Shown: positions 1-64,000 of the stretch, piece after piece
Layout: the number at the start of each line of letters is the position of its first letter
How positions within the stretch are numbered: the stretch's first letter is position 1
Virus record (IMG/VR): IMGVR_UViG_3300029911_000001
Coordinates: 124,001-188,000 of that record
Direction: 5' to 3' (one strand)
Length of the DNA stretch: 64,000 nt
The notes under the pieces: generated by a model
Told to the model about the DNA's origin: nothing
Database searches by the model: none
What the model saw: the letters and a program-made list of their open reading frames with translations, nothing else
Translations under genes and position numbers: made by a program

Positions 1-696
1 GTTGAATTCCTCCCCCTCAAACCAATACCCATTATTCTCATAAACCTGCAACAATTGCATCAGGTTACGGTAGGATTCAGCGTAGAACTTAAACTCATCC
101 GTGAGACCGAGAGCGAAGTAGGAACCCGCTGTCTGTCCTGATATACGAATAGAGGATACGTCCTCCCCCCACACACCGAACTGCCAGCCTCCTCGTGTAA
201 CCGCCTGAGTATCCACTGTCTGCTTACTCACCTCGATGGTTTTGGGGTTGATAAGGAACGTGAACTCCGCATCCTGAGTAGGATCAAACACCCCTGTGGT
301 GGGTATTACTCCCCGATGTGGGATGCGAATTTTCACGTAATCAGTGAGATTTTTGTTGGCACCAGTCACAAAAAAATCCCTGTTGGTGATTTGATGTGAG
401 GTCATGACGCTGTTGCCCCTCGCATCCGTGGTTGCGGAAGCGTTGATGAACACTGCTTGAATGACGTTTAGGTCTATGCTGCTGGGAATAAACCGCTTCT
501 CAGCACGTATGGGCAGGTTGCCTGTAAGACTGGCGTCACTGAGGTTGTTAACCGCAGGTAACACCGGCGTCGATATCATGGAAGTAGTTGGAGCAGCGTC
601 GATTGTATCAAACGGAGGATCGGGTTGAGCCGTCACAGTCACGTTGGTGGTTTGTGTGTTCGTCGCCGGATTGAAGTTTTCAGATGTAATTGCCAT
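1..696 (-). CDS. Baseplate/tail-tube-initiator-like virion protein, runs off the window edge; not in the ORF track
   Basis: ATG at 696 overlaps the TAA of the upstream gene; open for 232 codons to position 1 (MAITSENFNP...FTFLINPKTIEVSKQTVDTQAVTRGGWQFGVWGED...). Sits in the tail operon. Confidence 0.65.
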   Translation of the reverse strand, partial: MAITSENFNPATNTQTTNVTVTAQPDPPFDTIDAAPTTSMISTPVLPAVNNLSDASLTGNLPIRAEKRFIPSSIDLNVIQAVFINASATTDARGNSVMTSHQITNRDFFVTGANKNLTDYVKIRIPHRGVIPTTGVFDPTQDAEFTFLINPKTIEVSKQTVDTQAVTRGGWQFGVWGEDVSSIRISGQTAGSYFALGLTDEFKFYAESYRNLMQLLQVYENNGYWFEGEEFN

Positions 697-2195
697 TATG
701 GTTGCCCCGGAATGTAGTCTCTACCCACTGTGCGTTCTACTTGGAAGGTGAAGGAGAAATCCCATCTAAAAGGATTACTGGCGTCCATAGTCCATGTCAG
801 AGATTTGAAGTACCCCTCATAAACGAAGTTACGGAATTGCATCACCACCGAGCCTCGCGTCAAGGCATCGTTATTTCTGCCGTTCATCTGCTGAGCACTG
901 AGACCTAAAGCTGGAGACCAAGCGTCAATACCTGTCCAGTCTCGTGTCTCACTGGTATTACCCGGATTCACCACTGTTCCACCAGATGATGATTGGGGTG
1001 AGTATATTTTGTTCCAAAGCCAAACTGAGCCGTTCATCTTGAACAAGGAGAGGAGTTCCTGAAATGCATCTTGAGCCGCAACGCGGAAGGCTGTGCTCTG
1101 GGTGACCTTCAATCCACTGAGACGGGTTTGGAAATTTGAGTCAGAGCCCACCGTCCGGTACTCGCTTACCACCCCACCTGTAATACCCCCCTCACCGAGC
1201 ACCGTGCTGTTGTCAATGGTGGCGGATGGGTTGTTGCTCAACGTGAGTCCGCTGACAACAAGACGCTTCAAGTTCTCATCCACATTGAACGTGCTGAAGT
1301 AGTCCGTGATGCCAAACTGATTCATAAACACACCGGTTGAGCATTGACCCGATATAATGTCAGCCTGACTTCCCCACATCGTTATATGAAATGCTGTGCG
1401 AGTCTTTTGCTGATGGTAGAGATGCTTCATGGCGAGGCTATACTGCTTCATCGAGGCGTTCAACTGCAATATAATCGGTTGCCCCGTCCGCCCTTTGTCT
1501 GACAGGGTAAAGTCCTCAAGATATATTTTGAATGTGACCGGCTGCACTTCTTTGCGAAGACGGGGGTTACCCGTGATAAGACTTGTGTCCTGAAACCATG
1601 GCGTGATACCGGATAACCCTTCACCCTCCACAACATCGGGAAACAGTGCGTTATACGCATCCGTGCTAATGTCATTGTTGGTTAGAGGCTTGGCTACAAC
1701 AGCAGTGCGACCCAAATCTGGGAGATTATCTGTAGGAGAGGATGTCATCCCAACTTGTTGAATTACCGTCTGAACAGCAGAATTAACCGATTCTCTACCG
1801 GAGGCTGACGTTGCTCCCTTATATGCAAATGCGGCATTGGCGATATCCCCGTTACTAGCGGAGAGAGCCTGCTTCCACACCTTAGCCCCCGCTGTTAGAT
1901 TATCCGCGATAAAAGAGGGGGAGTTAGGGTCGGCGGAGGAGGGAAGTCCCAAAGACGCAGCAGTAGTAGGTAACACCTGTGCCGGTCCCTGCGCCCTCTG
2001 CCCACTTGTACCTACTGGCGTCCCCTGTGCCCATCCACTGGATGTAGGGACACCTTCGGTAGATATGAGTGAGTAGTAAGAGTACGGATCAACACCAACG
2101 TTAGTCGCGGTGGTGTACACCGTCGGCCAAATACCAGTGGCTTGAAAGTTTTTACTCCCGTATGCGGGTGCCTGAGGAATATTTGGTGATGCCAT
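696..2195 (-). CDS. Tail/baseplate protein with N-terminal SLT-like lytic transglycosylase domain
   Basis: LISTE...AQGPAQVLPTTAASLG...DNLTAGA...GDIANAAFAY resembles SLT motifs. C-terminal YEGYFKSLTWTMDASNPFRWDFSFTFQV is tube/baseplate-like. Directly follows the tape-measure gene. Confidence 0.6.
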   Translation of the reverse strand: MASPNIPQAPAYGSKNFQATGIWPTVYTTATNVGVDPYSYYSLISTEGVPTSSGWAQGTPVGTSGQRAQGPAQVLPTTAASLGLPSSADPNSPSFIADNLTAGAKVWKQALSASNGDIANAAFAYKGATSASGRESVNSAVQTVIQQVGMTSSPTDNLPDLGRTAVVAKPLTNNDISTDAYNALFPDVVEGEGLSGITPWFQDTSLITGNPRLRKEVQPVTFKIYLEDFTLSDKGRTGQPIILQLNASMKQYSLAMKHLYHQQKTRTAFHITMWGSQADIISGQCSTGVFMNQFGITDYFSTFNVDENLKRLVVSGLTLSNNPSATIDNSTVLGEGGITGGVVSEYRTVGSDSNFQTRLSGLKVTQSTAFRVAAQDAFQELLSLFKMNGSVWLWNKIYSPQSSSGGTVVNPGNTSETRDWTGIDAWSPALGLSAQQMNGRNNDALTRGSVVMQFRNFVYEGYFKSLTWTMDASNPFRWDFSFTFQVERTVGRDYIPGQP

Positions 2196-2197
2196 AA

Positions 2198-5100
2198 TTA
2201 CCTACCTCTACCTGTAGCTCCAGTGTCTGTTAAGGTTGCAGTTGGAGATAGGTTAGGTGACGGCTTGAACGCATTCTCTCCCCCCGTAGTTTGGGTGCTG
2301 TCTGTAGCATTAGGTGCCGACATACTGACGTAACCAACGTTCTGCGTGTTGTGATTTACTACGTTGATAAGACGCTTAAGATCAGCCGCTGGCGGAGACG
2401 GCGCTGAAACCGCTTTCGCATTAGCCTCCGCGACAGGGTTGTGGGTTGTCGGTAAAAACCCTCCTGTCCCTGAGTCATATTTATACCCCCCTGATTGTGA
2501 CTGGAATAAACTGATTTGCTTAGAATCAGACTTGACCCCCCCTGCCATTGAATGCAATGCCCCCTCAAGATACTTCCTTATCGTATCGTCGGTCTTATCC
2601 CCAGTACCAGAGAGAATTCTATCGTTTACGTTATCCCATCGTGTTTTCAACTGCGTAGCTGTTAGCCCGGTTTGGGGGTCTTTCCAGTCCTTGTTCTTCT
2701 CAATAATTTTATCCACCAACTGCTCATCCATCTGAGTTAGGGGGTCGTTCTTAGCTCTTATTGCCGCTGCTTCATCTGCCCCCCCTCCTCCCCATTTTTT
2801 GTTAATGATGTCGAGGATACCCATGATAGGACGACCTAGTTCCGACGTGATAGCACCACGGATGTCCTTCAAGATATCTTCAGTGCTTCGGGTAGCTTCA
2901 GCGATACCGGCGATTTTCTCAGCCTGTGCTGTTGTTGTCTCCAGATGGCGAGATGCAAGAGATTTGTTGACGAGGTTGTTCTTGTCGAGCATGTCGGCAA
3001 GCTTACCAGAGTCCATACTACTGGATATCCCTTTCACCAGTTTGTCAGGGTCTATTCCTTGAATCTGCTTTAAAGCGAACCCTTTGATGGGAGTATAACC
3101 AGCTTGCTTAAGAAAGTCCGAGTAAAACTTATCTATATCCTCTGACTTCATACCAGCGGTGGCCTCTGGGGACAACCCTTTGCGAATCTCGTCAACATAA
3201 GAAGAGGTTATCTCGTTAATTCCCGCCCTAGTATCCATAGGCTTACCGTCGTAACCGTACACTTTAGAAACCTGTGATACCACAGCGGCGTTATCCACAT
3301 TAAGGGACGATGGGTCTTTCAAGAAGGCACCTAATGATGTACCTCCTTTAGAAAGTCCTTGAGACAACGCTTCTATGTTTTGGACAATCTTCTGAATGGG
3401 GTTACTTGTAGTAGCTCCCTGTAAGAACGATGCTCCAATAGGATCACTTGACTTTAGGGCGTCAGCGTTCATTCGAGCAATCTGAGCTTGCTTCAGAGCG
3501 CCACCTAATTGCTCTGTCTTTTGTGTCCCCATATCACCCGTCACGTTACCTCTAAACCGATTCACTGCGGCTTCCATATCCTTCGGTTCATTCAAGTCCA
3601 ACCCGTCTAGAATCTCTTTTCGCTTAGAGGGCATAACCTCTGTGATAGCTTCGTCCAAAGTCTTAGCAAAGTTATCTGATGACTGCTGAGCGAGTTTGTC
3701 CATCGCATCCCCAAAACCACTGCGGCTGGAACCCGACATTCCCATCAGAAGTGCGCTGCGCTGCTCGTCGGTCTTCTCTCCCTTACCAGTGAGGGATTCA
3801 AGATTATCCTTCATCTGTTCCGCTGTATCGGTTCCTGTAGAACCCATGAGACGCAGTACAGTGGTCACTGTGTCAATGGACTTACCCATGTTGTCAAAAT
3901 GACTGGATACATCATCAATGAGTTCGAGGTATTTGGTGGTAGAGAAGCCAGCAGCCCGAATATCCTTACCAATGGTCTGGAAGAACTGCTGAGTACCGGA
4001 TAGAGTCATCTTGTATTGCTGCATCATCTTGATAGTTTGCTTCGTACCCTCCACGTCAGTCAGACCTATTTCACGTGCCTGCTTGAAAGCGATGGTGGCT
4101 ATGTCGCCCACATCACTTGGTAATTGATTCCCCTTAGTTTGGGTTGCAAGGGAGGCTATACTAAGACCAGACTCATTCATTGTCTGAGCCACACTCATCT
4201 GTCGTTCAGTGCTGATACCATACCGATTAAGACCCCATGCACGAAGGTTGTTTTTCACATTACCGAGAGCTTCAAGCCCTGTCTGATCCCCCGTGAAAAT
4301 ACCCCCTTTTCCAAGATTTTTCTCATACTCCTTGTTTTGGTTGGCAACAGCGTCGAATGTATCCTTGAGAGCAATCGCAGCAGCCGCAGCAATCCCTACA
4401 GACCCGCCTAACATTTTAGCCTCCATACCCCCTACCCCACCTTCGGCTGCACCTATGGCACCTTCTACGGCTGAACCCCCGCCAGCCCCCACCATATCCC
4501 ACCCCTTACTGGCAAGTCTACCCGTACCCCCCAACATACGGTTGACGAGGAACTTATCTATACGGGAGCCTTCAGGACCAACAAATTCATCGGTGGCCAT
4601 ATTACGAGCCGCTTTGTGAGCAGAAAGTTTGACAGGGTCAATCTGCCCGTCAGTCCCAATAAGTTCAGGGTATTGCTTAGCAACCTTCCGCGTCACCGCA
4701 TCCACCTTTGCTGCAAAGGTGGCTTTGTTATTTTGGGTTTTCTCTTCTCTAGCTCTCTTGACATCATGGGCAGCTTGAGCGGTTGCGACCACCTTGTTCA
4801 TACGCCCATTCGATTTTCCGAGAGCACCATTCAGTGACAAAATCGCCTTATGTATACCTCCGAGTTTGACGTTACCTACACTTCTCGCAAACTGGTCAAA
4901 GCTACCATTAATCGCGTCCGCCGACTTCTTAATCTCACCAAGAAGTTGGAGGTTGCCTTTGAGAGGCTTATTCATGTCGCCTGTTTTATCGCTGAGCTTG
5001 GTTATGGATTGTTCACACTCGTGGATAGTCCTGCGGAGAAAGACCATCTGGGCGGCGTTAGTTTTGCCGTTCTTAACTATATCCTCACTCACAGTTTTCA

Positions 5101-5404
5101 TTTTCTTGAAGTGTTCCACGGCTTGCCCATACGTCTTACTGCCAAGACTACTATTCAACCCCTTGGCTAAGGAAGCTACCTCCTTCATCGTGGTGGCTAT
5201 ATCATCAATATAGTTGACCGCTCCTCTGAGGTTACCCTCCATGTCCCCTGTGTTCTTCTCCACATCCCCTGATGTCTTGACAAGCTCCTGCATTCCTGCT
5301 GCAAACCCCTGAATCGCGGCTGATAGGATACTTACATCGCCGCGTAGAGCGTCCACCGAGTCTTGAAAACCGGGGGGCACAGCGCCTTGGGGAGGAACCG
5401 CCAT
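2198..5404 (-). CDS. Tape-measure-like protein
   Basis: 1068 aa, helical and Ala/Gly/Lys-rich, between chaperone-like and baseplate-like genes. Confidence 0.65.
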   Translation of the reverse strand: MAVPPQGAVPPGFQDSVDALRGDVSILSAAIQGFAAGMQELVKTSGDVEKNTGDMEGNLRGAVNYIDDIATTMKEVASLAKGLNSSLGSKTYGQAVEHFKKMKTVSEDIVKNGKTNAAQMVFLRRTIHECEQSITKLSDKTGDMNKPLKGNLQLLGEIKKSADAINGSFDQFARSVGNVKLGGIHKAILSLNGALGKSNGRMNKVVATAQAAHDVKRAREEKTQNNKATFAAKVDAVTRKVAKQYPELIGTDGQIDPVKLSAHKAARNMATDEFVGPEGSRIDKFLVNRMLGGTGRLASKGWDMVGAGGGSAVEGAIGAAEGGVGGMEAKMLGGSVGIAAAAAIALKDTFDAVANQNKEYEKNLGKGGIFTGDQTGLEALGNVKNNLRAWGLNRYGISTERQMSVAQTMNESGLSIASLATQTKGNQLPSDVGDIATIAFKQAREIGLTDVEGTKQTIKMMQQYKMTLSGTQQFFQTIGKDIRAAGFSTTKYLELIDDVSSHFDNMGKSIDTVTTVLRLMGSTGTDTAEQMKDNLESLTGKGEKTDEQRSALLMGMSGSSRSGFGDAMDKLAQQSSDNFAKTLDEAITEVMPSKRKEILDGLDLNEPKDMEAAVNRFRGNVTGDMGTQKTEQLGGALKQAQIARMNADALKSSDPIGASFLQGATTSNPIQKIVQNIEALSQGLSKGGTSLGAFLKDPSSLNVDNAAVVSQVSKVYGYDGKPMDTRAGINEITSSYVDEIRKGLSPEATAGMKSEDIDKFYSDFLKQAGYTPIKGFALKQIQGIDPDKLVKGISSSMDSGKLADMLDKNNLVNKSLASRHLETTTAQAEKIAGIAEATRSTEDILKDIRGAITSELGRPIMGILDIINKKWGGGGADEAAAIRAKNDPLTQMDEQLVDKIIEKNKDWKDPQTGLTATQLKTRWDNVNDRILSGTGDKTDDTIRKYLEGALHSMAGGVKSDSKQISLFQSQSGGYKYDSGTGGFLPTTHNPVAEANAKAVSAPSPPAADLKRLINVVNHNTQNVGYVSMSAPNATDSTQTTGGENAFKPSPNLSPTATLTDTGATGRGR

Positions 5405-6087
5405 TAGTTATCTTCCTTTTCAAGATCAAGCATCTGCTGCATAGAATCTACGATGATGTCCTTGTTGGAGTCCTCAATTTCCTTGAGTACATTTTCCATG
5501 AAGCGACGTTCTACATCGGTCATCAAGGTAGAATCAGGAAACTCAGATTGATACCGCTTTTCGATTTTGTCGGAGTGAACCATGGCAATCTTCCATAGGG
5601 TCATAACTAACTCCTGACCCCAACCCATGATAATATTACGAAGCACAATCTGAATGTCACGAAACATCCCATCCGCATCCTTGATGGGAGTTCCCTTGCT
5701 GCGAAGTGTGCGGATGTCTACTCCATCGATCCACGAAATAGAGTGGGATAAAATTTCAACGCGAATGCGTTGAACCCATGCGTAACCCTTATACTCTTCC
5801 GCCGCGATGAGCGCCCTGATTTCCTCGTCAGTGGGCATGTTAGTAATCCGAAGCCGGATAGTCCTGCCATTACTACTTCGGAATGTCAATATCTCCTCGT
5901 TCTCCTCAATGCCGAAACCCCGTAGACCTGCAATAATGTCTTCAATGGTTGCTGGAGCGGACGTCGCTTCAGCCGTGGGTGTAGGTGTTTCAGGTAGATT
6001 CAAGGAGCCCCCATCTGAGGGGACATTAGGAGTATCTGGGGTGTCAATACGTTCTGGAGGGAGTTTATAAATAGTGGTATCTTGCAT
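5404..6087 (-). CDS. Putative tail assembly chaperone
   Basis: 227 aa acidic protein immediately upstream of the tape-measure gene; positional inference. Confidence 0.45.
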   Translation of the reverse strand: MQDTTIYKLPPERIDTPDTPNVPSDGGSLNLPETPTPTAEATSAPATIEDIIAGLRGFGIEENEEILTFRSSNGRTIRLRITNMPTDEEIRALIAAEEYKGYAWVQRIRVEILSHSISWIDGVDIRTLRSKGTPIKDADGMFRDIQIVLRNIIMGWGQELVMTLWKIAMVHSDKIEKRYQSEFPDSTLMTDVERRFMENVLKEIEDSNKDIIVDSMQQMLDLEKEDN

Positions 6088-6160
6088 AAGTCCTTTGTTT
6101 TCCTAAAGGTAGATTTTTATTTCAAACTGTGGTTCAGTTCTATGATGCTATTGGTATACT

Positions 6161-6766
6161 GTGCATATGACTATCGAAGAAAAGGCATTAGAAGGCATAT
6201 CAATCGCGACTGCCCCCCTTCGTTGGGCAATGGATTTGCTGAAACTCATTTTCCTGTTCTGTTTTTTCGCGGTCATTGTCATCAGCTATCCTCTATACCT
6301 CTATTTCAGCGGCGACCCTGTAAGTGCTAATTCCTTGATATATTCAGGGCTAGTAACTCTACTTATTTTCACCATGATTTATACCCCCGGATACATGGTT
6401 TTCTTGGTGATCCTGTCCTTTGTTTTCTATGGCTGGTGTGGCTCCTATAATGAGGGGAATAATGTTGTCTGTGACTTCATGGTACGGGGTTGGAACTTCG
6501 AGATTGTCACCCTCATAAGCTTATTGATAGGTATTGCACAGAGGTTTATTTTTAAAAGCCCTGCTGAACCTAGGGATACTCGTCCTCCTGCGGTACGTTT
6601 AGCTGAATGCATGAACCGGAGAAGAGAAGGTCTGGTTCTTACCGAAATGCTGAACATGGGACCTGAGCAACTCAAAGCGATGAAGACCCTTTACGGAGAA
6701 AACCCCCTTATGTGGCCTCTCGACTCGCTAGGACAGGGTGACTGGCGTCCCTACCGGAAGGGTTAG
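6161..6766 (+). CDS. Membrane protein (about 3-4 TM segments)
   Basis: Long hydrophobic stretches; preceded by a GGTATACT -10-like element; opposite strand to its neighbours. Confidence 0.7.
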   Translation: MHMTIEEKALEGISIATAPLRWAMDLLKLIFLFCFFAVIVISYPLYLYFSGDPVSANSLIYSGLVTLLIFTMIYTPGYMVFLVILSFVFYGWCGSYNEGNNVVCDFMVRGWNFEIVTLISLLIGIAQRFIFKSPAEPRDTRPPAVRLAECMNRRREGLVLTEMLNMGPEQLKAMKTLYGENPLMWPLDSLGQGDWRPYRKG

Positions 6767-6820
6767 TCTTGTCTCATAATAGTCCTCCTAACTTGAAGTT
6801 CCCAGTTGATAAACGTGAAA

Positions 6821-7900
6821 TCACTTGTAGCGTTTCATCATCTCAACAGGGTCTTTCTCCACTTCCAATTTGTTACGGTTAATCGGCTTGGGTCGTACTC
6901 TACCTTTCTTCAGGTCATATTCCCGCCGACGAATTTCTTCTTCTGATTGAATCCAAACAACCTTCTCTTCATTTATACCTAGCTCACGAGCCGGGATGGT
7001 TAGAGCGTGCTTTTGTTTCTCCGCTGCATCTATCTGCTGTTTCTCAAATGCTGCCATAACTTGTTCATGTCGGTCGCCAGCCATCATCCCATGAAGCTCC
7101 TTAAGCATACCTTCGCGGGTTTCCATATTTTCAGGGTGAGCCCAACCGTCGTCTAACTCCCTGCTAGGACGGAACTTTACAACGTTCTCCCATAAATAAA
7201 GGCTGTCAGTTGCCAGTTGCTTACTAAGAACCTTAAGGTCGTTTGCCAGTGGGTCTACACTCTTACCAGCCATAGGGCGGACTTGCAGCACCGCGTTCCA
7301 GTTAGCATCCAAACGCACCTTCGCTTGTTCCCGGTAGACGCAGAGGGTTGCCCACAACCGGGCGTGCTCCGAGGGGGTGATAATCTTCATCACCGCACCA
7401 TCAGGCATCTCTATCTCCCTGTTTTCAAATGAGGTTAGTTGGGTTCCGTGCCCATGCCATAGGTTCTCTGACGCCATGGTGGTGGTGAAGGCACTGAGAT
7501 AGGGGAAGAGGGACACATCGTACTCCGTCATTTTCTGAACCAGATGCACCATGTTGTGCATTTCGAGAGCGGAGAATTCCTCAATCTCCTCTCGTTTCAG
7601 GGAGGTAGCCAACGTGAGCGTAGAGATGAGGAAGTCATTCGGGTTATGAACCCATCGAGATAGACGCTTGCGTTCGGTGTTGTGAAACCCCCTAACCCAT
7701 CCAATCCTTTGCTCATCCACCATTAGAGGTCGAATGCGTGCCCCAATCTCAATTAGCTCATCACAGTTATCCGTGATGATATGCTTGACGGCATCTAGGT
7801 GCTCATTTGGAGCTTTCTGGATAGACCCCTCATTAATTTGGCGCAGAAGGTCTACACCAGATGGGACCTCTCGCTTGGTTGATGCTCTAAGCTTGGTCAT
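6821..7900 (-). CDS. Hypothetical protein (tail module)
   Basis: 359 aa ORF, coupled to 7897..8421. Confidence 0.7.
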   Translation of the reverse strand: MTKLRASTKREVPSGVDLLRQINEGSIQKAPNEHLDAVKHIITDNCDELIEIGARIRPLMVDEQRIGWVRGFHNTERKRLSRWVHNPNDFLISTLTLATSLKREEIEEFSALEMHNMVHLVQKMTEYDVSLFPYLSAFTTTMASENLWHGHGTQLTSFENREIEMPDGAVMKIITPSEHARLWATLCVYREQAKVRLDANWNAVLQVRPMAGKSVDPLANDLKVLSKQLATDSLYLWENVVKFRPSRELDDGWAHPENMETREGMLKELHGMMAGDRHEQVMAAFEKQQIDAAEKQKHALTIPARELGINEEKVVWIQSEEEIRRREYDLKKGRVRPKPINRNKLEVEKDPVEMMKRYK

Positions 7901-8421
7901 ATCCCATCTTCCCCATCGTTGGTTGCAATGATGGCACCACGGTAACCCCCTTCCTTACGCTGGGCTCCTGCGAGAATTTTCTGTTCAAGTTCCCGCGTCT
8001 CCTTCAATTGCTGAGAGCCAAACTTAGACTCCGCCGACCGGATATTCCGGTCATGATCTGACTCGTCCTTCTCCATATCGTCACTCAGCTTCTTGATATA
8101 ACTCAGCGGTTCAGGGGCTACATATAGTTGAGATGAGGTAAAGTACCGGGCCGGGGGAAACGTACCCTTCCAGATACGGAAGACCCGCTCCACAATTGCC
8201 ATAGGTACAGCTTCCATCACCTTAATTGCCTCATCTAAGGTCTTCGGTTGGATTCCTGACACCTCTAAAAGGGCATGAGCCAGTATTATGCGTTGTGGGG
8301 TTGACTTGGGTGGAAACTTTATGGCGAACTCCTGCCGCCACCGCAGTCGCTTGAACTGGAAGGTATACTTCAGAAGCTTGACTTCTACTTGTTCGACCTG
8401 TGTCATACACCCCGTGAGCAA
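7897..8421 (-). CDS. Hypothetical protein, possibly tail-chaperone-like
   Basis: 174 aa ORF at the head of the minus-strand operon. Confidence 0.6.
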   Translation of the reverse strand: MLTGCMTQVEQVEVKLLKYTFQFKRLRWRQEFAIKFPPKSTPQRIILAHALLEVSGIQPKTLDEAIKVMEAVPMAIVERVFRIWKGTFPPARYFTSSQLYVAPEPLSYIKKLSDDMEKDESDHDRNIRSAESKFGSQQLKETRELEQKILAGAQRKEGGYRGAIIATNDGEDGI

Positions 8422-8644
8422 AAGCCCGTTTACTGAGAATCACCGGCAGACAGACCTCCGTACTTATCTAATACGCCGGAAATTACGTGCAGGGGGTATT
8501 AGTCTGCATCTGGGAAACGTACACCCAGCGAAACAACTAATGGTAGGAGGTTACCCCATCACCTCCTACCCCTTTTCTAATGGTGGGGAGAAAGAATGGG
8601 GATGCACATTTTCACCCAAATATCTATTCCATGTATGGTGACCA

Positions 8645-10189
8645 ATGGATGACATCGGTCACTTAGTTAAAGCCCTCATACGTGAAAATCCCTATGACCT
8701 GCTCATGGCGAACCGTAAGTATCTAGCGTTCGCCAACGAAGCACTGGTCGATGACCATCTCACCAAGGCGCTTGAAGCTGTAATCCTCTACTCAACTGAA
8801 TATGGTCGATGCCCTGAGAATATAACCTCAGTCATTGAGTATCTCGTTCGCAACGCGAAGCAGAACTCCGCATACGAGAAGACCGATGGGTATAGGCTCC
8901 AACTCGAAGAGATTCAGGACGACACCGACGAAAAGGAGCTTGGGGCCTCCGGTCTGATTGAGGATGTGTACCAGAAGGCATACACTTCCAAGCTAACAAA
9001 AATATACAGTCAGGCATCGAAGATAACTCTTGGTAGTTTCGCGTGTCCCTACACTAAGGAACGTGGACCTGTGGCCGCGAAGAATTACATTCGTGAGGAA
9101 GAGTCTCGGCTCGTGATAAAGAAGCCACCACAAATGGGGGGGGAACTTCGCGAGAACATGTCCCACATGAAGGAATACGTCAATAGCTTCATGATTGGTG
9201 ATACCCGACGTGTGCTCACTGGCATCAAGGCTATTGACGAGAAGACCCTCATCGGACGAAGACAGGCCAATCGCTGGATTGGCATCCTTGGTTACACTCA
9301 TCATGGCAAGTCACTCCTGCTGAACACACTGTTGTACAACATGGTTTGCAATGGGGCTAACGTATTGCTGTGCCCTCGTGAAAGTAGTGTTGAAAATGCG
9401 TTCATGCAGTTCATCTGGTTGCACCATAACAAGGTGTGCCCGGATGCTCCTATCGTGAGTCGTGCTGACTGGATGCGGAATGGTAACTCCAACACGTTCG
9501 AATCTTTCAACACAATGCAAATCATCATGAAAGACCTTGCAGAAGGGACTACCCTGCCCGGTAAGCTCGTGGTTGAGGGTTGCCGGAGTTGGGAAGAACT
9601 CAAGGATAAGGCGAAGGAGACTAATAAGAAGTTTGACTACGATGTGCTTGCCATCGACTACTTCGGTCACCTTGATACCAGCGGTGGGAATAAAAAGGAA
9701 AGCGACATGGAGAAGTACAAGAAAGACCTCCGTGACGCTCAAATGCTGTCTCTCGATGGACTTGAAGGTGACAAGAGTGGACTCGTCATCATCACCCCGT
9801 TACAAGCGAATAAGAAGGGACACGATGAAGCCGCCAAGCGTGAGGGTGACAACTTTGGCATCTACGAGAGTCTGGGTGCCGTCGAGTGGTTTACTCAAGC
9901 GGCCCAAGACATGGACTGCATTATGTCCGTGTGGATGGAAGGTGACCAATATGAGAATGGTGATAGCAAGAGGATGTTGGTCAACTGCATGAAGGGTCGC
10001 AACGACATGATTTTCAACCGAACGGTACTAACCGTCAACCCGAAGACTGGGCTGCTATATGACGACGTAGGGGGCGTGGCTGTGAAGTTAGACCGCGACC
10101 GCAACATGAATGACAGCCTGTCGCTCGAAGACATTGAGCAGTCGCTCAACACAACGGTGTCAATTGACTCCGAGAATTGGAGTAGGTAA
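8645..10189 (+). CDS. dnaB: DnaB-like replicative helicase
   Basis: Walker A GYTHHGKS, Walker B-like LAIDYF, LQANK motif, QDMDCIMSV, MKGRN arginine-finger region. Confidence 0.8.
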   Translation: MDDIGHLVKALIRENPYDLLMANRKYLAFANEALVDDHLTKALEAVILYSTEYGRCPENITSVIEYLVRNAKQNSAYEKTDGYRLQLEEIQDDTDEKELGASGLIEDVYQKAYTSKLTKIYSQASKITLGSFACPYTKERGPVAAKNYIREEESRLVIKKPPQMGGELRENMSHMKEYVNSFMIGDTRRVLTGIKAIDEKTLIGRRQANRWIGILGYTHHGKSLLLNTLLYNMVCNGANVLLCPRESSVENAFMQFIWLHHNKVCPDAPIVSRADWMRNGNSNTFESFNTMQIIMKDLAEGTTLPGKLVVEGCRSWEELKDKAKETNKKFDYDVLAIDYFGHLDTSGGNKKESDMEKYKKDLRDAQMLSLDGLEGDKSGLVIITPLQANKKGHDEAAKREGDNFGIYESLGAVEWFTQAAQDMDCIMSVWMEGDQYENGDSKRMLVNCMKGRNDMIFNRTVLTVNPKTGLLYDDVGGVAVKLDRDRNMNDSLSLEDIEQSLNTTVSIDSENWSR

Positions 10190-10190
10190 A

Positions 10191-11249
10191 GTGGCAAACG
10201 ATAAGGGCTTCTACCGTCGTCGGAGAGGCATATATGAACACATGGAAGTAGGAGCACTAGGGTGGCTTGACGTTGCCATTCACGACTGGCTGTGTGGTAA
10301 CGCACGAGCCATTATGAATAGTGGAAAATGCCCTGCGGGTGTGTGGATTGGTTCCGTCACCATGATGTGGGACAGGGCCGGTCGCGACCCCGATGTACCC
10401 CTTCGCAAGCTTCAGAGGCATGTTTTGAAGTTGGAAAAACAGGGCTACTTCAAGCGATTTGCTATCAACAAAACCACCCATGCATACGTAATTGACAAGC
10501 TAATTGTGCAGGACTTGACGCGAACTGACTACGTGGTAAACGCAAAAGAAACAACAGATTGGCGTCACCCAAAATATGACGTTGACGTTGAAGTGACGTC
10601 CAATCGACGTACAGATGACGTTGACGTGACGTTCAAGCGACGTACAGATGACGTACAGCCATGCTCCATTAATGAGAAGGAAGAGAAGGAAGATACGTTA
10701 GAGACGAGCGAAACGGACGAAACGGGGGGTAAGCCTAGCTTACCTGTCGCCGTCCCTAAAGCCCCTGTTCAGACCAAACTTAAGACCGTTGGAGACATGC
10801 CTGATTCATACTTTGAGTCGGAGCCCGATATGTCTGGGTGGTCTTCGACTAAGAAGCAAGCGTGGTACACCGAAAAGAACCGTCGTGCGGAGAGAGTTAA
10901 GTTCGTATTAGCGAATTCTTCTGTAGATGAGTCCGACGAGGAAAACGAAGGGGGTTATGCCGGTCTGGATGACATTCGTGATTGGCATGAGACTAAGTTT
11001 GGAGTATCCGGTGAGCGTTTGCGTAACTGCATTATTTATCATTTGGACTACTCCGACCGGGAATATTTCCGTAAGGAACCTATCACCCCCGCTTCTATGA
11101 ACCGTATCAAGTTCGTCAACCTGCTCAACGAGAATACGCCTATCGGCTGGACTCCTGAGAAGCACAGGACCTACAAGCGTAGACCTAAGGTGGAAGTGCC
11201 CTCAGCCCCTGCTGAACCCTCGAAGTACCAGCCTAAGGAAATCATATGA
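10191..11249 (+). CDS. Putative replication initiator (lambda O-like architecture)
   Basis: GTG start with RBS GGAGTAGG; lies between helicase and DnaC-like loader; N-terminal wHTH-like region followed by an internal phased repeat. Confidence 0.6.
   Translation: MANDKGFYRRRRGIYEHMEVGALGWLDVAIHDWLCGNARAIMNSGKCPAGVWIGSVTMMWDRAGRDPDVPLRKLQRHVLKLEKQGYFKRFAINKTTHAYVIDKLIVQDLTRTDYVVNAKETTDWRHPKYDVDVEVTSNRRTDDVDVTFKRRTDDVQPCSINEKEEKEDTLETSETDETGGKPSLPVAVPKAPVQTKLKTVGDMPDSYFESEPDMSGWSSTKKQAWYTEKNRRAERVKFVLANSSVDESDEENEGGYAGLDDIRDWHETKFGVSGERLRNCIIYHLDYSDREYFRKEPITPASMNRIKFVNLLNENTPIGWTPEKHRTYKRRPKVEVPSAPAEPSKYQPKEII
10584..10660 (+). repeat. Seven tandem 11-bp units starting GACGT (iteron-like)
   Basis: GACGT at 10584, 10595, 10606, 10617, 10628, 10639, 10650; CGACGTACAGATGACGT exact at 10605 and 10638. 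Confidence 0.85.
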
Positions 11250-12046
11250 TTGACAAGACCCACTGGAAAGCTCACGTCCACGACGCTGTTATGTTTGGCG
11301 ACCATATCTGCCCTCTCTGTGACGGGGTAGGTATGGTCGCAATCGACAAGGATGACTTCCCCTGCGACTGCATCGAACTGAAGTGGAAGAAGAAGCGGAT
11401 TGAATCAATTCTCCCCCTCCGCTATCAGCGGTGCAATCTCTACACGATACAACCCTCAACCAACAGCAAGCTCCCCCTTGAACGTCAGAGGTCTCTTATC
11501 GAACATCTCTCCAAAGTGGAGAACAGGAATAAGGGTTACTTCCTGTATGGTGAGCCGGGTACCTCGAAGACTACTCTTGCTGCTGCTCTGGTGCGTAATG
11601 CTATCGAGCGTGATTGGGATACATGGTTCTACAAGAACGGAGTTTACCAGAAGTGGGACAGGTCTCTCTGGATTCGCTACGTCAACTGGGATAACCTTAT
11701 CGGTCAATACCTCGCCTACCAGAACGACCGGGAGGCTCCACCACCTACGGTAACCGCCCAGTTGATTCAGGACGCGGCAGCAGAAGGTAGGCGTCCTGTG
11801 CTCTGTATCGAAGAGTTGGACAAGTCCAAGCTGACTCAGTACAAGGCCAACAAGCTGTTCGACCTTGTACAAGCGATGGACGCTGCGATGGGGCAACTCA
11901 TCATCACGACGAACTACCGCACCATGGAAGAGTTCGAAGCGTTCCTGTACAAGACCGACGACGAGACCATTAACCTCACCGGGGAGCCGGTGTGGCGTCG
12001 GATTATGGATAACTGTTCCTTTATCCCGTTCGAAATACCTAAGTGA
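11246..12046 (+). CDS. DnaC/IstB-like AAA+ helicase loader
   Basis: N-terminal CPLC...CDC Zn site; Walker A variant GEPGTSKT; Walker B LCIEE; LIITTN; RRI sensor. Confidence 0.8.
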   Translation: MIDKTHWKAHVHDAVMFGDHICPLCDGVGMVAIDKDDFPCDCIELKWKKKRIESILPLRYQRCNLYTIQPSTNSKLPLERQRSLIEHLSKVENRNKGYFLYGEPGTSKTTLAAALVRNAIERDWDTWFYKNGVYQKWDRSLWIRYVNWDNLIGQYLAYQNDREAPPPTVTAQLIQDAAAEGRRPVLCIEELDKSKLTQYKANKLFDLVQAMDAAMGQLIITTNYRTMEEFEAFLYKTDDETINLTGEPVWRRIMDNCSFIPFEIPK

Positions 12047-12301
12047 AGAAAGGGAATCAATCGCGTATTGAGAAGTATGGCGTCTCACCAGAACACCTAA
12101 GCTATCTAAGTAAATTTAAATCCCAATAACAATGGTAAAACTCATTTTTACAACTCACGATTTACCCAGTCTTACTGTGAGAACTGGAAATTGAGATAAA
12201 TCACCTGTGAAACCAGTCTGCCAATATCTGGTTCCTAGATACCAGCGAGTCACAGAACTCGCGACAACACAAGATACAAATCAAAGGAAAACGCTACGCC
12301 G

Positions 12302-15300
12302 ATGTCAATTAAGGCCCTGCAATCTTACACGTTCCATTCGAAGTATGCCCGTTACAACCCTGAGCTAAAACGACGCGATACATGGTCAGAATCAAATGAT
12401 CGTGTGCTCAACATGCACCTGAGTCGCTATCCACAAATTGCCGAGGAACTGAACTGGGCATTCGAACAATCCAAAGCCAAGCGGGTACTTGGGAGCCAAC
12501 GGGCTCTCCAGTATGCTGGTACACCCGTGCTCCGCAAGCACGCTCGTGTTTACAATTGCACTGTCTCCTACTGCGACCGTCTCCGCTTCTTCCAAGAATC
12601 CCTATGGTTATTGCTGTGTGGCTCTGGTGTAGGGTTCTCCGTTCAGAAGCACCACGTTGCCAAACTGCCTGACTTCCTCGAAGGCCGTCAGTTGGGCGTC
12701 CCACAGCGTGAAGTTGAGTTCTACATCCCCGATGACATCGAGGGATGGGCTGATGCTCTCGGCAACCTGCTTGCCACGTACTTCCCTCACCCGGATTACC
12801 CGGAGTGTGCGGGTGCGAACATCAAGTTCAATTACAGCCTCATCCGTCCGAAGGGCTCCAAGCTTTCGTCCGGTGTAGGTAAGGCACCCGGCCCCGAACC
12901 ACTGGCTAAGTCACTGGAAGCCATCCGTGGACTCCTCGACCGCTGCTTGGCTGATGGACAGGCTCGTCTCCGTTCCATCGACGCCTACGACGTTGTGATG
13001 CACGCCAGCGATGCCGTGCTCTCAGGTGGCGTCCGTCGCTCAGCGACCATCTGCATCTTCTCGCCGGACGATGATTTGATGGCACGTGCCAAAATTGGCG
13101 ACTGGTACTACACCAACCCGCAGCGTGGCCGTTCCAACAACTCCGCGATGCTCGTGCGTAGCGCAACCAGCCGTGAAGACTTTCATGGACTAATGGGGTG
13201 GGTTAAGCAGTTTGGGGAACCGGGCTTTGTGTGGTCGGACTCCACTGAGATGATGTTTAATCCTTGTTTTCATCCTGAGGAAAGAATCTCCACCATAAAT
13301 GGGATGGAACGGCTGATTGATATGTTCCATACAGGTCAACCTAATCAGGTAGCTTATGATTCCCGTGCAGGTAAGTCCGATGAGCTTGACCTCAATCGCA
13401 AGGGGATTCAACTGTCCTCGGCATCAAAGGTCAAACTTACCCAAACTCAGGCCCCCTTGTTTCAGTTGAACACTGAGCATGGCCACACCCTCAGGGTCAC
13501 CGAGAACCACGAATTTCCGACCTTACGGGGGAGGCTGAAGCTAAGCTCTCTGGTACCCGGAGATACACTCCTACTCCCCTCGGCGGAACTCCCCTTTGGT
13601 AAGGACGGCTCGTTCGCCGCAGGTTTGGTACTCGGACTTATCACCGGGGACGGCTTCGTCAGTGGTCATCAAGCCTTCGTGGACGTGTGGAAAGCTGACT
13701 TCGATGTCTTAGACACGGTAAAGGAGTACATTCACTCGCTTATCGAACAGGTTCCTAGCAACGCCAATGGTGTCCGTGAGTATACCCAGTTGGATTGGGT
13801 GAAGCAGGGGGAGGACAAACGCAGGATAGGCGGACTGCGTCTCTATCGGTTCTTGAGGGAGAACTTGAACATCGAAGACCCGGCGACGATCAAGGATAAT
13901 ATTCCTGAGTGTGTATGGCGTGGGTGTCGGGAGATGGTGGTGGGTTACCTACAAGGACTTATGTTTGCAGACGGTGGCTTGAATCTGAGTGACCACAAAA
14001 AAGTACCTACTTTCTCTTGGCGACTTAACCAGAGCAATGAAGCCCTGCTGGTAGAGGTGCAGAGGTTGTTCGCGATGTTCGCGGTGGTTTCGAGGGTAAC
14101 TCCGCGTAGAAAGGCGGGGCGAACCCTTCTTCCCGATGGGCGCGGTGGCTCTAAACTCTATGCTACCAAAGACAACTTCGAACTCATTTTGAATCGACCT
14201 AATAGTATTAGGGCATACGAGGTCGTAGGGTGTTTCGGTCGCAAGAAGGATATCCTTCAGTCTCTGATGGGGTACTGTGGGACAAATTGTCGTAAACCGG
14301 AACGATTCATTACCAAAGTAAAATCCATCACACCTTGTGGTGTGTCCGATGTGTACTGCCTTACTCAATACACTTCCAACACCGTCATAGCAAATGGTTT
14401 GGTTACGGGTCAGTGTGTTGAAATTGGCATGTACCCGGTCGATGTCACCACTGGTCTCAGCGGATGGGCGTTCTGCAATCTCTGCGAAATCAATGGCAAG
14501 AAGTGCAAGACCAAGGAAGACTTCGCTATCGCTGCTAGGGCTGCTGCCATCATCGGCACGGCACAGGCTGGCTACACCGACTTCGAATACCTTGGTCAGA
14601 CTACCAAGAACATCGCCGACCGTGAGGCCCTTCTGGGTGTCAGCATCACCGGCATGATGGACTCGCCGGAGATTCTCTTCGACCCTAAAATTCAGCGTGA
14701 GATGGCACAGCTTGTTGTCGCCACCAACAAGGAAATCGCGGCGAAGATTGGTATCCGTCAGGCAGCACGTTGCACTTGCGTGAAGCCAGCCGGAACCACG
14801 TCCTGCATCCTCGGCACATCGAGCGGTATTCACGCTCACCACTCCAAGCGTTACATCCGCCGCGTTCAAGCCAACATGCTGGAAGCTCCATACCAGTTCT
14901 TGGCTGAGAAGAACCCGCGTGCGGTGGAGAAGAGCGTGTGGTCGAAGAATGGCACCGACTCGGTGATTGCATTTTGTATCGAGACGGCTGAAGGTGCTCG
15001 TACCCGCAAGGATATGACCGCCATCAAGCTGCTTGAGCATGTACGTTTGACGCAGAACAACTGGGTGGAAGCTGGCCGCAATGCTGAGCTTTGCACACAA
15101 CCCTATCTTCGTCACAACGTGTCGAACACCATCAACGTCCGCCCTGATGAATGGGACGAGGTTGAAGCCTACATCTACGAGCACCGTCAGGATTTCGCGG
15201 GTGTGTCCTTGCTTTCTAGCACGGGTGACCTTGATTATCCTCAGGCTCCCTTCAGTGCCATTCACACCCCGGCTGAAATCGTCAAGCTGTATGGCGACGG

Positions 15301-15724
15301 AAGCTTGATGGCTTCGGGTCTTATTGTCGATGGCCTCGCGGCGTTCGATAACAACCTATGGTTGGCTTGCGACTACGTGAACGGTGTCAACAAGCTGGAG
15401 TGCCCGGAACCGGTGGCAGTTGTTGACGATAACGGTAATGAGATTCACCCCACGGAAATCGAGATGGCTGAACGTGAGGAAGTCTTCAAGTGTGCTGTGA
15501 AGCGTGACTGGATTCGTCGTGCTCATCAGTTCTCTGACCGCTACTTCGAGGGCGACCGTAAGCTCATGAGTTACTGCCTGAAGGAAGTTCACAACTGGAA
15601 GTATTGGTGCGACCTTCAGCGTGAGTACGTCGATGTAGACTACAAAGACCTCATCGAAGAAGAAGACAACACCAAGATTCAGGACACGGTAGCTTGCGCT
15701 GGAGGTGTGTGTAGTTTTATGTAG
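12302..15724 (+). CDS. nrdJ: Class II (B12-dependent) ribonucleotide reductase with intein
   Basis: NCT, LLCGSGVGFS, GGVRRSA, NP/CVEI active site split by the intein, CVKPAGT, C-terminal CAGGVC; no class I Tyr-Tyr pair and no adjacent beta subunit. Confidence 0.85.
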   Translation: MSIKALQSYTFHSKYARYNPELKRRDTWSESNDRVLNMHLSRYPQIAEELNWAFEQSKAKRVLGSQRALQYAGTPVLRKHARVYNCTVSYCDRLRFFQESLWLLLCGSGVGFSVQKHHVAKLPDFLEGRQLGVPQREVEFYIPDDIEGWADALGNLLATYFPHPDYPECAGANIKFNYSLIRPKGSKLSSGVGKAPGPEPLAKSLEAIRGLLDRCLADGQARLRSIDAYDVVMHASDAVLSGGVRRSATICIFSPDDDLMARAKIGDWYYTNPQRGRSNNSAMLVRSATSREDFHGLMGWVKQFGEPGFVWSDSTEMMFNPCFHPEERISTINGMERLIDMFHTGQPNQVAYDSRAGKSDELDLNRKGIQLSSASKVKLTQTQAPLFQLNTEHGHTLRVTENHEFPTLRGRLKLSSLVPGDTLLLPSAELPFGKDGSFAAGLVLGLITGDGFVSGHQAFVDVWKADFDVLDTVKEYIHSLIEQVPSNANGVREYTQLDWVKQGEDKRRIGGLRLYRFLRENLNIEDPATIKDNIPECVWRGCREMVVGYLQGLMFADGGLNLSDHKKVPTFSWRLNQSNEALLVEVQRLFAMFAVVSRVTPRRKAGRTLLPDGRGGSKLYATKDNFELILNRPNSIRAYEVVGCFGRKKDILQSLMGYCGTNCRKPERFITKVKSITPCGVSDVYCLTQYTSNTVIANGLVTGQCVEIGMYPVDVTTGLSGWAFCNLCEINGKKCKTKEDFAIAARAAAIIGTAQAGYTDFEYLGQTTKNIADREALLGVSITGMMDSPEILFDPKIQREMAQLVVATNKEIAAKIGIRQAARCTCVKPAGTTSCILGTSSGIHAHHSKRYIRRVQANMLEAPYQFLAEKNPRAVEKSVWSKNGTDSVIAFCIETAEGARTRKDMTAIKLLEHVRLTQNNWVEAGRNAELCTQPYLRHNVSNTINVRPDEWDEVEAYIYEHRQDFAGVSLLSSTGDLDYPQAPFSAIHTPAEIVKLYGDGSLMASGLIVDGLAAFDNNLWLACDYVNGVNKLECPEPVAVVDDNGNEIHPTEIEMAEREEVFKCAVKRDWIRRAHQFSDRYFEGDRKLMSYCLKEVHNWKYWCDLQREYVDVDYKDLIEEEDNTKIQDTVACAGGVCSFM
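13265..14413 (+). mobile_element. 383-aa intein with LAGLIDADG homing endonuclease
   Basis: Starts CFHPEE, block B TENHEF, LGLITGDG and LQGLMFADG motifs, ends ANGLVTGQ|C; removal restores NPCVEI. Confidence 0.92.
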
Positions 15725-15792
15725 AGGGGGGTTCAGTGAACAACTTTGACCTACTAATTATCTGACTATTCAAAGACCCCCGTAGATTTGCT

Positions 15793-16095
15793 TTGGTGCC
15801 ATTTTCTAGCCATCCCGGTGAGACAAATCCTTTCTTTGGAAAGACCCACACTGATGAGGCTAAGAAATCTATCTCCCTAAAGAACAAAGGGAGGGTGGTG
15901 ACAACTATCCTTAGAAAGATTCGAGCAGAAAACGCAAACGGTAGTAATAACTCACAGTATGGTAAACGCTTTAAATTTGTTACAGACGGTAACGTGACCA
16001 AGAAGCTCCCTATAGATGAGGTGGATGCCTTCTTGTCTAGTCATGATGAGTTCAGTCTGGGAAACCCCAAAAGGAAAGGGTTACATGGAAACTAA
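15793..16095 (+). pseudogene. NUMOD3-only homing endonuclease remnant
   Basis: GETNPFFGKTHTDEAKKSIS and GSNNSQYGK repeats with no nuclease domain. Confidence 0.65.
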
Positions 16096-16369
16096 CTTAG
16101 TTTTTTACATCACCAAGGTGGACGGCGGCGTAGTTGAGCAGCAGTTCACTATACCTGAGGATAAGGTGGAGGCTGTTATTCAGCAGCTTCTAGTTCAATA
16201 TGCTCAGGTAGGAGTTATGAAGAAGGACGGTAATAAGGTCACCCTCACTCCCGCCAGTCAGATTAAACTCGTTGAGTGCGATATTCCTTCGTTGGTTATC
16301 GCTGCACCTACTGACACCGCTCGTGCGGCTCAGGCAGCGGACGGCATCAGGAAGCTTACTCTCGTCTAA
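16085..16369 (+). CDS. Hypothetical protein
   Basis: ATG 16085 with RBS GGAAAGGG; followed by a terminator. Confidence 0.7.
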   Translation: METNLVFYITKVDGGVVEQQFTIPEDKVEAVIQQLLVQYAQVGVMKKDGNKVTLTPASQIKLVECDIPSLVIAAPTDTARAAQAADGIRKLTLV

Positions 16370-16388
16370 GTGTAGTTGAACAAAATGG

Positions 16389-16426
16389 AGACCGGCACGT
16401 CGCAACCGTGCCGGTCTTTTTGTTTT
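16389..16426 (+). terminator. Intrinsic terminator
   Basis: AGACCGGCACG/CGTGCCGGTCT stem plus T tract. Confidence 0.85.
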
Positions 16427-16453
16427 CCTGACTCATTAGCAGAGGAATACACC

Positions 16454-16687
16454 ATGGAAGAGAACCTTGAGATTGTCAACCCGCAGGAACTTCGTGAAGA
16501 ACAACTGCTTCGTCTAGTGGCTGTCTTCGTTCAACGCTTCGGTGGTGAGGTCACCCTCTCTGAGCGGGAGTTTGAGATGATGGAAGGTGCGGACATTTTT
16601 GCCAGTCACCCAGCCCCCGGCATCCTCAGGCTCCGCCTCTATGACGAGTGCTACGACATGGAAGAAACCTACTCCGAGACCGAGTAG
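16454..16687 (+). CDS. Small acidic hypothetical protein
   Basis: ATG with RBS AGAGGA. Confidence 0.65.
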   Translation: MEENLEIVNPQELREEQLLRLVAVFVQRFGGEVTLSEREFEMMEGADIFASHPAPGILRLRLYDECYDMEETYSETE

Positions 16688-16772
16688 CCGCCAAAATGGT
16701 TTTCCACATGTCAAGCACTATTTTCAAAGAAAAAATTTACTGAAATCAAAGGACTTGTCGCCGGGAACTTGG

Positions 16773-16803
16773 TGAAACCTCCCTGAAACCTCCCTGAAAC
16801 CTC
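16773..16803 (+). repeat. Tandem 11-bp repeat TGAAACCTCCC (2.8 copies)
   Basis: Read directly; just upstream of a TATAAT element. Confidence 0.85.
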
Positions 16804-16848
16804 ATGGTTTCAGCACTTTGCGCTGTACCCTCCTGTATAATAGAGGGT

Positions 16849-17655
16849 ATGAAGATAACGTTCAACAACAAGACTCATTGGCGGTCAGACCACATCCGGG
16901 CGTTCATTGCACATGAACTGAAGGATGAGCGTCCCGACCTGTGCAAGCGTGGAGCCCCGGCCCTGAAGGTGAAGGTCACCTACACCCGACGTGCTGGTTC
17001 CTCATATAGCTCCGGCTGTGCCTACCTCAACTCAAACTGGATGAACATCCGACTCAGCAAGCATACCCCGGACAAGGTGGAACTTGGTCATGTCATTGCT
17101 CATGAGCTTGCCCACACCCGTGGGATGAACCATGATAAGATGCGTGGGAACTCCCGCTACAGCCGTGTCGGCAGCTATCGTGAAGTCCATGCTTGGGCCA
17201 ACGACCTTCCCCTCGAACGAGTGGAGAAGAAGTCGAGGAAGAAGCCGGTTGACCTGAAGCTTACTCACGCTCAGAAGATGCTCAAGGCTGCACTGACGCG
17301 GGAGAAGCGTGCCATCACCCTCCGCAAGAAATGGGCGGCTAAGGTGAAGTATTACACCAAGAAAGGGGAGACTCCCCGAGTCGTCAACTCTAACCCCTTC
17401 CGTCAAACCCTCGGTGAGTGGGTCGAAGCACGAGGCTTTCGACTGGAGGGTAGTGTAGGCGACTACGAGGTCTCCGCACCGGATGGCTTCAACTTGGGCG
17501 ATGGAACCCACAGCCGGTTATGCACAAACGCTGCTGATGTTCGGACTATGGTAGATTCGTTCTGCCTTCAACTCTGCTCGGAAGGCTGTGACTGCATGGA
17601 AAACAACACTGACCAAACTACGACCGACGACGGTATACTGGAGGTAACATGCTAA
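16849..17655 (+). CDS. HExxH zinc metallopeptidase-like protein (SprT/zincin-like)
   Basis: GHVIAHELAHTRGMNH; ATG 16849 just after TATAAT and GAGGG. Confidence 0.65.
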   Translation: MKITFNNKTHWRSDHIRAFIAHELKDERPDLCKRGAPALKVKVTYTRRAGSSYSSGCAYLNSNWMNIRLSKHTPDKVELGHVIAHELAHTRGMNHDKMRGNSRYSRVGSYREVHAWANDLPLERVEKKSRKKPVDLKLTHAQKMLKAALTREKRAITLRKKWAAKVKYYTKKGETPRVVNSNPFRQTLGEWVEARGFRLEGSVGDYEVSAPDGFNLGDGTHSRLCTNAADVRTMVDSFCLQLCSEGCDCMENNTDQTTTDDGILEVTC

Positions 17656-17948
17656 AACCTCGCTTTGACGAGACCATGAAGGGTCATCTCAAGACCCTCA
17701 GCCGTAGCAAGCCCACCTTGAAGTGCTCCAAGCACACCAAGTACAACCCTGCTCATGGTCGGGGAGCCATCACTGGCTCATGTAAAGGGTGCGAGGCTGC
17801 ACTGGAAGCCTATGAGGCGTTCATCGGGCTACGACAAGCCGTTGCCAAATACCTGACGTTGATTGAACCATACGAGACCGCTAAACCCCGGAGTAAGCAG
17901 TTGGTATCTGCCACTTCGACTACTCTACCTTATTTGCTGAAGATGTAG
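17649..17948 (+). CDS. Small Zn-binding hypothetical protein
   Basis: CSKH...CKGC; RBS GGAGG. Confidence 0.65.
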   Translation: MLKPRFDETMKGHLKTLSRSKPTLKCSKHTKYNPAHGRGAITGSCKGCEAALEAYEAFIGLRQAVAKYLTLIEPYETAKPRSKQLVSATSTTLPYLLKM

Positions 17949-17976
17949 TACACTCACCCGGACAGGAGTCTGACTG

Positions 17977-18579
17977 ATGACATTTGATAGGTACGGACGT
18001 AAACTGAAGAGACGCCGGACGTGGAAGGCTCTACCCCTACTCTGGATTGGTGCAGCAGTGGTAGGAGCCGCCATTGCCGCCCCGACATGCAGCAAGTTCA
18101 TCCCGACCACGACCGTGACCAAGGTGAAGAACCGTGTGAGTAAGACCACGGCAGACGCTTGGGCGAAGTGGCGTATCGCCCACCCCAACTGGAAGCCCAA
18201 TCCCAAGGTCGTTAGACCAAAGTACAAGATGACGACTCAGGAAGCTGTAGCTAAGGTAGAGTTCGCTTGCCAAGCTACTATTCTCGATGTGACCCCGCCA
18301 GAGATTCAACTGGATACGGTCTCGCCGCCCACCATTGAGTTGGCCCTGACCCCGGTCGAGCCTCCGCCTGTCACCCCTGATGTGGTAACCGACACTACGC
18401 CGGACACGCCTCCGGACACGCCCCTGACGCCTGTGCTGTTCACTGCACTGTCCTCACCGCCCACGCTCATCCCCTCGTCGCCCCTTGCCCCCACTCCTGA
18501 GCCGGGAAGCCTGTGGCTGATGGGCACTGGTTTGCTCTTCGTCGCAGCCGGTGTGCAGTATCAGAAAAGAAAAGTGTAG
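17977..18579 (+). CDS. PEP-CTERM sorting-domain protein
   Basis: C-terminus TPEPGSLWLMGTGLLFVAAGVQYQKRKV (PEP, TM helix, basic tail); N-terminal hydrophobic segment; Pro/Thr-rich linker. Confidence 0.8.
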   Translation: MTFDRYGRKLKRRRTWKALPLLWIGAAVVGAAIAAPTCSKFIPTTTVTKVKNRVSKTTADAWAKWRIAHPNWKPNPKVVRPKYKMTTQEAVAKVEFACQATILDVTPPEIQLDTVSPPTIELALTPVEPPPVTPDVVTDTTPDTPPDTPLTPVLFTALSSPPTLIPSSPLAPTPEPGSLWLMGTGLLFVAAGVQYQKRKV

Positions 18580-18619
18580 CGTTTTTCTGACAACCGTGTA
18601 TTATAGGTTCATACCACAT

Positions 18620-18800
18620 TGGCTTAGCAAGCTACAGCTTCGAGGTATCAGACTTACGGGGTCGATGTGGAGTAAGGCCCCGGAAACCCTTTGTGGAAGT
18701 AGAAGCTGGCACTGTCAGGGCACCGGGGACAGCAAACCCCTCAAGCCGACGAAAGACTCAGGGAACGGTAGCAACCCGGACTGACCCACAAAGCTAATTG
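18620..18800 (+). ncRNA. Candidate structured ncRNA, family unknown; strand assumed
   Basis: No ORF; long-range CTTTGTGG(18689)/CCACAAAG(18786) pairing enclosing several hairpins; TATTAT at 18599. Confidence 0.4.
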
Positions 18801-18821
18801 AAGAAATTCGAAAAATAGTTG

Positions 18822-18849
18822 TTGCAGTTTTCCCAATTTGTAGTATCTT
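18822..18849 (+). promoter_or_regulatory. Sigma70-like promoter of tRNA operon 1
   Basis: TTGCAG-16 nt-TATCTT. Confidence 0.55.
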
Positions 18850-18869
18850 ATTCAAGAGGACATTTTCAC

Positions 18870-18998
18870 ATGAACAGCACTCGCTCCAACTCGACCGTAG
18901 CCGTAGCCCCCGCAGTAGCGGTCGGCGTCGTGCGTGTCGCAGCCGCCGCTGAAGATTGCGCGGGAGGCGAGATGCTGGCCTTGGGTGGTGGAAACTAA
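18870..18998 (+). CDS. 42-aa attenuator-like leader peptide (Val/Ala/Gly/Glu/Asp/Cys-rich)
   Basis: RBS AGAGGA; MNSTRSNSTVAVAPAVAVGVVRVAAAAEDCAGGEMLALGGGN*. Confidence 0.75.
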   Translation: MNSTRSNSTVAVAPAVAVGVVRVAAAAEDCAGGEMLALGGGN

Positions 18999-19053
18999 CT
19001 AAGTTAGAATCCAAACCAACCGAGGCCACCCTAACCGGGTGGCTTTCTTATTT
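18977..19053 (+). terminator. Overlapping antiterminator (18977-19027) and intrinsic terminator (19023-19053)
   Basis: Terminator AGGCCACCC-TAACC-GGGTGGCTT plus TCTTATTT; GGCCTTGG(18977) can pair with CCGAGGCC(19020). Confidence 0.8.
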
Positions 19054-19066
19054 GGTGGCAACAAAT

Positions 19067-19142
19067 GCGGGGGTAGATTAGCGGCTAAATCATCGCCCTT
19101 ACAAGACGACTATCGTGGGTTCGAGTCCCACCCTCCGCACCA
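19067..19142 (+). tRNA. tRNA-Val(UAC)
   Basis: Cloverleaf, loop CT-TAC-AA, encoded CCA. Confidence 0.9.
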
Positions 19143-19172
19143 AGATTCGCAGTATTAGATGTTCAGATGTAT

Positions 19173-19247
19173 GCGGGATTAGTTCAGTGGTAGAACGCTT
19201 CCTTGCCAAGGAAGAGGTCGAGGGTTCGAATCCCTCATCCCGCTCCA
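19173..19247 (+). tRNA. tRNA-Gly(GCC)
   Basis: CTTCC-TT-GCC-AA-GGAAG; CCA. Confidence 0.95.
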
Positions 19248-19309
19248 AAAGTTTAGAGTCTCAGTGACTCGATGATGTATAGGTATTTGACAATTTAGGT
19301 TTGAATTTT

Positions 19310-19383
19310 GGGGTCGTCGTTCAGTGGGAGGACAACACGCTTGCACCGTGTCAACAGGGGTTCGAATCCCCTCGGCTCCACCA
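19310..19383 (+). tRNA. tRNA-Ala(UGC)
   Basis: ACACG-CT-TGC-AC-CGTGT; G3.U70; CCA. Confidence 0.9.
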
Positions 19384-19391
19384 AAAACGCT

Positions 19392-19652
19392 CTAAATGTG
19401 GTAACGTCCACGTTGCAACGTCCCAGATTTGCAAATTGGGTGCACAAAGGGGATGAAGCCCGTCTTTGCTTGTAGCAACTCGGTGGAATTGTGGTTTTTG
19501 TTATAATTGTTTGAGGAGTGGTTGGTACATTTTCTACACCATGAATTAAGGGTTATAGTAGTACCATTCTTATTCCTTCTGGTACGAACCCCAAAATACT
19601 CCTTTGAGGCGGGATGGTTGGTGTTACATTTAGAACACAGCTTGGATTCCAT
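19392..19652 (-). pseudogene. Antisense Zn-finger ORF, probable HNH-type endonuclease remnant
   Basis: ATG with RBS GGAG; KLCSKC...WCRKC; no complete nuclease domain. Confidence 0.45.
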
Positions 19653-19701
19653 TGCTTCTCCTAAGTTAGCTAATACAATGGAATCCAATAGTTGAAAAGA
19701 T

Positions 19702-20030
19702 TGCACCAGAGACTTCGGACAATCGCGACGTGAGCGCAATACTCACTTCGAGGAAATTCGGGGCATCATAGAACAACCTAGTGGGTAACGCCCACGCAGT
19801 GGAACATCACTGACGACAAGTGCCACAGAGACGAGCCTCTTCAGTGAGGAGTGAAACGCGGTAAACTTCTAGGTGATGCAACTTCAAATAGGCCGACAGG
19901 TGCTGTTCGTACCGTTATGAATCGGCGGGTTGAGGGCTAGAGCGTTGTGGTAACACAACGTCGAGACGAATGATTGTCGAACCACCGAAAGGTGGGGAAC
20001 AGAACCCCGGTTATAGAAGTCTCTGGTGCA
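19702..20030 (+). ncRNA. rnpB: RNase P RNA (bacterial type A-like)
   Basis: 15-bp P1 TGCACCAGAGACTTC/GAAGTCTCTGGTGCA; GAGGAAATTCGGGC (19750), AAGTGCCACAGA (19818), GTGAAACGCGGTAAAC (19851), ACAGAACCCCGGTTA (19999). Confidence 0.92.
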
Positions 20031-20040
20031 GTAAAGTTTT

Positions 20041-20157
20041 GAGTGCTCGTACCTCAGTGAACGCCGATGCGATGTTTGCCATCGGGGCGGTAGAGGACGG
20101 CCTACCCGAGCAGTTAGCGGATGGAAGAAGTCATGGGTTCGAACCCCATCGGCACTC
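20041..20157 (+). ncRNA. tRNA-like RNA with a hairpin inserted in the D-loop and no clear anticodon arm
   Basis: D-stem CCTC/GAGG, T-arm ATGGG-TTCGAAC-CCCAT, acceptor-like GAGTGC/GCACTC. Confidence 0.5.
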
Positions 20158-20271
20158 AAATAAGATGGACGACACCTGTCCAAGGACGTTCCACATGTGA
20201 GTGTGGTGTAGGCAAGCGGATATGCTCCGAAGCTGAGTCCAGTGGTGTGACGCCGGGGAGAGCACCGGGCT

Positions 20272-20345
20272 GCGGGATTAGTGTAGTGGTAACACGTCAT
20301 CCTTCCAAGTTGAAGTCAGGGGTTCAAGTCCCCTATCCCGCTCCA
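20272..20345 (+). tRNA. tRNA-Gly(UCC)
   Basis: Loop CT-TCC-AA; CCA. Confidence 0.92.
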
Positions 20346-20438
20346 AGTTCAAGCCATCCCAATACTGACGCACAAAGGCGGGTACGGTTCTAGGGTAATG
20401 GTGCGGGAGGATAACCTAAACCGCAAGTTTAGATTCAT

Positions 20439-20515
20439 GCACCGATAGCCAAGACGGTAAGGCGACAGATTGCAACCCTGTTAATGCGGGAGTTCGATTC
20501 TCCCTCGGTGCTCCA
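20439..20515 (+). tRNA. tRNA-Cys(GCA)
   Basis: Loop TT-GCA-AC; U73; CCA. Confidence 0.92.
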
Positions 20516-20524
20516 AGTTTCAAA

Positions 20525-20600
20525 GGGCGATTAGCTCAGTTGGGAGAGCGTTTCCATGGCATGGAAAAGGTCAAGGGTTCGAGCCCCTTATTGTCCACCA
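20525..20600 (+). tRNA. tRNA-Ala(GGC)
   Basis: TTTCC-AT-GGC-AT-GGAAA (A32-U38); G3.U70; CCA. Confidence 0.93.
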
Positions 20601-20879
20601 GTTTAGAAGAGGATGGAAAACTGGAAAGTTCCCGGTAACGGTGACACAATCCGGCTCACTGGCTCTCTAAAAGACACTGCACGTCTCTAAATGGCAGCGT
20701 AAGCGGCACGACACGTCCACCAAGTTTGGGGTAGCACTAGCGCACACCGCATATCAGGCGCGTGTCGGCAATAGGCTTGCAGATAGAAGTAAAGCTGCGG
20801 AACACAGTTTGAACTCGTGGTACGGACACAGTTTCGTCGTCAGCCGGTGAGCTAACACCGCTGGTGCCACGCGAAGTTT

Positions 20880-20954
20880 GGTGCTGTATCATAATGCCAA
20901 TGAACTCCCCTGTCGAGGGAGCTTATGAGGGTTGAACTCCCTTCAGCACCGCCA
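20880..20954 (+). tRNA. tRNA-Asp(GUC), atypical D/T loops
   Basis: CTCCC-CT-GTC-GA-GGGAG; G73; D-loop lacks GG; T-loop TTGAACT. Confidence 0.75.
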
Positions 20955-21014
20955 TTTTTTCAACTACAGAACCCTTATATGTAAGTCACTTCTGATACAT
21001 ATAAGGGTTCGATA

Positions 21015-21635
21015 ATGGCTAAAAAGAAAGAGAAAGAAGAAGCAATCAGGTTACGTGTTGAACACCGTCTCTCATTGGAAGTTATTTCTAAACAGTTAGG
21101 TGTATCTCAGAGTAGTTGCTCCTTATGGTTGAGAGGTTACCCTCTATCGGAGCAAGAAAAGAGCACTCGCAAACCCCCCTCTACGAAAGGTATTGCGCGT
21201 AAGATTCGGGGGGATAGGTCAAAGTTTTCTAATGTAGTTGACGGGCAGGAACTTACAAAATCTCGTAAGGGGAGAATAGCTGAATCTGCAATTCTATTTC
21301 GGTTGGCTCTTCATGGTCTGACCCCCTACGGTTCCCCGTTTGATGGTGATAAGACCGATTGGGTAGTAGAGAATGCACAAGGTAGAACTATGAAGGTACA
21401 AGTGAGGTGGGCGCGTGAGGCTAGAAAAGGGCTACCTTTTATCTCACTTCGAATTTCGGATGGGAGGCACAACACTCGTCGGTACACGGAAAATGAATTT
21501 GACTTTATTGTGGCTTACGACCTGTACACAGATACGGCTTATGTATTTAATCAAGAGGATGTAAGGAACAATACCGCACTTATCGCAGTATCAGAGGAGA
21601 GGGCGGAGAAGTGGCAACAGTTACTGGATTTTTGA
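21015..21635 (+). CDS. Free-standing PD-(D/E)XK endonuclease with N-terminal HTH
   Basis: KGRIAE...TDWVVE...KVQVR...FDFIVAY pattern; inserted in the tRNA array. Confidence 0.75.
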   Translation: MAKKKEKEEAIRLRVEHRLSLEVISKQLGVSQSSCSLWLRGYPLSEQEKSTRKPPSTKGIARKIRGDRSKFSNVVDGQELTKSRKGRIAESAILFRLALHGLTPYGSPFDGDKTDWVVENAQGRTMKVQVRWAREARKGLPFISLRISDGRHNTRRYTENEFDFIVAYDLYTDTAYVFNQEDVRNNTALIAVSEERAEKWQQLLDF

Positions 21636-21648
21636 TGAGGAAACAAGT

Positions 21649-21852
21649 ATGTGTCAAGCGTTTACACCGGACATGCGGAACTTCGATGAGAAGCCGTACA
21701 CACCGGATGAGCAGCGAGTAGTCAAGTACCTAGTTGAACTCACCAATGGAACGATTGGCGGCGGTGACGACCCTATCGGGTTCCTCATCGCGAGTCATGC
21801 AACGCTTTCTGACTTGAATGTGAAGCGTTGTCGAGAGGAAGCACATGGTTGA
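21649..21852 (+). CDS. Small hypothetical protein
   Basis: ATG with RBS GAGGA. Confidence 0.55.
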   Translation: MCQAFTPDMRNFDEKPYTPDEQRVVKYLVELTNGTIGGGDDPIGFLIASHATLSDLNVKRCREEAHG

Positions 21853-22009
21853 CTTTGAAGCAAACGGTTGGCGTAAGTTGACAGCAGAAGAGCAGGAAGG
21901 CATTCGTGAGTTTGAGCGAGTGATGAAGGAAGAGACCATACCTGCCATCGTGAAGACTATCCGTCTCCGTCAGGAATTGGCTAATGAATATCGAGGAATT
22001 TTGTACTAA
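21845..22009 (+). CDS. Small hypothetical protein (54 aa), not in the ORF track
   Basis: MVDFEANGWRKLTAEEQEG...; RBS GAGGA; overlaps the previous stop. Confidence 0.55.
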   Translation: MVDFEANGWRKLTAEEQEGIREFERVMKEETIPAIVKTIRLRQELANEYRGILY

Positions 22010-22014
22010 TGTTT

Positions 22015-22091
22015 GGGGATGTAACTCAGTCGGTCAGAGTATTCGCCTGTCGAGCGAAAAGTCGCGGGTTCGAACCCCGTCATCCCCGCCA
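22015..22091 (+). tRNA. tRNA-Asp(GUC)
   Basis: TTCGC-CT-GTC-GA-GCGAA; canonical; CCA. Confidence 0.95.
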
Positions 22092-22096
22092 AGTGT

Positions 22097-22200
22097 GAGA
22101 TGTAGTGTCAAGGTGTGGCGTTTGTATACGAACGTGAGCATCATTAGAACGGGGCCTTGTTGCGGCTCTGGTGTGGGTGAAAATCCCGCCGTCTCCGCCA
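22097..22200 (+). ncRNA. Degenerate tRNA-like unit
   Basis: GAGATG/CGTCTC acceptor-like, ends GCCA; T-like arm GTGGG-TGAAAAT-CCCGC; no 7-nt anticodon loop. Confidence 0.4.
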
Positions 22201-22271
22201 GTTTCAAATGTTGCAGCACGGTTTCAGTGAGTCCTGAAATGGCTGAAGGTTGGAGTAAGCTGATTGAATCT

Positions 22272-22346
22272 ACACCCGTAGCTCAGAGATAGAGCGTCTC
22301 CTTGACGTGGAGAGGGTCGGGGGTTTAATTCCCTCCGGGTGTACCA
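22272..22346 (+). tRNA. tRNA-Val(GAC)
   Basis: TCTCC-TT-GAC-GT-GGAGA; CCA. Confidence 0.92.
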
Positions 22347-22374
22347 AAGCAGGAGAGTTTGAAGTTACCAGAGT

Positions 22375-22432
22375 CGGGATGTAGCTCAGTGGTAGAGCCT
22401 AAAAGTCGCAGGTTCGATTCCTGCCTTTCCTA
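22375..22432 (+). pseudogene. tRNA-like unit lacking the anticodon arm
   Basis: Canonical D arm GCTC-AGTGGTA-GAGC joined by CTAAAAGTC to canonical T arm GCAGG-TTCGATT-CCTGC; weak acceptor stem. Confidence 0.7.
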
Positions 22433-22644
22433 TACGACGCTCTGGTGGACTGAAAGGCGGGAAGCGTATCGTGCTCGTATTCACATTGCGCGTACCGCCC
22501 AAGTTTATTAATGATGAGTTTCAAGTTCGAGAGTTGGAACCAGCAGCGGAACATATAGCAGCCCTCACAGCTATCGCGTGCTAGGTAAGGGCAAGGACGA
22601 AGAGGCAGCATGGAAAGATGCTGTCCGTCGCAAGAAACAGATTT

Positions 22645-22723
22645 GGGGCAAGGGACTGCCGGGGGTGGTCACCTCATTCGCAATGAGGAATTCAGCGGGG
22701 TTCAAGTCCCCGTTGCTCCACCA
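22645..22723 (+). tRNA. tRNA-Ala(CGC), atypical D arm
   Basis: CCTCA-TT-CGC-AA-TGAGG; GGGGCAA/TTGCTCC with G3.U70; CCA. Confidence 0.85.
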
Positions 22724-22731
22724 AAAGTTTC

Positions 22732-22806
22732 GGGGTTATAGCTCAGAGGGAGAGCACCGCATTTGCAATGCGGGGGTCGAGATTTCAAAATTCTCTAACT
22801 CCACCA
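22732..22806 (+). tRNA. tRNA-Ala(UGC), second copy
   Basis: CCGCA-TT-TGC-AA-TGCGG; G3.U70; CCA. Confidence 0.88.
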
Positions 22807-22826
22807 CTTTATTAGTCAAAAGTTTC

Positions 22827-22904
22827 GGGCGGTCTGGAATAAGAGTTTCAGACAGGCTGCACATAGAGGCAGAAGGGTGAGTTCGAATCCCTTCACGTCC
22901 ACCA
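22827..22904 (+). ncRNA. Degenerate tRNA-like unit with Ala-type acceptor end
   Basis: GGGCG/CGTCC-A-CCA (G3.U70); GTTCGAAT in an enlarged T-loop; anticodon unresolved. Confidence 0.45.
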
Positions 22905-22921
22905 ATTTTGAGGTTGATTGA

Positions 22922-23179
22922 ATGAAGTTCACACGTCGTCAGTTCTTCGCAGGGCTCCCGGTATTCATCATGCCGGGGTGGATGAAGGCGATAGCCTCAT
23001 GGTTCCAGCCTGAGGTCGCCGTAGTAAAGGCTCCTCTAATCAAGGGCTCGACCCAACTAAATGATGTCCTGCCAAAGCGTGTGATGGTACCAACGTTCGA
23101 AATAGTTTCGTGTCCGACAATCTTGCTCAAGGAAATCAAGGAGCGTAGGTTCAGGATACAAAGTGGGCCGGTAGCATAA
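22922..23179 (+). CDS. Small protein with twin-arginine-like N-terminus
   Basis: MKFTRRQFFAG; RBS GAGG. Confidence 0.55.
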   Translation: MKFTRRQFFAGLPVFIMPGWMKAIASWFQPEVAVVKAPLIKGSTQLNDVLPKRVMVPTFEIVSCPTILLKEIKERRFRIQSGPVA

Positions 23180-23243
23180 TGGGAATGCACATTCCTTGCG
23201 GCGAGTAACCGCACCCACCCGGCTCCAGTTTGAAAGGAGCTTC

Positions 23244-23426
23244 ATGGCTAAGTACACAGTACGTAACAAGGAAGGGCACCTTCTCGGAAGGACTGATAGC
23301 CCTGAGGTTTTGGTAGAAGAGATTTGCGAAGTATGTGAGAAGCAAGGAATTATTTACCACGTACACCCCGAGTCGGAAGAGCATAAAGGGTCTCCTAGCT
23401 TTCGACCAATGAAGTTTAGCAGATGA
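23244..23426 (+). CDS. Small hypothetical protein
   Basis: ATG with RBS AAGGAG. Confidence 0.55.
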   Translation: MAKYTVRNKEGHLLGRTDSPEVLVEEICEVCEKQGIIYHVHPESEEHKGSPSFRPMKFSR

Positions 23427-23452
23427 AATGGAAAAGCACGAAGGTTAAGTTT

Positions 23453-23527
23453 GGCCCTGTCCTCCAACGGTCAGGAGAGTGGGTTCTCAACCCGACAACA
23501 AGGGTTCAACTCCCTTCAGGGCCACCA
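23453..23527 (+). tRNA. tRNA-Glu(CUC)
   Basis: Loop TT-CTC-AA; GGCCCTG/CAGGGCC; CCA. Confidence 0.88.
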
Positions 23528-23534
23528 GTTTTAT

Positions 23535-23609
23535 GGCGCATTCGTTCATTGGTTAGGACCGGTGTTTTTCAAGCACCAGAAGAGGTTTCGATTACCTCAT
23601 GCGCTACCA
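23535..23609 (+). tRNA. tRNA-Glu(UUC)
   Basis: GGTGT-TT-TTC-AA-GCACC; CCA. Confidence 0.88.
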
Positions 23610-23992
23610 ATTTCGCTGGGAGGTCGGTGTGGACTCAGGCGACTCGCTGCAACCGAGTAGGCGTTGCGGGAGATATGCGAGGGAAAGATTGATCTTCCTG
23701 TCAGAACATCGGCAGTTGAAGTGGGCACCGGGGCTGAAGGGTCATCGCTAGAACAGGGTGGCCCTTCAGCAAAGTCTGCCGACCATTTGATACAATAGCT
23801 GGATGAGACGAGGCTACCAATGAACTGTACTAAGTGTGGTGAATCAGCCCTCGGAGTAGCTCTTGATGGACTACCTTACTGTCATCGCACAGAGTGTATT
23901 TTATGGAAGGTGGAATTGCAACGGTATCGGGATTTGCAAGCTCTCCCTTTTCCAGCACCGCAGCGACCGTTTGCAAAAAGTTTGGTGTTTAA

Positions 23993-24068
23993 GCGGGATT
24001 AGCTCAGTTGGTAGAGCGTTTCCTTCCCAAGGAAAATGTCGCGGGTTCGAGTCCCGCATCCCGCTCCA
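23993..24068 (+). tRNA. tRNA-Gly(CCC)
   Basis: TTTCC-TT-CCC-AA-GGAAA; canonical; CCA. Confidence 0.95.
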
Positions 24069-24086
24069 GTTGTAGTATTATGAGGT

Positions 24087-24794
24087 ATGAGCTTAGCATT
24101 GTACCCCACCGGCCAGCTTAGATTCTGGACGGAACAAGAAATCTCTCTTCGCGATGGTCTCATCCATCGTCTCTTCCATGTTGTGAAAGCTCCGCTTCAG
24201 ACTCTGAACAAGGCGTGGCGTTTCGAACGTGTTGAAGGCCCCCTACTCACTCCTGCCGACTACATCAGCCCAGCCTACACCGAGGATGACCTATGGGTAA
24301 CCAAGGGTCTAATCGCGGCTCAGGGTGTCGCCATGAGAGCGGAGACCACCGCATCCAGTTACATCTACGCCAAGCATCTGATGTCTCAGGAAGGCGGTAG
24401 CAATAAGCTACCTCTCTGCGTGTGGCAGTCAGGCAAGAGCTTCCGCAAGGAAGAGAGCGATGGTGCATCCGCATCCCGGCTCCGCTTCTTCGAGTTCTAT
24501 CAGCTTGAGTTCCAGTGCATCTACAGCAAGACCACCGGAGCCGATTACGTCGCCCCGGTCACATCTCGCGTGATGAAGGAACTTGAACTCATCACGGGGC
24601 ACAAAGCCCGTCTCGTTCGCTCCGACCGTCTCCCCTCTTATAGTGAAGCCACCTTCGATGTTGAAGTAGACTTCAACGGGCACTGGCGTGAGATGTGCAG
24701 CATTTCACAACGCACCGATTTCGAGGGTGCCAAGGTGTTGGAAGTCGCCATCGGTCTCGACCGGCTGGTAGCAGTCATCGGGGGTGGTGTCTAG
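24087..24794 (+). CDS. Minimal class II aaRS catalytic core, alpha2-type GlyRS-like, no anticodon-binding domain
   Basis: MRAETT, QSGKSFRKE, RFFEFYQLEFQ, LPSYS, EMCSISQRTDF, LEVAIGLDRL. Confidence 0.78.
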   Translation: MSLALYPTGQLRFWTEQEISLRDGLIHRLFHVVKAPLQTLNKAWRFERVEGPLLTPADYISPAYTEDDLWVTKGLIAAQGVAMRAETTASSYIYAKHLMSQEGGSNKLPLCVWQSGKSFRKEESDGASASRLRFFEFYQLEFQCIYSKTTGADYVAPVTSRVMKELELITGHKARLVRSDRLPSYSEATFDVEVDFNGHWREMCSISQRTDFEGAKVLEVAIGLDRLVAVIGGGV

Positions 24795-25183
24795 TGCCAA
24801 CCATCGTAGAGATGTTGAAGTACATCGCTGAGGCTCAGCTTATCCATATAGGCAAGGGCCAGCTATCGCGACCGGCCACATACGAAGAGTTGCTTGCGGA
24901 CTACGAGGAGAGTAGTAGCAAGGGTGCCATGAGTAGCTCCCTCACCATCGGCAACGTCATGGGTCTGTACCTGAAGGCCAAGGACAGAGTGGACGGCGGC
25001 GTCAAGACGGTGGTCGGTAAGGTTGACCAGCCCGAAGGCAAGGGTACGCCGTTCCTTGTAGAGGATGAGTTGAAGCTCCGGCCCCGGTCGGTGGCTTCAA
25101 GGCTTACCACTCTCCGTGTTTTCGAGGGCTTGCTCACCGGCAAGGGGACTCCGAGTAACTCTATGCTTGGTGGTGATGATTGA
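24794..25183 (+). CDS. Hypothetical protein
   Basis: GTG overlapping the previous TAG. Confidence 0.6.
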   Translation: MPTIVEMLKYIAEAQLIHIGKGQLSRPATYEELLADYEESSSKGAMSSSLTIGNVMGLYLKAKDRVDGGVKTVVGKVDQPEGKGTPFLVEDELKLRPRSVASRLTTLRVFEGLLTGKGTPSNSMLGGDD

Positions 25184-25346
25184 TATGACGGACGAACAGT
25201 GGGACAGAGCCTATGCTTTATGTGACATGCTTCAAAAAGAGGTCAAAGCCGCCGTCAACGATAAGCTGAAAAGTGAGGATGCGGACGTTGAAGAGTTTGT
25301 GAGACAGAAGCTGACTGAGGACATCCGGTTTTGGAAGGGTTGGTAA
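25176..25346 (+). CDS. Small hypothetical protein
   Basis: Coupled overlap chain. Confidence 0.5.
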   Translation: MIDMTDEQWDRAYALCDMLQKEVKAAVNDKLKSEDADVEEFVRQKLTEDIRFWKGW

Positions 25347-25549
25347 TGAAACACTTGAAAGCTAACTGGAGTCTGAGGACAGATGGTCGTACTGTGTCCG
25401 ATGACCTAGAAGACTTCCGCAACTCGGAAGCGGGAAAGAAATTTAAGGAACAGCTTCGGCTAGAAATCTTGGGTATTACAGACCATGGCGACGAAAACTT
25501 TTACACTAAGGGACATGCTGGACATCCGGGACATCAACCTCCCGATTAA
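25346..25549 (+). CDS. Small hypothetical protein
   Basis: TAATG coupling. Confidence 0.45.
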   Translation: MKHLKANWSLRTDGRTVSDDLEDFRNSEAGKKFKEQLRLEILGITDHGDENFYTKGHAGHPGHQPPD

Positions 25550-25880
25550 GAAGTCCTACACGCTTGAGGAGATGCTGAAGGCCCTCAAGTTCCGCCACCC
25601 CATCAAAGACTCGTACACGTTGCCGGAGCTAGTCTCCTCCAAGCCTAACCTCAGTGCAGGGGGTAGCTTTGGCTCCGCGTGCATGATTTATGACCCCGGC
25701 TTCTACGCCAAGGACATACGGAGAGTCAACCGTCTCCTCGCCAAGAAGAACATGTGTCTGGTGGTTCCTAAGTCTGGCTGGGCTAAGGTCGTCCGTATTG
25801 ATGACACCAAGGAACTGCCCGACGACTACTTCGAGTATGCAGAGAATCTTATCGGGGAGTGTTTCTGTAAGTCACGATGA
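25485..25880 (+). CDS. Hypothetical protein with three short N-terminal repeats
   Basis: KTFTLRDML / KSYTLEEML / DSYTLPELV. Confidence 0.65.
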   Translation: MATKTFTLRDMLDIRDINLPIKKSYTLEEMLKALKFRHPIKDSYTLPELVSSKPNLSAGGSFGSACMIYDPGFYAKDIRRVNRLLAKKNMCLVVPKSGWAKVVRIDDTKELPDDYFEYAENLIGECFCKSR

Positions 25881-26638
25881 AGGCACAACTACTCAGCGAC
25901 CTCCACACGGAGTTCCATAAATTCTTCGGCCCCTTGGAATTCCTTCGGTGGATTCCCTACGAGCCTGACTTGGACTTTCTGTTCCTGCTCGGGGACATCG
26001 TTGTGCCCGGAGTGCAGGACGTAGATGAGTGCCGTCAGGTGTTCGAGTATCTTGGCACCAAGGCCAAGCACGTTCTCTACGTTGTCGGCAACCACGAATA
26101 CTACGGCTCTCTCGGTAAGGATAGAACCGATGACATCCTACGTTACATCATGCCAAGCAATATGGTCTGGCTCGACAACAACGATGTGACCCTCGACGGA
26201 GTTCACTTCTACGGTGGAGCGATGTGGTTCCCCGACCAGCCATTCAACCGGCTGCACGAGCATGAGATAAACGACTTCAGCCTCATCCCGGACATCCACG
26301 ATTGGGTGTACCAGAGCAACGCACGCTTCCGTGAGAACGGTGCTGACTTGATTCGGACAGACACCATCGTCCTGACTCATCACCTTCCATCGCGAAAGAG
26401 CACGCCGCCGATGTACCGGGAGAGCACCACCAACTGCTTCTTCGTCTCAGACGAGGAGAGACTCATCGAAGCATCGAAGCCTAGCCTGTGGCTCCACGGT
26501 CACACCCATCATCCGTGCGAGTACACGCTGTGTCAGACGCAGGTCGTATGCAACCCGTACGGCTACCCTGCGGAGAGAAAGAGAATGGGGCCGTTCAAAC
26601 CAACTGTGTTTGAATTTGAACCTAAGAAATTTCTATGA
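25877..26638 (+). CDS. Calcineurin-like metallophosphoesterase
   Basis: SDLH, GD, GNHE, THH, HGHTH. Confidence 0.9.
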   Translation: MKAQLLSDLHTEFHKFFGPLEFLRWIPYEPDLDFLFLLGDIVVPGVQDVDECRQVFEYLGTKAKHVLYVVGNHEYYGSLGKDRTDDILRYIMPSNMVWLDNNDVTLDGVHFYGGAMWFPDQPFNRLHEHEINDFSLIPDIHDWVYQSNARFRENGADLIRTDTIVLTHHLPSRKSTPPMYRESTTNCFFVSDEERLIEASKPSLWLHGHTHHPCEYTLCQTQVVCNPYGYPAERKRMGPFKPTVFEFEPKKFL

Positions 26639-26934
26639 ACCCTAACGAACTAAGGATGTTGGCCGCTATCTGCCGGACGTACGGCAAGCGTGTGTTGGAG
26701 GGTTCACCCGGCGAGTGTGGTTGGGAGATTACTATCCCTCAGGGTATTATCGCCAACCTACCCCCCGGAAATATCGTTCAGCCGAACACCCCGCCCAACA
26801 GTGGCTTTAAGCTTCGCTTCGACCCTATTCTCATTGTGGATGGGGGTAAGGCTACCTTCATCGTCAAGGAAGAACCTGTTGAATCACCTAAACTGGAGCC
26901 CCAAAAGGAAGAGTCGGGAAGCTTAGATAGCTAA
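26635..26934 (+). CDS. Hypothetical protein
   Basis: ATGA coupling. Confidence 0.55.
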   Translation: MNPNELRMLAAICRTYGKRVLEGSPGECGWEITIPQGIIANLPPGNIVQPNTPPNSGFKLRFDPILIVDGGKATFIVKEEPVESPKLEPQKEESGSLDS

Positions 26935-27082
26935 TCCCGACCCCCGCCTCCAACCTGTGGAGGTAGTCCCTGCACTAGCAGGGACAATCACTTGCTACAG
27001 TCAGCTACTCGATAAACACGCCCATAGGCAGCAGCCTCTTACAAGAGGTATTGAAATTCAGTCTTTTCAGTTCTTATTGTAG

Positions 27083-27742
27083 ATGAGACCGAATATTCCA
27101 AAACTAGCCGCCTCCCCTATCCTCACCCTGAAGACGAAGCCGAAGTTCCGCAACGAACTGCTTCAGTCGCAGACTTGGCCTCAAGATGTGAATTATCTGC
27201 GAGATACCTATTTAGACCTCATCATGATTTGGGAAGAACTAAAGGAGCCCTCGACGGATAAGCTCCTCTTCGAGAGGACTCAGCCCCGGCTACAGGAGCT
27301 TGTGGACGGGCTCACTGACGTTTCCACCAAGGTTCCGTACCTTTCAGCTATCAAACGCCTCATGGTCAACGCACGTCATGACATGAACATCGCCAACAGC
27401 TATGGACGGGCTGGTGACTTTGCTTCAGCCACTATGTACCAACATTACTCTCTGACTAGGGTTCACGATGTGCTGGAGTCGATGACTCGCTTTGGTAGCG
27501 TCCCCTCCCGCCAGCGTCTGGCCTACGGTTACGACATCAGCGGAGAGGTGTTTGATGGTTCAGGGGAACTCGCCAACCGTGAGAACGAAAAGAATCTCAA
27601 CGACACGGCTGAACCGAAAGATCACCACGAGACTCCACCTAACCCAGCCAACCTGATGCGGGATACGGACGCCGACAAGGAGTTTCCTGAGTTGAGCGAG
27701 AAGAAAAATGACAAGGTCATTTGGCCTCCGAGGAGACGATGA
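27083..27742 (+). CDS. Hypothetical protein
   Basis: 219 aa ORF. Confidence 0.7.
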   Translation: MRPNIPKLAASPILTLKTKPKFRNELLQSQTWPQDVNYLRDTYLDLIMIWEELKEPSTDKLLFERTQPRLQELVDGLTDVSTKVPYLSAIKRLMVNARHDMNIANSYGRAGDFASATMYQHYSLTRVHDVLESMTRFGSVPSRQRLAYGYDISGEVFDGSGELANRENEKNLNDTAEPKDHHETPPNPANLMRDTDADKEFPELSEKKNDKVIWPPRRR

Positions 27743-27743
27743 G

Positions 27744-28730
27744 CTATCGCAGGTATACTGCAAACACAATATCGTCGTCTCCTGTGGAGACTTCCATTGT
27801 CACTGTGTTTGTTGAGAGGGTGTAGTATCCTATTTCCCCCACCCCCACTCCACCAATTACGGGAATCTGAAACACACCATTCAAGTAGAGACCTATCATA
27901 AGGGTAGGGCTATAGGTCAAAGTGAACACGGTACCCGGACTAGACCCTGATGGGGGCTCAACTACAAGCTTCGCGGCGATTGCGGCGCTCAGGTTAGATT
28001 CCGTAACAAGGGAGCCTATATCACTTAGGTCAGTTGAGGCTAGTTGTCCTACGGTAATAGCCCCACCCACCGTTGACTGTTTTAGAACTTGGTGAGGACC
28101 TCCCGTCCCTGCCAAGTTGGAACTCGTCCCCCCTTGGTCTACGGCACAGGTTCCGCTTAGATCACTGAAAGACGATGCTTCACCTCCTGCGGTATAGAAC
28201 GAGGGGGTGAAGGGGAACGTGAGATACCCGTCCAAGGAACCTACTACTTGAGAGATAAAGCCCAGCGTCTGGACGAAATTAGGGGATGTTGGTTTTACCT
28301 TAGTCACACTTCCGGCTGTAGTTGGACTAAGGTAGACGGGTGACCCTATATCACTCGGGGAGAACCCAGATACAAACTCCATCGTCGTAAGCCCCTGTGT
28401 ACAAACGACAATAAAATCCCCAGCTTCTGCTGGAGCAGTAACAAACCCCAACGCGGGAAGGTTACTCAGGCTTGAGGCACTAGCTAATTGAGCGTATACC
28501 CCGCTAATAGAGTCGATGGTAGTGTAGTAGAGGTTTACTAGGCTCCCAGAAGGGAGGTCAGTGGCGGCGATAGCTGACACTGGTGCTCCAGTAAAACTAG
28601 AGTCAATTTCACCATTGACATTCAGTACAACCGGTGACCCCTCACCCCCTGCTCCTGTGTACGACGACACACCGGGGGTTATATCAATGAGCCCCGTAAC
28701 TTGATTAAAAACGCAAATTTGTGTAGCCAT
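27744..28730 (-). CDS. Probable virion decoration/fibre-associated protein
   Basis: Gly/Ser/Thr-rich beta-type sequence; ALGFV...G.PVYLS...G.VTK motif of cement/fibre-like proteins. Confidence 0.5.
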   Translation of the reverse strand: MATQICVFNQVTGLIDITPGVSSYTGAGGEGSPVVLNVNGEIDSSFTGAPVSAIAATDLPSGSLVNLYYTTIDSISGVYAQLASASSLSNLPALGFVTAPAEAGDFIVVCTQGLTTMEFVSGFSPSDIGSPVYLSPTTAGSVTKVKPTSPNFVQTLGFISQVVGSLDGYLTFPFTPSFYTAGGEASSFSDLSGTCAVDQGGTSSNLAGTGGPHQVLKQSTVGGAITVGQLASTDLSDIGSLVTESNLSAAIAAKLVVEPPSGSSPGTVFTLTYSPTLMIGLYLNGVFQIPVIGGVGVGEIGYYTLSTNTVTMEVSTGDDDIVFAVYLR

Positions 28731-28854
28731 CGGTCGTATCCTCGTCTCAGGTATCCCAAATAAGGGGTCTATCCATGAGCTTGATAGCCAAAATTATTTT
28801 GTGACTACCGACGCCTATAAGTATAGGGGCATCTCGCCTCGTTATGGGAGTCAC

Positions 28855-31800
28855 ATGTTTAAGTTGTTTCAAAAATTCGGGATTCTTGTTACCTTGGTTT
28901 TCGCCTTTGGTTGCTCTATAGGACAGGCACAAATAAATCCAGAACAAATTCGGTGGCCTCTGCTCACAGGGACAGGTGTTCCTACCCTCTCCTGCTCGTC
29001 CGTTAACTATGGGCAACCTTACCAGAACACAGCAGTTACACCGAATACTTACTACACATGCGGCACAGATGGTTGGCAGATACGTATATCCCTCGGGCCT
29101 AAAGTGAATGCGACGAGCGTAGCCTTTGGCGCGGCATCATCCTGCGCAAACACTGCTGATCCAACAATGACACTGGATTCAACCTGCGCTATTAGGGCGG
29201 CGATTGCTTACGTTTATGCCCACGGTGCCAATGGAGTCTACCCAGCATTATATCTACCCGTTGGCAACTACAAGACTACCGCTGAGATACGAATACCCTG
29301 CGACGTATGGCTGGAGGGTGACGGGGTAACGGCAACCGTTATTTCCTTGACCAACAATGCAGCAAACGGAATTACCGTGTACGGCGATAACTCCGGCTCC
29401 GGTGATGCGTGGCAGTGCGTCGGCGGAATGCATGGTCTTGGTATTACCGCCATTGGCGCTCATCTTTACACCGCCGACCAATTGGAGATTGTCGGGTCTA
29501 CTGCATACACATTGAGGGATGTACTGGTACAGGGCGGCGGTGGCAGAGGTATCAATGTCACTGGCGGCTCAGAACGCTTGGACGCTGAAAATATCTTCAT
29601 CAACACAGTTCGCTGGCCTATGCTGTGGAAAGGTAACGAGAACCATCTCCGAAAATTGAACATTGCAGACCCCGGAAACTCCTCGGACAACTGGTGCTTT
29701 GCACAGGGAAATTGCGTTACCACACACACTTTCCCCAACTTTAATTGGAGCCTTCAGCAGACTCTAGTTTCAGCGGTTGGCTCAGGAACCCGCGCCTCCT
29801 ATGTTGTCACTGACACGGGGGGTGCCGGTTCTACTTTGGGTGTCTCCCCCATCGGCATTGGGCAATGGTTCACTGTTTCTGGAGTCACTGGAACGACCGG
29901 ACTGAATGGTGTGTTTCAGGTCGCATCGGCGACGAATGGCACCGTGACAGGTGGCTGCGCCGCGAACAGGTGCTACACCATTACTGCGGTAAATTCGACA
30001 AGTGGAACCGGCACCGGACTTGGCTCCGCAACGTTCCAACCGACTATTGTTGCAGATAGAAACGCCGCCGTTTATGCCTCCGGCTCAACATTCAAGATTG
30101 ATGGAGGATCGATCAAATCGCTAGAGTCATCTGGATGCTTTGATATTGGTAGCACGTTCGGAAGCACAATCGCTAACATTTACTGCGAGGGCTATCCGGT
30201 GAACGGCCAGCCCCACGTAAACTCATCAGTTACTGAGGGTAACCTCCCTGCTGAAACAACTACAACTGCCAGTCTTGGAGCTTCTGCGACAACCGTCACC
30301 GTGGTGGATACCTCGTGGTTCCCTAACTATGTGCAGACGGCATCTGACGCTAATAGTGCAGATATAATACAAGGAAAAATTGCCCCTTGCGACTACATCG
30401 AGCCACCAAACACCGGCTACAATGTGCAATCTGCCTGCGCTCCAACTGGCGTGTTGAAAGGCATGTGGGAAGCAGTCCAGATAACGATGACATCGACAGG
30501 TGCCCTGCTACAGCGGTGCCAGTCTGGGTCTACGGTAACGTGTACTGCCTATACGAGCGGACCTGTATGGCCTTCTGGCTCTCTGATTGCCAACGGACCT
30601 CCGGGAAACTATTCCTACCTCAAACTGGACACCGACCATTTTAATGCAATTGATGAGCCGGGGGCTAACTGGGCTGCGTATTGCAACGATCAATCATCTT
30701 TTATATGCGGAGAAATCATTGGTGGTGGTATTGAGAATGGTCTCACAACCGGGAGTTCTGGGTCTACGCTGGGAAGGCTTCAGCAAGCCCAAATCTTGTT
30801 CGACAATGATGAGTGGTGGGGCGGTATAAATTCGGCATCGCCGGGAAGTTCCTACTATGGCGACGGAACAATCAAAGCTGTAGGGCTTGGCATCGTCGCG
30901 CAAGCTACGGGAAGCACGTTCGGAAATGGGTATGCGGCGGATTCAAATGCTGTCAATGGGAAATTCACCGATGGCACAGCCAATAACGTCAATGACTCAG
31001 CACCCGGATTCGTCAATGTTCAATCGGCTGATACCTATTACCCTTCCTCTGAGTACAACAATCTCAGCAATGGCATGATCTTCAGCGCTTCGAGCGGTCT
31101 CTTCCGTAAAAACTTGAATGCCTACGGAGACCCCATTACTGGAAACAATCCGGGCGCGGGGTCGAATGGCTACAACAATGGAGCAGAGGTCGCAAACTCG
31201 ACTTGCACTTACGATACTCCGCTGACTTCAGGTACGCACTCGCTGAATCGCTGGTGTTTCGTGGGGGGACCAGGCAATAGTGGCACAGCAGCCGGTGTTG
31301 AATATGACACCTACAATACCGGGTCGTCAATATGGGTGACTCAGTTCAAAATAGACGGCACAGGAGCCATCACATTTGGGGGAGTTCCGACCTTTACAGA
31401 TGCAATTTTCCAAGCCCTACACATGGCTGCACCGGGGGATAAGGTTTATTTGGGCGATCCCGGCAACTGGCTTGAACGCGACAACACACTAAGCGGGGCA
31501 ACTCATTTTGCCGCACCGGGGTTTGACTTTGACAATAATGGTTCAGGTTCTCCACTAAACATCATGGACGGGGCTGGTGGCACATATCACGGGTACCTCT
31601 GCCTCAACTTGGATTCGTGTATCTCTAGAAATGGAAGCTCTAATCAGTTTCACTTTGGAAGCGGAGCCTATGGAGCCAGTGACGGAGCACTCTTTGCAGC
31701 CAACGCCACCTTCGGCGGCACGCTAACCGCGTTGAACGGGAGTATAAACTCCGTGATGAATGGAGCTACAGCAGAGTTTGGGATGAGTTCGTATCTCACA

Positions 31801-34800
31801 GCACCGTGTACTGCGACCGTAGCCAACACATCGCACGTTGTCACTATTCTCAGCGGATGCACGTTCCCTAGCCCGATGACAGGGTACGTGTTTCATTTGG
31901 GCGACAGTGTGTCAGGTTCCTTGGATGGCACACTGACCTATCTGTCGCCCACGACCGCCACGATGAATGTCGCGTCTACTTGGACTTCCAGCAGCGGGAT
32001 CAGCGCGACCGTGAACGCCGGAGGTACTGGCTATGCGGTCGGTGATACCGGGACAGTCAATGGCGGAAACAGCAACGCACGGTATTGGGTGCAATCCGTT
32101 TCGGGAGGTGTAGTCACTGGAATTTACATGAACAGCGGTGGGTCTGGATATACAAGTGCAACGGGAGTTGCGACTGCAACGGGAGGCATTCAGCCCGGAA
32201 GCGGCACGGGCCTTACACTCAATACCACCGCAGCATTGACACCGGAAACGCTCTATTTTGGCCCTGATAATTGCACATCGGCAAATGCTTGGTTCGCCGC
32301 CGCAAGTGGAGGAAGAGGTACTCTATCTCCGGGTGTTTATATGTCGTCCTGTCCACTTCTCCAAGGCAGTGCAAATTCATTTTTCATCGAGGGTACAACC
32401 AAGACAAATACCATCCTTGTCGATGCAGACTCTTCATCGCACCCTGATTTTATCGGAGTCGGGAATAACGGCTCCAACTCTGTTTCACACATCGCTAATA
32501 TAAGCGCGGTCGGAAACAAGAATACCACCCGTGGCTGCATCTCGATCTTTGGCCCAACGGATCACACATCGCAAGACTTCTCCTGCTATGATTCGGGCGC
32601 AGCATCCCTATACCTGAACAATGCCGTTTCAGCCAATATAAATCAGTTCTCTTCCGCCCCCTCGAATACTTCGATTGTGCAGCCGGTGAATTGCGTCAAC
32701 TACGTAGCCAGTGGCCCGTCTGAGTTTCACAGTTTGACGTGCGAAGGTGCGTCTGGGTACTCGATCAACAATACTGGACAAATGACGATCACCGCCAGCC
32801 AGATTGATTATGGGTTGCAAGGCCAACTTTACAACAGCAGTACTGGTTACGTGTACATCAACGGCGGGACTCTACTTGGATGTGAGCTGACCACATGCGC
32901 TAATGGAGTGACCAATTATGGCGTAGTAAATGTTGAGGATGGAGGGGTGTCAGTCTCCTATCACGGATATTCTGGCTCGATCTTCTATGGCTCGAATGTT
33001 GCGCTCGATGGTCTAAACTCTACCTTTGTGTTTGATTCTGGGTCGCTATGCACAATCGCCGGGTTAAGACTTGGACTAAATGGGATCACAGACAATGCAG
33101 GATGCGCCATCGCCGGACCAACTGTAAATGAGAGCACCGGAGTTGGGACTGTAGACTATCCAACGTCGCAATCGTTGCAAACGGGAATTTACGGCAATCA
33201 ACTAATAATGGCTTCCGGTCCTCTCGCCTTTAGATATGGCTGCGCTACTTATGGTAATTCTTCATGCAACGTGACTCCAATGGCACAGGTGCCGCTTGCC
33301 GCATCGACCACATGGGCGATTCAATTTCAAGGGCAGTGGAACACTGACACTACAGTTCCATTCATCAAGACCGTGACTTATGCCAGTCCTACATTCACGG
33401 TTGCAGGACAGACGGTAACATGCAAGCAGGCTACCACGAATTTCAATACCACTCGCTCCGGTCAGTTTGTCTGCTATATTGCTCCTTCATCCATCGGTCA
33501 GGTTGGATTTACGGGGTCGTGGATTATCTATCCGAACGGAATGAATACGCCGACAGGACTCGGTGCCCCTTATTGTGCTGCCGGGATATGCAACTCTACT
33601 GGCACAGCGTGGGGTTCCAGTTATGGAATCGTGGGCTCAGGGTCAAATGTAGTTCTGGCAACGTCTCCAACCCTCCAAAATAGTTTGACGGTCACTAATG
33701 CAGGTAACGTGTCTTTGACACTGACAGATACAGCCACTGGCACCATCAGCAACACCGAGTTGCTAGGAGATGGTTCGGTAAATCACTACGACGACACAGC
33801 AGTTGTCAATTACTTTGATTATGCTAGTGGCGTTTCCAACCTCTATCTATCCACTAATCAAACTACCACGACGTTTCCAAATACGTTCAATGCATTCCCG
33901 CATGGGCTTTATGCGGGAAGCACTAACCAGTTCCAGATTGATGCCAGTGGCAACGTGACAGCACCCTCTGTCAATGTGTCAGCCACAAACTACCCATTAT
34001 TTGGTAACATCCCCGGAGTCGGGAATGTGTGGTCCGCTGTGAATAGTAACTGCAAACTTTCGCAGTTGTCTGGCGGGTCGGGTGGTTACACTGATGGAGG
34101 GTACTGCTCCACACAACAATTCCTTAGCACTGTTCCCGGGTGGAACGATCTTGGAACTATTGGTGCTTATCTTCCAGCCGCGCAGAGTATTACGATGAAC
34201 AACTACTCAACTGGAATTGAGTCAGTGTTGGCTATTCAAGTAAACTCCCCGGCGGGAGGAGACCAGAATGGCATCGACTTCCAAGATCACGTTCGCAACG
34301 CTCTGAATCATGGAGGAGATCAAGGCCAGTCTGACCTTCAAATTCAGTCCTACGAGGGAGGAGAACCCACAGGGACAGTAACATCAGTCACACCTGTAGC
34401 TTCTGGAGTTCAAGTTGCACTAACATGCTCTGCGAACTGTGACCAGATGGGAATCATGTCTGGCCCACTGGTCGATATGACAGAGGCAATTCCTGCCACG
34501 GTTACTTACGTCAGCACATCGGGCGGTTTGGCTACGGTAACGTCCAGCAATACTGTTCCCGTTTCGACATCGGGTACGCTCGCCAGTGCTGCCAATGCTC
34601 AATGGTCAAACGCGACAACTTATCCTTCGGGCATCATCGTTCTATACATAGGAGCGGCGTACTACCAAAGTTTGCAAAACACAAACGTTGGGCATGAGCC
34701 GGATACCTCTCCTAGTTGGTGGACACTAGTATCTCCGCCTAGCGGGAGGCTATCCTCGAACATTGTAACGTGGAACATGAACACCGGCACTACTCTGACA

Positions 34801-37275
34801 GCCGGGGAGCTATGCGGTATCGGTGCAGGAGATGCGTCCGCTCTATATGAGATAACGCAGCTGACCTCAGTAGGCACGCCCTCCGGTGGAGTGCAGAGTG
34901 TGACCGCAAATCTCTACAATTCGCACGCCATTGGAGAACCTTTCTCCTGCGGAGGCATGGTTGGTTGGCTGGCGATCTACAAGAATTATGAACCCAACGG
35001 CCAGATGTACGCTGACAACATATACGCTTCGACTGGAGTGAACACACTCATTATCGGGCATCGGGCGGCTAACTTCTACACCAACTCTCTCCCCTCGACC
35101 TTTGCGGAGCCGGTAGCAATAGTTCCCGGTGCAGACATTGTTGGCGTGACCAATCCATCCACTGGAAATCCAGATGGAGGCTTTGCATATACTGAACCAG
35201 CACCATCGGGGACGTACACCGTTGGTCACAGCATCGTGAACCTGAACAACATTTCGGCTACGTATACAAACAGTTTTATGGACACAAATATCAATAACCC
35301 ATTTGCGGAGCGTAATACTCATGCCAATATCTTCCAAGGCAATTTTCTTGGCGGAGGTGCAAATGTGAACACTGGGTTCAACTACAACTTTACCGGCAAT
35401 GGCCAGCCTTCCTACGATCTAAATTATCTGGGCAACGGTGCTAATATCACCGCGTGGTCTATCAGCGGGGCTAACGTCGCCACATTCACCGGAAACAACA
35501 ACTTTTTGGCTGGTCAGAAATTCCGTCTCGGAGGCTTCGGTACATCCACTTTCTTCAACGGCCAAGTGGTGACTATTCTTTCCTCTGGTCTTTCGAGCAC
35601 ACAGTTCGAGGCTAACTTCACACATTCTAGCGGCTCTGGTACGGAGGCAGGAAATGCGCAAGGACTGTATCTGCCTCCATACTTTGACTATGTGGAAGGC
35701 CCGATTTCGGCTGGGCTTGTTCTTTCCGGCTGGCCGACTGGCCCTGCTTATGGACAGATCGGTGTAGCTGGAAACAGTTGCGGAACGTTCGTACTTTGTA
35801 TCGGACCTAGTGGATTTGGTCCTGATTCGCTTGCTGGAGGGATCGGGCATCTATTCCATGCATACACCGGCGAAGAGTTGGATGTGAACACCAATACACA
35901 CACCTTCAATTTTGTTGGAAATATCAACCTAACCGGAGCACTGACCTACTCAGGTCCAATTGTCAATACTTACAGGCAGACCCAAAATGGAGGAGCTTAC
36001 CTTGCTGGGTGGGCGGGTGATAACGGATGCCCGGCTGGTCCGTACAACGTCATGGGTCTGGAGTTCGGAGTTCCTCCGACATTCGCCACTGTGGGTAAGG
36101 ATAAGTGCGGTGCGCTCAACATTGTGAATGGCGAGGCTCCTACTGAGTTCCGAATGGGCGACGAGTACGGTTATGGTGCTGGTGTAATGGGGCACGTAAG
36201 TTTCAACTCTTCAGACCACGGGCCAAACTATTTTTCTAGCTGGCTGCAATCATGGATTTCCAGCGGGTCTTACGGGACTGATTACAGTCCCAACACGGTT
36301 CCTTATCAGTTTTTCCAGCAAGCAGTAGGCACGAGCACTCCGGTCAACTATGCATGGGCGGATGAGTGGCACGTCTTCAACACACTCAAAGGATTCAAGA
36401 CCCAACAGGTACAGCCTTTGCAGGCTATTCCAGTAGCGACAGGTAGCACAACAGGTGGAACTCTTGCGGCTAACCAGTACTCCTTCGTCATAACTGGCAC
36501 GACCACAACAGGAGAAACTACAGCCAGCCAGACTGCCAACTGCGTAACCACAACTGGCAGCACGAGCAGCATCAGCCTGACGTGGACAGCGATGACTGGG
36601 GCGACAGGATACAAGGTCTACCCTGCCGTTGGAAACTGTGCTGGAGGGCAGGCTGGTACCGCTAATGCTGCTTTCACCGTCTCCGGCACGAGCTACACAT
36701 TCACAGCCTTCACCTCTGGCTCAGTCGTCCCGCCGACTGAGAATACGACGGGGTATGGGATCGATGCCAGTGGCAACGCAACGGTGGCGAGTCTATCTGC
36801 TACCAGCAATATCACAGACTCCGCCCTTACCCCCGGCAACTGTGTGCAGGCGGGTACGGGTGGGCTGCTGATTGATACTGGGGGTCCTTGCTATCCATCT
36901 ACGTATAAAGTAGCTAGGTACTGGAGTATCCCCAGTGCAACATTCTCGACTGGAACATTCCTTGGACCAATCTATTTCTACGAATTTCCGATTGGTTCAA
37001 ATACACCTGTGACAACTCCTCTAATGGCGTCACTAACAGGCACAATTAGCTGCTCAGTGGCTCCTACTATTGGGTTATACGACCTAGGAACCTCCGCAAC
37101 CACAGCATTGGGTTCTTCCGCGCTAGTCACCACTTTAGCAACTGGAACAAGTGATGGAGCATACACGGCTAGTGCGAGTTTTCTAGGGTTCCACGGTCAG
37201 CACTACTATCGCGTGGCATTCACGGCTGGCTCCTGTACGACTGCCCCGCAGATTGATTTTACCGTAGACTGGTAG
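28855..37275 (+). CDS. Giant (about 2806 aa) signal-peptide-bearing multidomain beta-helix/glycan-interacting protein
   Basis: ATG 28855 with RBS GGGAG; MFKLFQKFGILVTLVFAFGCSIGQA-Q; two pectate-lyase-3-like starts (DSTCAIRAAI...LYLPVGNY; DNCTSANAW...GTLSPGVY); CBM5/12-like module (WSNATTY...YYQSL...EPDTSPSWW); Fn3-like module near the C-terminus. Confidence 0.75.
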   Translation: MFKLFQKFGILVTLVFAFGCSIGQAQINPEQIRWPLLTGTGVPTLSCSSVNYGQPYQNTAVTPNTYYTCGTDGWQIRISLGPKVNATSVAFGAASSCANTADPTMTLDSTCAIRAAIAYVYAHGANGVYPALYLPVGNYKTTAEIRIPCDVWLEGDGVTATVISLTNNAANGITVYGDNSGSGDAWQCVGGMHGLGITAIGAHLYTADQLEIVGSTAYTLRDVLVQGGGGRGINVTGGSERLDAENIFINTVRWPMLWKGNENHLRKLNIADPGNSSDNWCFAQGNCVTTHTFPNFNWSLQQTLVSAVGSGTRASYVVTDTGGAGSTLGVSPIGIGQWFTVSGVTGTTGLNGVFQVASATNGTVTGGCAANRCYTITAVNSTSGTGTGLGSATFQPTIVADRNAAVYASGSTFKIDGGSIKSLESSGCFDIGSTFGSTIANIYCEGYPVNGQPHVNSSVTEGNLPAETTTTASLGASATTVTVVDTSWFPNYVQTASDANSADIIQGKIAPCDYIEPPNTGYNVQSACAPTGVLKGMWEAVQITMTSTGALLQRCQSGSTVTCTAYTSGPVWPSGSLIANGPPGNYSYLKLDTDHFNAIDEPGANWAAYCNDQSSFICGEIIGGGIENGLTTGSSGSTLGRLQQAQILFDNDEWWGGINSASPGSSYYGDGTIKAVGLGIVAQATGSTFGNGYAADSNAVNGKFTDGTANNVNDSAPGFVNVQSADTYYPSSEYNNLSNGMIFSASSGLFRKNLNAYGDPITGNNPGAGSNGYNNGAEVANSTCTYDTPLTSGTHSLNRWCFVGGPGNSGTAAGVEYDTYNTGSSIWVTQFKIDGTGAITFGGVPTFTDAIFQALHMAAPGDKVYLGDPGNWLERDNTLSGATHFAAPGFDFDNNGSGSPLNIMDGAGGTYHGYLCLNLDSCISRNGSSNQFHFGSGAYGASDGALFAANATFGGTLTALNGSINSVMNGATAEFGMSSYLTAPCTATVANTSHVVTILSGCTFPSPMTGYVFHLGDSVSGSLDGTLTYLSPTTATMNVASTWTSSSGISATVNAGGTGYAVGDTGTVNGGNSNARYWVQSVSGGVVTGIYMNSGGSGYTSATGVATATGGIQPGSGTGLTLNTTAALTPETLYFGPDNCTSANAWFAAASGGRGTLSPGVYMSSCPLLQGSANSFFIEGTTKTNTILVDADSSSHPDFIGVGNNGSNSVSHIANISAVGNKNTTRGCISIFGPTDHTSQDFSCYDSGAASLYLNNAVSANINQFSSAPSNTSIVQPVNCVNYVASGPSEFHSLTCEGASGYSINNTGQMTITASQIDYGLQGQLYNSSTGYVYINGGTLLGCELTTCANGVTNYGVVNVEDGGVSVSYHGYSGSIFYGSNVALDGLNSTFVFDSGSLCTIAGLRLGLNGITDNAGCAIAGPTVNESTGVGTVDYPTSQSLQTGIYGNQLIMASGPLAFRYGCATYGNSSCNVTPMAQVPLAASTTWAIQFQGQWNTDTTVPFIKTVTYASPTFTVAGQTVTCKQATTNFNTTRSGQFVCYIAPSSIGQVGFTGSWIIYPNGMNTPTGLGAPYCAAGICNSTGTAWGSSYGIVGSGSNVVLATSPTLQNSLTVTNAGNVSLTLTDTATGTISNTELLGDGSVNHYDDTAVVNYFDYASGVSNLYLSTNQTTTTFPNTFNAFPHGLYAGSTNQFQIDASGNVTAPSVNVSATNYPLFGNIPGVGNVWSAVNSNCKLSQLSGGSGGYTDGGYCSTQQFLSTVPGWNDLGTIGAYLPAAQSITMNNYSTGIESVLAIQVNSPAGGDQNGIDFQDHVRNALNHGGDQGQSDLQIQSYEGGEPTGTVTSVTPVASGVQVALTCSANCDQMGIMSGPLVDMTEAIPATVTYVSTSGGLATVTSSNTVPVSTSGTLASAANAQWSNATTYPSGIIVLYIGAAYYQSLQNTNVGHEPDTSPSWWTLVSPPSGRLSSNIVTWNMNTGTTLTAGELCGIGAGDASALYEITQLTSVGTPSGGVQSVTANLYNSHAIGEPFSCGGMVGWLAIYKNYEPNGQMYADNIYASTGVNTLIIGHRAANFYTNSLPSTFAEPVAIVPGADIVGVTNPSTGNPDGGFAYTEPAPSGTYTVGHSIVNLNNISATYTNSFMDTNINNPFAERNTHANIFQGNFLGGGANVNTGFNYNFTGNGQPSYDLNYLGNGANITAWSISGANVATFTGNNNFLAGQKFRLGGFGTSTFFNGQVVTILSSGLSSTQFEANFTHSSGSGTEAGNAQGLYLPPYFDYVEGPISAGLVLSGWPTGPAYGQIGVAGNSCGTFVLCIGPSGFGPDSLAGGIGHLFHAYTGEELDVNTNTHTFNFVGNINLTGALTYSGPIVNTYRQTQNGGAYLAGWAGDNGCPAGPYNVMGLEFGVPPTFATVGKDKCGALNIVNGEAPTEFRMGDEYGYGAGVMGHVSFNSSDHGPNYFSSWLQSWISSGSYGTDYSPNTVPYQFFQQAVGTSTPVNYAWADEWHVFNTLKGFKTQQVQPLQAIPVATGSTTGGTLAANQYSFVITGTTTTGETTASQTANCVTTTGSTSSISLTWTAMTGATGYKVYPAVGNCAGGQAGTANAAFTVSGTSYTFTAFTSGSVVPPTENTTGYGIDASGNATVASLSATSNITDSALTPGNCVQAGTGGLLIDTGGPCYPSTYKVARYWSIPSATFSTGTFLGPIYFYEFPIGSNTPVTTPLMASLTGTISCSVAPTIGLYDLGTSATTALGSSALVTTLATGTSDGAYTASASFLGFHGQHYYRVAFTAGSCTTAPQIDFTVDW

Positions 37276-37323
37276 GAGTTTTATAGGGGATAAATTCCAC
37301 TAAATGTGGGGTATTATAACTAG

Positions 37324-38004
37324 GTGACTCCTTCCCTGAACATTGAAGTCGAAGCCCTAGACACGCCTCTGCGAGACTTCGCGGAGTTGCGTCGTGAGTT
37401 GATTGAACAGGGACTGACCTTTGATGAGATTAGTATCCGGGCTATCCCCTACTCTCAACTCCATCTGTGTTGCATCGGCAATGCGGGAGCCGCCGCGTGT
37501 ACTCCTGAGTTAGTTCAAAGCGAGAAGGCTACACGTCGCGAGAGATTTCTGAACATGGAGACCGACGACTTCAAGGAAGCGGAGACTTTCTTGAAGATAG
37601 AGCAGATGTATGATGATGTGTTGTTTGCAATTTCGAACCGCATGACCCTTCCCTACTCGACCCTCACCGACTGTCAGAAGCTGTGGGTTCGGCTAACCTG
37701 CCTATATAATCACGTTGACAATCCCATCCAACGGATGCAGGATGTTATAGCCCTGTTTCAGCAGTGTGCGGCGAACCCCCATGGCAAGCTCCCCACGGAC
37801 GTATGCTCGGTCTACGCCGGTAAGTTCAAAGGGCTTGCCACCGTTTACCCCGGACGCATATCGGACAAGATATTCCGGGAGAAGGTTGGGGAGATGGCTG
37901 AAACCGTGCTTCAGTTCATGTCGGACGGCGAACGCCAATTCGTTGAAAAAGAGCAGCTTCAGGACTTCTCCTGCACGTCCGATTGTTTTCGAATACTTAT
38001 TTGA
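37324..38004 (+). CDS. Hypothetical protein
   Basis: GTG after a TATTAT element. Confidence 0.65.
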   Translation: MTPSLNIEVEALDTPLRDFAELRRELIEQGLTFDEISIRAIPYSQLHLCCIGNAGAAACTPELVQSEKATRRERFLNMETDDFKEAETFLKIEQMYDDVLFAISNRMTLPYSTLTDCQKLWVRLTCLYNHVDNPIQRMQDVIALFQQCAANPHGKLPTDVCSVYAGKFKGLATVYPGRISDKIFREKVGEMAETVLQFMSDGERQFVEKEQLQDFSCTSDCFRILI

Positions 38005-38105
38005 TCCGGCTCACTAGCTTGAAAATGCAACAGGCTGGAAATTAAGTTTCAAAATACCTGTGCGAAACCCCGGTTTCTTCGGTATACTGTTTGTGGAGAG
38101 AAGAA

Positions 38106-39950
38106 ATGACTGAGCTTCTACAGATTGCGACCCCGACCACCAAGAGCTTGAACGACAACTGGTCGCAGAACATCCGAGACCACTTCCCCTTTGACCTGAT
38201 GCGTGATGCTCAGGATAAGGGTGCGGAAGCCATCCTCCGCGCCTACCGCGAGAACAAAAAGTTCATCATCATCGAAGGCCCTCCGGGAGCCGGTAAGTCT
38301 GGTATCGGCGTCATGGCTGCTTCGTATGCCAAAACCCAGCCCTCCCCCTCCGGCAAGGAAGCGGGAGCCTACATCCTGTCCCCTCAGAAGAGCCTCACCG
38401 CCCAGTACATGAACGACTTCGGTAAGATGGGTCTGGTCGAACTCAAGGGTCGCTCGAACTACGAATGCACCGAGTTTGTGGACGAAGACAACAAGCCTGT
38501 TGATTGCGAAATCGGCGGGATGCTCTGCAAGGAAAAGGGGGAGGATGGCGAGGGCGGCGGTTGCTCCTTCTGCCCCTACAAGGAAGCCAAGCTGGCTTTC
38601 ACCCGCTCTGCCGCCAGCGTCACCAACTTCGCCTACTACCTCAACGAGACCTACCACGCTGGTCAGCTTCTCCCCCGCCGTATGCTCGTCCTTGACGAGG
38701 GTCACAACCTAGAACAGCAGATTCTGTCGCTGGCCGACATCGTTGTTACTCGCTTCCGCTGCGACGAAGTGGGCGTCAACTTCTTCACCATGGCCGAACT
38801 GAAGGTCAAGCCCGGTCAGACCGAAAAGGGTGCGACGTGGGTACGTGATACGTACAAGGCCGCTGCCTCCGCTCTCATCATGAAGTGGGAAGCCGACCTC
38901 CGCGAGTTCAAGGAAGACCATGACACCGCCTCCGCTGCCAAGCTGGGCAAGAAGCTGAACGGCATCAAGCGGTTCGTCGGGATGATTGACCTGTTCCTCA
39001 ACTCGGTCGTCAACAACCCGAAAGACTGGATTGTCTACACCGACGACACCAAGGGCTCTGACACCTACGGGTGCCTCATCATCAAGCCGCTGACGGCCAC
39101 TCTGTTCGCCAACGACATCCTCTTCTCGAAGGCCGACAAGATTGTCATCATGTCCGCTACCATCGGTGGCACCGACGACCGTGGCAACGACTTCACCTTC
39201 TTCATGCGTAACCTTGGCATCGACCCCAAGGATGCGGTCACCCTCCGCCTCCCCTGCGACTTCCCGGTTGAGAATCGCCCGGTGTTCATCAAGCCGATTG
39301 CCAACATGTCTTCCTCTAAGGTTGGTTGCCCCAACTGCTCGACGGAAGAGAACAAGGGTGCATCTAACCGCAAGGGCTCCGGCTGCGACCGTTGCTACGG
39401 CACGGGTCAGGTTCCTTCGATTGATTACGCGATGCCTCTGGTCGCCGCCTTCCTCAGCAAGATTATGGAGCACAAGAACTACGCTGGCAAGAAAGGACTC
39501 GTCCACACCCACAGCTACAAGGTCAACAAGTACATGTCGGAGAATCTCTCTCCTGAAAACATCGCCCGTGTGGTCACCCACACGAACGCGAAGGGAAGCC
39601 GTGACAGTGCCATCGTCAATCACTGCGAGGCCACCAACCCTACCGTCCTCTTCTCTCCAAGTATGACGGAAGGGCTCGACCTCAAGGACGACCTGTCACG
39701 CTTCTCTGTTATCGTCAAAGTACCCTTCCCCTTCCTCGACCCGTACGTCAAGGCTCGTATGGAACGTGACTCCGAGTGGTATGCATGGCTCGTAGCTCTC
39801 GCTATCATTCAGGGTCTCGGTCGCTCCAACCGCCACAAGGAAGACAAGGCGCACCACTACATCCTTGACTCCGCCATCCTCGCATTCCTCGCCCGTTACG
39901 AGCACTTGTTCCCCAAGTGGTTCATGGACGCGGTAGTGCGGCCTCGCTAG
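38106..39950 (+). CDS. DinG/XPD-family SF2 helicase
   Basis: EGPPGAGKS, DEGH, MSAT, EGLD, VKVPFP, QGLGR; Fe-S-type Cys cluster; extra CPNC...CDRC insert. Confidence 0.85.
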   Translation: MTELLQIATPTTKSLNDNWSQNIRDHFPFDLMRDAQDKGAEAILRAYRENKKFIIIEGPPGAGKSGIGVMAASYAKTQPSPSGKEAGAYILSPQKSLTAQYMNDFGKMGLVELKGRSNYECTEFVDEDNKPVDCEIGGMLCKEKGEDGEGGGCSFCPYKEAKLAFTRSAASVTNFAYYLNETYHAGQLLPRRMLVLDEGHNLEQQILSLADIVVTRFRCDEVGVNFFTMAELKVKPGQTEKGATWVRDTYKAAASALIMKWEADLREFKEDHDTASAAKLGKKLNGIKRFVGMIDLFLNSVVNNPKDWIVYTDDTKGSDTYGCLIIKPLTATLFANDILFSKADKIVIMSATIGGTDDRGNDFTFFMRNLGIDPKDAVTLRLPCDFPVENRPVFIKPIANMSSSKVGCPNCSTEENKGASNRKGSGCDRCYGTGQVPSIDYAMPLVAAFLSKIMEHKNYAGKKGLVHTHSYKVNKYMSENLSPENIARVVTHTNAKGSRDSAIVNHCEATNPTVLFSPSMTEGLDLKDDLSRFSVIVKVPFPFLDPYVKARMERDSEWYAWLVALAIIQGLGRSNRHKEDKAHHYILDSAILAFLARYEHLFPKWFMDAVVRPR

Positions 39951-39960
39951 GAGAATCACC

Positions 39961-40797
39961 ATGGGTTGTCTGAATTCTGATGAGAGCTTCGAACACTGGT
40001 TTGGCAACATCCACCTGAGCGGTCTGTGCAATCGCTCGTGCTACTTCTGCATCGGCCAGCACATGATGGACTTGGACAGCTACGACGTGCTGAAGACGTG
40101 GCCGCTGCCCAACCTCGATGAGTTCTCCACCCAGTTGGCGAAGAGACCGGTGAAGGAAATCTGCCTGACCGGCACCAACACCGACCCGCTGCTCTATGCT
40201 CACCACCCGGAGTTGACGACCTACCTGCGTGCGAAGTTCCCCGGTGTGCCTCTGGCTATCCGCACGAACGCAGCGGCCTACACGCCTGAGCTACTGTCGC
40301 TCTACGACCGTGCCAGCTTTTCTATCAGCAGCTTCAACCCGGACATCTATGTGAAGATGATGGGACAGGGCAAGCCGCCCAACATCGAACGCATCATGGC
40401 GAACCACCCGGACATGAGCCTAAAGGTCAACGTCGTGTTGGGGCCGGAGAACCTTGGCGACGACCTTACGAAGACGCTGAACTATCTCTCTTCACTCGGC
40501 ATGAAGCGTGTGAACCTGCGTGAGCCCTACGGCCAGCCTCACATCGGCGACCCGCTGGTACACTCGCCGCTGCACAAGGTAGTCTTTGGTATGCCCTGCC
40601 ACCTTGTTGGCGACATGGAAGTTACATACTGGGACGTACACTACGTTGAAGTAGAGAGCGTCAACCTCTATGCCAGCGGACGTGTCAGCGAGACCTACCC
40701 AGTGACACTGGGTCACTCTCCCAAGGGTGAAGTACATGACCAAGGCTTCTACCCGACCTCCGGGCGTATACGTGAACAATGGGTGATTCTTAAGTAA
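39961..40797 (+). CDS. Radical SAM protein
   Basis: CNRSCYFC (CxxxCxxC). Confidence 0.85.
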   Translation: MGCLNSDESFEHWFGNIHLSGLCNRSCYFCIGQHMMDLDSYDVLKTWPLPNLDEFSTQLAKRPVKEICLTGTNTDPLLYAHHPELTTYLRAKFPGVPLAIRTNAAAYTPELLSLYDRASFSISSFNPDIYVKMMGQGKPPNIERIMANHPDMSLKVNVVLGPENLGDDLTKTLNYLSSLGMKRVNLREPYGQPHIGDPLVHSPLHKVVFGMPCHLVGDMEVTYWDVHYVEVESVNLYASGRVSETYPVTLGHSPKGEVHDQGFYPTSGRIREQWVILK

Positions 40798-41093
40798 TGC
40801 GTAAGACTTCCACGCCTCGATACCCTCAACCCCGCGACGTTGCCCCGGTGAAGAGGGCTCTTGAACAGTACATCCCCATGGAGGCACCGCTGCAATACTG
40901 TATGCGGTTCTCCATCAAGAACACGCCCAACTTTCGGCTGCAATCACAGACGAATGAAATTGTGTGGTACGTAGATGTGTATAAGGGTCACTACTACCAT
41001 GTAACCATAAACAGTTCGACGGAAGTATGCCGGACTATCCCCGCGTTGGTGACCTATATGTGGCGACGGCTAGGGGTTACACCTAAACGATGA
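40797..41093 (+). CDS. Hypothetical protein
   Basis: TAATG coupling. Confidence 0.55.
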   Translation: MRKTSTPRYPQPRDVAPVKRALEQYIPMEAPLQYCMRFSIKNTPNFRLQSQTNEIVWYVDVYKGHYYHVTINSSTEVCRTIPALVTYMWRRLGVTPKR

Positions 41094-41112
41094 AAGCGTC
41101 GTATTACACATC

Positions 41113-41811
41113 ATGGAGCCAATAGTACAACTGAAGACCCTCGATGACTTGAAGAAGGTGCTCTACCTTCAAAAGACCATCACCGCACAAGCCAAGAATG
41201 AACTACTTTCCGTTGTTAACGAGAAGGTCCTCGACCCGGAGGCCATCGGCGACGATGCTGTCAAACAGATACGTGAGTTCATGGAGGAAGAGAGAAAGGT
41301 ACTCACGAAGTATGCCAAGTATCCTACCCTTACCGAGTATCAGTTGATGCCCAGTTCCTATGACGGCTACAAGTGGGGAGCCACCTTTGGCGTAACCCTG
41401 CTCATCGGAGAACTCATTTTCGAACAGTTGAATAAAGCATATCCTCACTTCACTCACGTCTCTCGTCACCTCTTCCTCATCCTTCTCAGTGAACTCGACA
41501 GTCCTCAGCATGAGTACCTCATTGAACCTTTGGAAAAGGCTCTGCGTATTAAGGTCACCAGCGAGGGACAGGAAATCACCCCGGAGCAACGCAAGGAGTA
41601 CATCCGAGGCATGGTCAATCAGTTCGTGGAGACCACGGTCGCCCTGTGCGAAGGCTATGGTTTGATGAAGGTGAAGAAGGGCGGAGTGGTTATCACCCCG
41701 GTAGGCAAGAGGGTTCTGCTGCATCTAGCAGACGCGGCTAGGTTTGTGGAGGATATGACTAAGGCCCACAACAAGTTCCAGATTTCAAAGCCTAAACTAT
41801 CCATGGGATGA
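41113..41811 (+). CDS. Hypothetical protein, possible C-terminal winged helix
   Basis: YGLMKVKKGGVVITPVGKRVL. Confidence 0.6.
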   Translation: MEPIVQLKTLDDLKKVLYLQKTITAQAKNELLSVVNEKVLDPEAIGDDAVKQIREFMEEERKVLTKYAKYPTLTEYQLMPSSYDGYKWGATFGVTLLIGELIFEQLNKAYPHFTHVSRHLFLILLSELDSPQHEYLIEPLEKALRIKVTSEGQEITPEQRKEYIRGMVNQFVETTVALCEGYGLMKVKKGGVVITPVGKRVLLHLADAARFVEDMTKAHNKFQISKPKLSMG

Positions 41812-41823
41812 GCGGGAGTACCT

Positions 41824-42630
41824 TTGCCAGACATCAAGAAAAAGAAGGACAACAAATTCAGACCGGGCCGACTGGTGTCAGAATTTAACCCTGTCCCGGT
41901 TCTGTTGTCTCAAAAGACTTACAATCGTTACAATATTCTTGTAGGCGAAGACAGACCACAGGAGCGTCTTGCTGAGCAGGTACTCGGAGTCTACTGTCAA
42001 CAGGCTGATACCCTCAGCGATTCCGACATGCTGGTGGATGACCAGCCCAAGTTGTTCCGGGTGTTTTCCGCCAAACACGTCACTCTCTCGCCTCAGGTTA
42101 AGGATATGACATCGTTCTGGTCACTCGACCCTATCGAGAAGGGCTCAGCCGGGGCGAACGCTATTGTACGGTACGCCGCTACTCTCCTCGACGTGGACAA
42201 GCCGTCCAAGGACGTTGTAGAGAGGCTGGCAGACCACTTGGCTACGTCAGGTACCATCGAGGACATCCGCGTAGCTCTGTGGACGGCTGTGTGGCATCTA
42301 ACCGGACCTCCAATACCTGAAGGTAAGCGGTGGCCGCAGCCATGGGAAGACCGAGTACTGTGGTTCCAGATTCCCGGAGTACAGCCGGAGTATCGTCTGA
42401 ACAGCCTGTACCTAGACCTTACAGCGTACACCCTGTCAATTGCTGATGAAGAATCTACCCTCAAGAAGGCTGGGTTGCGTATTTCCCCATCTAAGCTCAA
42501 GTTCTTCAAAAAACTGAAGTTAGACTACACTAAAGTGCATGACACCATCGAGCTACTTGACCTCTGGCGCACAAAGCGGACTGACCCTTTTATTTGTGCT
42601 TTTCGTATCTCTAACCTATGGAAACCGTAG
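41824..42630 (+). CDS. Hypothetical protein
   Basis: 268 aa ORF. Confidence 0.6.
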   Translation: MPDIKKKKDNKFRPGRLVSEFNPVPVLLSQKTYNRYNILVGEDRPQERLAEQVLGVYCQQADTLSDSDMLVDDQPKLFRVFSAKHVTLSPQVKDMTSFWSLDPIEKGSAGANAIVRYAATLLDVDKPSKDVVERLADHLATSGTIEDIRVALWTAVWHLTGPPIPEGKRWPQPWEDRVLWFQIPGVQPEYRLNSLYLDLTAYTLSIADEESTLKKAGLRISPSKLKFFKKLKLDYTKVHDTIELLDLWRTKRTDPFICAFRISNLWKP

Positions 42631-42668
42631 TATTATAGAGGATGGGTCAACTGACCTTTGGAGATGTT

Positions 42669-43292
42669 ATGAAGCGTATCGCTTTGATGTTTGCAGCAGT
42701 TCTTACCCTTGCAGCAATGACCGTAGGCTCCGCCTCAGCACAGAATGGTGTGTTCGCACCGTATGCAACCGCTGGCGTTAGTGTTCAGAGTGGTGCTGTC
42801 GTAAACAAGACCAACCCGAACTTCGCAGTAGGTGGTGGTATCGAGTCCAGCAGCAAGTATCTCTTGCTCGACGCCAATACGACCTACAATACCGCCAACA
42901 ACGTCGTGACCAGCAACGGCTATACTGTCAACACTCAGGCAAGCGCATACCTCAAGTTGACCAAGGTTCTGGTCGGTGTCGGAGTGGACTCATCCATCAC
43001 CAACCTTACCCCCACCACGGCAGAGAAGGCGTTAAAGTCAGTATCCACTCAGAGCTTCCACCCGTTCATCGGCGTCGGCTACCAAACCTCGAAGCTGCGT
43101 GTTGAGGGAGCCTACCTGCTCCCGGCGAAGGATGCGGTCAACAACGAGCGTATCGCAAACGGCATCGCAGAGGTCTTCCTCGCCAAGCATGTTCGGGCGA
43201 CTGGATCATTGGTTCTCGACAGCGCGGTATCTACCGGTAACCCCCGTCAGTTGTCGGTCGGTGCCGGTGTTGGGCTGAAGTTTGTTCTGTAA
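42669..43292 (+). CDS. Outer-membrane beta-barrel-like protein
   Basis: Signal peptide MKRIALMFAAVLTLAAMTVGSASA-Q; alternating beta strands; C-terminal GAGVGLKFVL. Confidence 0.65.
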   Translation: MKRIALMFAAVLTLAAMTVGSASAQNGVFAPYATAGVSVQSGAVVNKTNPNFAVGGGIESSSKYLLLDANTTYNTANNVVTSNGYTVNTQASAYLKLTKVLVGVGVDSSITNLTPTTAEKALKSVSTQSFHPFIGVGYQTSKLRVEGAYLLPAKDAVNNERIANGIAEVFLAKHVRATGSLVLDSAVSTGNPRQLSVGAGVGLKFVL

Positions 43293-43322
43293 CTAGAAGA
43301 CCAGAAATACATATCGTGGTTG

Positions 43323-43356
43323 AAACGCTCACCCTTCGGGGTGAGCGTTTTGTTTT
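43323..43356 (+). terminator. Intrinsic terminator
   Basis: AAACGCTCACCC-TTCG-GGGTGAGCGTTT plus T tract. Confidence 0.9.
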
Positions 43357-43422
43357 GCCATAAATACTGATGAAATCTCACTATCAAACTAATGGTATAA
43401 GCAGTCTTTTTGAGGGATTAGA

Positions 43423-43755
43423 ATGGCAAATTCGCGTGTAGGTCGGGAACTATTGGTAGCTCGGGTGCAAAAGACCCTTAACTTATCAACCAAGAAAGAA
43501 GCGGAGGAGTTACTTAAGAAGATCATCGTCTGCATTGAAGAGACCTTGATTGACAACCTCGACAACGATAAGTTCTCCATGAAACTAAATAGCTTCGGCA
43601 AGTTTAGCATTCATCATAAACCCGGCATTCTGAGAAATATCCCCTTTACGGGGGAGACAAAGATGACCGAGGACAAACGTAAGGTACGATTTGTGGCACT
43701 GGGGAACCTTCGTAGATTAGAGAGGAAAGAGGGTGCCCGGAGTACCTCAGCATAG
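43423..43755 (+). CDS. HU/IHF-family DNA-binding protein
   Basis: LNSFGKFSI...RNIPFTGE...VRFVA. Confidence 0.85.
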   Translation: MANSRVGRELLVARVQKTLNLSTKKEAEELLKKIIVCIEETLIDNLDNDKFSMKLNSFGKFSIHHKPGILRNIPFTGETKMTEDKRKVRFVALGNLRRLERKEGARSTSA

Positions 43756-43888
43756 GTTGGGCTATACAAAGAAATGTTTTAAGTATGCGGTTCAAACTGT
43801 GCTTTACGACAGTATTAAAACCGTAGAGCAGTAAAGACACTCGCAAATAATAAACTAATCCACTCGAAACGAAAGGTATCACAGTCAT

Positions 43889-44716
43889 ATGGCAAAGTTT
43901 GATGATGAACTGGATGTACTTCCTACGTCGAAGCCCACTTCGACCGCCTCCACCGCAGCAGCAACCACCGCCGTCGAAGTTGAAGACGATGGTGAGATTG
44001 CAACTCCTACACCGGCAGCAAAGGCTCAGCACGTTGTGACTGAAACCGATGATGTCGTACAGAGCGTCAAGTTCGGCGACTCGAAGATTATGGCGAAGGG
44101 CGACGGGCTCAATCGCATTCGTGCAGAGAAGGGCAAGGTTGTTCGCTTCGCTCTCCTCAACTTCATCGACCCGTATTCGGCGAAGTCTCACTTCGTTGAC
44201 ACCAAGGATAAGAAGGGTACGTTCCTCTGCCTCCCGGCGAAGAAGGATGAGATTCCCTACTGCTGCACCAAGATGGAAGAAGAGGGTATGCTCCACGTTG
44301 TCGCCCTCGCTGTCTTGTACACCAACGCAGACCAGAAGACTGGCAAGTACACCATCGCCGGTCAGCCGATTGAATGGGAAGTCGGTTACGTTGACCTCTC
44401 CCGTTCGAACTACCGCTCCGTGTCCAATCTCGCACCCGAGGATTCTTCGGTGTTCGACATTGACCTTGTGATGAGCAAGAAGGACAACGGCATCGGCTAC
44501 GAGTTCGTGCTCTGCGCGACCAAGGCGAAGTGGAAGCTGAACCCCGCTCTCGCTGAGGAAGTGGAAGAAGCGGCCAAGAAGTACGTCAATGACGGCGGCA
44601 AGAAGCTGAAGAACAAGCTCGGTCGTAGCATCACTCTGAACGAGTGGAAGCTGATGCTTGCTGGTCAGGCCAAGTCCGGCGCGGAAGCCTCTTTGGATGA
44701 CATCGAGGACCTGTAG
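43889..44716 (+). CDS. Probable phage ssDNA-binding protein
   Basis: Highly biased codons, acidic tail LDDIEDL, in the recombination block. Confidence 0.6.
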   Translation: MAKFDDELDVLPTSKPTSTASTAAATTAVEVEDDGEIATPTPAAKAQHVVTETDDVVQSVKFGDSKIMAKGDGLNRIRAEKGKVVRFALLNFIDPYSAKSHFVDTKDKKGTFLCLPAKKDEIPYCCTKMEEEGMLHVVALAVLYTNADQKTGKYTIAGQPIEWEVGYVDLSRSNYRSVSNLAPEDSSVFDIDLVMSKKDNGIGYEFVLCATKAKWKLNPALAEEVEEAAKKYVNDGGKKLKNKLGRSITLNEWKLMLAGQAKSGAEASLDDIEDL

Positions 44717-44743
44717 TCCCTAAACCTTTTCAACTAACACAGA

Positions 44744-44768
44744 GGGGGAGCCGTTTGGCTCCCCTTTT
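44744..44768 (+). terminator. Intrinsic terminator
   Basis: GGGGAGCC-GTTT-GGCTCCCC-TTTT. Confidence 0.8.
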
Positions 44769-44795
44769 GCTATACTCTGTAACTGGAGGCTTCAA

Positions 44796-45323
44796 ATGGA
44801 ATGGCCTAAGAATCTACCAGAGTGGGACAAGGCGAACCCCGAGTACGCTCCCAAGCAATACTCCCCATCATCCCGGCCTATGGCGTACCCCGGTGTAGCC
44901 ATCGGGGTTATCGTACTCAGTGAAGAGGGATTGGTGCTGCTCGGCAAGCGTAAGGGTGAGCTTGGAACAGGCATGTACTCTCTACCCGGTGGCAAGGTAG
45001 ACTACGGCGAGACGCCCATTGCAGCCGCCCTTCGTGAAGTCAGGGAAGAGACCCATCTTGAATTGAAGGACGTACGCTTCACGGGCTTTGTCACCAATGA
45101 CTACTTCCCGGAGCAGGGTAAACAATACCTCTGCATGTACTACATGGCGACCGTTGTTGATGAGGGCGACTTGGAGGTTCTGGAGCCCACCAAGGTTGAG
45201 TCGTGGGACTGGTACTACCCTGATGGACTGCCCCGTCCGATGTGGGCAAACACGGGCAACTTGATTGCGACACTGTGTCGCGGGGACAGGTTTGAAAACC
45301 CCGATATTGGTGAAACTATTTAG
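44796..45323 (+). CDS. Nudix hydrolase
   Basis: Nudix box GGKVDYGETPIAAALREVREETHL. Confidence 0.92.
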   Translation: MEWPKNLPEWDKANPEYAPKQYSPSSRPMAYPGVAIGVIVLSEEGLVLLGKRKGELGTGMYSLPGGKVDYGETPIAAALREVREETHLELKDVRFTGFVTNDYFPEQGKQYLCMYYMATVVDEGDLEVLEPTKVESWDWYYPDGLPRPMWANTGNLIATLCRGDRFENPDIGETI

Positions 45324-45396
45324 TAGAGTAGAACGACAACCGACATTGAATAACTATGAGCCCCCTATGTAATAGGGGGTTTAAAGGAGGACGACC

Positions 45397-46146
45397 TTGA
45401 TAATTTGTGGGCTGGATTTTGAGACTACTGGGATTCAACCCACTGCCTCCGTTACAGAGGTGGGGCTCGTACTATGGGATACTTCAATATTGGCCCCTGT
45501 GAGGATGGCAGGGTACCTTGTTGACCCCGGTGAAGGGGCTGTATGGGAGCCAGAAACTCAAGAAATTAACAAAATCAACCCCAGCCTTTGTGCGGAGTAT
45601 GGGACTGAAAGTCTACGTGCGCTTAAACAGACACTCCTTTGGATTCAACAGGCTGATGTAGTTTGTGCTCACAATGGACGCAACTTTGACAGACTGGTGC
45701 TTAAACGGTGGGCGGAGAAGTATGGACTTGATTGGTTTCCAGACAAGCTGTGGATAGATACCACACAGGATTTGGAAGTCACAGCCCATAGCAGTAAGCG
45801 GCTCAACTACATGGCAGCGGATAATGGACTTTTGAACCCATTTCCTCACCGCGCCTTATTCGACGTGATGACCATGCTCAAAATTCTTGGGTTCTATCCT
45901 CTGGATAAAGTTATCGAGGCCGCGAGGACTCCCAACATCGCGGTGAAGATTGTCCACGTCCCCTTTGAGAAGAAGGACTGGCCTAAGGCCCACGGGTTTC
46001 ATGCTTACTACGACAAGAAGAAGGACAAGTTCCAGTTTTGGGTGAAGGTGTTCAAGGAGAATAAGTTCGAGGAAGAGTTTGAAGAGGTAAAGGAAGCAGG
46101 TTTCGTGCTGGAGAAGCTACCGGCGATACCTGAAGGCGTCTACTAG
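45397..46146 (+). CDS. DEDDh 3'-5' exonuclease (DnaQ-like)
   Basis: DFETTG, AHNGRNFD, HRALFD. Confidence 0.9.
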   Translation: MIICGLDFETTGIQPTASVTEVGLVLWDTSILAPVRMAGYLVDPGEGAVWEPETQEINKINPSLCAEYGTESLRALKQTLLWIQQADVVCAHNGRNFDRLVLKRWAEKYGLDWFPDKLWIDTTQDLEVTAHSSKRLNYMAADNGLLNPFPHRALFDVMTMLKILGFYPLDKVIEAARTPNIAVKIVHVPFEKKDWPKAHGFHAYYDKKKDKFQFWVKVFKENKFEEEFEEVKEAGFVLEKLPAIPEGVY

Positions 46147-46401
46147 ATGACCCTCTTGTTCTTACTCTACTTTGCCCTCTCCTACCCTAACTCCCCACCT
46201 ACAATTGCGGTGGACTCCATCGGCATTGATGGCATGACTGCCAAGGTTTCAATTCTAGGTGGTTGCTACGACATGCCCGAAGACCGCAAGGTGTTTATGG
46301 GGGATAACGGACTGGCCGCTGTGGGAAGTGACTGCTCCGAGGCTTTCACTCTATGGGAGAGTTTACCTGTTCCCAAGCTGTCTCCAATGTACAAAATCTG
46401 A
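46147..46401 (+). CDS. Small hypothetical protein
   Basis: ATG directly after the upstream stop; hydrophobic N-terminus. Confidence 0.4.
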   Translation: MTLLFLLYFALSYPNSPPTIAVDSIGIDGMTAKVSILGGCYDMPEDRKVFMGDNGLAAVGSDCSEAFTLWESLPVPKLSPMYKI

Positions 46402-46415
46402 GTATTACACTGTAG

Positions 46416-47303
46416 ATGGCAAAGAACAAAAAAGCAGTAGTTCTCAAAGTACCCGCCCCACTTCCAGAAGTGAAGCAGTGGCTTATCCTTGGCCTCGACC
46501 CTTCTATGAGTCGAACCGGATACGCTCTCATGCGGGTTCGCCGCAAGTTAGAAGATGACGACCCCGGCACCCGAGCTACTTGGCTGTCAGCCGGTTCTGT
46601 GAAGCCTGAAGTAGCCTCCGAGCCCATCTGGCTCCGGGGTAAGATGATGGCCCTCCACCTACGCAACATAGTGGAAGATGCCTCCGCTCAAATCCTGAGC
46701 ACCGACCCCACAGCTTGGAACCTGACCCTACGCCCGGAGGCGTTCTGGACAGATGAGAAGAAGGAACCGTCCTTGGGCCTCATCATCAGCATGGAATACC
46801 CGACGCCGATGAACGACTTCCTCGTGGCGTTGAACCGGATTATCCATCTAGTTTTCTTCGAAACCGATTTGTGGCAGAGGTTTGCCACAGTTCGGGTACT
46901 AACTACCAATGCGGCTACGCTCAGGTCGTTGATGGGTCTTACTAAAACAGGAGCGAAAAACAAGGGCGAGAACATTGCACGCGCCTACGATTTCATTGAC
47001 AAAACTGCATACCCCAAACTAGATACCGATGCTTGCGATGCTGTGTTGTTAGGTATGATGGCTCGGCACACGGCTTCTATCTTAATGGGGCACGTTGATG
47101 AAGTCCCAGATAAGCATCTTTTGTCCTTATGCAACGCTGCTCAGGAAGTGAAGGGTAAAGGAACCCGTTCCAGAATCATCACTAAGGGGTTACTACATCG
47201 TAAGGAGTATTTTTACGATTATGTAAAAAACAACTACGTACTCTTAGTTAGAGACGCCAGTAAGGCGTCACAAAGGTGTACGAAGCATGAGTATCAGTTG
47301 TAA
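46416..47303 (+). CDS. RuvC-like Holliday junction resolvase
   Basis: ILGLDPSMSRTGYA, ISME, DACDAV. Confidence 0.8.
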   Translation: MAKNKKAVVLKVPAPLPEVKQWLILGLDPSMSRTGYALMRVRRKLEDDDPGTRATWLSAGSVKPEVASEPIWLRGKMMALHLRNIVEDASAQILSTDPTAWNLTLRPEAFWTDEKKEPSLGLIISMEYPTPMNDFLVALNRIIHLVFFETDLWQRFATVRVLTTNAATLRSLMGLTKTGAKNKGENIARAYDFIDKTAYPKLDTDACDAVLLGMMARHTASILMGHVDEVPDKHLLSLCNAAQEVKGKGTRSRIITKGLLHRKEYFYDYVKNNYVLLVRDASKASQRCTKHEYQL

Positions 47304-47880
47304 CCCGCGTTCGGATTTAGTGTCCCTTGTTGGTAAACGTTATGGGTATCTGGTAGTTGAATCCTATGCTGGAAGTAAGCGGTGGTATTGTGTCTGCGAT
47401 TGCGGCAATAAGAAAACGGTAAGCTCCGGGAACCTTAGACTCAGTGAACGGTTGAATCGAAAATCGTCCTGCGGATGTTTGTGGGGGTATAAGAACCCAG
47501 CTAATCGAAACCGTAGAGTCGTATCTAATGACGAAGCTGCTATTCATTCTATTTGGCTAGAACATCGTCGTAGAGCCCATAAGATAAATGAGGCGTCGGC
47601 TCCTTGGAATATACCTGAACCTCTATTTACCTCACTTATCACATCCCCTTGTAGGTACTGTGGCGAGATAGGCAGTAACACGCACATTCACACATATAGA
47701 AAGGTTGGAGACACAGGGGAGTTTAGGTATAACGGCCTAGATCGCAGTAACCCCCAAAAAGGGTACACATTGGATAATGTCATCCCGTGTTGTTGGCAGT
47801 GCAATAAGACTAAAGGCAAGTTGTCTCATGATGATTTCATCAGATACATATGTCGAGTAACTCAACATCTTGGTATTTAG
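47287..47880 (+). CDS. HNH homing endonuclease
   Basis: GKRYGYLVV...WYCVCDCG; CRYC...GLDR...GYTLDNVIPCCWQCNKTK. Confidence 0.88.
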   Translation: MSISCNPRSDLVSLVGKRYGYLVVESYAGSKRWYCVCDCGNKKTVSSGNLRLSERLNRKSSCGCLWGYKNPANRNRRVVSNDEAAIHSIWLEHRRRAHKINEASAPWNIPEPLFTSLITSPCRYCGEIGSNTHIHTYRKVGDTGEFRYNGLDRSNPQKGYTLDNVIPCCWQCNKTKGKLSHDDFIRYICRVTQHLGI

Positions 47881-47947
47881 TGTGTAGTACCCCTACACTC
47901 CATGACAATAGGTCGAAGAGAGTGAAACAGGGTTGGAGGAAAACGCT

Positions 47948-49216
47948 ATGGCTCCCAAGAAGACGGCCACCAAGGCCGCTGCTTCATCCGTACCGTCAGG
48001 TCACCCACGCAACTGGACACCTGAACAACGCCGGAATGCTTTCAATGCTTCGCGCAAAGAACAGACCGCCAACTACCAAATCCTTGAGTCGGATTTCAAA
48101 GAGACTCTCATCCCCTACAACCACATCGTCCTTGACCATGTTCTCGGTCTCAAGGGTATCGCTCGTCACGGTTCCGTTACTCAGTTCCACGGTGATGAAG
48201 GTGCGGGTAAGACCTCAACCGCTCTGTGCTCTGCTGGTGCCTATCAGAAGAACACAGGTGAGCCGGTAGCCGTGTTCGATTACGAAGGTTCCTCAAGCCC
48301 CGCGTTCTGCGAGTCTTGCGGCATCGACCCCAAGCTCCTCTTCTTCATGCAGCCAGCGTCCATTCAGGATGCCATCATTGAGCACGTTCGCTTGATGGAT
48401 GAAGTCGGCGTGCGTCTCTTCGTCAACGACTCGATTCCGTTCATGGACTCGAAGATTGAAAAGAAGCTCATCTACAACAAGAAGGCGTTCAAGGGCAACT
48501 ACGGCTCCCATGCCAAGACCATCAGCACCTTCTACAAGATGCTCCGCCCCTACACGCAGGAATTCGATGCATCTCTCATCATGATTAACCAGACCCGCGA
48601 CCGTATTGACGACAGCACGGAAGCAAGCTGGGCTAACAAGTACAGCTACACCAACCGCATCTACACGCTGCCGGGTGGACGTATGGCACGCTTCGCTCCG
48701 TCCGTCATGGTGGAGTTGACGCTGGAGAAGGCTCTCGCTCCCAAGGCCATCGCTGACATGGAGACGGATGAAATCTTCATCCTCGACGTGTGTGAACCGG
48801 GACAGAAGCTCGACCCGACGATGAACCTTGTGCGTGCTCGTACGCTCAAGAACAAGCCCACGGGTGCTGGCTTCCGCAAGGCAGACATCTACATCCGTCC
48901 GGGACATGGCTGGGATGACACGGTTAGCGTGCTGGCTCTTGCTCGTACGTTGAAGTTCATCACCAACTCTGGTGCCAAGTGGTCTATTGGTGCTCCGGGT
49001 GAGGCATTCGCTACCTACGCCAACAAGGCGGAGGCCATCGAGAACCTCGTCATCAAGCGTGATATGGAAGTTATCGATAAGCTCCGCTCTCTGGTCGTCT
49101 CTTCTCTGGCCGGTAACGAGTCGCTGTTCGCCGCTGAGGTCAGCAAGGAAGAAGTTGATTTCCTTGACGAGTCCAAGGCAGCAACCACCAGCGTTGACTT
49201 CGAAGACGAGGACTAA
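47948..49216 (+). CDS. recA: RecA/UvsX-like recombinase
   Basis: HGDEGAGKT, FDYE, NDSI, MINQTR, PGG, TLKNK. Confidence 0.88.
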   Translation: MAPKKTATKAAASSVPSGHPRNWTPEQRRNAFNASRKEQTANYQILESDFKETLIPYNHIVLDHVLGLKGIARHGSVTQFHGDEGAGKTSTALCSAGAYQKNTGEPVAVFDYEGSSSPAFCESCGIDPKLLFFMQPASIQDAIIEHVRLMDEVGVRLFVNDSIPFMDSKIEKKLIYNKKAFKGNYGSHAKTISTFYKMLRPYTQEFDASLIMINQTRDRIDDSTEASWANKYSYTNRIYTLPGGRMARFAPSVMVELTLEKALAPKAIADMETDEIFILDVCEPGQKLDPTMNLVRARTLKNKPTGAGFRKADIYIRPGHGWDDTVSVLALARTLKFITNSGAKWSIGAPGEAFATYANKAEAIENLVIKRDMEVIDKLRSLVVSSLAGNESLFAAEVSKEEVDFLDESKAATTSVDFEDED

Positions 49217-49243
49217 CTGAGCTAAAAACATCCAAGGGGTTGT

Positions 49244-50566
49244 ATGCGTCTTAGTTGTAAAAACTTTCAATGTTGGTCAGATGTTTCCTTAGACATTGAG
49301 GGGTTGGCCGTACTGGTCGGCCCCTCAAACCATGGCAAGTCCTCACTGTTCCGTTCTCTCAAGGGGGTGTTGCGAAATGACATCCCTGATGAGTATGTGC
49401 GTAATGGACAGGAGGAGCCGCTCAAGGTCGAACTGGAACTCGATGGTCTCAACATCAAGGCCACTCGCAAACGCAAGGGCTCGACCAAATATGTTCTAAC
49501 TCCCCTCCCACACAAGTTCCACATTGGAGACGACACTAAGGTTCTCTACGACAGCGAAGCTGAAGCCACCGCTGCGGCTGAACTGCTCACACCCAAAGGG
49601 AAGGTCAACCTATACCAGAATAAGTACAGTAGTCTCGGAGGTAAAGTCCCTGACGAGGTAGCCAAGCTGGGCTTTGGCGAAGTGAAGATTGGAGAGTACC
49701 TTATTGACCCTATCTTCTCCGGCCAGAACAAAGCACAGTTCCTCATCGACCCCGACCGGTGGAAGCCTAGCGAGATAAATGCGGTTCTTGGGGCCTTCAG
49801 TAGCACTGAGAAGTTGGACACCGGAAAGAAGGAAGCCAACCTCCGCATCACTCAGAGGAAGAGTGAGGCAAGTACACTCGCAACTGAGATTCGTTCCGCA
49901 GAGGAACGCAGCGCGAAGCTGTTGGGGATTACCGGTGAGGTTACGCTCATTGCAGAGGTCGTGAACCAGCTAGAGATGGCTATACGTCGGGACGAGGGGT
50001 TGGTAGGTCAGTTAGGTGCCACTCTCAGGCATCAAGCCCGTCTGGAGCCCCTACAGGGCTTCCTAGATGCCTTGTCGTTACCAAACCTAACCGAGATTGA
50101 GGCTATGACTCAGTTGGTGGTTAATCTGGGGAACGCCGGGGACGCCTTGTCTACCTCCCGGTTCATCACTCGACTGGTAAATAGTTTGGATAGCATCTCC
50201 GACATATGGGCAGAGATTGGACTAAATCTCAAGCAGAGCAACGGGCTGGCTGAGATTACTGTGGAGAAGAAGTACAGTCCTGAAGCCCTCGACGTGGCGG
50301 TGCTGGGAGTTCTCAACAAAGTTGAGGAACAATTCAATGAAGTGAAATCCCTCGCCAGCAGTATTCAATACATGAAGGTCGCTATAGTTGCAGCCAAATC
50401 CTACGAGAACCTTACTGTGGGGTTACCTGAGTATGAAGCGCACATAGGGATAGCCGATAGCGAGGTTGAAACCATCCGACAGGAACTCGCTGAAGAAGCA
50501 GCAGCCGAAGCAGCCAAAGGCTTGTGCCCAAAGTGTGGGCACGGATTGGAACACGTATGTCAGTAG
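49244..50566 (+). CDS. SbcC/Rad50-like ATPase, N-terminal half only
   Basis: NFQ, GPSNHGKSS, Q-loop-like GQNKAQFL, coiled coil, ends at CPKC. Confidence 0.75.
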   Translation: MRLSCKNFQCWSDVSLDIEGLAVLVGPSNHGKSSLFRSLKGVLRNDIPDEYVRNGQEEPLKVELELDGLNIKATRKRKGSTKYVLTPLPHKFHIGDDTKVLYDSEAEATAAAELLTPKGKVNLYQNKYSSLGGKVPDEVAKLGFGEVKIGEYLIDPIFSGQNKAQFLIDPDRWKPSEINAVLGAFSSTEKLDTGKKEANLRITQRKSEASTLATEIRSAEERSAKLLGITGEVTLIAEVVNQLEMAIRRDEGLVGQLGATLRHQARLEPLQGFLDALSLPNLTEIEAMTQLVVNLGNAGDALSTSRFITRLVNSLDSISDIWAEIGLNLKQSNGLAEITVEKKYSPEALDVAVLGVLNKVEEQFNEVKSLASSIQYMKVAIVAAKSYENLTVGLPEYEAHIGIADSEVETIRQELAEEAAAEAAKGLCPKCGHGLEHVCQ

Positions 50567-50751
50567 AACTTTTCGTTCAAACTCGTGATGGGGACTATAA
50601 CTTCCACCTTGAGTTGGAAGACAAGATGGCTGCGTACAAGGTCATCGAGTTGATTAGGGAAACTCAAGGCTATTGGTACGGTGGAATGGTGGAATTCAAG
50701 GCCAGCCCTCAACTTATCGTGCCCGGTGGAAGTCCACACCCGAATGTGTAA
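50557..50751 (+). CDS. Small hypothetical protein
   Basis: ATG overlapping the previous gene. Confidence 0.5.
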   Translation: MSVELFVQTRDGDYNFHLELEDKMAAYKVIELIRETQGYWYGGMVEFKASPQLIVPGGSPHPNV

Positions 50752-50794
50752 TTTTTATTCCCTATCACAGAATTAACCGCATGGAGATTCGGTA

Positions 50795-51094
50795 ATGGCA
50801 GAACTAACCACACAGGAACGGCTCAAGCAAGCACAGGCAAAGGTGCGGTCACTAACCTCAGCCCGAGAGAAGATTATCGGGGACGCTCGTGTTGAAGAGC
50901 AGAAGTTGAAGCAAGCCTACGCCGCCCTCAAGGAACTCGGCATCGATAATCCTGAGGATATGAGTATCAAAGAGCTAAGAGCCTTAGAGGAAGCATCAAG
51001 GGCAAAGCTTGAAGAGTTGCTCGTTGCCATCGAAGAACAGTTGGTAGCGGGTGAAGATTTGATGAAGAAATACAACGCCGTACAGGAGAACTAA
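50795..51094 (+). CDS. Coiled-coil protein
   Basis: RBS GGAG; heptad-rich. Confidence 0.7.
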   Translation: MAELTTQERLKQAQAKVRSLTSAREKIIGDARVEEQKLKQAYAALKELGIDNPEDMSIKELRALEEASRAKLEELLVAIEEQLVAGEDLMKKYNAVQEN

Positions 51095-51098
51095 CCCT

Positions 51099-51686
51099 AT
51101 GGAATTCGCGCAGATTACTTACACCAAGACTGTCGAAGGTAACTTCGAAGTCTCGCTCATCAACAAGAACACCGTCATCGCCAAAATCCCATTCCCGACC
51201 GAGACCCTCGCCAAGGAATACGTTGACTTGAAGACCAAGCTCAAGGCCAGCACGGACGCCCTCATCGCTGAAGTCACTGCCAACCTCAAGAAGGCTGAAG
51301 CAGCCAAGGTTGAAGCAGCCAAGGTTGAAGCAGCCAAGGTTGACCCGGCTGTGGAAGAGGCTGCTTTTAAGGCTAAGGCCGACGTTGCCGCCGCTAGGGC
51401 CAAGGCTGAAGCTGTCGCCAAGGTTGAAGCAGAGGCCAAGAAGGTCGCAACCGCTGTTGAGGACGAAGCCAAGGTAATCGGCGGCGATGTCAAGGCCGAC
51501 TTCAAGGCAGAGGAAGACAAGGTTGAGTCCTTCGTCGCCAACATCAAGGCCAAGGTTGAGAAGCAGCCGACCATCGACACGTCCGCCAAGGTGGCTAAGG
51601 AAGGCACCCCGTGGCAGGAGACTGCCAAGGCTCAGGTTGGTAAGGATACCAACATCGACACGTCCGCCAAGGTTGTGGTCGAGTAA
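51099..51686 (+). CDS. Ala/Lys/Glu-rich repeat protein
   Basis: (VEAAK)n; IDTSAKV twice. Confidence 0.7.
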   Translation: MEFAQITYTKTVEGNFEVSLINKNTVIAKIPFPTETLAKEYVDLKTKLKASTDALIAEVTANLKKAEAAKVEAAKVEAAKVDPAVEEAAFKAKADVAAARAKAEAVAKVEAEAKKVATAVEDEAKVIGGDVKADFKAEEDKVESFVANIKAKVEKQPTIDTSAKVAKEGTPWQETAKAQVGKDTNIDTSAKVVVE

Positions 51687-51688
51687 GC

Positions 51689-51886
51689 ATGGACGACCAA
51701 CTCTATCAACACTACAAGGGGGGAAAGTACCGTCTCATCGGTGTGGCGACACATACTGAGAACGGTGAGCCCCTTGTAGTGTATGAGTCAATTGAGCACA
51801 AATCACTATGGGCTCGACCCGCTGCCATCTTCGAAGAATCTGTTGAAGTCGATGGTGTCAGAGTTCCAAGGTTCAGACGCATATGA
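51689..51886 (+). CDS. DUF1653-like protein
   Basis: YQHYKGGKY...HTENGEPLVVY...LWARP. Confidence 0.8.
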   Translation: MDDQLYQHYKGGKYRLIGVATHTENGEPLVVYESIEHKSLWARPAAIFEESVEVDGVRVPRFRRI

Positions 51887-52260
51887 CAATCAAGCTGAGA
51901 AAGAAGCCGGGGACGGAGCTGGGGAAGTTCTGGGCCTCGCTCGAACGTGCCTCTCGTGATGTTCGCAAATGGCCCGTCCGCACTTGTGAAGAGTGTGGTG
52001 GTCGTAAGGTGCAGACCTACGAAGTGGACAACGGCGGAGGCTGGGACAGGATGTATGAAGAGCAGACCTGTCGCTCGTGCAGCGGTAAGGGCACGTACGG
52101 CGGAGGCCAGCCCGGTCTCAGCCTATGGTTCCAGTCTGAAGAAGCTTGCGAAGAATTCAAAGCCAAGGTTTCCCGGATGAAGGGTATTACTTGGATAGCG
52201 GACAGCGAGAATAGCCGTACTCTCGAACAAGAGTCCGACAAGGTGTGGAAGGATGCGTAG
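51883..52260 (+). CDS. Zn-finger hypothetical protein
   Basis: CEECGG...CRSCSGKG. Confidence 0.6.
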   Translation: MTIKLRKKPGTELGKFWASLERASRDVRKWPVRTCEECGGRKVQTYEVDNGGGWDRMYEEQTCRSCSGKGTYGGGQPGLSLWFQSEEACEEFKAKVSRMKGITWIADSENSRTLEQESDKVWKDA

Positions 52261-52548
52261 ATGAAATGTCCCGCATGTGTTGAAGAAGGAAAGACCAGTA
52301 AGCTCCCGTCGCCCAGCTATTTCAGCAGCACCAGCATGGGCTTCGATGACTACTGGGATGAGGAGGGTAAGCGGCATCACCATGACCCTAACTCCTCATG
52401 GACGAACATGACCTGCACTCAGGGTCACACCCTCTTCTATCACTTGGAGAGCCACTGCCCCAACTGCGATTTCAACAGCCACAACAAGACACGACTCAGC
52501 CTGTACACACCAGACAAGAAGACCCTCATCGCCACTTACAATGAGTAA
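52261..52548 (+). CDS. Zn-finger hypothetical protein
   Basis: CPAC...CPNC. Confidence 0.6.
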   Translation: MKCPACVEEGKTSKLPSPSYFSSTSMGFDDYWDEEGKRHHHDPNSSWTNMTCTQGHTLFYHLESHCPNCDFNSHNKTRLSLYTPDKKTLIATYNE

Positions 52549-52573
52549 GGCGATGAATGGGTGAGGGTAGCAA

Positions 52574-52960
52574 ATGCAGAGAGGTAGGCTCGTTTACGTC
52601 GCCAGTCCTTACTCCCATCCCGATAAGATGGTGGAGGAAATGCGTAACATCGGTGTCGCTGTTGCCACCGGTTATTTGATGAACAAGTATTTGGACAAGT
52701 CCTTCTACTCCCCCATCTGCCACACCCACCCGATTGCAACCGTCTGCAAGCTCCCCGGTCACTGGGAGTTCTGGAAGCAGTTCGATGAGACGATGCTCTC
52801 TCGCTGCAATGAGTGCTGGGTTCTCATGCTCGATGGCTGGCAGCAGTCCAAGGGTGTCACTGCGGAGATTGGTATCGCCGTAGAACTCGGCTTGCCGGTG
52901 AAGTATGTCAAGCCGCTGGGTGATGGTGATTACGTGGTCACGGACATACTTGCGGGGTGA
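52574..52960 (+). CDS. DUF1937-like (NDT-fold) protein
   Basis: YVASPYSHP, YSPICHTH, GWQQSKGVTAEI. Confidence 0.75.
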   Translation: MQRGRLVYVASPYSHPDKMVEEMRNIGVAVATGYLMNKYLDKSFYSPICHTHPIATVCKLPGHWEFWKQFDETMLSRCNECWVLMLDGWQQSKGVTAEIGIAVELGLPVKYVKPLGDGDYVVTDILAG

Positions 52961-52963
52961 GCG

Positions 52964-53194
52964 ATGCGTCATCATGGTCACATGCGGGTTCCAACTTCCA
53001 CCCAACTCGAACTGATTGAAGCAGCCCTCAAGGTTGACCTTGAGTTGGCCGCTCATCTGAAGAAGTGTACCGAATGTTCTGAGGATGTAGAAATTGGCAC
53101 GTGCCCGGTGGCCGACGAGATGTACTCGCGGGTTAGAACCGCTGCCATCAATCTGAAACGGATTGGATGGCAATCAGGAGTCGAACTGTTATGA
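52964..53194 (+). CDS. Small hypothetical protein
   Basis: HxxxCxxC...C motif. Confidence 0.5.
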   Translation: MRHHGHMRVPTSTQLELIEAALKVDLELAAHLKKCTECSEDVEIGTCPVADEMYSRVRTAAINLKRIGWQSGVELL

Positions 53195-53610
53195 GCTACA
53201 CCGGAGAATTCACGGACAACTGCCCTTACTGCGACTCAGTGTGTGATGCTGATTTCTGTGATGTAGGCGTGGGCATGGTACAGTGTGGCCCATTCCACTG
53301 TATGCAGTGCGGAGCCAGCCAGATAGGCCCCTACGATGATACGTTTGACCCGTACCGTACGTTCTGGGCAGAACCTCAGAAGCCGAAAGACCGGGTGCTC
53401 ACCAAGCGAGAGAGTGAGACTCACTGGTATGAGCCAAACACCCCTCCCGGTTCCTCTGCCAACGTCATCGGTGGTCATATTGTGAGCCATCAGGTGATGA
53501 AGAAGATTTACGATTTGAAGTTCACCAACAATCCTCAGTATGAGGATAAAGAGTACGTGAACGAATGGTGGAAAAACATACGTGAAGATAGTCAAGCTAC
53601 AACACGATAG
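53191..53610 (+). CDS. Cys-rich hypothetical protein
   Basis: CPYC...C.ADFCDVGVGMVQCGPFHC..CGA. Confidence 0.65.
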   Translation: MSYTGEFTDNCPYCDSVCDADFCDVGVGMVQCGPFHCMQCGASQIGPYDDTFDPYRTFWAEPQKPKDRVLTKRESETHWYEPNTPPGSSANVIGGHIVSHQVMKKIYDLKFTNNPQYEDKEYVNEWWKNIREDSQATTR

Positions 53611-54574
53611 AGTAAATTTCGTCTACAGCACTGACTGGCATCTCTCCACGAAGCCGCCCGGTCGTAGGCAGGACGATTACCAGTCCTCCATCCTCGCCAA
53701 GATAGCATTCATCCGCGACCTTACCTTGAAGCTCAAGGGTGTGGCTCTTTGCGGGGGTGACATATTCCACGTCAAGAACCCTAAGTCCCCCGCCAATGGG
53801 TTCAGCCTTCTTTTCCCTCTGTTGCATTTGTTGAGAGAGTTTCCGGTTTACACTGCCATTGGAAATCACGACCTTTCATTCGACAGAATGGATACGATTC
53901 CCACCCAACCCATCGGTTTGCTATTTGCAGCTAAAGCTTGCCACAATCTGAACGATGAGCCTGTCCTATTCGTCAACGAGGCAGAGACAGTCAACGTGCT
54001 GGTGGAGACGTTCCCCTATGAGCATGGTGCCGAGACTCTTCAGCGGCTCCTCGCCACAGGGCCTCGGCCAGATGGCGTTCAGCATCGCATCGCGATTGTC
54101 CACTCGTATGGTGAGCCGGGGAATGGTGGTGGTATGTTTGGTGAAGCGATTGGCTACAACCAGATTGAGCACCTAGACTATGACTTCATGCTGTGGGGAC
54201 ACGACCACTCTCGTCACGAGACGGTTGAAGTCGGAGGAATAACACACGTTAACCTTGGCTCACTCGCTCGTGCTGCATATGATTACGATGAAGTGACGCG
54301 ACCTGTCGTGGCGACCATTCTGTCTTTCGCTGAAGACGGTATTAGATATAAGGAAAAGGAAATCCCGGTCAGCCCTCTGAACATTGCGTTCAAGACGGCG
54401 GACAAGGAAGTCGTTGACGTGGTGAAGTCGGACGAACTGAAAGAGTTCTTCATCGCCATGGACGAGCAGGTTGGGGACATCGAGTCAACCGACCCACGAG
54501 AAGTCATCAACGCTCTCTGCCCAGCCGATGAACCGAAGCTGCGTTCCTTGATTACTGAACTATGTGAACTATAA
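53582..54574 (+). CDS. SbcD/Mre11-like nuclease
   Basis: TDWH, GGD, GNHD, VHS, GHDH, GSLAR. Confidence 0.82.
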   Translation: MKIVKLQHDRVNFVYSTDWHLSTKPPGRRQDDYQSSILAKIAFIRDLTLKLKGVALCGGDIFHVKNPKSPANGFSLLFPLLHLLREFPVYTAIGNHDLSFDRMDTIPTQPIGLLFAAKACHNLNDEPVLFVNEAETVNVLVETFPYEHGAETLQRLLATGPRPDGVQHRIAIVHSYGEPGNGGGMFGEAIGYNQIEHLDYDFMLWGHDHSRHETVEVGGITHVNLGSLARAAYDYDEVTRPVVATILSFAEDGIRYKEKEIPVSPLNIAFKTADKEVVDVVKSDELKEFFIAMDEQVGDIESTDPREVINALCPADEPKLRSLITELCEL

Positions 54575-54589
54575 TAGAGGTCTTTATTC

Positions 54590-55321
54590 ATGATAGTTTA
54601 CATGGTTTACAACAGAGTCAACGGGAAGCAGTATGTAGGAAAGACCGTAAAATATGTAGCACGTAGGTGGTCGGAGCATCTAGCTGCGGCTAAACGGGGG
54701 AGTAAATACTACCTTCATGCAGCAATACGTAAGTACGGTGTAGGGGCTTTTTTGGTTGTACCCTTATCCCATGGGGCATCCTCTGAAGAAGAGTTAGCCG
54801 AACAAGAGAGGTACTTTATCCAAAGGTATCATACTAACGATACAACCCTTGGCTATAATCTCACAGATGGGGGTGAGGGTACCACTGGATTTAGGCATTC
54901 AGCAGAAACCAAAGATAAATTGCGTAAGTCCAAACTAGGCGTCCCCTCGTGGAACAAAGGTGTATCTCCTAGTGACGCCACTCGAAAGAAGATAGGGGCT
55001 GCACATAAAGGCAACAAATACTGTGTGGGCAGAACGCTGTCAGATGCGACTAAACAAAAAATTTCCATGAAGGCTAGGGGGAGACCCACATCAGACACGT
55101 TACGTCAAGTTCGGTCTCAAAATGCTCAGGGGTCAAATAATCCAATGTATGGTCGGAGCCAGAAAGAAACTACCCGTAATTTTATTAGTCAGAAACGTTT
55201 AGAACGAGAAAAGACAGACCACACGTCATCTCGCAATATTATTAGGGTCAATCATGTTCGATGGCATACTAATCGGGGTATTGTAAGTAACGACTGTAGC
55301 TATTGCGAAGGCGCGGCATGA
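54590..55321 (+). CDS. GIY-YIG homing endonuclease with NUMOD3 repeats
   Basis: IVYMVYNRVNGKQYVGKT, E...I, GYNLTDGGEG, GFRHSAETK. Confidence 0.9.
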   Translation: MIVYMVYNRVNGKQYVGKTVKYVARRWSEHLAAAKRGSKYYLHAAIRKYGVGAFLVVPLSHGASSEEELAEQERYFIQRYHTNDTTLGYNLTDGGEGTTGFRHSAETKDKLRKSKLGVPSWNKGVSPSDATRKKIGAAHKGNKYCVGRTLSDATKQKISMKARGRPTSDTLRQVRSQNAQGSNNPMYGRSQKETTRNFISQKRLEREKTDHTSSRNIIRVNHVRWHTNRGIVSNDCSYCEGAA

Positions 55322-55693
55322 TTCTAGTCAAGACACAACTTGGGCCAAGCACAGTCCATGGGCTGGGGTTGTTCGCTGCTGAATTCATTCCCAAGGGCAC
55401 GGTCATATGGGAGTTCCGAGAAGGAGTAGACCACCGCATCCCCAAGGAATTGGTGGACGAATTGCCGGAACCGGCACGTTCGACCGTTCGCCACTATTCG
55501 GCTTTATGGGGTGGGGGGTTACGTCGTATCGGCGGATGACGCAAGGTACTTCAACCATTCGGATACGCCTAACCTGATGACCCTTGCGGAGCCGGATGTA
55601 GACATAGCGGTTCGTGACATCCACCCCGGAGAAGAGTTGTTCGAAAACTATTTTGAATTCGATGAAGACGCAGCAGAAAAATTAGGAGTGTAA
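55318..55693 (+). pseudogene. SET-domain protein split by a frameshift at a G6 run
   Basis: GPSTVHGLGLFAAEFIPKG in one frame; YFNHSDTPN...RDIHPGEELFENY in the +1 frame; G6 at 55513-55518. Confidence 0.85.
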
Positions 55694-55837
55694 CGATGAT
55701 TGTTAGCTGTGATAAATGTGGCGACGTGTTCAACGACGAGTTTGTATCGACAGTGTGCCCTCACAAGGGGATTGGGTACTGTAGGCGATGCGATTGCATC
55801 ATCTGCGTATGCTACGTAGAGAAAGAGGAAGTGACTA

Positions 55838-56281
55838 ATGATTCTCGCACATAACGTAAAAATCATATACTTGGCAGGTCCTATCAACAGTTGCACCGAT
55901 GAAGAGTGTAAGGACTGGCGTGCAGCGGCCAAGAAGTATTTCAACCACAACAGTGAAGAGATTGGCCCCATTCGCGTCCTCGACCCTATGCGTCGTGACT
56001 ATCGTGGGCAGGAGATGAGCCCCCACATCCGCCACCTGATTGTGAAGGGCGACAAGACCGACTACCGTTCCGCCGACATCCTATTGGTCTACTCACCCAA
56101 GCCCAGCTACGGCACGGCCATGGAGATGTTCGACGCCTACGAGAATCTGGACAAGTGGGTGGTCGTGGTCAACGCCGACGAATTCCCCTCCCCTTGGCTT
56201 GCTGAGCACTGCGATTACCGCGTACCTACGTTCGAGCTTGCGTTTGAGACCATCAAGGGAATCATCAAGGAAATGCAGTGA
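55838..56281 (+). CDS. Nucleoside 2-deoxyribosyltransferase-like protein
   Basis: IYLAGPI, VLDPM, DILLV, YGTAME. Confidence 0.8.
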   Translation: MILAHNVKIIYLAGPINSCTDEECKDWRAAAKKYFNHNSEEIGPIRVLDPMRRDYRGQEMSPHIRHLIVKGDKTDYRSADILLVYSPKPSYGTAMEMFDAYENLDKWVVVVNADEFPSPWLAEHCDYRVPTFELAFETIKGIIKEMQ

Positions 56282-56499
56282 GCGAACTAGAATACCTCGC
56301 GCTCACCCCGGTTTACGAGCTAGTTACGGTTGAAGGGGTCACCTACTATACCACACCGAATGGCAAGAACGATTTCAGTGAGGAGAAGAACGCCCTCATT
56401 CGCCTTCATACGCCCCCCAAGGCTGTGGTTGTGAAGCCGAAGGCTCTCCCGGCTCCGGTGGCTGAACCTAATAATAAGAGGAAGAAATCCGCCTCGTAA
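56278..56499 (+). CDS. Small hypothetical protein
   Basis: GTGA coupling. Confidence 0.55.
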   Translation: MSELEYLALTPVYELVTVEGVTYYTTPNGKNDFSEEKNALIRLHTPPKAVVVKPKALPAPVAEPNNKRKKSAS

Positions 56500-56585
56500 G
56501 AGCAAAACAGATCAGTGCGACGCCGCACATAGGGGTATAACCAGAGGTGTGCAAAGTGCATGTACGCAAATGAAGGGAGAATCAC

Positions 56586-56765
56586 ATGCCCCAGCCTATC
56601 CACGTCGTCCCTGCCCCTCGTGCTTCCAACGTCATCTATTTTGTTCATACTTCCGGCTTCGCAGCATGGAAGAACCAGCGCAAGGCGGCTATGGACGCCG
56701 AAGCTGACAAGGCTCTGATTGAAGAGACCGCCGATGCTCCGCCCCCATTTGAGTTGCCATACTAA
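56586..56765 (+). CDS. Small hypothetical protein (59 aa), not in the ORF track
   Basis: RBS GGGAG; MPQPIHVVPAPRASNVIYF... Confidence 0.55.
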   Translation: MPQPIHVVPAPRASNVIYFVHTSGFAAWKNQRKAAMDAEADKALIEETADAPPPFELPY

Positions 56766-56797
56766 AGGGTTGACTCTGGAGTTTCCATACATGTAAC

Positions 56798-57460
56798 ATG
56801 TTGAGTATGGAAATTTTAAAGGGCTACCCTAACATCTTCTTCACATCAGATTTGCACTTTGACCACCAGTTCATGGTGAAGGGTAAGGTCGATGAGAATG
56901 GTGTGCTCCTCCCCGGAGCCACCATTCCCCGACCTATGTTCTCTACTGTGGATGAGATGAATGAAACCATCATTGCTCGGAACAACGAGCGGGTAAGACC
57001 CGGTGACCTTGTGTACGACCTTGGTGACTTCGCGGTTAAGACCACTGAAGAGAGAGCGATGGCTTATCGCAAGCGGCTTATTGGTCAGCGGTATCAGTTT
57101 GAGGGTAATCACGACCAGATTGCAACTAAGCTTGCCAAGAAGGGGGCGTTCATCTGGTACAGGCAGCTTGAAGAACTCAGCCTCGGGAGCCCTTACTTTG
57201 AAGGGGATAAGCGTCAGCTTATTGTTCTTTGCCACTACGCCATGAAAGTGTGGCACAATAGTTTCAGAGGGGCATTCATGCTCTATGGACATTCACATGG
57301 AATGCTCCCTGAAGACCACACTCTTTCTTTTGATGTTGGAGTGGATGTTTGGGATTTCTACCCGGTTAGTATCGAAGAAGTCAAGGCAAAGATGGTACGG
57401 AAATTGCCAGCGTGGTTGGAGTACCAAGAGACCCTTAAGGGTTTGGGGAGGGTGGAATAG
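56798..57460 (+). CDS. Calcineurin-like phosphoesterase
   Basis: FTSDLHFDH, LGDF, GNHD, LCHY, LYGHSH, DVGVD. Confidence 0.9.
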   Translation: MLSMEILKGYPNIFFTSDLHFDHQFMVKGKVDENGVLLPGATIPRPMFSTVDEMNETIIARNNERVRPGDLVYDLGDFAVKTTEERAMAYRKRLIGQRYQFEGNHDQIATKLAKKGAFIWYRQLEELSLGSPYFEGDKRQLIVLCHYAMKVWHNSFRGAFMLYGHSHGMLPEDHTLSFDVGVDVWDFYPVSIEEVKAKMVRKLPAWLEYQETLKGLGRVE

Positions 57461-57914
57461 GCTTTCCCGCCCGAACCCACCGTTGAAGTTTGGGACGGGT
57501 CATGTTTAGGGCTTGTGCTGCGAGAGAAAGGGAGCCGTATTCCACCCCGTTAATGGTGATAGGGGTGGCACGTGGGTGTTCGTTTCCCGCTTTGAATGAG
57601 GTAGTAGTGGGCTTCCCATAAAAGTGATGGCTGTCTCCCTTGGCGTAGGGTCGCTTGGCTATTTTCTTCTTTGCTTTATCCGTGTGAGTTTTACCATAGA
57701 AAGGATTTCCGCTTCCTAAGATGCGGGGTCTAGGTCCGCATAGATTAGCCCGATGTTCAGCCGTCTTGGGCTTCCCTTTTAGCGCATCACTTATGTGTTT
57801 ATTCCACTCCAGCGTTCTACTGGTTGATGTGTTCCCACCGTCCCCACCACAGGTAATGTTGTATCCAAGGGTTTGAGTTTGCTGTTTGGCGATAAGTTCC
57901 TTATTTGGGCATTG
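57435..57914 (-). pseudogene. N-terminally truncated GIY-YIG/NUMOD3 endonuclease, not in the ORF track
   Basis: Open 160 codons: KELIAKQQTQTLGYNITCGGDG...GNPFYGKTHTDKAKKKI...INGVEYGSLSLAAQALN; TGA immediately upstream and no usable start. Confidence 0.85.
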
Positions 57915-57934
57915 TCATGGAATGGGAGAGAGTA

Positions 57935-58138
57935 ATGGCTATCATGGCTGACGAAAAAGAGGAAGCACGTATCGCCAAGCTGGAAGCTTTCTACAAAGCT
58001 GTAATCGACTTAACCCTTAACCATGACACCCTTAATTCACCGATATGGGGTGGAGAGGAAGAGCACGCTGTAGTATTCCCAAGTAAGCTGGGTGCTGCAC
58101 TCGAAAAGGTTGACCCGGAGTGGTATCGTAACACCTAA
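57935..58138 (+). CDS. Small hypothetical protein
   Basis: RBS GGGAG. Confidence 0.55.
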   Translation: MAIMADEKEEARIAKLEAFYKAVIDLTLNHDTLNSPIWGGEEEHAVVFPSKLGAALEKVDPEWYRNT

Positions 58139-58165
58139 AATCGCTGGTATTAGTGTCTGGAGGAT

Positions 58166-58627
58166 TTGATGTCCCTAGACCAACCTAAACCAGATAACTA
58201 TTCTATCGCTGTTCAATCCAATGTTGCCACGCAGATTCAACCCCTTCCCATATCAGGTGATATAGATGTTGCCCATGCTGTCACTGCTAACCTGCGTCAG
58301 ATGGGGTTTAACTCTATCTGCGAGGACATCGAAGCTCGTGTGGCCTTAGGTGAGCAGAAGTATGGAAGCCGCCTGAAAGCGTTCAATGGCCGTGATGTCC
58401 TTACCGATTTAGGACAAGAGGTTCTGGACGCAATTAACTATGCCAAACAAGCTGAGATTGAAGGGCGAGATGATGGCTCCCTTTTTCAGTTGGTAGTGGC
58501 GGTCGCTGTTTTGGTTGAGGGTAAGTGGAAATTCAAACTGGATGGGTATCAAGAAAATGAACTATGGGACTCTTTATTGAGGTCTATAGATGAGATTATC
58601 CAAAGAAAAGCAAGCCGCAGTCGTTGA
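58166..58627 (+). CDS. Hypothetical protein
   Basis: RBS GGAGG; RVALGEQKYG...QEVLDAINY motif. Confidence 0.65.
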   Translation: MMSLDQPKPDNYSIAVQSNVATQIQPLPISGDIDVAHAVTANLRQMGFNSICEDIEARVALGEQKYGSRLKAFNGRDVLTDLGQEVLDAINYAKQAEIEGRDDGSLFQLVVAVAVLVEGKWKFKLDGYQENELWDSLLRSIDEIIQRKASRSR

Positions 58628-59400
58628 AGCCTACAGCCAAGGGGCTTCATGTAAGCAGGTAGGTCGGGACTTTAGCATAAGTCCTCAGACAGTATCCAAT
58701 TTGCTTAAGCGAACCGGCTTATCAGCTAGAGCCGACTTTCGGCTACCAATTCATAATGAAACCGCTTTTAGTTGCATCACCCCCACCTCTGCGTATTGGG
58801 CGGGATTTCTTCTTGCAGATGGGTGTATCCACTTCCATTTGGGACGTTACCCAAAGGTGATTCTCGAACTCGGACTTCCATTTGGGACGTTACCCAAAGG
58901 TGATTCTCGAACTCGGGATTGAGGACAGGGAACACGTTGAAAAATTTAGAGAATTTCTTCAAGCAGAGGCGGGGGTAAAGGTTAGTCATAAAGGGGCTGC
59001 GGCGAGATTTGAAGTTACCAGTCAACGGTTGGTGTCTGACCTGCTATCGTTAGGAATAACTGAACGTAAGAGTCTGACAGCGACTGTCAGCCCCTCACTA
59101 GAAAATAATCGGGATTTCTGGCGGGGGGTGATAGACGGTGATGGGTGGCTGGGATACAACTCGGGGAATGGACGACCCCACATTGGTTTGATTGGGACTA
59201 GAGCCACAATAGAGTCTTTTCAAGACTTTTGTGGTATAGAGGGTACTGTGGGTACCCAATATAAGATGTCCACAGCAGTCTACTATTCACGCAAAGCAGC
59301 TAAAGTAGCTAGGGTACTTTACGCTGAAACCAAATTGTATTTGGATAGAAAGAAAATTTTGGCAGACAGTATTATGGAATATAGGAAGGAACAACTATGA
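58590..59400 (+). pseudogene. Two-motif LAGLIDADG homing endonuclease frameshifted by a 43-bp duplication
   Basis: YWAGFLLADG in the first frame, FWRGVIDGDG in the second; removing one copy gives 768 nt in a single frame. Confidence 0.9.
58831..58916 (+). repeat. Perfect 43-bp tandem duplication
   Basis: ACTTCCATTTGGGACGTTACCCAAAGGTGATTCTCGAACTCGG at 58831 and 58874. Confidence 0.95.
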
Positions 59401-59855
59401 CTATGAAAATAGCTGGAAGCTCCACGGTGAACGACCCCTTGTTCGAACCTTGCAACAAGGTTACCTTCGTGCCCAACGCAGACGGCCCGACGCGGGATGA
59501 GTTTATCAAGCAGCGGTATGGAGTAGACCCGGACGATGTTATCGCCGTCCCCTTCTCTGAGCTTGAAGGAACTGTACTCACTCAAGTAGACTCCAACTTC
59601 ACTTATCAAGGCTCCCCCGTGTCCATGGACGTTACTGGCGACGTGCAGACTCTTCGCGTTGAGCCGGAGCCTGTCACCAAACTGGGTGAGCAGTTGGCAA
59701 CCGAGTTGGACTCCTTCGACTCTCCTACAGCCGCTGACATTTCCACCCCTAGCTCTACCTACATTGTAGGTGCCTACGAGAGTGGAGAACCGGCCAAGAT
59801 GGTCATCGACTCCGAAGAGAAGATGGAGCAGCTTGAGAAGAAGGCCACTGCATGA
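59397..59855 (+). CDS. Acidic hypothetical protein
   Basis: 152 aa, coupled. Confidence 0.65.
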   Translation: MTMKIAGSSTVNDPLFEPCNKVTFVPNADGPTRDEFIKQRYGVDPDDVIAVPFSELEGTVLTQVDSNFTYQGSPVSMDVTGDVQTLRVEPEPVTKLGEQLATELDSFDSPTAADISTPSSTYIVGAYESGEPAKMVIDSEEKMEQLEKKATA

Positions 59856-60085
59856 TTGAACATGGCATCCCCATTCCAGAATCGACTGAAGCGGAACTCC
59901 ACATCCGCATCCCTGACCTTCTGCAAATGAAGGTCGGGGACTCTACTCTCATTGACGAGAACGAGATAGGTAGAGTTGGTCATATTGAACTGGCCGTATG
60001 GGGTATGAAGCGTAACCAGCAGCACAAGCTGGTTCACATGGACAAGGTACTTGACGGTAAGGCACGTATCTGGAGAACGCGGTAA
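59852..60085 (+). CDS. Small hypothetical protein
   Basis: MKVGDS...RIWRT motif. Confidence 0.6.
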   Translation: MIEHGIPIPESTEAELHIRIPDLLQMKVGDSTLIDENEIGRVGHIELAVWGMKRNQQHKLVHMDKVLDGKARIWRTR

Positions 60086-60088
60086 CTC

Positions 60089-60880
60089 ATGGGCAATAAC
60101 TACAGCAAGAAAATCAAAGCTGCTAAGACTACCAAGACACGTGCAACGAAAGAGTCGGCGACGATTCCATGGAAGAGAGAGATGGAGCCCGAGGCTCCTT
60201 ATCATCCGAGTGCAAAGCTGGCGACTCTAAAGGTCATTCCACGCTCAGTGAACCAGAAGGCATACCTCGATGCCATCGACAAGCATGATATGGTGTTTGG
60301 TATTGGACCTGCGGGGACAGGAAAGACGTTCCTCGCCGTCGCCAAGGCGGTGCAGTGGCTGGCGAAGAAGAACAACCGCCTCGTGCTCATCCGCCCTGCG
60401 GTTGAAGCGGGTGAGAGTCTCGGCTTCCTCCCCGGCTCCATGCAGGAGAAGGTTGACCCGTATCTCCGCCCCATCTACGATGCTCTTTATGCTCTGATGC
60501 CTTCCCCACTGGTGAACAAGTATCTAGAAGATGGCGTCATTGAAGTGGCTGCGGTGGCGTTTCTGCGAGGTCGTACATTGAACAACTGCTTCGTGATTGT
60601 AGATGAAGCTCAGAACACCACTCGTGAGCAGATGAAGATGATTTTAACTCGTATGGGTGAGGGCTCCAAGTTTGTCATCAATGGTGACGACACGCAGATT
60701 GACATCAGGCCCAAGTTCGACAGCGGCATCATTCATGCCGAGAAGGTACTCGAACGGGTACTCAAGATTCACTTCCAGTATTTCGAGGACGAAGACATTG
60801 TTCGTCACCCGCTGGTGAAGGAGATTGTTGAAGCCTACCGGGAGGAAGAGTACGCGGAGGAAGAGAATGACCCCGCGTGA
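60089..60880 (+). CDS. phoH: PhoH-family ATPase
   Basis: [39 protein letters not shown]. Confidence 0.95.
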
Positions 60881-61295
60881 AGAGTACGAAGCAGTATTGA
60901 AAGAGTACGACCTTCGACAGGCACGGGAAGAGGCTGAGGTCGAAGCTGAATACTACCGGATGGTCAAGCCGATGCTGGAGCAGTACGTCGGTGCTAAGGT
61001 ATGTGACGCCACTATCTCTGCCATCACGTCCGATTGCATGAACCTTGCTCGTCACTTGTCGATGAGGTTCAGGGATGAGTACGAAATCCTTCTCGGCTAC
61101 AACGAGGAAGACCGGTCTATCAATATCGGCTACAGGATCAAGCCTCGCATCTTCGAACCTAATCTTATCCGGGAGCCTTCTGGATTCACTCGGCTGCTTC
61201 CTAAGTATGACGACATCACACTCCCGTCATCTTACGACGACCTATATCTAAAGTCACCGGAGCATGAGGAAGAGGAAGAGAGCGAAGAGGAATGA
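60867..61295 (+). CDS. Hypothetical protein
   Basis: ATG 60867 with RBS GGAAGAG. Confidence 0.6.
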
Positions 61296-61783
61296 CGATG
61301 GGGACGGGTAGACCTAAAAAAGAGAGCACAGAACTCACCTTCTCCTTAGAGAAGGAACAGGAGTTGATGCGTGCTCGGATGGCTGAAAAGTTTCCTTCTC
61401 CAAATACCGTCTCGTTGAGTGCTCAGTTGAACCATCTTGACGAGGTTCCTAGTAGAATCCCGACACCTGAGCCACTTAAAACTAAGGCGGTGCTCTACGC
61501 AAGAGTGTCTACTAAAACACAGAGTCTGGAGAACCAATTACTGGCTCTACGTAAATATGCTGCCCACAAAGGGTTATTGGTGGTAGGAGAATACTCAGAC
61601 TCTATCCACGGCTCTAATTCCATACGAGAGGGGCTAAACACCCTACTATTAGCTGGTAAATGTGGGGAGTTCGGTAAGGTTTTAGTTACAGCCTACGACC
61701 GAGTGGCACGGGATACTAAACTGTTCCTTCACATCGTAGACATCCTCGGGGGGTGGGGAGTGAAACACCATGGAGTCAAATGA
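61292..61783 (+). CDS. Serine recombinase catalytic domain, short C-terminus
   Basis: AVLYARVSTKTQSLENQL, YSD, R.GL..LL, DRVAR. Confidence 0.8.
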   Translation: MTMGTGRPKKESTELTFSLEKEQELMRARMAEKFPSPNTVSLSAQLNHLDEVPSRIPTPEPLKTKAVLYARVSTKTQSLENQLLALRKYAAHKGLLVVGEYSDSIHGSNSIREGLNTLLLAGKCGEFGKVLVTAYDRVARDTKLFLHIVDILGGWGVKHHGVK

Positions 61784-62717
61784 AATGAATGTAACATATC
61801 AAAGGGTAGCAGACACCTTTTCAGGTGAAATCCACCGGCTCTTCTTATCTGAAGACAGTATGAAGGCGGAGTTCTCCAAACAGTTTTCTCATGTAGAGTT
61901 TGACAGAACCATGCACGGTTCTACCCTTCTCTATAAACTCTTTCGTGACTGCTGGTATGCGACCGGCCCTGAGGTCAAGTGTGAGCCTACAGGCTACGAC
62001 CGGTTGTTCGTCTGTCGCAAGCTCTACCATCTTCTCGATTACAATCTGTTCACTCAGGTTCTCCTCAACCTTCAGTCGTACGCTGGCATGTCTTACTACA
62101 CTGAGGGTGCCATGAAGGAGATGGACGCTCTCAAGGAGTCGTGGCCGAAGGATGCGAAGCTGAACCCCTTCGAGCCCAAAGTCAAGATGGTGAAGAACGC
62201 TACGACCGATGAGGAGAAGCGTTACAACAACCTGCTGAGCACGCTCAAGGGTCTGAAGATTATCTCGCAGTTCACTCCGCAGGTAAGCTTCCGCATCAGC
62301 CCCATGGGTTCGACGCCAGCGTTCGCCGACTCTCGCAACATCTCCATGATTGGAATCGGTGGCGACAAGTATCTCAAGACCTTGCCCAACCTCAGCCCCT
62401 TCTACATCCACTGGGCACCGGGCACGACGCCGGAGATGGCTAGGTTCAGCCTCACTGGGTTTACAGTGGAGGGTATCGCATACCCATTCATTTCGAAATC
62501 GGGGGGTGAGATTCTGCAAGAGGTTCTGTTCGCCCGGAAGATTATGGCGGAGGTCTTCGCTCATCATGACATCACTGCTGAAATGTGTGTGATGGTACCC
62601 CGCATGAACTCCGTATTGATTGTTACGGACAAGGAAGGTATTCACTTGAAGGCTGCGTTCGACAAGCTGAAGGTACAGTACCCGATGCTTGAACTCGCAG
62701 AGGGAGGTCGTGTATGA
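61770..62717 (+). CDS. Hypothetical protein
   Basis: 315 aa, host-like codons. Confidence 0.7.
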   Translation: MESNEMNVTYQRVADTFSGEIHRLFLSEDSMKAEFSKQFSHVEFDRTMHGSTLLYKLFRDCWYATGPEVKCEPTGYDRLFVCRKLYHLLDYNLFTQVLLNLQSYAGMSYYTEGAMKEMDALKESWPKDAKLNPFEPKVKMVKNATTDEEKRYNNLLSTLKGLKIISQFTPQVSFRISPMGSTPAFADSRNISMIGIGGDKYLKTLPNLSPFYIHWAPGTTPEMARFSLTGFTVEGIAYPFISKSGGEILQEVLFARKIMAEVFAHHDITAEMCVMVPRMNSVLIVTDKEGIHLKAAFDKLKVQYPMLELAEGGRV

Positions 62718-62825
62718 TAAAGAAACTGAAGTTCTGCATCGGTTATGCGTGGGCTGCTTGCCGTATGACTTGGGACATGTTGAAGACCCTCGGCAAAGGC
62801 TAACGAAAGAAATTCAAAATAAGTG

Positions 62826-62853
62826 TTTACTTTCTCGAACTTCGTAGTATTAT
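62826..62853 (+). promoter_or_regulatory. Sigma70-like promoter of tRNA operon 2
   Basis: TTTACT-16 nt-TATTAT. Confidence 0.6.
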
Positions 62854-62923
62854 GTATAAGAAGTCGCTGCCGGAGCCATCTCTGCACACGCACATGGCCG
62901 GGGCAAGACAAAAGGAATTGAAA

Positions 62924-63013
62924 ATGAACCGTCTCTCACACAACACGACCCTCGGACTAAGCTTGTATTACCTGCTTAGCAGCGGCCTCGTGCTGTCCGA
63001 CAGACCCTCCTAA
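62924..63013 (+). CDS. 29-aa attenuator-like leader peptide (Leu/Ser/Tyr-rich)
   Basis: RBS AAGGA; MNRLSHNTTLGLSLYYLLSSGLVLSDRPS*. Confidence 0.75.
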   Translation: MNRLSHNTTLGLSLYYLLSSGLVLSDRPS

Positions 63014-63068
63014 CAAGAGCAAGGTTCAAGGATACACGAAGCCGCCCGAAAGGGTGGCTTTTAGTTTT
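62982..63068 (+). terminator. Overlapping antiterminator (62982-63045) and intrinsic terminator (63039-63068)
   Basis: Terminator AAGCCGCCC-GAAA-GGGTGGCTT plus TTAGTTTT; GCGGCCTCGTG(C)TGTCC can pair with GGATACACGAAGCCGC. Confidence 0.82.
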
Positions 63069-63155
63069 GGGCAGATGCGTGAGTGGCTAAAACGGGCTGG
63101 CTGTAACCCAGCTTCCCTAGTGGATTCGGAGGTTCAAATCCTCCTCTGCCCACCA
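63069..63155 (+). tRNA. tRNA-Tyr(GUA)
   Basis: GCTGG-CT-GTA-AC-CCAGC; long variable arm; CCA. Confidence 0.93.
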
Positions 63156-63166
63156 AAATTGAATAC

Positions 63167-63254
63167 GCAAGTAAGGCGACTATCGGTTGGTCGCACCGGG
63201 CTGTAAACTCGTTGCCCTAAAAAGCCGCTGGGGGTTCGACTCCCTCTACTTGCA
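63167..63254 (+). tRNA. tRNA-Tyr(GUA), second divergent copy, CCA not encoded
   Basis: GCAAGTA/TACTTGC-A; loop CT-GTA-AA; long variable arm. Confidence 0.8.
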
Positions 63255-63310
63255 CTTTCGTGACTACCGACCTCTTTAAGTAGAGGTATCTCTTGGAGGT
63301 CGGTAGGTTC

Positions 63311-63925
63311 ATGACATTTTTCACAGTGTATCGAACACAGAATCTGGTGAACGGGAGGTACTACTTCGGCGTCCATAAGACCAAAGACCCCTACGATGGG
63401 TACCTTGGGTCGGGTAAGATTTTGAAACGCGCAATAATAAAGTACGGTGAGCCAGCGTTCATCAAGAATCTCTGCTTCATCTTTGACAATCCAGAGGAGG
63501 CTTTCGCTAAGGAGTTTGAACTAATTGAAACGTACCGGCAAGATTCGCTTTGCTACAACCTGAGACAAGGTGGAAGTGGGGGGTTTGATTGGATAAACCG
63601 GGAAGGCAAAGCAGATTATTCAAGGGCAGCGAAAATGTCTCACGGAAGTAAAAGTAAAAGAGACCCCAACCACTATATGAAGATGGTTGAAGGTAGAAGG
63701 AAAAAGGGGTACGGAGTTGCCCCCCAGTTCATAGGCATCTGGTCAGGACGTAAGCATACATCTGAAACCAAAGCCAAGATGGCGTTGGCAGCAAGCTTGA
63801 GAGTTGGTGAAAAGAACTCGCAACATGGGACTTGTTGGGTAACAGACGGTGTTACAAATATGAAGGTGAAGCAATCAGACCTGTCCACGTACCTTGTGGG
63901 TAGTTGGAAACGAGGAAGAGTATAA
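63311..63925 (+). CDS. GIY-YIG (Seg-like) homing endonuclease
   Basis: TVYRTQNLVNGRYYFGVH, YLGSG, AKEFELI, YNLRQGG, NUMOD3 GRKHTSETK. Confidence 0.9.
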   Translation: MTFFTVYRTQNLVNGRYYFGVHKTKDPYDGYLGSGKILKRAIIKYGEPAFIKNLCFIFDNPEEAFAKEFELIETYRQDSLCYNLRQGGSGGFDWINREGKADYSRAAKMSHGSKSKRDPNHYMKMVEGRRKKGYGVAPQFIGIWSGRKHTSETKAKMALAASLRVGEKNSQHGTCWVTDGVTNMKVKQSDLSTYLVGSWKRGRV

Positions 63926-64000
63926 TGCAAGTCGTTCAAACGCTGTTGGTACAAGGGAACGCGCAACAGGTAGCTTGGCTCAACGTAGACCCGCGAGTGA
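63925..64000 (+). CDS. Start of a hypothetical protein, truncated by the window edge
   Basis: TAATG coupling; MQVVQTLLVQGNAQQVAWL... Confidence 0.5.
   Translation, partial: MQVVQTLLVQGNAQQVAWLNVDPRV

Follow-up and report, generated by a model that had tools for sequence, protein, structure and literature searches.

A class A RNase P RNA gene lacking P13 and P14 in the tRNA gene array of a huge phage from peat

RESULTS

An RNase P RNA gene lies within a phage tRNA gene array

The stretch of DNA analysed here (the window) is 64,000 bp long and comprises bases 124001-188000 of the 231,108-bp IMG/VR virus record IMGVR_UViG_3300029911_000001, which CheckV rates 74% complete. ARAGORN and Rfam place a same-strand array of 14 tRNA genes at window positions 19067-24068 (+), in which three tRNA genes (Val-UAC, Gly-GCC and Ala-UGC; 19067-19383) are followed, after a 318-nt gap, by an RNase P RNA gene at 19702-20030 (+) and then by eleven further tRNA genes (Gly-UCC, Cys, Ala, Asp x2, Val, Ala x2, Glu x2 and Gly-CCC; 20272-24068). 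A search with cmscan against Rfam 15 matches the class A bacterial RNase P RNA model RF00010 (RNaseP_bact_a) to 19707-20029 on the + strand with 179.6 bits against a gathering score of 100 (E 2.3e-56); the match is not truncated and covers model positions 1-367 of 367. With the whole of helix P1 included the gene is 329 nt long. Within clan CL00002 only the best overlapping match is kept, and that is RF00010 rather than the class B model RF00011; the class A elements P6, P16-P17 and P18 are also present. A first-pass annotation made from the sequence alone had called this feature a type A-like RNase P RNA inside a phage tRNA operon, and that identification and setting are borne out.

The surroundings of the gene have several notable features. 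An 11-bp hairpin with a 21-nt loop (19644-19686) lies 15 nt upstream of P1; it has no U-run and so is not a typical terminator, but it may be a processing signal. Ten nt after P1 there is a tRNA-like element (20041-20158, +) with a 7-bp acceptor stem, a canonical T arm (UUCGAAC loop), an irregular 70-nt middle part with an extra hairpin and no encoded CCA. Neither Rfam nor ARAGORN calls it, and ARAGORN with intron search gave no convincing tRNA there. Thirteen of the 14 tRNAs in the array read GNN codons (Val, Ala, Asp, Glu, Gly), and tRNA genes in the record are sorted by the first letter of the codon; another array holds Thr, Ile and Gln and a third holds Tyr, Leu, Pro, Met and Phe. A 206-aa ORF inside the array (21015-21635, +) has an N-terminal helix-turn-helix-like stretch, with weak matches to sigma-70 region 4 and transposase HTH, and a C-terminal phrog_5018 domain of unknown function. 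Directly after the last tRNA (Gly-CCC), a 235-aa protein of unknown function (24087-24794, +) consists only of a class II aminoacyl-tRNA synthetase catalytic core and is closest to GlyRS (NF003211, E 5e-14); it belongs to Atlas clusters that are 86-97% viral. A few kb downstream of the array there is a single open reading frame of 2824 aa (28801-37275, +).

Since RNase P RNA is a universal bacterial gene, we considered whether host contamination, a chimeric assembly or the flank of a prophage might account for its presence; indeed, some IMG/VR matches to the canonical motif lie at the contig ends of short prophage-like records and may be host flanks. However, the gene lies 143 kb inside the record, which encodes DnaB-like and DnaC-like proteins, ribonucleotide reductase, a helicase and a lytic transglycosylase, and which contains 32 tRNA genes in all. 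ARAGORN also predicts, outside the window (G000:C1, complement 71374-71774 and 67323-67396 of the record), a permuted (two-piece) tmRNA with the tag ANSNVALPIAA and a tRNA with anticodon CUA, a possible amber suppressor. The same locus recurs at 99.8-100% identity in another IMG/VR contig and in two metagenome contigs, the same junctions appear in four independent assemblies, and the locus is present in 24 peat metagenome runs from 24 studies; a chimeric assembly is therefore very unlikely. In addition, the RNA is only 48-56% identical to the bacterial RNase P RNAs sampled (trimmed core alignment), its specificity-domain signature was not found in the 401 Acidobacteriota genomes searched, and its relatives lie next to homologous phage genes (below). 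We consider it very improbable that the gene is bacterial DNA rather than a phage gene.

The RNA retains the catalytic core but lacks P13 and P14

We mapped the helices from the cmscan alignment and by hand. P1 is a perfect 15-bp helix (19702-19716 with 20016-20030) that extends to 17 bp if one G.U pair is allowed. P2, P3 (9 bp with one C-U mismatch), P4, P5, P6, P7, P8, P9, P10/11, P12, P15, P16, P17 and P18 are also present. The P6 pseudoknot is formed by GAAC (19771-19774) with GUUC (19905-19908) in the P17 loop, and P18 (19942-19961) is an 8-bp hairpin with a GUAA tetraloop. The single-stranded core motifs are in place: GAGGAAA before P4, ACAGAA before its 3' strand, GCAA in J5/15, AGACGAAUG in J18/2, and CACAGA and GUGAAA in the specificity domain. 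The P15-P16-P17 arm (19882-19935) carries the L15 motif CGGGUU (19926-19931), which contains the GGU that in bacterial enzymes pairs with the tRNA 3' CCA. This fits the substrates, since all 14 tRNAs of the array, and 15 of the 16 in the window, encode CCA, and twelve of the 16 leaders end in U, the base bacterial RNase P prefers at position -1.

The RNA departs from the textbook class A form in three respects. P13 and P14 are absent, with 43 model positions replaced by one nucleotide; P12 is a 14-nt hairpin (19836-19849) that replaces 28 model positions; and an extra 5-bp hairpin with a GAAA loop (19982-19995) occupies the P19 position between the P2 3' and P4 3' strands. The reduced core of the specificity domain (19824-19867) thus consists of J11/12 CACAGAGACGAG, the P12 hairpin, and AGUGAAAC running straight into the P11 3' strand. 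The RNA nonetheless keeps P7-P12 and the J11/12 and J12/13 modules, and so differs from the specificity-domain-less RNase P RNAs of the archaeal type T kind.

The long-range P4 helix is also unusual. Its 5' strand region reads GAGGAAAUUCGGGG (19750-19763) where the consensus is GAGGAAAGUCCGGG, the strand itself being AAUUCGGGG (19755-19763, with the bulged U at 19758, preceded by the conserved GAGG), and its 3' strand reads CCCCGGUU (20005-20012) where the consensus is CCCGGCUU. The helix is kept, with the same length and the same bulged U: A-U, A-U, U.G, bulged U, C-G, G-C, G-C, G-C, G-C. One pair is flipped (C-G to G-C) and one is changed on both sides from G-C to a U.G wobble; the suggestion in the first-pass annotation that the 3' strand compensates for the unusual 5' strand is therefore correct. 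We scanned one genome for each of 185,579 prokaryote species for this 5' strand in its RNase P context, and of 84 matches only one is a genuine RNase P RNA, from a Peptostreptococcaceae MAG (JAWXUS010000029.1). That RNA scores 270 bits with RF00010 and has the identical P4 5' strand GAGGAAAUUCGGGGC, but its 3' strand gives U-A where the phage has U.G, it keeps P13 and P14, it shares only 56% core identity with the window RNA, and it lies outside the phage clade described below.

Related RNAs form a clade in huge phages

A scan of IMG/VR for the canonical P4 strand showed that many huge-phage contigs carry RF00010 matches inside tRNA arrays, and some of these shared the window's odd specificity domain. 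Two further scans, with motifs from P15/P18 and from J11/12, brought in the closer relatives. In total there are about 22 contigs (20-463 kb) with about 18 distinct sequences. Such motif scans miss divergent members and bias towards the chosen motifs, but the RNAs found are not rare curiosities; the first-pass annotation had called phage rnpB genes uncommon. All are in tRNA arrays and have the signature GACGAnnAGnGCnACAGAGACGAG followed after P12 by GUGAAACG, and none has P13 or P14. Among the 16 members aligned, hairpins at the P19 position are found in the window RNA and in L313, L318, L316, L042, L046 and L328 (our designations for the loci of relatives), and in none of the other nine.

In a tree with 28 acidobacterial, two other bacterial and seven other phage-borne RNase P RNAs, the 16 clade sequences form one group with support 0.978 and a long stem branch, although the bacterial sampling is narrow and the tree is effectively unrooted. 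In the trimmed core alignment the window RNA is 74% identical to its nearest relative, L313. The proteins encoded around the arrays of relatives are homologous to the window phage's proteins (30-67% identity) and map to the same part of its genome, in the same order in L313 and L318; homologues of the GlyRS-like protein lie beside the arrays of L042 and L046. The order tRNA-Cys, RNase P RNA, tRNA-Gly(UCC) recurs, and in relatives a tRNA, usually Gly-UCC, starts about 8 nt after P1. This pattern indicates inheritance within a phage lineage, not repeated capture from hosts.

No clade-type copy was found among the GenBank phages in INPHARED. BLAST of the window RNA against 50,697 INPHARED records gave no match, and a relative's RNA hit only a Salmonella genome record and two 'Acinetobacter phage MD-2021a' contigs with an ordinary, unannotated rnpB. 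The nearest cultured phage by helicase similarity, Tunturiibacter phage Tunturi_5, has no RF00010 match; the 37% identity between the two helicases is the only hint as to the host, and it points to Acidobacteriota. We examined the RNase P RNAs of that phylum. In 94 acidobacterial genomes they are ordinary, with 214-343 bits, 341-589 nt and P13 and P14 (this tally and that of the 401 genomes above each include one unpublished genome, from which no sequence was used). Some acidobacterial RNAs (L331, L333, L334) have the P4 variant GAGGAAAGUCCGAAC / ACAGAAUUCGGCUUAC and a P19 hairpin, and share both with the phage-clade member L328 and the P4 variant alone with L321, L324 and L326. Two Acidobacteriota assemblies have a second, weak, roughly 200-nt RF00010 match (G107:C250:18862-19050; G059:C375:584-792) that may be a binned phage copy.

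Structure is under selection

Near-identical copies of the locus (L017, L202 and L256) gave no covariation, and contigs from four peat runs showed only identical copies. We therefore counted base pairs in the alignment of the 16 clade members, using ten helices that align without ambiguity (52 pairs in all); P11 was left out because the window's P11 3' strand was misaligned by 1-2 nt by MAFFT. Of all cells, 96% are canonical pairs, while 500 within-column shuffles give a mean of 73% and a maximum of 76%, and sliding the 3' partner by 1-3 columns gives 34-40%. Thirty-eight pairs show changes on both sides. Since these sequences are related the shuffle control overstates significance, but the slid-partner control and the number of double changes do not depend on that. 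P4 is paired in 128 of 128 cells, a value that no shuffle out of 2000 reaches, and five of its eight pairs covary, as do 3 of 4 pairs of the P6 pseudoknot and 8 of 8 pairs of P18. At least seven different P4 strand pairs occur in the clade, each with matching strands; the U.G pair beside the bulge is shared by six members and is never U-A, and the flipped G-C pair is shared by seven.

These findings bear on whether the gene might be a decaying, non-functional relic of a captured host rnpB. Its low bit score for the family (179.6 against 214-343 in the acidobacterial genomes), the loss of P13 and P14, the non-consensus P4 and the mismatch in P3 could be read in that way. However, helices are kept through compensatory changes across about 18 diverged relatives (56-74% identity to the window RNA), the conserved single-stranded core motifs are intact, and the gene is identical across peat samples, so that we regard decay as very unlikely.

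No rnpA gene was found

The first-pass annotation had noted no recognizable rnpA-like gene in the window. The rnpA model TIGR00188 finds no match at E <= 10 anywhere in the 231,108-bp record, nor at E <= 1 in five related records, three of which CheckV rates 100% complete; in a control the model detected rnpA in 10 of 14 reference genomes. Because the window's record is only 74% complete an rnpA gene could lie in the missing part, and a very divergent or unrelated phage cofactor would escape such a search.

DISCUSSION

The best explanation of these observations, and one in which we have good though not complete confidence in the absence of biochemical or transcript evidence, is that the gene encodes a functional catalytic RNA subunit of RNase P, a reduced class A form inherited within a lineage of huge (about 100-460 kb) phages as part of their tRNA gene arrays. 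Most likely it is transcribed together with the flanking tRNAs, since all genes are on one strand with short U-rich spacers, and freed by the usual tRNA-end processing; the tRNA-like element 10 nt downstream is a probable RNase P cleavage site that would set the 3' end of the ribozyme transcript. It would then assemble with the host's RnpA protein and remove the 5' leaders of the phage's 32 pre-tRNAs, and perhaps of its tmRNA, and so keep tRNA maturation going during infection. Co-transcription, the host protein partner and the benefit to the phage are inferences, as was the proposal in the first-pass annotation that the RNA is co-induced with its substrates and borrows the host protein; they fit the gene order and the absence of a detectable rnpA. 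No promoter was identified, matches to sigma-70-like promoters and to terminators being at chance level, and all 24 runs that hold the locus are listed as DNA, although that label is itself a guess. Loss of P13 and P14 and the U.G pair next to the catalytic bulge could lower activity. Possible advantages to the phage include extra capacity for a burst of 32 tRNAs in slow-growing peat bacteria, or independence from a host RNA that is no longer made once host transcription stops.

It is possible, but unlikely in our view, that the RNA is functional in some role other than tRNA 5' maturation, for example as a decoy that ties up host RnpA and shuts down host tRNA supply, or as a processor of other phage transcripts. 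No cognate protein gene was found, the host already has its own RNase P so that the added value is not obvious, and the specificity domain, which reads the tRNA T loop, is the reduced part. On the other hand, the conserved elements are those for substrate binding and catalysis (L15 GGU, J5/15, the P4 bulge, and the J11/12 and J12/13 modules), not only the protein-contact regions, and the gene is always embedded among tRNAs whose CCA ends and U(-1) leaders suit it. Somewhat less remote, but still doubtful, is the idea that it works without host RnpA, either with an unrecognized phage-encoded protein or as RNA alone. Many conserved neighbouring proteins have no known function (for example those encoded at 27083-27742 and 27744-28730, which are shared with relatives), and the added P19 hairpin with its GNRA loop lies in J2/4, which is probably near the protein-binding face of the holoenzyme. 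However, no candidate protein was identified, bacterial RNase P RNAs need the protein in vivo, and the J18/2 and P2-P3 regions look ordinary.

Loss of P13 and P14 is itself already known. Reduced class A RNase P RNAs of Candidate Phyla Radiation bacteria lack these helices and sometimes more and score low against Rfam models, and such loss is described as 'not unusual' (PMC8172020). Those RNAs are the sole cellular copies, in genomes that also have the protein, whereas the RNA described here is a second, viral copy with its own conserved J11/12 and J12/13 signature, ACAGAGACGAG ... GUGAAACG. The genomic setting is that of the tRNA arrays and tmRNA of huge phages (Al-Shayeb et al. 2020, PMC7162821), to whose known list of substrates and factors the ribozyme would add a processing enzyme. 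The first-pass annotation stated that phage rnpB genes have been reported, but we found no report of a phage-encoded RNase P RNA in the literature searched, which did not include closed-access papers; the 2020 survey mentions tmRNA but never RNase P, and two jumbo-phage reviews have no occurrence of 'RNase P RNA'. The gene has been treated as strictly cellular and organellar, and although Rfam-based annotation of phage genomes would pick up most of these genes, the phage annotations and papers we examined do not list them. The clade offers natural experiments on how much of the specificity domain can be lost and how freely the catalytic P4 helix can change.

A broader reading, which we consider about as likely as not, is that huge phages carry their own vertically inherited and previously undescribed lineage of RNase P ribozymes, distinct from all sampled bacterial RNAs, with no P13/P14, a P19 hairpin in about half the members and an unusually variable but always compensated P4 helix, and that in related phages it has been whittled down to 207-243 nt. 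Such RNAs would make phage tRNA maturation partly independent of the host, using the host protein or none at all. Other huge-phage contigs (71-203 kb) do carry much shorter RNase P-like RNAs inside tRNA arrays: 207 nt (118.5 bits; L081:10596-10802), 243 nt (84.9 bits; L068:5635-5877), 221 nt (71.7 bits; L107:2248-2468, - strand) and 308 nt (64.4 bits; L094:1748-2055). All match RF00010 end to end, but three score below its gathering threshold; both P4 strands are intact, and most of the specificity domain is missing or replaced. If active, these would be the smallest bacterial-type RNase P RNAs known to us. Finally, in a 202-kb phage contig (L065) a group I intron (RF00028, 68.4 bits; 3325-3528, - strand) lies about 3 kb from the RNase P RNA gene.

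What the first reader, a model, noticed from the sequence alone, without database searches (positions are those of the whole stretch)
24087..24794. Minimal 235-aa GlyRS-like catalytic core directly after tRNA-Gly(CCC)
Seen: class II motif 2 (FRKE...RFFEFYQLE) and motif 3 (EVAIGLDRL), plus alpha2-GlyRS-like RAET and SISQRTDF, with no anticodon-binding domain. Inference: it may charge tRNAs independently of the anticodon (including damaged or non-canonical ones in this array), make Ap4A-type nucleotides, or glycylate a non-tRNA acceptor.
Basis: partly seen in the sequence, partly recalled or inferred. Interest (0 to 1): 0.65.

Follow-up and report, generated by a model that had tools for sequence, protein, structure and literature searches.

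The report
Phage stand-alone mini glycyl-tRNA synthetase core
A huge phage encodes a 235-residue protein that is just the catalytic heart of a glycyl-tRNA synthetase, with its active site intact but no tRNA-anticodon reader; it belongs to a large, uncharacterised phage-only family whose target is still unknown.

Summary
Window 24087-24794 (+) is an intact 235-aa ORF starting 18 nt after tRNA-Gly(CCC). It is a class II synthetase core closest to dimeric (alpha2-type) GlyRS: NCBIfam E 5e-14, PDB profile E 6e-13, structural Z 19.5. The ATP-binding residues and the three GlyRS pocket glutamates are invariant; only Ser361 is replaced, by Ala. No anticodon-binding domain exists in the protein, in the held genome, or in five complete related phages, so it is not a split enzyme.

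It is not a one-off. There are at least 243 clusters at 50% identity, nearly all 210-260 aa, on huge-phage contigs and in cultured Caulobacter, Brevundimonas, Sinorhizobium and Xanthomonas jumbo phages. It is almost absent from cellular genomes. It is under purifying selection (dN/dS 0.07) and predicted to form a homodimer.

Adjacency to tRNA-Gly is not a family trait. The gene does tend to lie near tRNA arrays and tRNA-repair or translation genes (RnlA, Pnkp, Pth2, CysRS). It has no conserved partner gene.

In several lineages a similar AlaRS-like mini core lies beside it. In one clade a CUA suppressor tRNA does.

Best reading: an active glycine-activating enzyme that probably charges tRNA-Gly through the acceptor end alone. 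The acceptor is inferred, not shown.

The parts
24087..24794 (+). ORF of 235 aa (P0001): stand-alone class II synthetase core of the alpha2-GlyRS type
   Evidence: dN/dS 0.074 against the L091 orthologue
24216..24254 (+). Motif 1 region (residues 44-56, WRFERVEGPLLTP), at the centre of the predicted dimer interface
   Evidence: Residues 47-56 lie in the predicted homodimer interface; W44, E50, G51, P52 and P56 are invariant or nearly so
24336..24350 (+). RAETT (residues 84-88). E86 aligns with T. thermophilus GlyRS Glu188, a glycine-pocket residue
   Evidence: Alignment to 1ati_A; R84, E86, T87 and T88 are invariant in A1 and A2
24441..24515 (+). Motif 2 (F119-Q143). R120 = Tth R220 and E141 = Tth E239. 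The loop 122-133 is two residues longer than in GlyRS and conserved (D125, G126, A127, L132, R133)
   Evidence: the loop has pLDDT below 50, meaning it is flexible
24699..24722 (+). SISQRTDF (residues 205-212), matching the GlyRS signature (A/S)xRTD(F/Y)D. R209 = Tth R311
   Evidence: S205, S207, R209 and D211 are invariant
24741..24767 (+). Motif 3 (E219-L227, EVAIGLDRL). By identical spacing E219 = Tth E359, A221 = Tth S361 and R226 = the motif 3 arginine
   Evidence: E219, A221, D225 and R226 are invariant. The mapping rests on spacing and my own knowledge of Tth GlyRS, not on a printed alignment
23993..24068 (+). tRNA-Gly(CCC), 18 nt upstream on the same strand; bacterial-type identity set with an encoded CCA
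   Evidence: no terminator-like site between it and the ORF on the + strand
19067..24068 (+). Array of 14 tRNA genes (Val, Gly, Ala, Gly, Cys, Ala, Asp, Asp, Val, Ala, Ala, Glu, Glu, Gly), ending at the ORF
   Evidence: The same array type flanks the gene in L091 and L156
24794..25183 (+). 129-aa ORF whose start overlaps the synthetase stop codon. It has no known family and is not conserved next to the gene in other lineages
25877..26638 (+). Metallophosphoesterase (253 aa) 1.1 kb downstream; also downstream in the closest relative L091
   Evidence: phrog_1649 E 8e-40; Pfam Metallophos; only a faint ApaH-like match, E 0.002

Best explanation
P0001 is a stand-alone, homodimeric class II catalytic core descended from the dimeric (alpha2-type) glycyl-tRNA synthetase. 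Its adenylation site is intact, so it most likely binds ATP and glycine and makes glycyl-adenylate. That step rests on residue conservation. [quoted passage not shown] On this reading it is one piece of the huge-phage toolkit that keeps translation and the tRNA pool working during infection. Its hosts use an unrelated GlyRS type. What it adds beyond the host enzyme is not known.
For: Fold and family. The AlphaFold model has pLDDT 85.3 and pTM 0.84. The best structural matches are N. equitans GlyRS (Z 19.5, 222 residues aligned, rmsd 3.0) and human GlyRS (Z 18.2), though ThrRS and ProRS follow closely at 17.8. Sequence profiles separate them clearly: GlyRS E 5.7e-13 against 8e-5 for the next family.

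Active site. E86, R120, E122, Q139, E141, R209 and D211 align with Tth GlyRS E188, R220, E222, Q237, E239, R311 and D313. E219 and R226 fit E359 and R366 by spacing. All are invariant in 30 and in 8 diverse members.

Selection. dN/dS is 0.074, with 121 of 171 differences at third codon positions.

Dimer. The complex prediction score is 0.86 (ipSAE) against a best control of 0.00. That mark was reached by 20 of 30 proteins solved as pairs and by 1 of 23 solved as single chains. The runs agree in at least 93% of contacts and the partner's pLDDT is at least 87. The interface includes motif 1. The pass may partly reflect the model's memory of solved class II dimers.

Context. 29 of 80 related loci have a tRNA within 1 kb and 40 of 80 within 10 kb. 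Recurrent neighbours are RnlA RNA ligase, CysRS, Pth2 and Pnkp. In several lineages an AlaRS-like mini core lies beside it.

No conserved non-tRNA partner gene was found.

Precedent. tRNA-Gly minihelices without an anticodon arm are charged by GlyRSs (PMC9908026). Tiny GlyRS-B fragments show tRNA-dependent aminoacylation in vitro (PMC11602164). From my own knowledge, natural PylRS enzymes of about 275 aa work without an anticodon-binding domain.
Against: No activity was measured, and no RNA run could be listed. Most members lack not only the anticodon-binding domain but also the Ins1 insertion, which in human GlyRS contacts the acceptor stem (PMC9908026). tRNA affinity and specificity may therefore be poor. 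From my own knowledge, every stand-alone class II core characterised so far (AsnA, HisZ, EpmA/PoxA, amino acid:carrier-protein ligases) has a non-tRNA role. The tRNA-Gly adjacency is not conserved. The enrichment near tRNAs is only about three-fold over a rough background taken from this one genome. The pocket Ser361 is Ala here, so glycine specificity is likely but not certain.
Confidence: 0.45

Rival explanations
1. The protein makes glycyl-adenylate but passes glycine to a non-tRNA acceptor such as a carrier protein, another protein, a small molecule or modified DNA. This would parallel the amino acid:carrier-protein ligases, EpmA/PoxA and AsnA.
For: It lacks both the anticodon-binding domain and Ins1. 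The carrier-protein ligase Bll0957 (3mey) is a close structural match at Z 17.5, a similarly small stand-alone core of 296 aa. From my own knowledge, all characterised stand-alone class II cores act on non-tRNA acceptors.
Against: No partner gene is conserved. The best neighbour cluster occurs in 13 of 80 loci and is a CysRS, and there is no conserved downstream ORF. No carrier-protein or transferase neighbour was seen. The genomic context is tRNAs and tRNA repair. The sequence is much closer to GlyRS than to the SerRS-type ligases. The long motif 2 loop, which in class II enzymes contacts the acceptor end, is conserved.
Confidence: 0.25
2. It is a dedicated, anticodon-blind synthetase for a phage amber-suppressor tRNA(CUA), forming a code-change module.
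For: In one syntenic clade (L047, L053, L055, L056, L058, L059, L064, L069) and in the cultured Sinorhizobium phage Phosso, a tRNA(CUA) is the only tRNA within 10 kb. It lies 62-1887 nt upstream of the gene. L010 has one 1.7 kb away. The window's genome also has a tRNA(CUA), about 80 kb away. Phage synthetases for suppressor tRNAs are reported as rarely found (bioRxiv 10.1101/2021.08.26.457843).
Against: The adjacency is essentially one inherited synteny block. Most family members have no tRNA(CUA) nearby. I found no sign of TAG recoding. In the genome, standard-code coverage is 0.889 and 55 of 221 ORFs end in TAG. In the clade loci, reading TAG as sense did not raise coding coverage and TAG still ends 24 of 240 ORFs. 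The suppressors have G73 or A73 and varied acceptor stems, unlike tRNA-Gly.
Confidence: 0.07
3. It is mainly a dinucleoside-polyphosphate (Ap4A-type) synthase, using the adenylate site for signalling or RNA capping rather than for acylation.
For: From my own knowledge, human GlyRS makes Ap4A by direct ATP condensation. A metallophosphoesterase lies 1.1 kb downstream both here and in L091. It has a faint match to symmetrical Ap4A hydrolase, E 0.002.
Against: The glycine-pocket glutamates are invariant, which direct ATP condensation would not require. The phosphoesterase match to ApaH is at noise level, and the gene is not a conserved neighbour across the family.
Confidence: 0.07
4. It is a catalytically idle regulator or scaffold, like HisZ or the DNA polymerase gamma accessory subunit.
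For: HisZ (Z 17.4) and POLG2 (Z 17.3) are near-equal structural matches. There is a weak HisZ profile hit at E 0.055.
Against: Every catalytic residue of the class II site and of the GlyRS pocket is invariant across a family that has diverged below 40% identity. dN/dS is 0.074. Neither HisG nor a polymerase is a conserved neighbour.
Confidence: 0.05

Closest known systems
Dimeric (alpha2-type) glycyl-tRNA synthetase, catalytic domain (for example T. thermophilus 1ati, M. tuberculosis 8t5n, N. equitans 5z5e)
   Same: Class II fold, motifs 1-3, the GlyRS-specific RxET, QxE and RTD(F/Y) signatures, three pocket glutamates, and a predicted dimer through motif 1.
   Different: It has no C-terminal anticodon-binding domain, no Ins1 or other insertions in most members, Ser361 replaced by Ala, and a motif 2 loop two residues longer. 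It scores 52 bits against a family cut-off of 312. It is half the size of a normal GlyRS (235 against about 450-500 aa).
PylRS enzymes that lack the N-terminal domain (for example M. alvus, about 275 aa)
   Same: A natural class II enzyme of similar size without an anticodon-binding domain. Foldseek TM about 0.5-0.58 and profile E 1e-4. It is the nearest functional precedent for anticodon-blind charging by a bare core.
   Different: It is a different subclass and a different amino acid. PylRS has its own tRNA-binding elements. The likeness is one of working principle, not of family.
Amino acid:carrier-protein ligases (Bll0957, 3mey)
   Same: A stand-alone class II core of about 300 aa, some of which activate glycine. 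Z 17.5.
   Different: From my own knowledge, these derive from the methanogen-type SerRS, have a zinc site and sit beside a carrier-protein gene. Here the sequence affinity is to GlyRS and no carrier-protein neighbour exists.
GlyCA 'urzyme' fragments of the bacterial GlyRS alpha-subunit (PMC11602164)
   Same: Minimal glycine-activating class II pieces, found in sequence databases, with tRNA-dependent activity in vitro.
   Different: They belong to the unrelated GlyRS-B (alpha2beta2) type, are far smaller (81 aa and up), and are of doubtful biological provenance. The phage family is a complete core maintained by selection.
HisZ (regulatory subunit of ATP phosphoribosyltransferase)
   Same: A class IIa core without an anticodon-binding domain. 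Z 17.4.
   Different: From my own knowledge, HisZ has lost the catalytic residues and works with HisG. Here the catalytic residues are invariant and no HisG is nearby.

Membership tests
Class II aminoacyl-tRNA synthetase catalytic fold | Antiparallel beta-sheet core with motifs 1, 2 (fRxE) and 3 (GxGxDR) | tested here: met
   Model pLDDT 85.3. At least 500 Foldseek hits have E of 0.001 or better (the tool counts the best 500), and all 50 listed are class II synthetases. Z is 12.6-19.5 to the listed class II synthetases and their paralogues. The motif residues are invariant.
Dimeric (alpha2-type) GlyRS | Best sequence affinity to GlyRS, with GlyRS signature motifs (RPET, QxE, RTDF/YD) | tested here: met
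   NF003211 E 5e-14 and TIGR00389 E 2e-8. Profile against PDB: GlyRS 5.7e-13, next family 8e-5.
Dimeric (alpha2-type) GlyRS | Glycine pocket of three glutamates plus Ser (Tth E188, E239, E359, S361; the residue roles are from my own knowledge) | tested here: inconclusive
   E86, E141 and E219 are present and invariant, but the Ser position is an invariant Ala (A221). The E219/A221 mapping rests on spacing only.
Dimeric (alpha2-type) GlyRS | C-terminal anticodon-binding domain (class IIa HGTP type) | tested here: not met
   The protein ends 9 residues after the motif 3 arginine. There are no fusions among the 150 best family representatives. No match to the C-terminal part of the profile was found in G000 or in five complete phages.
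Dimeric (alpha2-type) GlyRS | Scores above the curated family cut-off | tested here: not met
   52 bits against 312 (NF003211) and 33.5 against 243.3 (TIGR00389).
Dimeric (alpha2-type) GlyRS | Glycylates tRNA-Gly | not testable with these tools
   This needs ATP-PPi exchange and aminoacylation assays.
Class II homodimer | Dimerises through motif 1 | tested here: met
   Complex prediction score 0.86 against a best control of 0.00. The mark was reached by 20 of 30 solved pairs and by 1 of 23 single chains. Runs agree in at least 93% of contacts, partner pLDDT at least 87, interface residues 47-56. This is a prediction, and it may reflect the model's memory of solved dimers.
Amino acid:carrier-protein ligase | Adjacent carrier-protein gene; SerRS-type core with a zinc site | tested here: not met
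   No conserved neighbour. GlyRS outranks SerRS by 8 orders of magnitude. The two conserved cysteines, C111 and C144, are not invariant in the wider family.
HisZ | Loss of catalytic residues; partnered with HisG | tested here: not met
   The catalytic residues are invariant. HisZ profile E 0.055 only. No HisG neighbour.

The most novel reading that the evidence does not exclude
Huge phages carry a set of anticodon-blind mini-synthetases: this GlyRS core and, in several lineages, a neighbouring AlaRS core. These would acylate tRNA 3' ends without regard to the rest of the molecule. That could keep tRNA-Gly charged, and so shielded, when host defences attack its acceptor end (toxSAS pyrophosphorylation of the tRNA-Gly CCA end, PMC11559606). 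It could keep repaired tRNAs usable after anticodon-nuclease attack, since the genes lie among RnlA, Pnkp and Pth2. In the Phosso clade it could load the adjacent CUA suppressor.
Probability: 0.12. Interest if true: 0.85.

Novelty: new variant of a known kind. Interest (0 to 1): 0.55.

Why it matters
From my own knowledge, every natural stand-alone class II core studied so far has left translation for another job. This phage-only family keeps a perfect GlyRS active site in half the usual size and lies among tRNA genes. It would be either the smallest natural GlyRS, which bears on how little protein is needed to charge a tRNA, or a new glycine-transfer enzyme. If it proves orthogonal it would also be a compact part for genetic-code engineering. 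Members occur in cultured phages of Caulobacter, Brevundimonas, Sinorhizobium and Xanthomonas, so the question can be tested directly. It also flags a database problem. These genes are auto-named 'glycyl-tRNA synthetase', 'serine-tRNA synthetase' or 'hypothetical'. That inflates or confuses counts of phage-encoded synthetases.

Tried and rejected
PHROGs gave no hit for the protein.

Split-enzyme idea: no anticodon-binding piece in the 231-kb record or in five complete phages. Rejected.

Conserved operon partner: all-against-all clustering of the flanks of 80 loci and iterative searches on the immediately downstream ORF found none.

Orthogonal tRNA pair: the phage tRNA-Gly genes carry the ordinary bacterial identity set with U73. 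Rejected.

TAG recoding: no signal in the genome or in the suppressor-clade loci.

Zinc or catalytic role for C111 and C144: from the hairpin register (111 + 144 = 255, as for the pairs 120/135 and 114/141) they look like cross-strand neighbours on the face away from the active site. This is inference only. They are not invariant in the wider family. Dropped.

Expression: no RNA run could be listed, and read laying was not used.

Link to Mom-type DNA modification that depends on Gly-tRNA (PMC13219725): no supporting neighbour was seen. Kept only as a remote idea.

Literature searches found no paper that characterises this family.

P0008's contig had no DNA on file. The 431-kb contig behind L001 is not held for searching. 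The AlaRS-like core was not found in the held parts of this phage.

No alternative genetic code was used anywhere.

Full report
OBSERVATION. The ORF at window 24087-24794 (+) is intact and encodes 235 aa (P0001). ARAGORN places tRNA-Gly(CCC) at 23993-24068 (+), the last of 14 tRNA genes between 19067 and 24068. The tRNA's CCA end lies 18 nt before the ATG. A GAGG sits just upstream of the ATG, and there is no terminator-like site between them on the + strand. Co-transcription is therefore plausible, but it is an inference.

WHAT THE PROTEIN IS. NCBIfam matches only dimeric-type GlyRS models convincingly: NF003211 E 5.1e-14 and TIGR00389 E 1.7e-8. Both scores are far below the family cut-offs (52 bits against 312), because only the core is there. 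Against PDB sequences the single protein finds GlyRS at E 1.4e-5. A 30-member family profile finds GlyRS at 5.7e-13, with SerRS (8e-5) and PylRS (1e-4) next.

An AlphaFold model built on the family alignment is confident (pLDDT 85.3, pTM 0.84). Its only disordered stretch is the motif 2 loop, residues 124-133. Foldseek returns only class II synthetases. An exhaustive structural comparison ranks N. equitans GlyRS first (Z 19.5, 222 residues, rmsd 3.0) and human GlyRS second (Z 18.2). ThrRS, ProRS, the carrier-protein ligase Bll0957, HisZ and POLG2 follow at 17.3-17.8. Structure alone therefore says 'class IIa core'. It is the sequence that says 'GlyRS'.

ACTIVE SITE. The alignments to T. thermophilus GlyRS (1ati numbering) give E86=E188, R120=R220, E122=E222, Q139=Q237, E141=E239, R209=R311 and D211=D313. 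The motif 3 block E219-V-A221-I-G-L-D-R226 has the same spacing as Tth E359-P-S361-x-G-x-D-R366. From my own knowledge of the Tth GlyRS structures, E188, E239 and E359 hold the glycine ammonium group, and S361 helps to exclude side chains. All these positions are invariant in 30 members and in 8 further, more distant members. The exception is the Ser position, which is always Ala.

The gene is under strong purifying selection compared with its 83%-identical orthologue. dN/dS is 0.074, and 121 of 171 differences fall at third codon positions.

A homodimer is predicted with a score of 0.86 against a best control of 0.00. That mark was reached by 20 of 30 proteins solved as pairs and by 1 of 23 solved as single chains. 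The runs agree in at least 93% of contacts, and the partner's pLDDT is at least 87. The interface runs through motif 1, residues 47-56. This shows likeness to solved class II dimers rather than proof of binding.

Taken together, this is very probably an active adenylate-forming enzyme, with glycine as its most likely amino acid.

WHAT IS MISSING. There is no anticodon-binding domain: the protein ends 9 residues after the motif 3 arginine. The idea of a split enzyme fails. GlyRS profiles match nothing else in the 231-kb genome record. In the complete genomes of CcrSC, CcrBL9, Domovoi, Phosso and XbC2 they match only the core itself, plus two unrelated full-length class II genes. Most members also lack any insertion between motif 1 and the RxETT strand, which is where GlyRS carries Ins1. 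A handful of members of 306-352 aa have an insertion of about 70 aa there.

THE FAMILY. A word-indexed search found 1,423 proteins. The 120 listed were 180-256 aa long (most 226-256). Many lie on contigs of 200-600 kb, and JGI auto-names them 'glycyl-tRNA synthetase'. An exhaustive profile search of 1.84 billion cluster representatives found 243 at E of 1e-10 or better. None of the best 150 was fused to another domain.

Cultured carriers are Caulobacter phages (CcrSC, CcrBL9, Bertelyvirus), Brevundimonas vB_BpoS phages, Sinorhizobium phage Phosso and Xanthomonas phage XbC2. Two uncultured phage records of about 635 kb carry it as well. From my own knowledge, these proteobacterial hosts use the unrelated alpha2beta2 GlyRS, so this gene is not a recent capture from the host.

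Across 185,579 species-representative genomes only 12 loci appear. Most are on MAG contigs. The one on a large isolate contig (Paraburkholderia, L154) lies among strong PHROG hits and so is phage-derived. The family is in effect phage-only.

The window's phage is a huge phage. The identical protein lies on a 431,749-bp metagenomic contig. The held record is 231 kb, about 74% complete by CheckV's estimate, and carries 32 tRNA genes.

CONTEXT ACROSS THE FAMILY. I fetched 80 IMG/VR loci with 10-kb flanks.
- A tRNA lies within 10 kb in 40 of them and within 1 kb in 29. In the window's own genome about 11% of positions lie within 1 kb of a tRNA (my estimate). The enrichment is therefore real but modest, and the background is rough.
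- A tRNA-Gly is the nearest tRNA only in L008, which is the same phage. Elsewhere the nearest tRNA is Ala, Glu, Arg, Met, Ser, Thr, Val, Tyr, Cys or Pro.
- Two further cases of tRNA-Gly proximity exist. In L091 (83% identity), tRNA-Gly(CCC) is followed by an AlaRS-like gene and then the GlyRS-like gene. In L156 (46% identity), tRNA-Gly(GCC) lies 89 nt upstream.
- Clustering of all flanking ORFs found no widely conserved neighbour; the best cluster occurs in 13 of 80 loci. Iterative searches on the next ORF downstream also found none.

The recurrent neighbours are CysRS (TIGR00435, E 7e-140), T4-type RnlA RNA ligase, ClpP, Pth2 peptidyl-tRNA hydrolase and a Pnkp-like kinase-phosphatase. They are concentrated in one syntenic clade but also occur in several other lineages. 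In cultured phages, RNA ligase lies near the gene in CcrSC. In Phosso the neighbours are RNA ligase, CysRS, Pth and a metallophosphatase. The neighbourhood is thus one of tRNA maintenance and translation.

TWO UNEXPECTED ASSOCIATES.
1. An AlaRS-like mini core. P0268 has 257 aa and matches alaS at E 1.3e-20, 73 bits against a cut-off of 457. It lies directly upstream of the GlyRS-like gene in L091. It lies 190 nt downstream in L061, within about 1 kb in L049, 6 kb away in L071, and immediately upstream of it in L140. It is itself a widespread phage family, with 53 IMG/VR loci, five of them on contigs that also carry the GlyRS-like gene. I did not find it in the held parts of the window's phage.
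2. A tRNA(CUA). In eight loci of one clade, and in the cultured phage Phosso, the only tRNA within 10 kb has a CUA anticodon. It lies 62-1887 nt upstream of the gene. Because these loci share synteny, this counts as about one evolutionary event. I saw no TAG recoding.

MECHANISM. Shown by computation: the class II fold, GlyRS ancestry, an intact adenylation and glycine site, purifying selection, a likely homodimer, the absence of any anticodon reader, and a tRNA-centred neighbourhood. [quoted passage not shown]

Published work makes this feasible. GlyRSs charge tRNA-Gly minihelices that lack the anticodon arm, and the first two acceptor-stem pairs are the universal glycine determinants (PMC9908026, PMC9976931). 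All three phage tRNA-Gly genes share G1-C72, C2-G71, G3-C70 and U73. Against it, Ins1, which helps human GlyRS to hold the acceptor stem (PMC9908026), is absent. In addition, from my own knowledge, every characterised stand-alone class II core has a non-tRNA job. I therefore put tRNA-Gly charging at 0.45, a non-tRNA glycine acceptor at 0.25, and the remaining readings at 0.05-0.07 each.

WHY A PHAGE WOULD WANT IT (speculative). Some host toxins act specifically on tRNA-Gly through its acceptor stem. [quoted passage not shown] One huge phage carries a CRISPR spacer against its host's GlyRS (PMC7162821). An extra GlyRS activity that differs from the host type could matter in such settings. Nothing here tests that.

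NOVELTY. I found no paper that describes or assays this family, and PHROGs has no model for it. It is a new variant of a known kind, a truncated synthetase paralogue, rather than a new kind of system. Its interest lies in its size, its abundance, its restriction to phages and its testability in cultured phages.

Noticed in passing
L091:5082-5855 (+); also L061:10901-11623, L071:16334-17545, L140 near 10001-10720; family loci L093-L145: A second mini-synthetase: an AlaRS-like class II core of 240-257 aa (alaS E 1.3e-20, far below cut-off). It lies beside or near the GlyRS-like gene in several diverged phage lineages and is itself widespread on phage contigs (53 loci). It was not found in the held parts of the window's phage.
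   Followed up: partly
G000 C1 complement 67323-67396 (outside the window); L047, L053, L055, L056, L058, L059, L064, L069 about 60-1900 nt upstream of the gene; L006:4585-4660 (Sinorhizobium phage Phosso): tRNA genes with a CUA (amber suppressor) anticodon. In one syntenic clade this is the only tRNA within 10 kb and sits between CysRS and the GlyRS-like gene. They share the D and anticodon arms and G73, but their acceptor stems have diverged. No TAG recoding was detected in the regions examined.
   Followed up: partly
window 19067-24068; likewise L091:1099-4852 and L156:6544-8775: Apart from one tRNA-Cys, this array holds only tRNAs that read GNN codons (Val, Ala, Asp, Glu, Gly). The same make-up recurs around the gene in two other lineages. 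Other arrays in the genome group other isotypes (Thr/Ile/Gln; Tyr/Leu/Pro/Met/Phe).
   Followed up: no
window 12302-15724 (+): A 1,140-aa ORF with faint to weak Pfam hits to a ribonucleotide reductase class II insertion domain, intein splicing and LAGLIDADG. It may be an intein-containing RNR.
   Followed up: no
window 28801-37275 (+): A giant ORF of about 2,800 aa with no Pfam hit on record, 4 kb downstream of the synthetase core.
   Followed up: no
window 21015-21635 (+): A 206-aa PDDEXK_5-family protein with an N-terminal HTH-like region (weak transposase and sigma-factor PHROG hits), sitting inside the tRNA array between two tRNA-Asp genes. It may be a mobile endonuclease.
   Followed up: no
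L049:11762-11959 and downstream: The AlaRS-like gene appears interrupted after 65 codons by AT-rich sequence, and a 252-aa ORF lies just upstream. This may be an intron or a homing-endonuclease insertion.
   Followed up: no
L154:7063-7548 (+): In the phage-derived Paraburkholderia locus, a GNAT-type acetyltransferase (phrog_1249, E 5e-11) lies directly upstream of the GlyRS-like gene. It is a single case.
   Followed up: no
window 63069-63255 (+): Two adjacent tRNA-Tyr(GTA) genes. The second lacks an encoded CCA end and differs in its acceptor stem.
   Followed up: no

Follow-up and report, generated by a model that had tools for sequence, protein, structure and literature searches.

Phage tailspikes and capsule depolymerases, such as CBA120 TSP2 (6w4q/5w6p), Sf6 TSP (2vbk), a Klebsiella phage depolymerase (6tku) and ORF18 of Geobacillus virus E2 (7chu), have a right-handed beta-helix body and a modular build, in which a conserved N-terminal part is combined with variable glycan-specific modules and with accessory CBM- and Ig/Fn3-like domains. 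These proteins have no signal peptide and few cysteines, and they assemble in the cytoplasm. Secreted bacterial polysaccharide enzymes, such as acidobacterial PF12708+PF24146 proteins, Vibrio cholerae RbmB (9ozl) and Pantoea WceF (PMC7949094), associate a signal peptide with a beta-helix, but are cellular genes of about 850-1,200 aa in chromosomal contexts. In adaptor-plus-tailspike systems (the K1E/K1-5/SP6 adaptor, the branched tailspikes of CBA120/ViI), a small protein with an anchor fold of the T7-gp17-N/tailspike-N type is apparently paired with receptor-binding proteins sharing a short conserved N-terminal docking part, both partners being cytoplasmic. Outside the tailed phages, the filamentous-phage adsorption protein pIII is likely to be a Sec-exported, disulfide-bonded host-recognition protein, and the archaeal virus ATV seems to complete its virion appendages outside the cytoplasm, although these belong to other virus realms with other assembly routes, and have no homology to the protein described here.

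We analysed a window of 64,000 nucleotides (positions 124,001 to 188,000 of the IMG/VR record IMGVR_UViG_3300029911_000001), from a jumbo phage of peat-soil Acidobacteria. It contains one intact gene for a 2,806-residue protein (Table 1), which a sequence-only reading had described as a glycan-interacting protein with tailspike-like beta-helix modules, a CBM5/12-like module, an Fn3-like module and many cysteines behind a Sec-type signal peptide. Our analysis confirms this observation. Compared with the tailspikes listed above, the protein has a signal of the cleavable type and 28 cysteine pairs, is 3 to 5 times longer, and shows 15% sequence identity or less. Compared with the secreted bacterial enzymes, it has in addition a phage N-terminal module, a second beta-helix-like module, a fibre-like stretch and an anchor-domain partner gene.

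Table 1. Features of the gene and of its divergent neighbour (window coordinates)
Feature	Position	Strand	Residues	Basis
Shine-Dalgarno-like GGGAG, 4 nt before the ATG	28846..28850	+		Read directly from the sequence
Whole coding sequence, 2,806 aa plus stop	28855..37275	+	1-2806	At least 99% identical in independent peat metagenomes; contigs from four other runs show 5 substitutions and no indels over 5.9 kb
Sec/SPase-I-type signal peptide (n: K3, K7; h: F8-G19; c: C20-A25), predicted cleavage between A25 and Q26	28855..28929	+	1-25	Sequence features, family alignment
N-module, conserved phage-specific domain with two invariant Cys (C47, C69)	28930..29094	+	26-80	Family alignment, distribution
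Module A, predicted right-handed beta-helix of the pectate-lyase/tailspike type with C-terminal subdomains	29152..31389	+	~100-845	Homologues at 30-44% identity, AF2 model, Foldseek and VIA matches
~85-aa domain, found singly or repeated in many other proteins	31972..32244	+	1040-1130	45-65% identity to other proteins
Module B, second beta-helix-like module	32245..33546	+	~1131-1564	Homologues and language-model look-alikes
CBM5/12-like module	34597..34728	+	1915-1958	Profile similarity, PHROG hits
Stretch similar to tail fibre protein gp18 of Tunturiibacter phage Tunturi_3	34603..35178	+	1917-2108	tblastn: 29% identity, E 2e-4
~70-aa mobile domain, shared with an insert in a phage tail sheath protein and with the 1,794-aa exported giant of the same genome	35443..35652	+	2197-2266	Sequence searches
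Fn3-like module	36472..36774	+	~2540-2640	Profile similarity
C-terminal region with the last two Cys pairs	36775..37272	+	2641-2806	No relatives found
Divergent neighbour gene, 328 aa, no signal peptide, 3 Cys; conserved partner of N-module genes	27744..28730	-		Synteny
C-terminal 'TL' domain of the neighbour, with the predicted fold of tailspike and tail-fibre N-terminal anchor domains	27750..27965	-	256-327 of the neighbour	HMM, AF2 model, BFVD and PDB matches

The open frame extends upstream to a GTG at 28801, but we reject this start: the JGI gene call and more than 40 homologues begin at the ATG, and the extra 18 residues are not conserved. The true start does not, therefore, lie downstream of the hydrophobic segment, which would have refuted the sequence-only reading. 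The presequence, judged on its classical features rather than by a trained predictor, has a positively charged n-region, an uncharged hydrophobic core and a c-region ending with G-Q-A, and it is the only strongly hydrophobic 19-residue window of the protein. Among 44 distinct presequences of the family (42 from other genes and 2 alternative-start versions of this one), 42 have K/R in the first 10 residues, 43 have a hydrophobic core and 37 have an A-Q junction. They vary in sequence while keeping this build, whereas the mature domain that follows is 50-65% identical across the family. F-A-F-G-C at residues 16-20 fits a loose lipobox by eye, but C20 has no counterpart in the 22 aligned homologues, and we reject a lipoprotein.

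The protein has 57 cysteines, 56 of which are in the mature part, where they fall in 28 consecutive close pairs with alternating short and long gaps. The fraction of length in odd gaps is 0.18, a value reached by 0 of 200,000 permutations. In the 231-kb genome record, only the three signal-bearing giants show this pattern at that strength (0 of 5,000-200,000 permutations each), while every other ORF with about ten or more Cys gives p 0.04 or more. Three pairs (281/287, 610/618 and 784/801) are conserved across the signal-bearing homologues of module A, and in related loci, signal-bearing ORFs have 1.9% Cys against 0.6% in the rest. The 28 consecutive pairs independently support extracytoplasmic folding. 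No phage-encoded DsbA or signal peptidase was found in the 231-kb record, which is only part of a ~432-kb genome.

Module A matches Pfam PF12708 over aa 101-186 (E 5e-6), just below the curated cut-off (26.8 bits against 27), and there was no hit when the whole protein was scanned. However, two of its homologues carry PF12708, and the AF2 model of aa 26-870 (pLDDT 82.9) gives Z 20-22, with rmsd 2.6-4 over 256-337 residues, to tailspikes, alginate lyases and polygalacturonases; for the four tailspikes and depolymerases cited above, Z is 19-22. Module A is 33-44% identical to the closest of the acidobacterial proteins (22-44% across the set aligned), and retains 68 of 77 family-conserved columns, including all conserved D/E/K/R/H. 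Module B rests on homologues and look-alikes: one homologue is 43% identical over aa 1120-1405, another is 39% identical over aa 960-1564, and language-model look-alikes are viral proteins, PF12708 and DUF1565. The CBM5/12-like module does not pass the Pfam PF02839 cut-off (13.7 bits against 26.2, E 0.066), but a six-sequence profile hits solved domains (4nz1 at 5.4e-5, 1ed7, the 45-aa ChiA1 binding domain, at 1.1e-4 over residues 1-45, and 4tx8 at 4.4e-4), so that it resembles a CBM5/12 without being a proven member. Similarly, the Fn3-like module has no Pfam hit and a weak similarity to 1k85 (E 0.28), but a profile hits 3mpc at 9.3e-5 and 1k85 at 1.9e-4.

Other searches gave little. Megablast against phages found no match, a whole-length word search found only the protein itself plus one Fn3-like hit, and a scan of viral contigs with the whole protein found only identical copies. 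Word searches with aa 1130-1900 and 1880-2806 found nothing and only the 70-aa domain, respectively, and BLASTP of the C-terminal region with a Terriglobales-MAG protein showed nothing (E 2.4). Self-BLAST found no internal repeats, promoter and terminator scans were uninformative, and none of the RNA runs held the gene.

The N-module turned up in 38 viral contigs and in a single locus, itself phage-like, of 185,579 species genomes, and it is absent from the 50,697 GenBank phage records searched. It is always preceded by a signal peptide, and is 44-65% identical across proteins of 143-2,806 aa with unrelated bodies, as expected for a conserved attachment part with a variable distal part, although its own structure was modelled at low confidence. 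It usually lies just after baseplate or tail-fibre genes; in one locus it directly follows SLT, Dit-like, Pam3 plug, hub, Gp138_N and DUF2612 genes, and in two others two paralogues occur per phage. The gene in the window departs from this arrangement, since it lies among replication and nucleotide-metabolism genes, about 66 kb from Baseplate_J (86292-86792 of the 231-kb record), which could mean non-late expression. The sheath family PF04984 was not found in this partial record.

A signal-less gene ending in a TL domain lies within two genes upstream of the N-module gene in 16 of 26 non-redundant loci. In the window it is the divergent neighbour, the only ORF with a TL domain in 231 kb (HMM hit 9.9e-23, the neighbour's own domain being among the sequences from which the HMM was built). 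AF2 gives a pLDDT above 90 for aa ~250-328 of the neighbour, but below 50 for its N-terminal 235 residues. The sequence-only reading had called this neighbour decoration-like; it is rather tail-fibre/adaptor-like. In contrast to the adaptor systems, the anchor fold is here at the C-terminus of the small protein and the partner carries an export signal, and binding between the two is not shown.

A cultured relative is Tunturiibacter phage Tunturi_5 (PP885688.1), a jumbo myovirus whose major head protein is 72% identical to that of the present phage. Its structural-block genes gp337-gp342 are annotated as tail fibre (gp337, gp341 and gp342), virion structural or hypothetical proteins, and all six carry signal peptides, which are not mentioned in the describing paper. 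gp337 and gp341 show Cys pairing and, after the signal, carry the same N-terminal motif that signal-less small fibre proteins carry at residue 3. This motif differs from the N-module, which the Tunturi_5 proteins lack, and the six genes sit next to the head and tail genes. The tail-fibre labels are homology-based and are not backed by virion proteomics.

The question arises as to what such a protein does. In the scenario we favour, the host Sec system exports the preprotein, signal peptidase I cuts after A25, and the ~290-kDa mature protein folds in the oxidising periplasm of an acidobacterial (Terriglobales) host, where 28 sequential disulfides lock its modules into a glycan-recognising and probably glycan-cleaving array. 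The N-module would play the part of the conserved N-terminal anchors of modular receptor-binding proteins: when holin and endolysin breach the envelope, it would dock the pre-oxidised fibre onto the finished particle, probably through the anchor-domain protein encoded next door. Export, disulfide formation and catalysis are inferred, and docking above all is an inference. We put a probability of about 0.85 on export and oxidative folding, and of about 0.45 on the whole scenario including virion attachment. Indeed, no tailed phage is known to add Sec-exported fibres, and export puts the protein in a different compartment from the assembling particles. Moreover, other exported Cys-rich proteins in the same tail modules lack the N-module, so export may serve a purpose unrelated to virion attachment. 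The sequence-only reading had left open a secreted depolymerase or adhesin, a periplasm-folded protein, and an appendage added outside the cytoplasm. Our data do not settle this, but shift weight toward the appendage, because of the phage-only N-terminal domain, its tail-fibre-locus position in other phages and its conserved anchor-domain neighbour.

Alternatively, the protein may be exported and oxidised in the same way but never join the particle, accumulating in the periplasm or leaving by a host secretion system, and stripping or binding exopolysaccharide around the burst cell after lysis so that progeny escape and reach neighbours; the N-module would then bind a host envelope or matrix component. 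The signal peptide and disulfide pattern fit this equally well, the closest relatives of module A are cellular secreted enzymes, structural neighbours include secreted matrix lyases such as RbmB, the gene lies outside the structural block, and about 5% of soil prophage CAZymes have signal peptides (PMC13507307). However, a host-directed anchor would be expected on host proteins too, yet the N-module is almost confined to viral contigs, and neither the pairing with a signal-less anchor-fold gene nor the position directly after baseplate genes is explained. We consider this rival rather unlikely, though the strongest of those examined. A protein that stays on the envelope of the infected cell and destroys or masks the polysaccharide receptor, so as to block secondary adsorption and loss of progeny on debris, would fit the export signal, the glycan-active folds and the position among early or middle-type genes, and huge phages are now reported to encode many envelope-targeted proteins with signal peptides (bioRxiv 10.64898/2026.10.24.761521). 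Nevertheless, lipid anchoring is unlikely given that C20 is not conserved, no other membrane segment or known outer-membrane or cell-wall anchor was found, known exclusion proteins are small, and tail-module synteny in other phages is left unexplained, so that this scenario appears improbable.

Still less likely is an auxiliary metabolic CAZyme, derived from the host and kept to boost the carbon supply of the infected cell. The habitat is peat, virus-encoded CAZymes in soils are widely discussed, and the cellular homologues sit next to GH9, melibiase and GH47 genes. But only module A has cellular relatives, while the N-module, the Tunturi_3 fibre-like stretch, the sheath-insert domain and the look-alikes are viral; the size and multiple binding modules are those of receptor-binding proteins, and the partner gene is an anchor-fold fibre protein. 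Equally unlikely is the possibility that the protein is not exported, its hydrophobic N-terminus being a structural element (for example, a trimer core or baseplate plug) of a cytoplasmically assembled fibre whose cysteines oxidise only after release. All characterised tailed-phage fibres assemble in the cytoplasm, and the family sits at fibre loci. However, the segment varies freely while keeping charge, hydrophobic-core length and a small-residue junction, which is the behaviour of signal peptides and not of structural cores. In addition, homologous fibre N-termini exist without it, the signal-less Tunturi_3 fibre that shares the CBM-like region is Cys-poor, and Cys pairing goes with signal peptides in this genome and in the related loci.

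Textbook assembly of tailed phages is wholly cytoplasmic. A tentative extension of our scenario is that a lineage-spanning set of soil (Acidobacteriota) tailed phages makes its receptor-binding fibres by a two-compartment route, in which particles built in the cytoplasm and fibres oxidised in the periplasm meet only when lysis breaches the inner membrane, the N-module then snapping onto an anchor-domain protein already on the tail. This would be the first extracytoplasmic step in Caudoviricetes virion assembly. Annotation pipelines that label such genes 'tail fiber', or discard them as auxiliary-gene candidates, miss the export signal. If fibre-like proteins with real export signals and dozens of disulfides end up on virions, assembly can include a post-lysis, extracytoplasmic step, infectivity would then depend on the host Sec and Dsb machinery, and disulfide-hardened depolymerases may be an adaptation to acidic, enzyme-rich soils. 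If the proteins are free enzymes instead, they are very large phage-encoded exopolysaccharide-active proteins, released in peat where Acidobacteriota and their polymers matter for carbon turnover.

The gene under study also lies on a 431,749-bp JGI metagenome contig, so the genome of the phage is probably about 430 kb, of which the IMG/VR virus record (G000) covers 231 kb. The window carries 16 tRNA genes, as is typical of jumbo phages, as well as replication and nucleotide-metabolism genes encoding a DnaB-like helicase, a helicase loader, a ribonucleotide reductase, a metallophosphoesterase and a second helicase. The open frame of interest, translated with genetic code table 11, has two possible starts, a GTG and an ATG. 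Three observations favor the ATG: the sequence GGGAG lies 4 nt upstream of it, the JGI gene call uses it, and every homologue begins at the equivalent point. On the basis of 5,901 letters of sequence, the gene is at least 99% identical, with no indels, in contigs of four further peat metagenome runs, and at least 24 peat runs hold it.

Coordinates of the features discussed in the text (L-numbers are loci, in G000 or in related viral contigs)
Record or locus	Coordinates	Strand	Feature
Window	28801 (GTG) or 28855 (ATG)-37275	+	Open frame of the 2,806-residue protein
Window	27744-28730		Divergent neighbor, 328 aa, no signal peptide, 3 Cys
Window	696-5404	-	499-aa protein with a lytic transglycosylase-like domain (weak PHROG hits to internal virion and lytic tail proteins), next to a 1,068-aa ORF with no relatives; possibly a virion-associated wall-degrading pair
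Window	12302-15724	+	Ribonucleotide reductase ORF, 1,140 aa, 30 Cys; matches the PHROG family in two separate stretches, which may mean an insertion or intein
Window	42642-43292 and 17977-18579	+	Two further small ORFs (216 and 200 aa) with signal-peptide-like or membrane-anchor-like N-termini by the heuristic census
Window	19067-24068 and 63069-63255		Cluster of 14 tRNA genes (Val, Gly, Ala, Cys, Asp, Glu, several in duplicate) and two adjacent tRNA-Tyr genes
Window	39961-46146	+	Downstream genes including, by JGI precomputed Pfam hits, a radical SAM protein, an HU-like DNA-binding protein, a NUDIX hydrolase and an RNase T-like exonuclease
G000:C1 (outside the window; locus L006)	3194-13659	-	Block of four signal-bearing genes of 135, 1,794, 114 and 1,259 aa
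G000:C1 (L006:11593-14064)	14593-17064	-	823-aa ORF homologous to the Tunturi_5 'tail protein' gp336, interrupted by an intein (Hint, intein splicing and LAGLIDADG domains); the two flanks match gp336 residues 22-154 and 154-213
G000:C1 (locus L049)	17100-23412		Three homing-endonuclease genes (two HNH, one GIY-YIG type) crowded around the major head protein gene
G000	20818-21774		Major head protein gene
Tunturi_5, PP885688.1 (locus L050)	284114-298448		gp337-gp342
L021	9653-10257		CBM5/12-like motif between the signal peptide and the N-module
L043	7855-9918		Signal-bearing, Cys-rich protein(s) without the N-module
L016	8923-9936		Signal-bearing, Cys-rich protein(s) without the N-module
L033	9180-9974		Signal-bearing, Cys-rich protein(s) without the N-module
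L038	14508-19492		Signal-bearing, Cys-rich protein(s) without the N-module

The protein is rich in G, T, S, A and N, and poor in K, R and E. Its only strongly hydrophobic 19-residue window is at the N-terminus, where residues 1-25 have the classical build of a signal peptide: K3 and K7, an uncharged core F8-G19, then a c-region ending G-Q-A before Q26. Pfam found nothing on the whole protein, but on 400-residue pieces it gave two hits, PF12708 at aa 101-186 (E 5e-6, 26.8 bits against a cut-off of 27) and CBM_5_12 at aa 1916-1956 (E 0.066). As word searches and family scans had left the protein open, a large profile search was made with aa 1-1200, and gave 415 relatives. Using 45 of these as an alignment, AlphaFold2 modeled aa 26-870 at pLDDT 82.9 and pTM 0.83. 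The body of this predicted structure is a right-handed beta-helix, with Z scores of 20-22 to Geobacillus virus E2 ORF18, CBA120 tailspike 2, a Klebsiella phage capsule depolymerase, the Sf6 tailspike, alginate lyases and epimerases, the Vibrio matrix lyase RbmB, and polygalacturonases.

The evidence for the remaining modules is weaker but consistent. The second helix module (aa ~1131-1564) is supported only by two homologues and by language-model look-alikes, which are viral proteins, PF12708 and DUF1565. For the CBM-like stretch, a six-sequence profile hits solved CBM12 domains at 5e-5 to 1e-4, and for the Fn3-like stretch a profile hits 3mpc and 1k85 at about 1e-4. The domain assignments of the sequence-only reading (tailspike-like beta-helix modules, a CBM5/12-like module and an Fn3-like module) therefore all stand, at the level of 'like'.

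Of the 57 cysteines, one is in the signal peptide, and the other 56 alternate short gaps (median 16 residues) with long gaps (median 63). The fraction of length in odd gaps is 0.18, a value that none of 200,000 random placements reached. This is the signature of sequential 1-2, 3-4 disulfides in extracytoplasmic proteins. Three of the pairs (281/287, 610/618 and 784/801) are conserved columns in the homologues of the first beta-helix module (module A), in which 68 of 77 conserved positions are kept, including every conserved acidic or basic residue. Interestingly, the gene is not a lone oddity: a crude ORF census of the 231-kb record found two more giants, of 1,794 and 1,259 aa, each with a signal peptide ending in A|Q and the same consecutive Cys pairing (0 of 5,000 permutations each). 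No other ORF with about ten or more Cys comes close, the lowest other value being p 0.04. One of the two giants carries a chitobiase/hexosaminidase C-terminal domain (CHB_HEX_C_1 / Fn3_assoc), and the other a CBM5/12-like motif.

The profile search also showed that aa 8-100 match the extreme N-termini of dozens of otherwise different proteins at 50-65% identity. Once aligned, the first 20-30 residues differ freely but keep charge, a hydrophobic core and an A-Q junction, whereas from Q26 on a domain of ~55 residues with two invariant Cys (C47 and C69), which we call the N-module, is conserved; it was modeled poorly. Among 44 distinct presequences (42 from other genes and 2 alternative-start versions of this one), 42 have K/R in the first ten residues, 43 have a hydrophobic core and 37 have 'AQ' at the junction. 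C20, which by eye could be a lipobox cysteine, is not conserved, and signal peptidase I is therefore the likelier enzyme.

A scan of one genome for each of 185,579 prokaryote species, which was not exhaustive and used a single peptide pattern, found one N-module locus, on a 48-kb contig of a Terriglobales MAG whose gene order looks like a phage tail module. The same alignment found 38 loci in IMG/VR, all of which have a signal peptide in front of the module. In one viral contig (L021), a CBM5/12-like motif precedes the module, and a second A-x-A-Q-like junction lies right before it, which suggests domain insertion at the mature N-terminus. A tblastn search of the whole protein against 50,697 GenBank phage records hit only the CBM-like and following region of a tail fibre of Tunturiibacter phage Tunturi_3, a fibre that has no signal peptide and few Cys. 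Within the limits of these scans, the module is therefore phage-specific and so far uncultured.

In other phages, N-module genes mostly sit where tail fibres sit. In locus L038, the genes just upstream encode an SLT transglycosylase, a Dit-like protein, a Pam3-type baseplate plug, a hub-like protein, a Gp138_N spike domain and DUF2612, and the same order of gene sizes recurs in L011, L015, L016, L034 and L043. Two loci have two N-module genes each. Many neighboring large ORFs in these loci also carry signal peptides and paired Cys, and additional signal-bearing, Cys-rich proteins without the N-module are interleaved with signal-less tail genes in the tail modules of small phages (L043, L016, L033 and L038). 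Median Cys content is 1.9% in signal-bearing ORFs against 0.6% in the rest, keeping in mind that these ORFs were called with a simple longest-ORF script and that the census of signal peptides is heuristic.

The divergent neighbor of the gene matched small ORFs lying immediately upstream of N-module genes in eight loci. An iterated HMM of its last ~65 residues finds this domain in a gene directly upstream, or within two genes upstream, of the N-module gene in 16 of 26 non-redundant viral loci, and in the 231-kb record the only ORF with the domain is this neighbor. AlphaFold2 models aa ~250-328 at pLDDT above 90, the rest of the protein remaining unmodeled. In BFVD, the predicted fold matches, at probability 1.0, the N-terminal domains of ViI/Det7/CBA120-type tailspikes, a T7-like tail fibre and a K1E adaptor. 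Among solved chains, it matches the CBA120 TSP4 N-terminal region at Z 8.1 (rmsd 1.9 over 63 residues), phage neck and tail proteins, and T7 gp17 N at Z 4.4. The Z values are middling, but nearly every top hit is a phage tail part, and the neighbor is therefore fibre/adaptor-like rather than a head decoration; the sequence-only reading had called it decoration-like.

The major head protein (PHROG 2522, E 3e-42) is 72% identical to that of Tunturiibacter phage Tunturi_5, a cultured 309-kb jumbo myovirus of an acidobacterium (PMC11924767); more distant relatives include Bacillus phage G. Together with the Terriglobales MAG locus, an Acidobacteria MAG homologue of module A and the peat source of the runs, this relationship points to a Terriglobales host in peat. 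Near the head gene is a syntenic slot of variable content. In this phage it holds four signal-bearing genes, including the two other giants; in the related jumbo-phage fragment L020, a PHROG tail-fibre-like 434-aa protein and a 1,132-aa N-module protein; and in Tunturi_5, gp337-gp342, annotated as tail fibre, virion structural or hypothetical protein. All six Tunturi_5 genes begin with a Sec-type signal peptide, and gp337 and gp341 show Cys pairing (p 0.0015 and 0.0005). Right after their signals, gp337 and gp341 carry the same motif that the signal-less small partner proteins carry at residue 3 (pairwise E values 7e-6 and 3e-4). The paper describing the Tunturi phages reports no proteomics and does not mention signal peptides.

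Nearly all homologues of the beta-helix module have signal peptides and about 2% Cys. Two that we looked up lie in ordinary bacterial chromosome contexts, one next to gyrA and ruvB and the other next to GH9 and melibiase genes; they carry PF12708, and one also carries K1-lyase_C. The probable enzymatic core is therefore of the kind the hosts themselves secrete. The fold and modular logic of the protein are those of phage tailspikes and adaptor-tailspike systems, while its export signal and inferred disulfides are those of secreted bacterial beta-helix enzymes such as RbmB or WceF (PMC7949094). Exported phage proteins are known, namely spanins, lipoprotein exclusion factors and pIII of filamentous phages, and recent surveys report envelope-directed proteins in huge phages (bioRxiv 10.64898/2026.10.24.761521) and signal peptides on about 5% of soil prophage CAZymes (PMC13507307). 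However, in the literature searched, we found no description of a family of signal-bearing, Cys-paired proteins at tail-fibre loci.

How could such a protein work? Judged by these sequence and family features, the preprotein is probably exported by Sec, cut after A25, and folded in the periplasm with 28 disulfides, a core scenario to which we give a probability of about 0.85. A trimer-sized product of about 290 kDa per chain is unlikely to cross the outer membrane unaided, and would therefore wait there until lysis. What happens next is less certain. The N-module is a phage-only domain with a conserved N-terminus and variable bodies, it is always coupled to a signal peptide, and it is paired with an anchor-fold, signal-less fibre gene, three points which argue that it is a docking part for a phage component. 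Alternatively, the protein may be exported and oxidized in the same way but act as a free matrix-degrading enzyme or adhesin; we consider this the main rival. Envelope remodeling or superinfection exclusion, an auxiliary metabolic CAZyme, or a non-functional signal appear less likely.

Our preferred model, tentative in the absence of virion proteomics, RNA or binding data (about 0.45), is that the protein attaches to the particle once the inner membrane is breached. Against it, there is no precedent in tailed phages, the gene lies among replication genes, about 66 kb from Baseplate_J, and exported neighbors without the N-module exist. Such a two-compartment assembly is the most novel possibility still open. 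It would give the phage a disulfide-hardened depolymerase/adhesin fibre.

Follow-up and report, generated by a model that had tools for sequence, protein, structure and literature searches.

Why phages carry tRNA genes has been debated for decades, with codon compensation, replacement of degraded host tRNAs and escape from tRNA-cleaving defences as the usual proposals, but how the expression of these genes is controlled is almost unexplored. A 64,000-nt stretch of DNA from a soil jumbo phage (IMGVR_UViG_3300029911_000001:124001-188000; referred to here as the window) raises this question directly, since two tRNA-Tyr genes near its end are preceded by what resembles a leader-peptide attenuator. 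The first-pass annotation, made from the sequence alone, described this unit and a similar one 44 kb upstream, and inferred that the phage splits its tRNAs into modules, each with its own sensor. We asked whether these elements are real and conserved, and whether the codons of each leader correspond to the tRNAs that follow it.

We first examined the window itself, and found every element of the annotation to be present almost to the base (see the table). The leader ORF contains 8 Leu on five codons (CTC x3, CTG x2, CTA, CTT, TTG), 6 Ser, and a TAT-TAC pair in tandem. Folding of the RNA up to the terminator loop gave the alternative helix with exactly the annotated arms, although it comprises 15 pairs with two interruptions rather than 16 bp, and shares 8 nt, not 7, with the 5' arm of the terminator. 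The whole hairpin folds at -28.6 kcal/mol, against -17.7 for the terminator. The terminator ends 1 nt before the first tRNA gene and no other promoter-like site was found on the + strand between them, and the tRNAs can therefore be transcribed only through the terminator. The sequence GGGTGGCTTT occurs exactly twice in the window, at the two terminators (19037 and 63052). The unit 44 kb upstream is equally real. However, the numbers of promoter-like and terminator-like sites in the region are on their own close to shuffle expectation, and chance is excluded by the recurrence and conservation of the unit in other genomes, described below, and not by the window alone.

Features of the two leader units and their operons (positions counted from the first letter of the window)
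Position	Strand	Feature	Basis and remarks
62806..62853	+	A-rich upstream element and sigma-70-like promoter-like site (-35 TTTACT 62826-62831, 16 nt, -10 TATTAT 62848-62853)	Sequence scan; -10 hexamer invariant and A-rich block conserved in an alignment of four lineages; the same promoter type precedes the other tRNA units
62863..62909	+	5' stem-loop in the leader transcript, an insertion specific to this lineage	RNA folding; absent from the aligned relatives; contains an in-frame ATG at 62894 with no ribosome-binding site, not conserved
62913..62917	+	Shine-Dalgarno-like AAGGA, 6 nt before the start codon	Read from the sequence; GAGG/AGGA-like motifs at the same place in most relatives
62924..63013	+	Leader ORF of 29 codons plus stop (ATG at 62924, TAA at 63011-63013)	Open and alignable in 11 lineages
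62957..62979	+	Small hairpin (CTAAGC / GCTTAG) with the Tyr codons in its loop	RNA folding
62982..62998	+	Antiterminator 5' arm, inside codons 20-25 of the leader	RNA folding; pairs with 63030-63045
63030..63045	+	Antiterminator 3' arm	Overlaps the terminator 5' arm at 63038-63045
63038..63068	+	Intrinsic terminator: 10-bp stem and GAAA loop (63038-63061) plus a T-run	Sequence scan and folding
63069..63155	+	tRNA-Tyr (GTA), copy 1	ARAGORN; Rfam 55.1 bits
63167..63255	+	tRNA-Tyr (GTA), copy 2	ARAGORN; Rfam 36.9 bits
63264..63306	+	Long hairpin whose 3' arm holds the GGAGG ribosome-binding site of the next ORF	Read from the sequence; not followed by a T-run; interpretation inferred
63311..63925	+	Homing endonuclease gene inserted inside the operon, between the Tyr genes and the conserved small ORF	PHROG 314, E 6e-35; absent at this place in the closest relative, L121
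63925..64000	+	Start of a conserved 72-aa ORF that belongs to the operon	Continues beyond the window
18810..19053	+	First unit: promoter (TTGCAG 18822-18827, TATCTT 18844-18849), 42-codon leader (18870-18998) rich in Val/Ala/Gly with Asp, Glu and Cys, antiterminator (about 18977-19027), terminator (19022-19046) plus T-run	Sequence scan and folding
19067..24068	+	Operon of the first unit: 14 tRNAs (Val, Gly, Ala, Cys, Asp, Glu only) and an RNase P RNA (19707-20029)	ARAGORN and Rfam

We then asked what lies beyond the end of the window, where the first-pass annotation had predicted mostly Leu and Ser tRNAs. The window matches a 231-kb IMG/VR contig (IMGVR_UViG_3300029911_000001), and locus L005, which is identical to it over 4876 nt, extends it. 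The 72-aa ORF is followed by tRNA-Leu tag, cag and caa, an HNH-type ORF, tRNA-Leu gag, another HNH-type ORF and tRNA-Leu caa. Next comes a separate unit with its own promoter, a Pro-rich 21-codon ORF (6 Pro) and two tRNA-Pro genes, then a tRNA-Met directly behind the same promoter type with no leader, and finally a tRNA-Phe behind a 16-codon ORF whose stop lies in the loop of a terminator-like hairpin. No further tRNA follows for 9 kb. The prediction is therefore half right, with five Leu genes but no tRNA-Ser in the 19 kb after the window. Ser codons are as enriched as Leu codons in this leader, and we have no explanation for the absence of Ser genes from the operon here and, among the pieces retrieved, in the other metagenomic jumbo-phage relatives. 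Interestingly, in two relatives, the cultured jumbo phage Tunturi 5 and locus L122, the homologous leader does precede Leu, Cys, Tyr and Ser tRNAs. The idea of a Leu/Ser/Tyr module is therefore right for the family, and the Ser genes may have been lost or moved in this lineage, or may lie elsewhere in the 231-kb genome.

To determine if the unit is conserved, we searched with a word from tRNA-Tyr, with the flanking 315-aa protein and with the 72-aa operon ORF. These searches recovered the same leader in ten further lineages, L010, L011 (a 463-kb contig), L016, L116 (332 kb), L117-L121 and L122, as well as in Tunturiibacter phage Tunturi 5 (PP885688), which infects the acidobacterium Tunturiibacter psychrotolerans X4BP1 (PMC11924767). 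Flanking proteins in these genomes are only 40-71% identical to those of the window, and in every case the order is promoter, short ORF, intrinsic terminator, then Tyr and Leu tRNAs. There are 30 homologues of the 72-aa ORF, and every one whose neighbourhood was retrieved lies beside Tyr/Leu tRNAs. In contrast, a near-identity search of the region in GenBank phages and a tblastn search with the 72-aa ORF found nothing. A promoter-pattern scan of IMG/VR returned about 98 mostly chance loci, of which only L047, which carries a homologue of the first unit, and copies of the window's own genome were relevant. A tRNA-Val pattern scan found no further homologues of the first unit, and a search with the protein upstream of that unit found only identical copies. 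A scan of 185,579 bacterial and archaeal genomes with the leader core gave 13 hits, none of which lay next to tRNAs, consistent with chance, and the unit therefore looks confined to phages.

The pattern of conservation is that of a translated frame. The first 20 codons of the leader align without gaps in six lineages, pN/pS is 0.43 (0.12-0.33 for well-diverged pairs), and the other two frames carry stops. Leu columns stay Leu through CTN/TTR exchanges, and one Ser column switches between AGC and TCC. The terminator stem covaries, with 5 of 12 pairs changed on both sides and 95.7% of cells paired in 7 lineages; 0 of 500 shuffles reached this score, and slid controls gave 34-66%. The core of the antiterminator, GGCYTCGTG (in codons Gly-Phe/Leu-Val) against CACGAAGCC, is 85.7% paired in 7 lineages, against 29-46% when slid, and L119 shows a double change from C-G to T-A. 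This core is mostly invariant, however, and its covariation signal is therefore modest.

Importantly, leader codon content follows the tRNA content of the operon in at least four independent leader types, and this is the strongest argument for a sensing role. In the unit under study, every Leu and Tyr codon of the leader is cognate to one of the downstream tRNAs, all five operon anticodons have cognate codons in the leader, and TTA is absent from the leader while no Leu(taa) gene is present. The leader of the first unit is 66% Val/Ala/Gly/Asp/Glu/Cys and its operon holds only those six tRNA kinds, with 11 of 12 distinct anticodons having a cognate codon in the leader. L047 has a leader of different sequence but the same layout and composition (64%) before the same six kinds. 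Leaders of the Pro units in four genomes carry 3-6 Pro codons, although the Pro units of L011 and L121 lack a canonical T-run terminator, and some leader residues, for example the conserved Cys and Thr in the Pro-unit leaders, have no matching tRNA in their block. In L122, 16 of 23 leader residues are Leu, Ser, Tyr, Cys and Met, and its tRNAs are Leu, Cys, Ser, Tyr and Met.

In Tunturi 5, three units partition the amino acids. A Leu/Ser/Tyr/Cys leader precedes Leu, Cys, Tyr and Ser tRNAs, a Gln/His/Thr/Phe/Ala/Pro/Gly/Asn leader precedes those tRNAs, and a Lys/Arg/Asp/Ile/Val/Trp/Glu/Met/Gly leader (annotated gp308) precedes those tRNAs. The comparison of three leaders against three blocks gave [16,4,11; 2,24,10; 4,10,34], with a chi-square of 51.1 (p 2e-10). 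Against random same-length segments of the phages' own long ORFs, the cognate-codon fraction was 0.36-0.69 versus 0.12-0.42 (P 0-0.009) across six units, and 0.36 against 0.12 (P 0.003) for the unit under study, and overall 64 of 66 distinct anticodons have a cognate codon in their own leader. These per-unit P values are moderate, and related genomes are not independent samples. Among all six reading frames of each leader, the ORF frame scored highest in 6 of 6 units, indicating that base composition is not the cause. Tracking was also seen within families. A TTA codon occurs in the leader with Leu(taa) downstream in L117 and L122, and is absent from the leaders of the lineages designated G1, G3, G8, G10 and G11, whose recovered operon stretches hold no Leu(taa). 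Similarly, internal Met codons occur in the Pro-unit leaders of L011 and L116, where Met tRNAs lie in the block, and are absent where Met has its own promoter or is not in the block. The Cys codon was not a clean marker of this kind, since it agreed with tRNA-Cys for the first unit, Tunturi 5 block A, L122 and the Cys-free leaders, but failed for the Pro-unit leaders and Tunturi 5 block B.

We next modelled how the helices could form during transcription. When equilibrium folding was performed with ribosomes placed along the leader, L047 and Tunturi 5 block C behaved as textbook switches, but in the unit under study the terminator won for most ribosome positions, and the model therefore needs kinetic, co-transcriptional folding. 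We therefore considered the RNA available just before the 3' arm of the terminator is made. In all 15 units tested the 5' arm was predicted to be paired with the distal part of the leader ORF (P 0.51-1.00), and a ribosome placed on the distal codons released it. This measure discriminates only moderately, since shuffled leaders also sequestered the G+C-rich arm (mean 0.46-0.64), and five of the 15 units, including the first unit of the window, were not above shuffles. The antiterminator evidence is good in most units and weak in some. The distance from the stop codon to the terminator arm is 24-34 nt in all 15 units, and a terminating ribosome would therefore sit inside the antiterminator hairpin.

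Taken together, these results suggest that the element is a ribosome-mediated transcription attenuator that gates a phage tRNA operon, a reading to which we assign a probability of about 0.8 in the absence of any experimental or transcript evidence. In the model we propose, the leader is translated while RNA polymerase moves on, and its distal part can pair so as to lock away the 5' arm of the terminator. If decoding is fast, the ribosome would reach the distal codons and the stop codon and melt this helix, the terminator would form, and transcription would end before the first tRNA gene. If the ribosome is held up on the Leu, Tyr (and Ser) codons in codons 4-19, the antiterminator would persist and polymerase would read into the two tRNA-Tyr genes, a small ORF and the five tRNA-Leu genes. 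Translation of the ORF, control of read-through by stalling, and the direction of the switch are inferred. Since the product of the operon is the molecule whose shortage is sensed, the circuit would be a negative-feedback supply controller for tRNA, and the tRNA genes of these phages would be conditional, switched on by a decoding deficit.

Of the alternatives, a leaky or factor-controlled terminator used for timing, with an incidental small ORF and read-through decided by an antitermination protein of phage or host, or by a modified polymerase, as in lambda N/Q-type control, survives best, but we consider it unlikely. A promoter followed by a terminator before early genes is common in phages, equilibrium folding favours the terminator regardless of most ribosome positions in this unit, and the same promoter type drives tRNA-Met with no leader at all. 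However, this does not explain why the ORF is conserved in frame under purifying selection, why its distal codons are predicted to form the helix that competes with the terminator or, above all, why codon content follows the tRNA set of each block. It is slightly less likely still that the ORF encodes a functional hydrophobic micro-protein with its own promoter and terminator, the tRNAs being made by constitutive partial read-through. The core L-S-L-Y-Y-L-L-S is conserved at the peptide level, and gene callers annotate some leaders as genes, gp308 of Tunturi 5 being one example. On the other hand, the C-terminal halves are not conserved as peptides but are conserved as a pairing partner of the terminator arm, four unrelated leader types share only the layout and the codon-to-tRNA match, no protein family matched the neighbouring small ORF, and the leaders are 24-49 residues long with low complexity.

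Direct sensing of tRNA by the leader RNA, as in a T-box, or of another ligand by a riboswitch, without translation, appears very doubtful. The output is tRNA, T-boxes are the known tRNA-sensing attenuators, and the leader has helices predicted to be mutually exclusive, but no Rfam family, T-box included, matched either leader even at E<=1 (62800-63320 and 18540-19070), the leaders are short (about 145-210 nt) and differ in sequence between units, and the signal lies in one reading frame only. A chance arrangement of a promoter-like site, a short ORF and a hairpin, compatible with the near-shuffle site counts in the region, is refuted by the recurrence of the unit and its conservation with covariation across many genomes.

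The layout is that of the classical leader-peptide attenuators of bacterial amino-acid biosynthetic operons (trpL, hisL, leuL, thrL, ilvL, pheL), in which a promoter is typically followed by a short translated ORF enriched in the codons to be sensed, mutually exclusive helices and an intrinsic terminator, and in which one leader may sense several amino acids, as in ilvL and thrL, although in the phage units the exclusion of the terminator by the alternative helix is inferred. Here the regulated genes are tRNA genes and, in the first unit, an RNase P RNA, rather than biosynthetic enzymes, one leader samples up to nine amino acids and nearly every isoacceptor of its block, and the element is encoded by a phage. 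None of the Rfam amino-acid operon leader families (His, Leu, Thr, Trp and others) matched, either at E<=1 in the two leader regions or at gathering score in the whole window. In addition, the antiterminator 5' arm lies inside the distal coding region, the stop codon sits within the helix, and a separate anti-antiterminator is predicted only in some lineages. The attenuator of the E. coli pheST operon, with its Phe-rich leader pheM, likewise appears to control a component of the decoding machinery in response to charged tRNA, but it regulates a synthetase for one amino acid, whereas here the tRNA genes themselves would be regulated, in multi-amino-acid blocks. T-box riboswitches report on the state of specific tRNAs through transcription attenuation, but bind uncharged tRNA directly and need no translation. 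In the Anabaena PCC 7120 trn operon, with 26 tRNA genes on a megaplasmid, an accessory tRNA array is kept off and induced when translation is stressed, but through the protein repressor TrcR, and that paper makes no mention of attenuation, a leader, a uORF, stalling or a terminator (PMC10272220). The leaders of inducible resistance genes such as ermC and cat convert ribosome stalling into a change of RNA structure, as is inferred here, but generally sense a drug-bound ribosome through the nascent peptide, while here the codon set, and not a specific arrest peptide, is the conserved and matched feature.

We found no description of leader-peptide control of tRNA operons or phage tRNAs in open-access papers and preprints, though most subscription journals lay outside this search and a prior description cannot be fully excluded, and the report on Tunturi 5 lists 43 tRNA genes but mentions no leader or attenuator (PMC11924767). 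A broader possibility, which we regard as only slightly more likely than not, is that a family of soil jumbo and mega phages infecting Acidobacteriota measures the decoding capacity of the host codon family by codon family, each block of tRNA genes being transcribed only when the codons sampled by its leader are read slowly. Such a self-regulating tRNA supply could adapt the phage to different hosts, or to hosts that destroy tRNAs as an anti-phage defence. It would also be the first case of leader-peptide attenuation governing tRNA genes, extending the mechanism from amino-acid supply to tRNA supply.

Finally, the small hairpin that holds the Tyr codons in its loop may act as a pause or timing hairpin. 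Its role is inferred only, but its GCTTAGC arm is invariant in the alignment of the leaders.

A bacterial class A RNase P RNA (179.6 and 165.2 bits) is encoded inside the first tRNA operon, downstream of the Val/Ala/Gly leader, and sits at the equivalent place in a second phage genome (locus L047). The phage seems to carry, and possibly co-regulate, its own tRNA 5'-processing ribozyme. In the same operon, Rfam reported a 58-nt partial tRNA-like match (42.3 bits) right after tRNA-Val(gac), which was not called by ARAGORN and may be a tRNA remnant. Directly upstream of the promoter of the first unit, a promoter-like site (TATTAT at about 18600) is followed by about 190 nt of G+C-rich, apparently structured, non-coding sequence, to which nothing in Rfam matched at E<=1.

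Positions of additional features in the window and in related phage loci
Sequence	Position	Strand	Feature
Window	12302-15724	+	B12-dependent ribonucleotide reductase with intein
Window	18575-18800		Promoter-like site and G+C-rich non-coding sequence
Window; L047	19707-20029; 3476-3854	+; -	RNase P RNA, class A
Window	22375-22432	+	Partial tRNA-like match
Window	28801-37275; 60089-60880; 61292-61783	+;;	2824-aa ORF; PhoH-like ATPase; serine-recombinase-type protein
Window	63264-63925		Homing endonuclease gene and preceding hairpin
L005	about 5700-6620		Two HNH-type ORFs
Window; L005	63925-64000; 4801-5019		72-aa ORF
L005	8660-8925		Third (Pro) unit
L005	11964-12059		wcaG RNA motif (RF01761)
L007	19850-19976		16-codon ORF before tRNA-Phe
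L011; L116	12796-12885; about 10940		Long-arm tRNA-like genes
L037	6417-6588		Two tRNAs with a CTA anticodon
L141; L142 (PP885688)	11146-11304 and 19212-19379; 8574-8784		Tunturi 5 leaders

A homing endonuclease gene is inserted between the Tyr tRNAs and the conserved small ORF of the second unit, with its ribosome-binding site lying in the 3' arm of a long hairpin. This gene is absent in the closest relative (locus L121). In L005, the locus that extends the window, two HNH-type ORFs sit between the Leu tRNAs further on. The conserved small ORF encodes 72 aa, and although it showed no Pfam or PHROG match and its function is unknown, it has 30 homologues, and in every genome whose neighbourhood was fetched it lies inside the Tyr/Leu tRNA operon. 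Two odd long-arm tRNA-like genes also lie inside the Tyr/Leu operons of the 463-kb (L011) and 332-kb (L116) contigs, one of which was called by ARAGORN as Phe(aaa), 90 nt, while the other was given an undetermined anticodon.

A third unit was found about 5.6 kb beyond the window end, where the same promoter type and a 21-codon ORF with 6 Pro are followed by tRNA-Pro cgg and tgg. Homologous Pro-unit leaders with a conserved F-x-P-C-x-P-T core occur in L011, L116 and L121. However, L011 and L121 show no canonical T-run terminator, so the mechanism there is unclear. The 16-codon ORF that lies before tRNA-Phe has a single Phe codon, and its stop codon lies in the loop of a terminator-like hairpin. 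This may indicate a minimal version of the same device, although the evidence is weak. Between tRNA-Met and tRNA-Phe, a wcaG RNA motif (42.2 bits, just at threshold) lies before a 65-aa ORF.

The GenBank record of the cultured phage Tunturi 5 annotates no tRNA genes, and one of its three leaders is annotated as hypothetical protein gp308. A tRNA nucleotidyltransferase (gp279) and an RtcB-type ligase (gp296) lie between the tRNA blocks of this phage. In addition, a related 103-kb phage contig (L037) carries two tRNAs with a CTA anticodon (amber-suppressor type) next to Lys and Ile tRNAs, which hints at stop-codon reassignment or suppression in that relative.

Elsewhere in the window, a B12-dependent ribonucleotide reductase is interrupted by an intein with a LAGLIDADG endonuclease domain. 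Three other genes encode a 2824-aa ORF of unknown function, a PhoH-like ATPase, and a small serine-recombinase-type (resolvase N-terminal domain) protein, and of these, the PhoH-like and recombinase genes lie upstream of the second unit.
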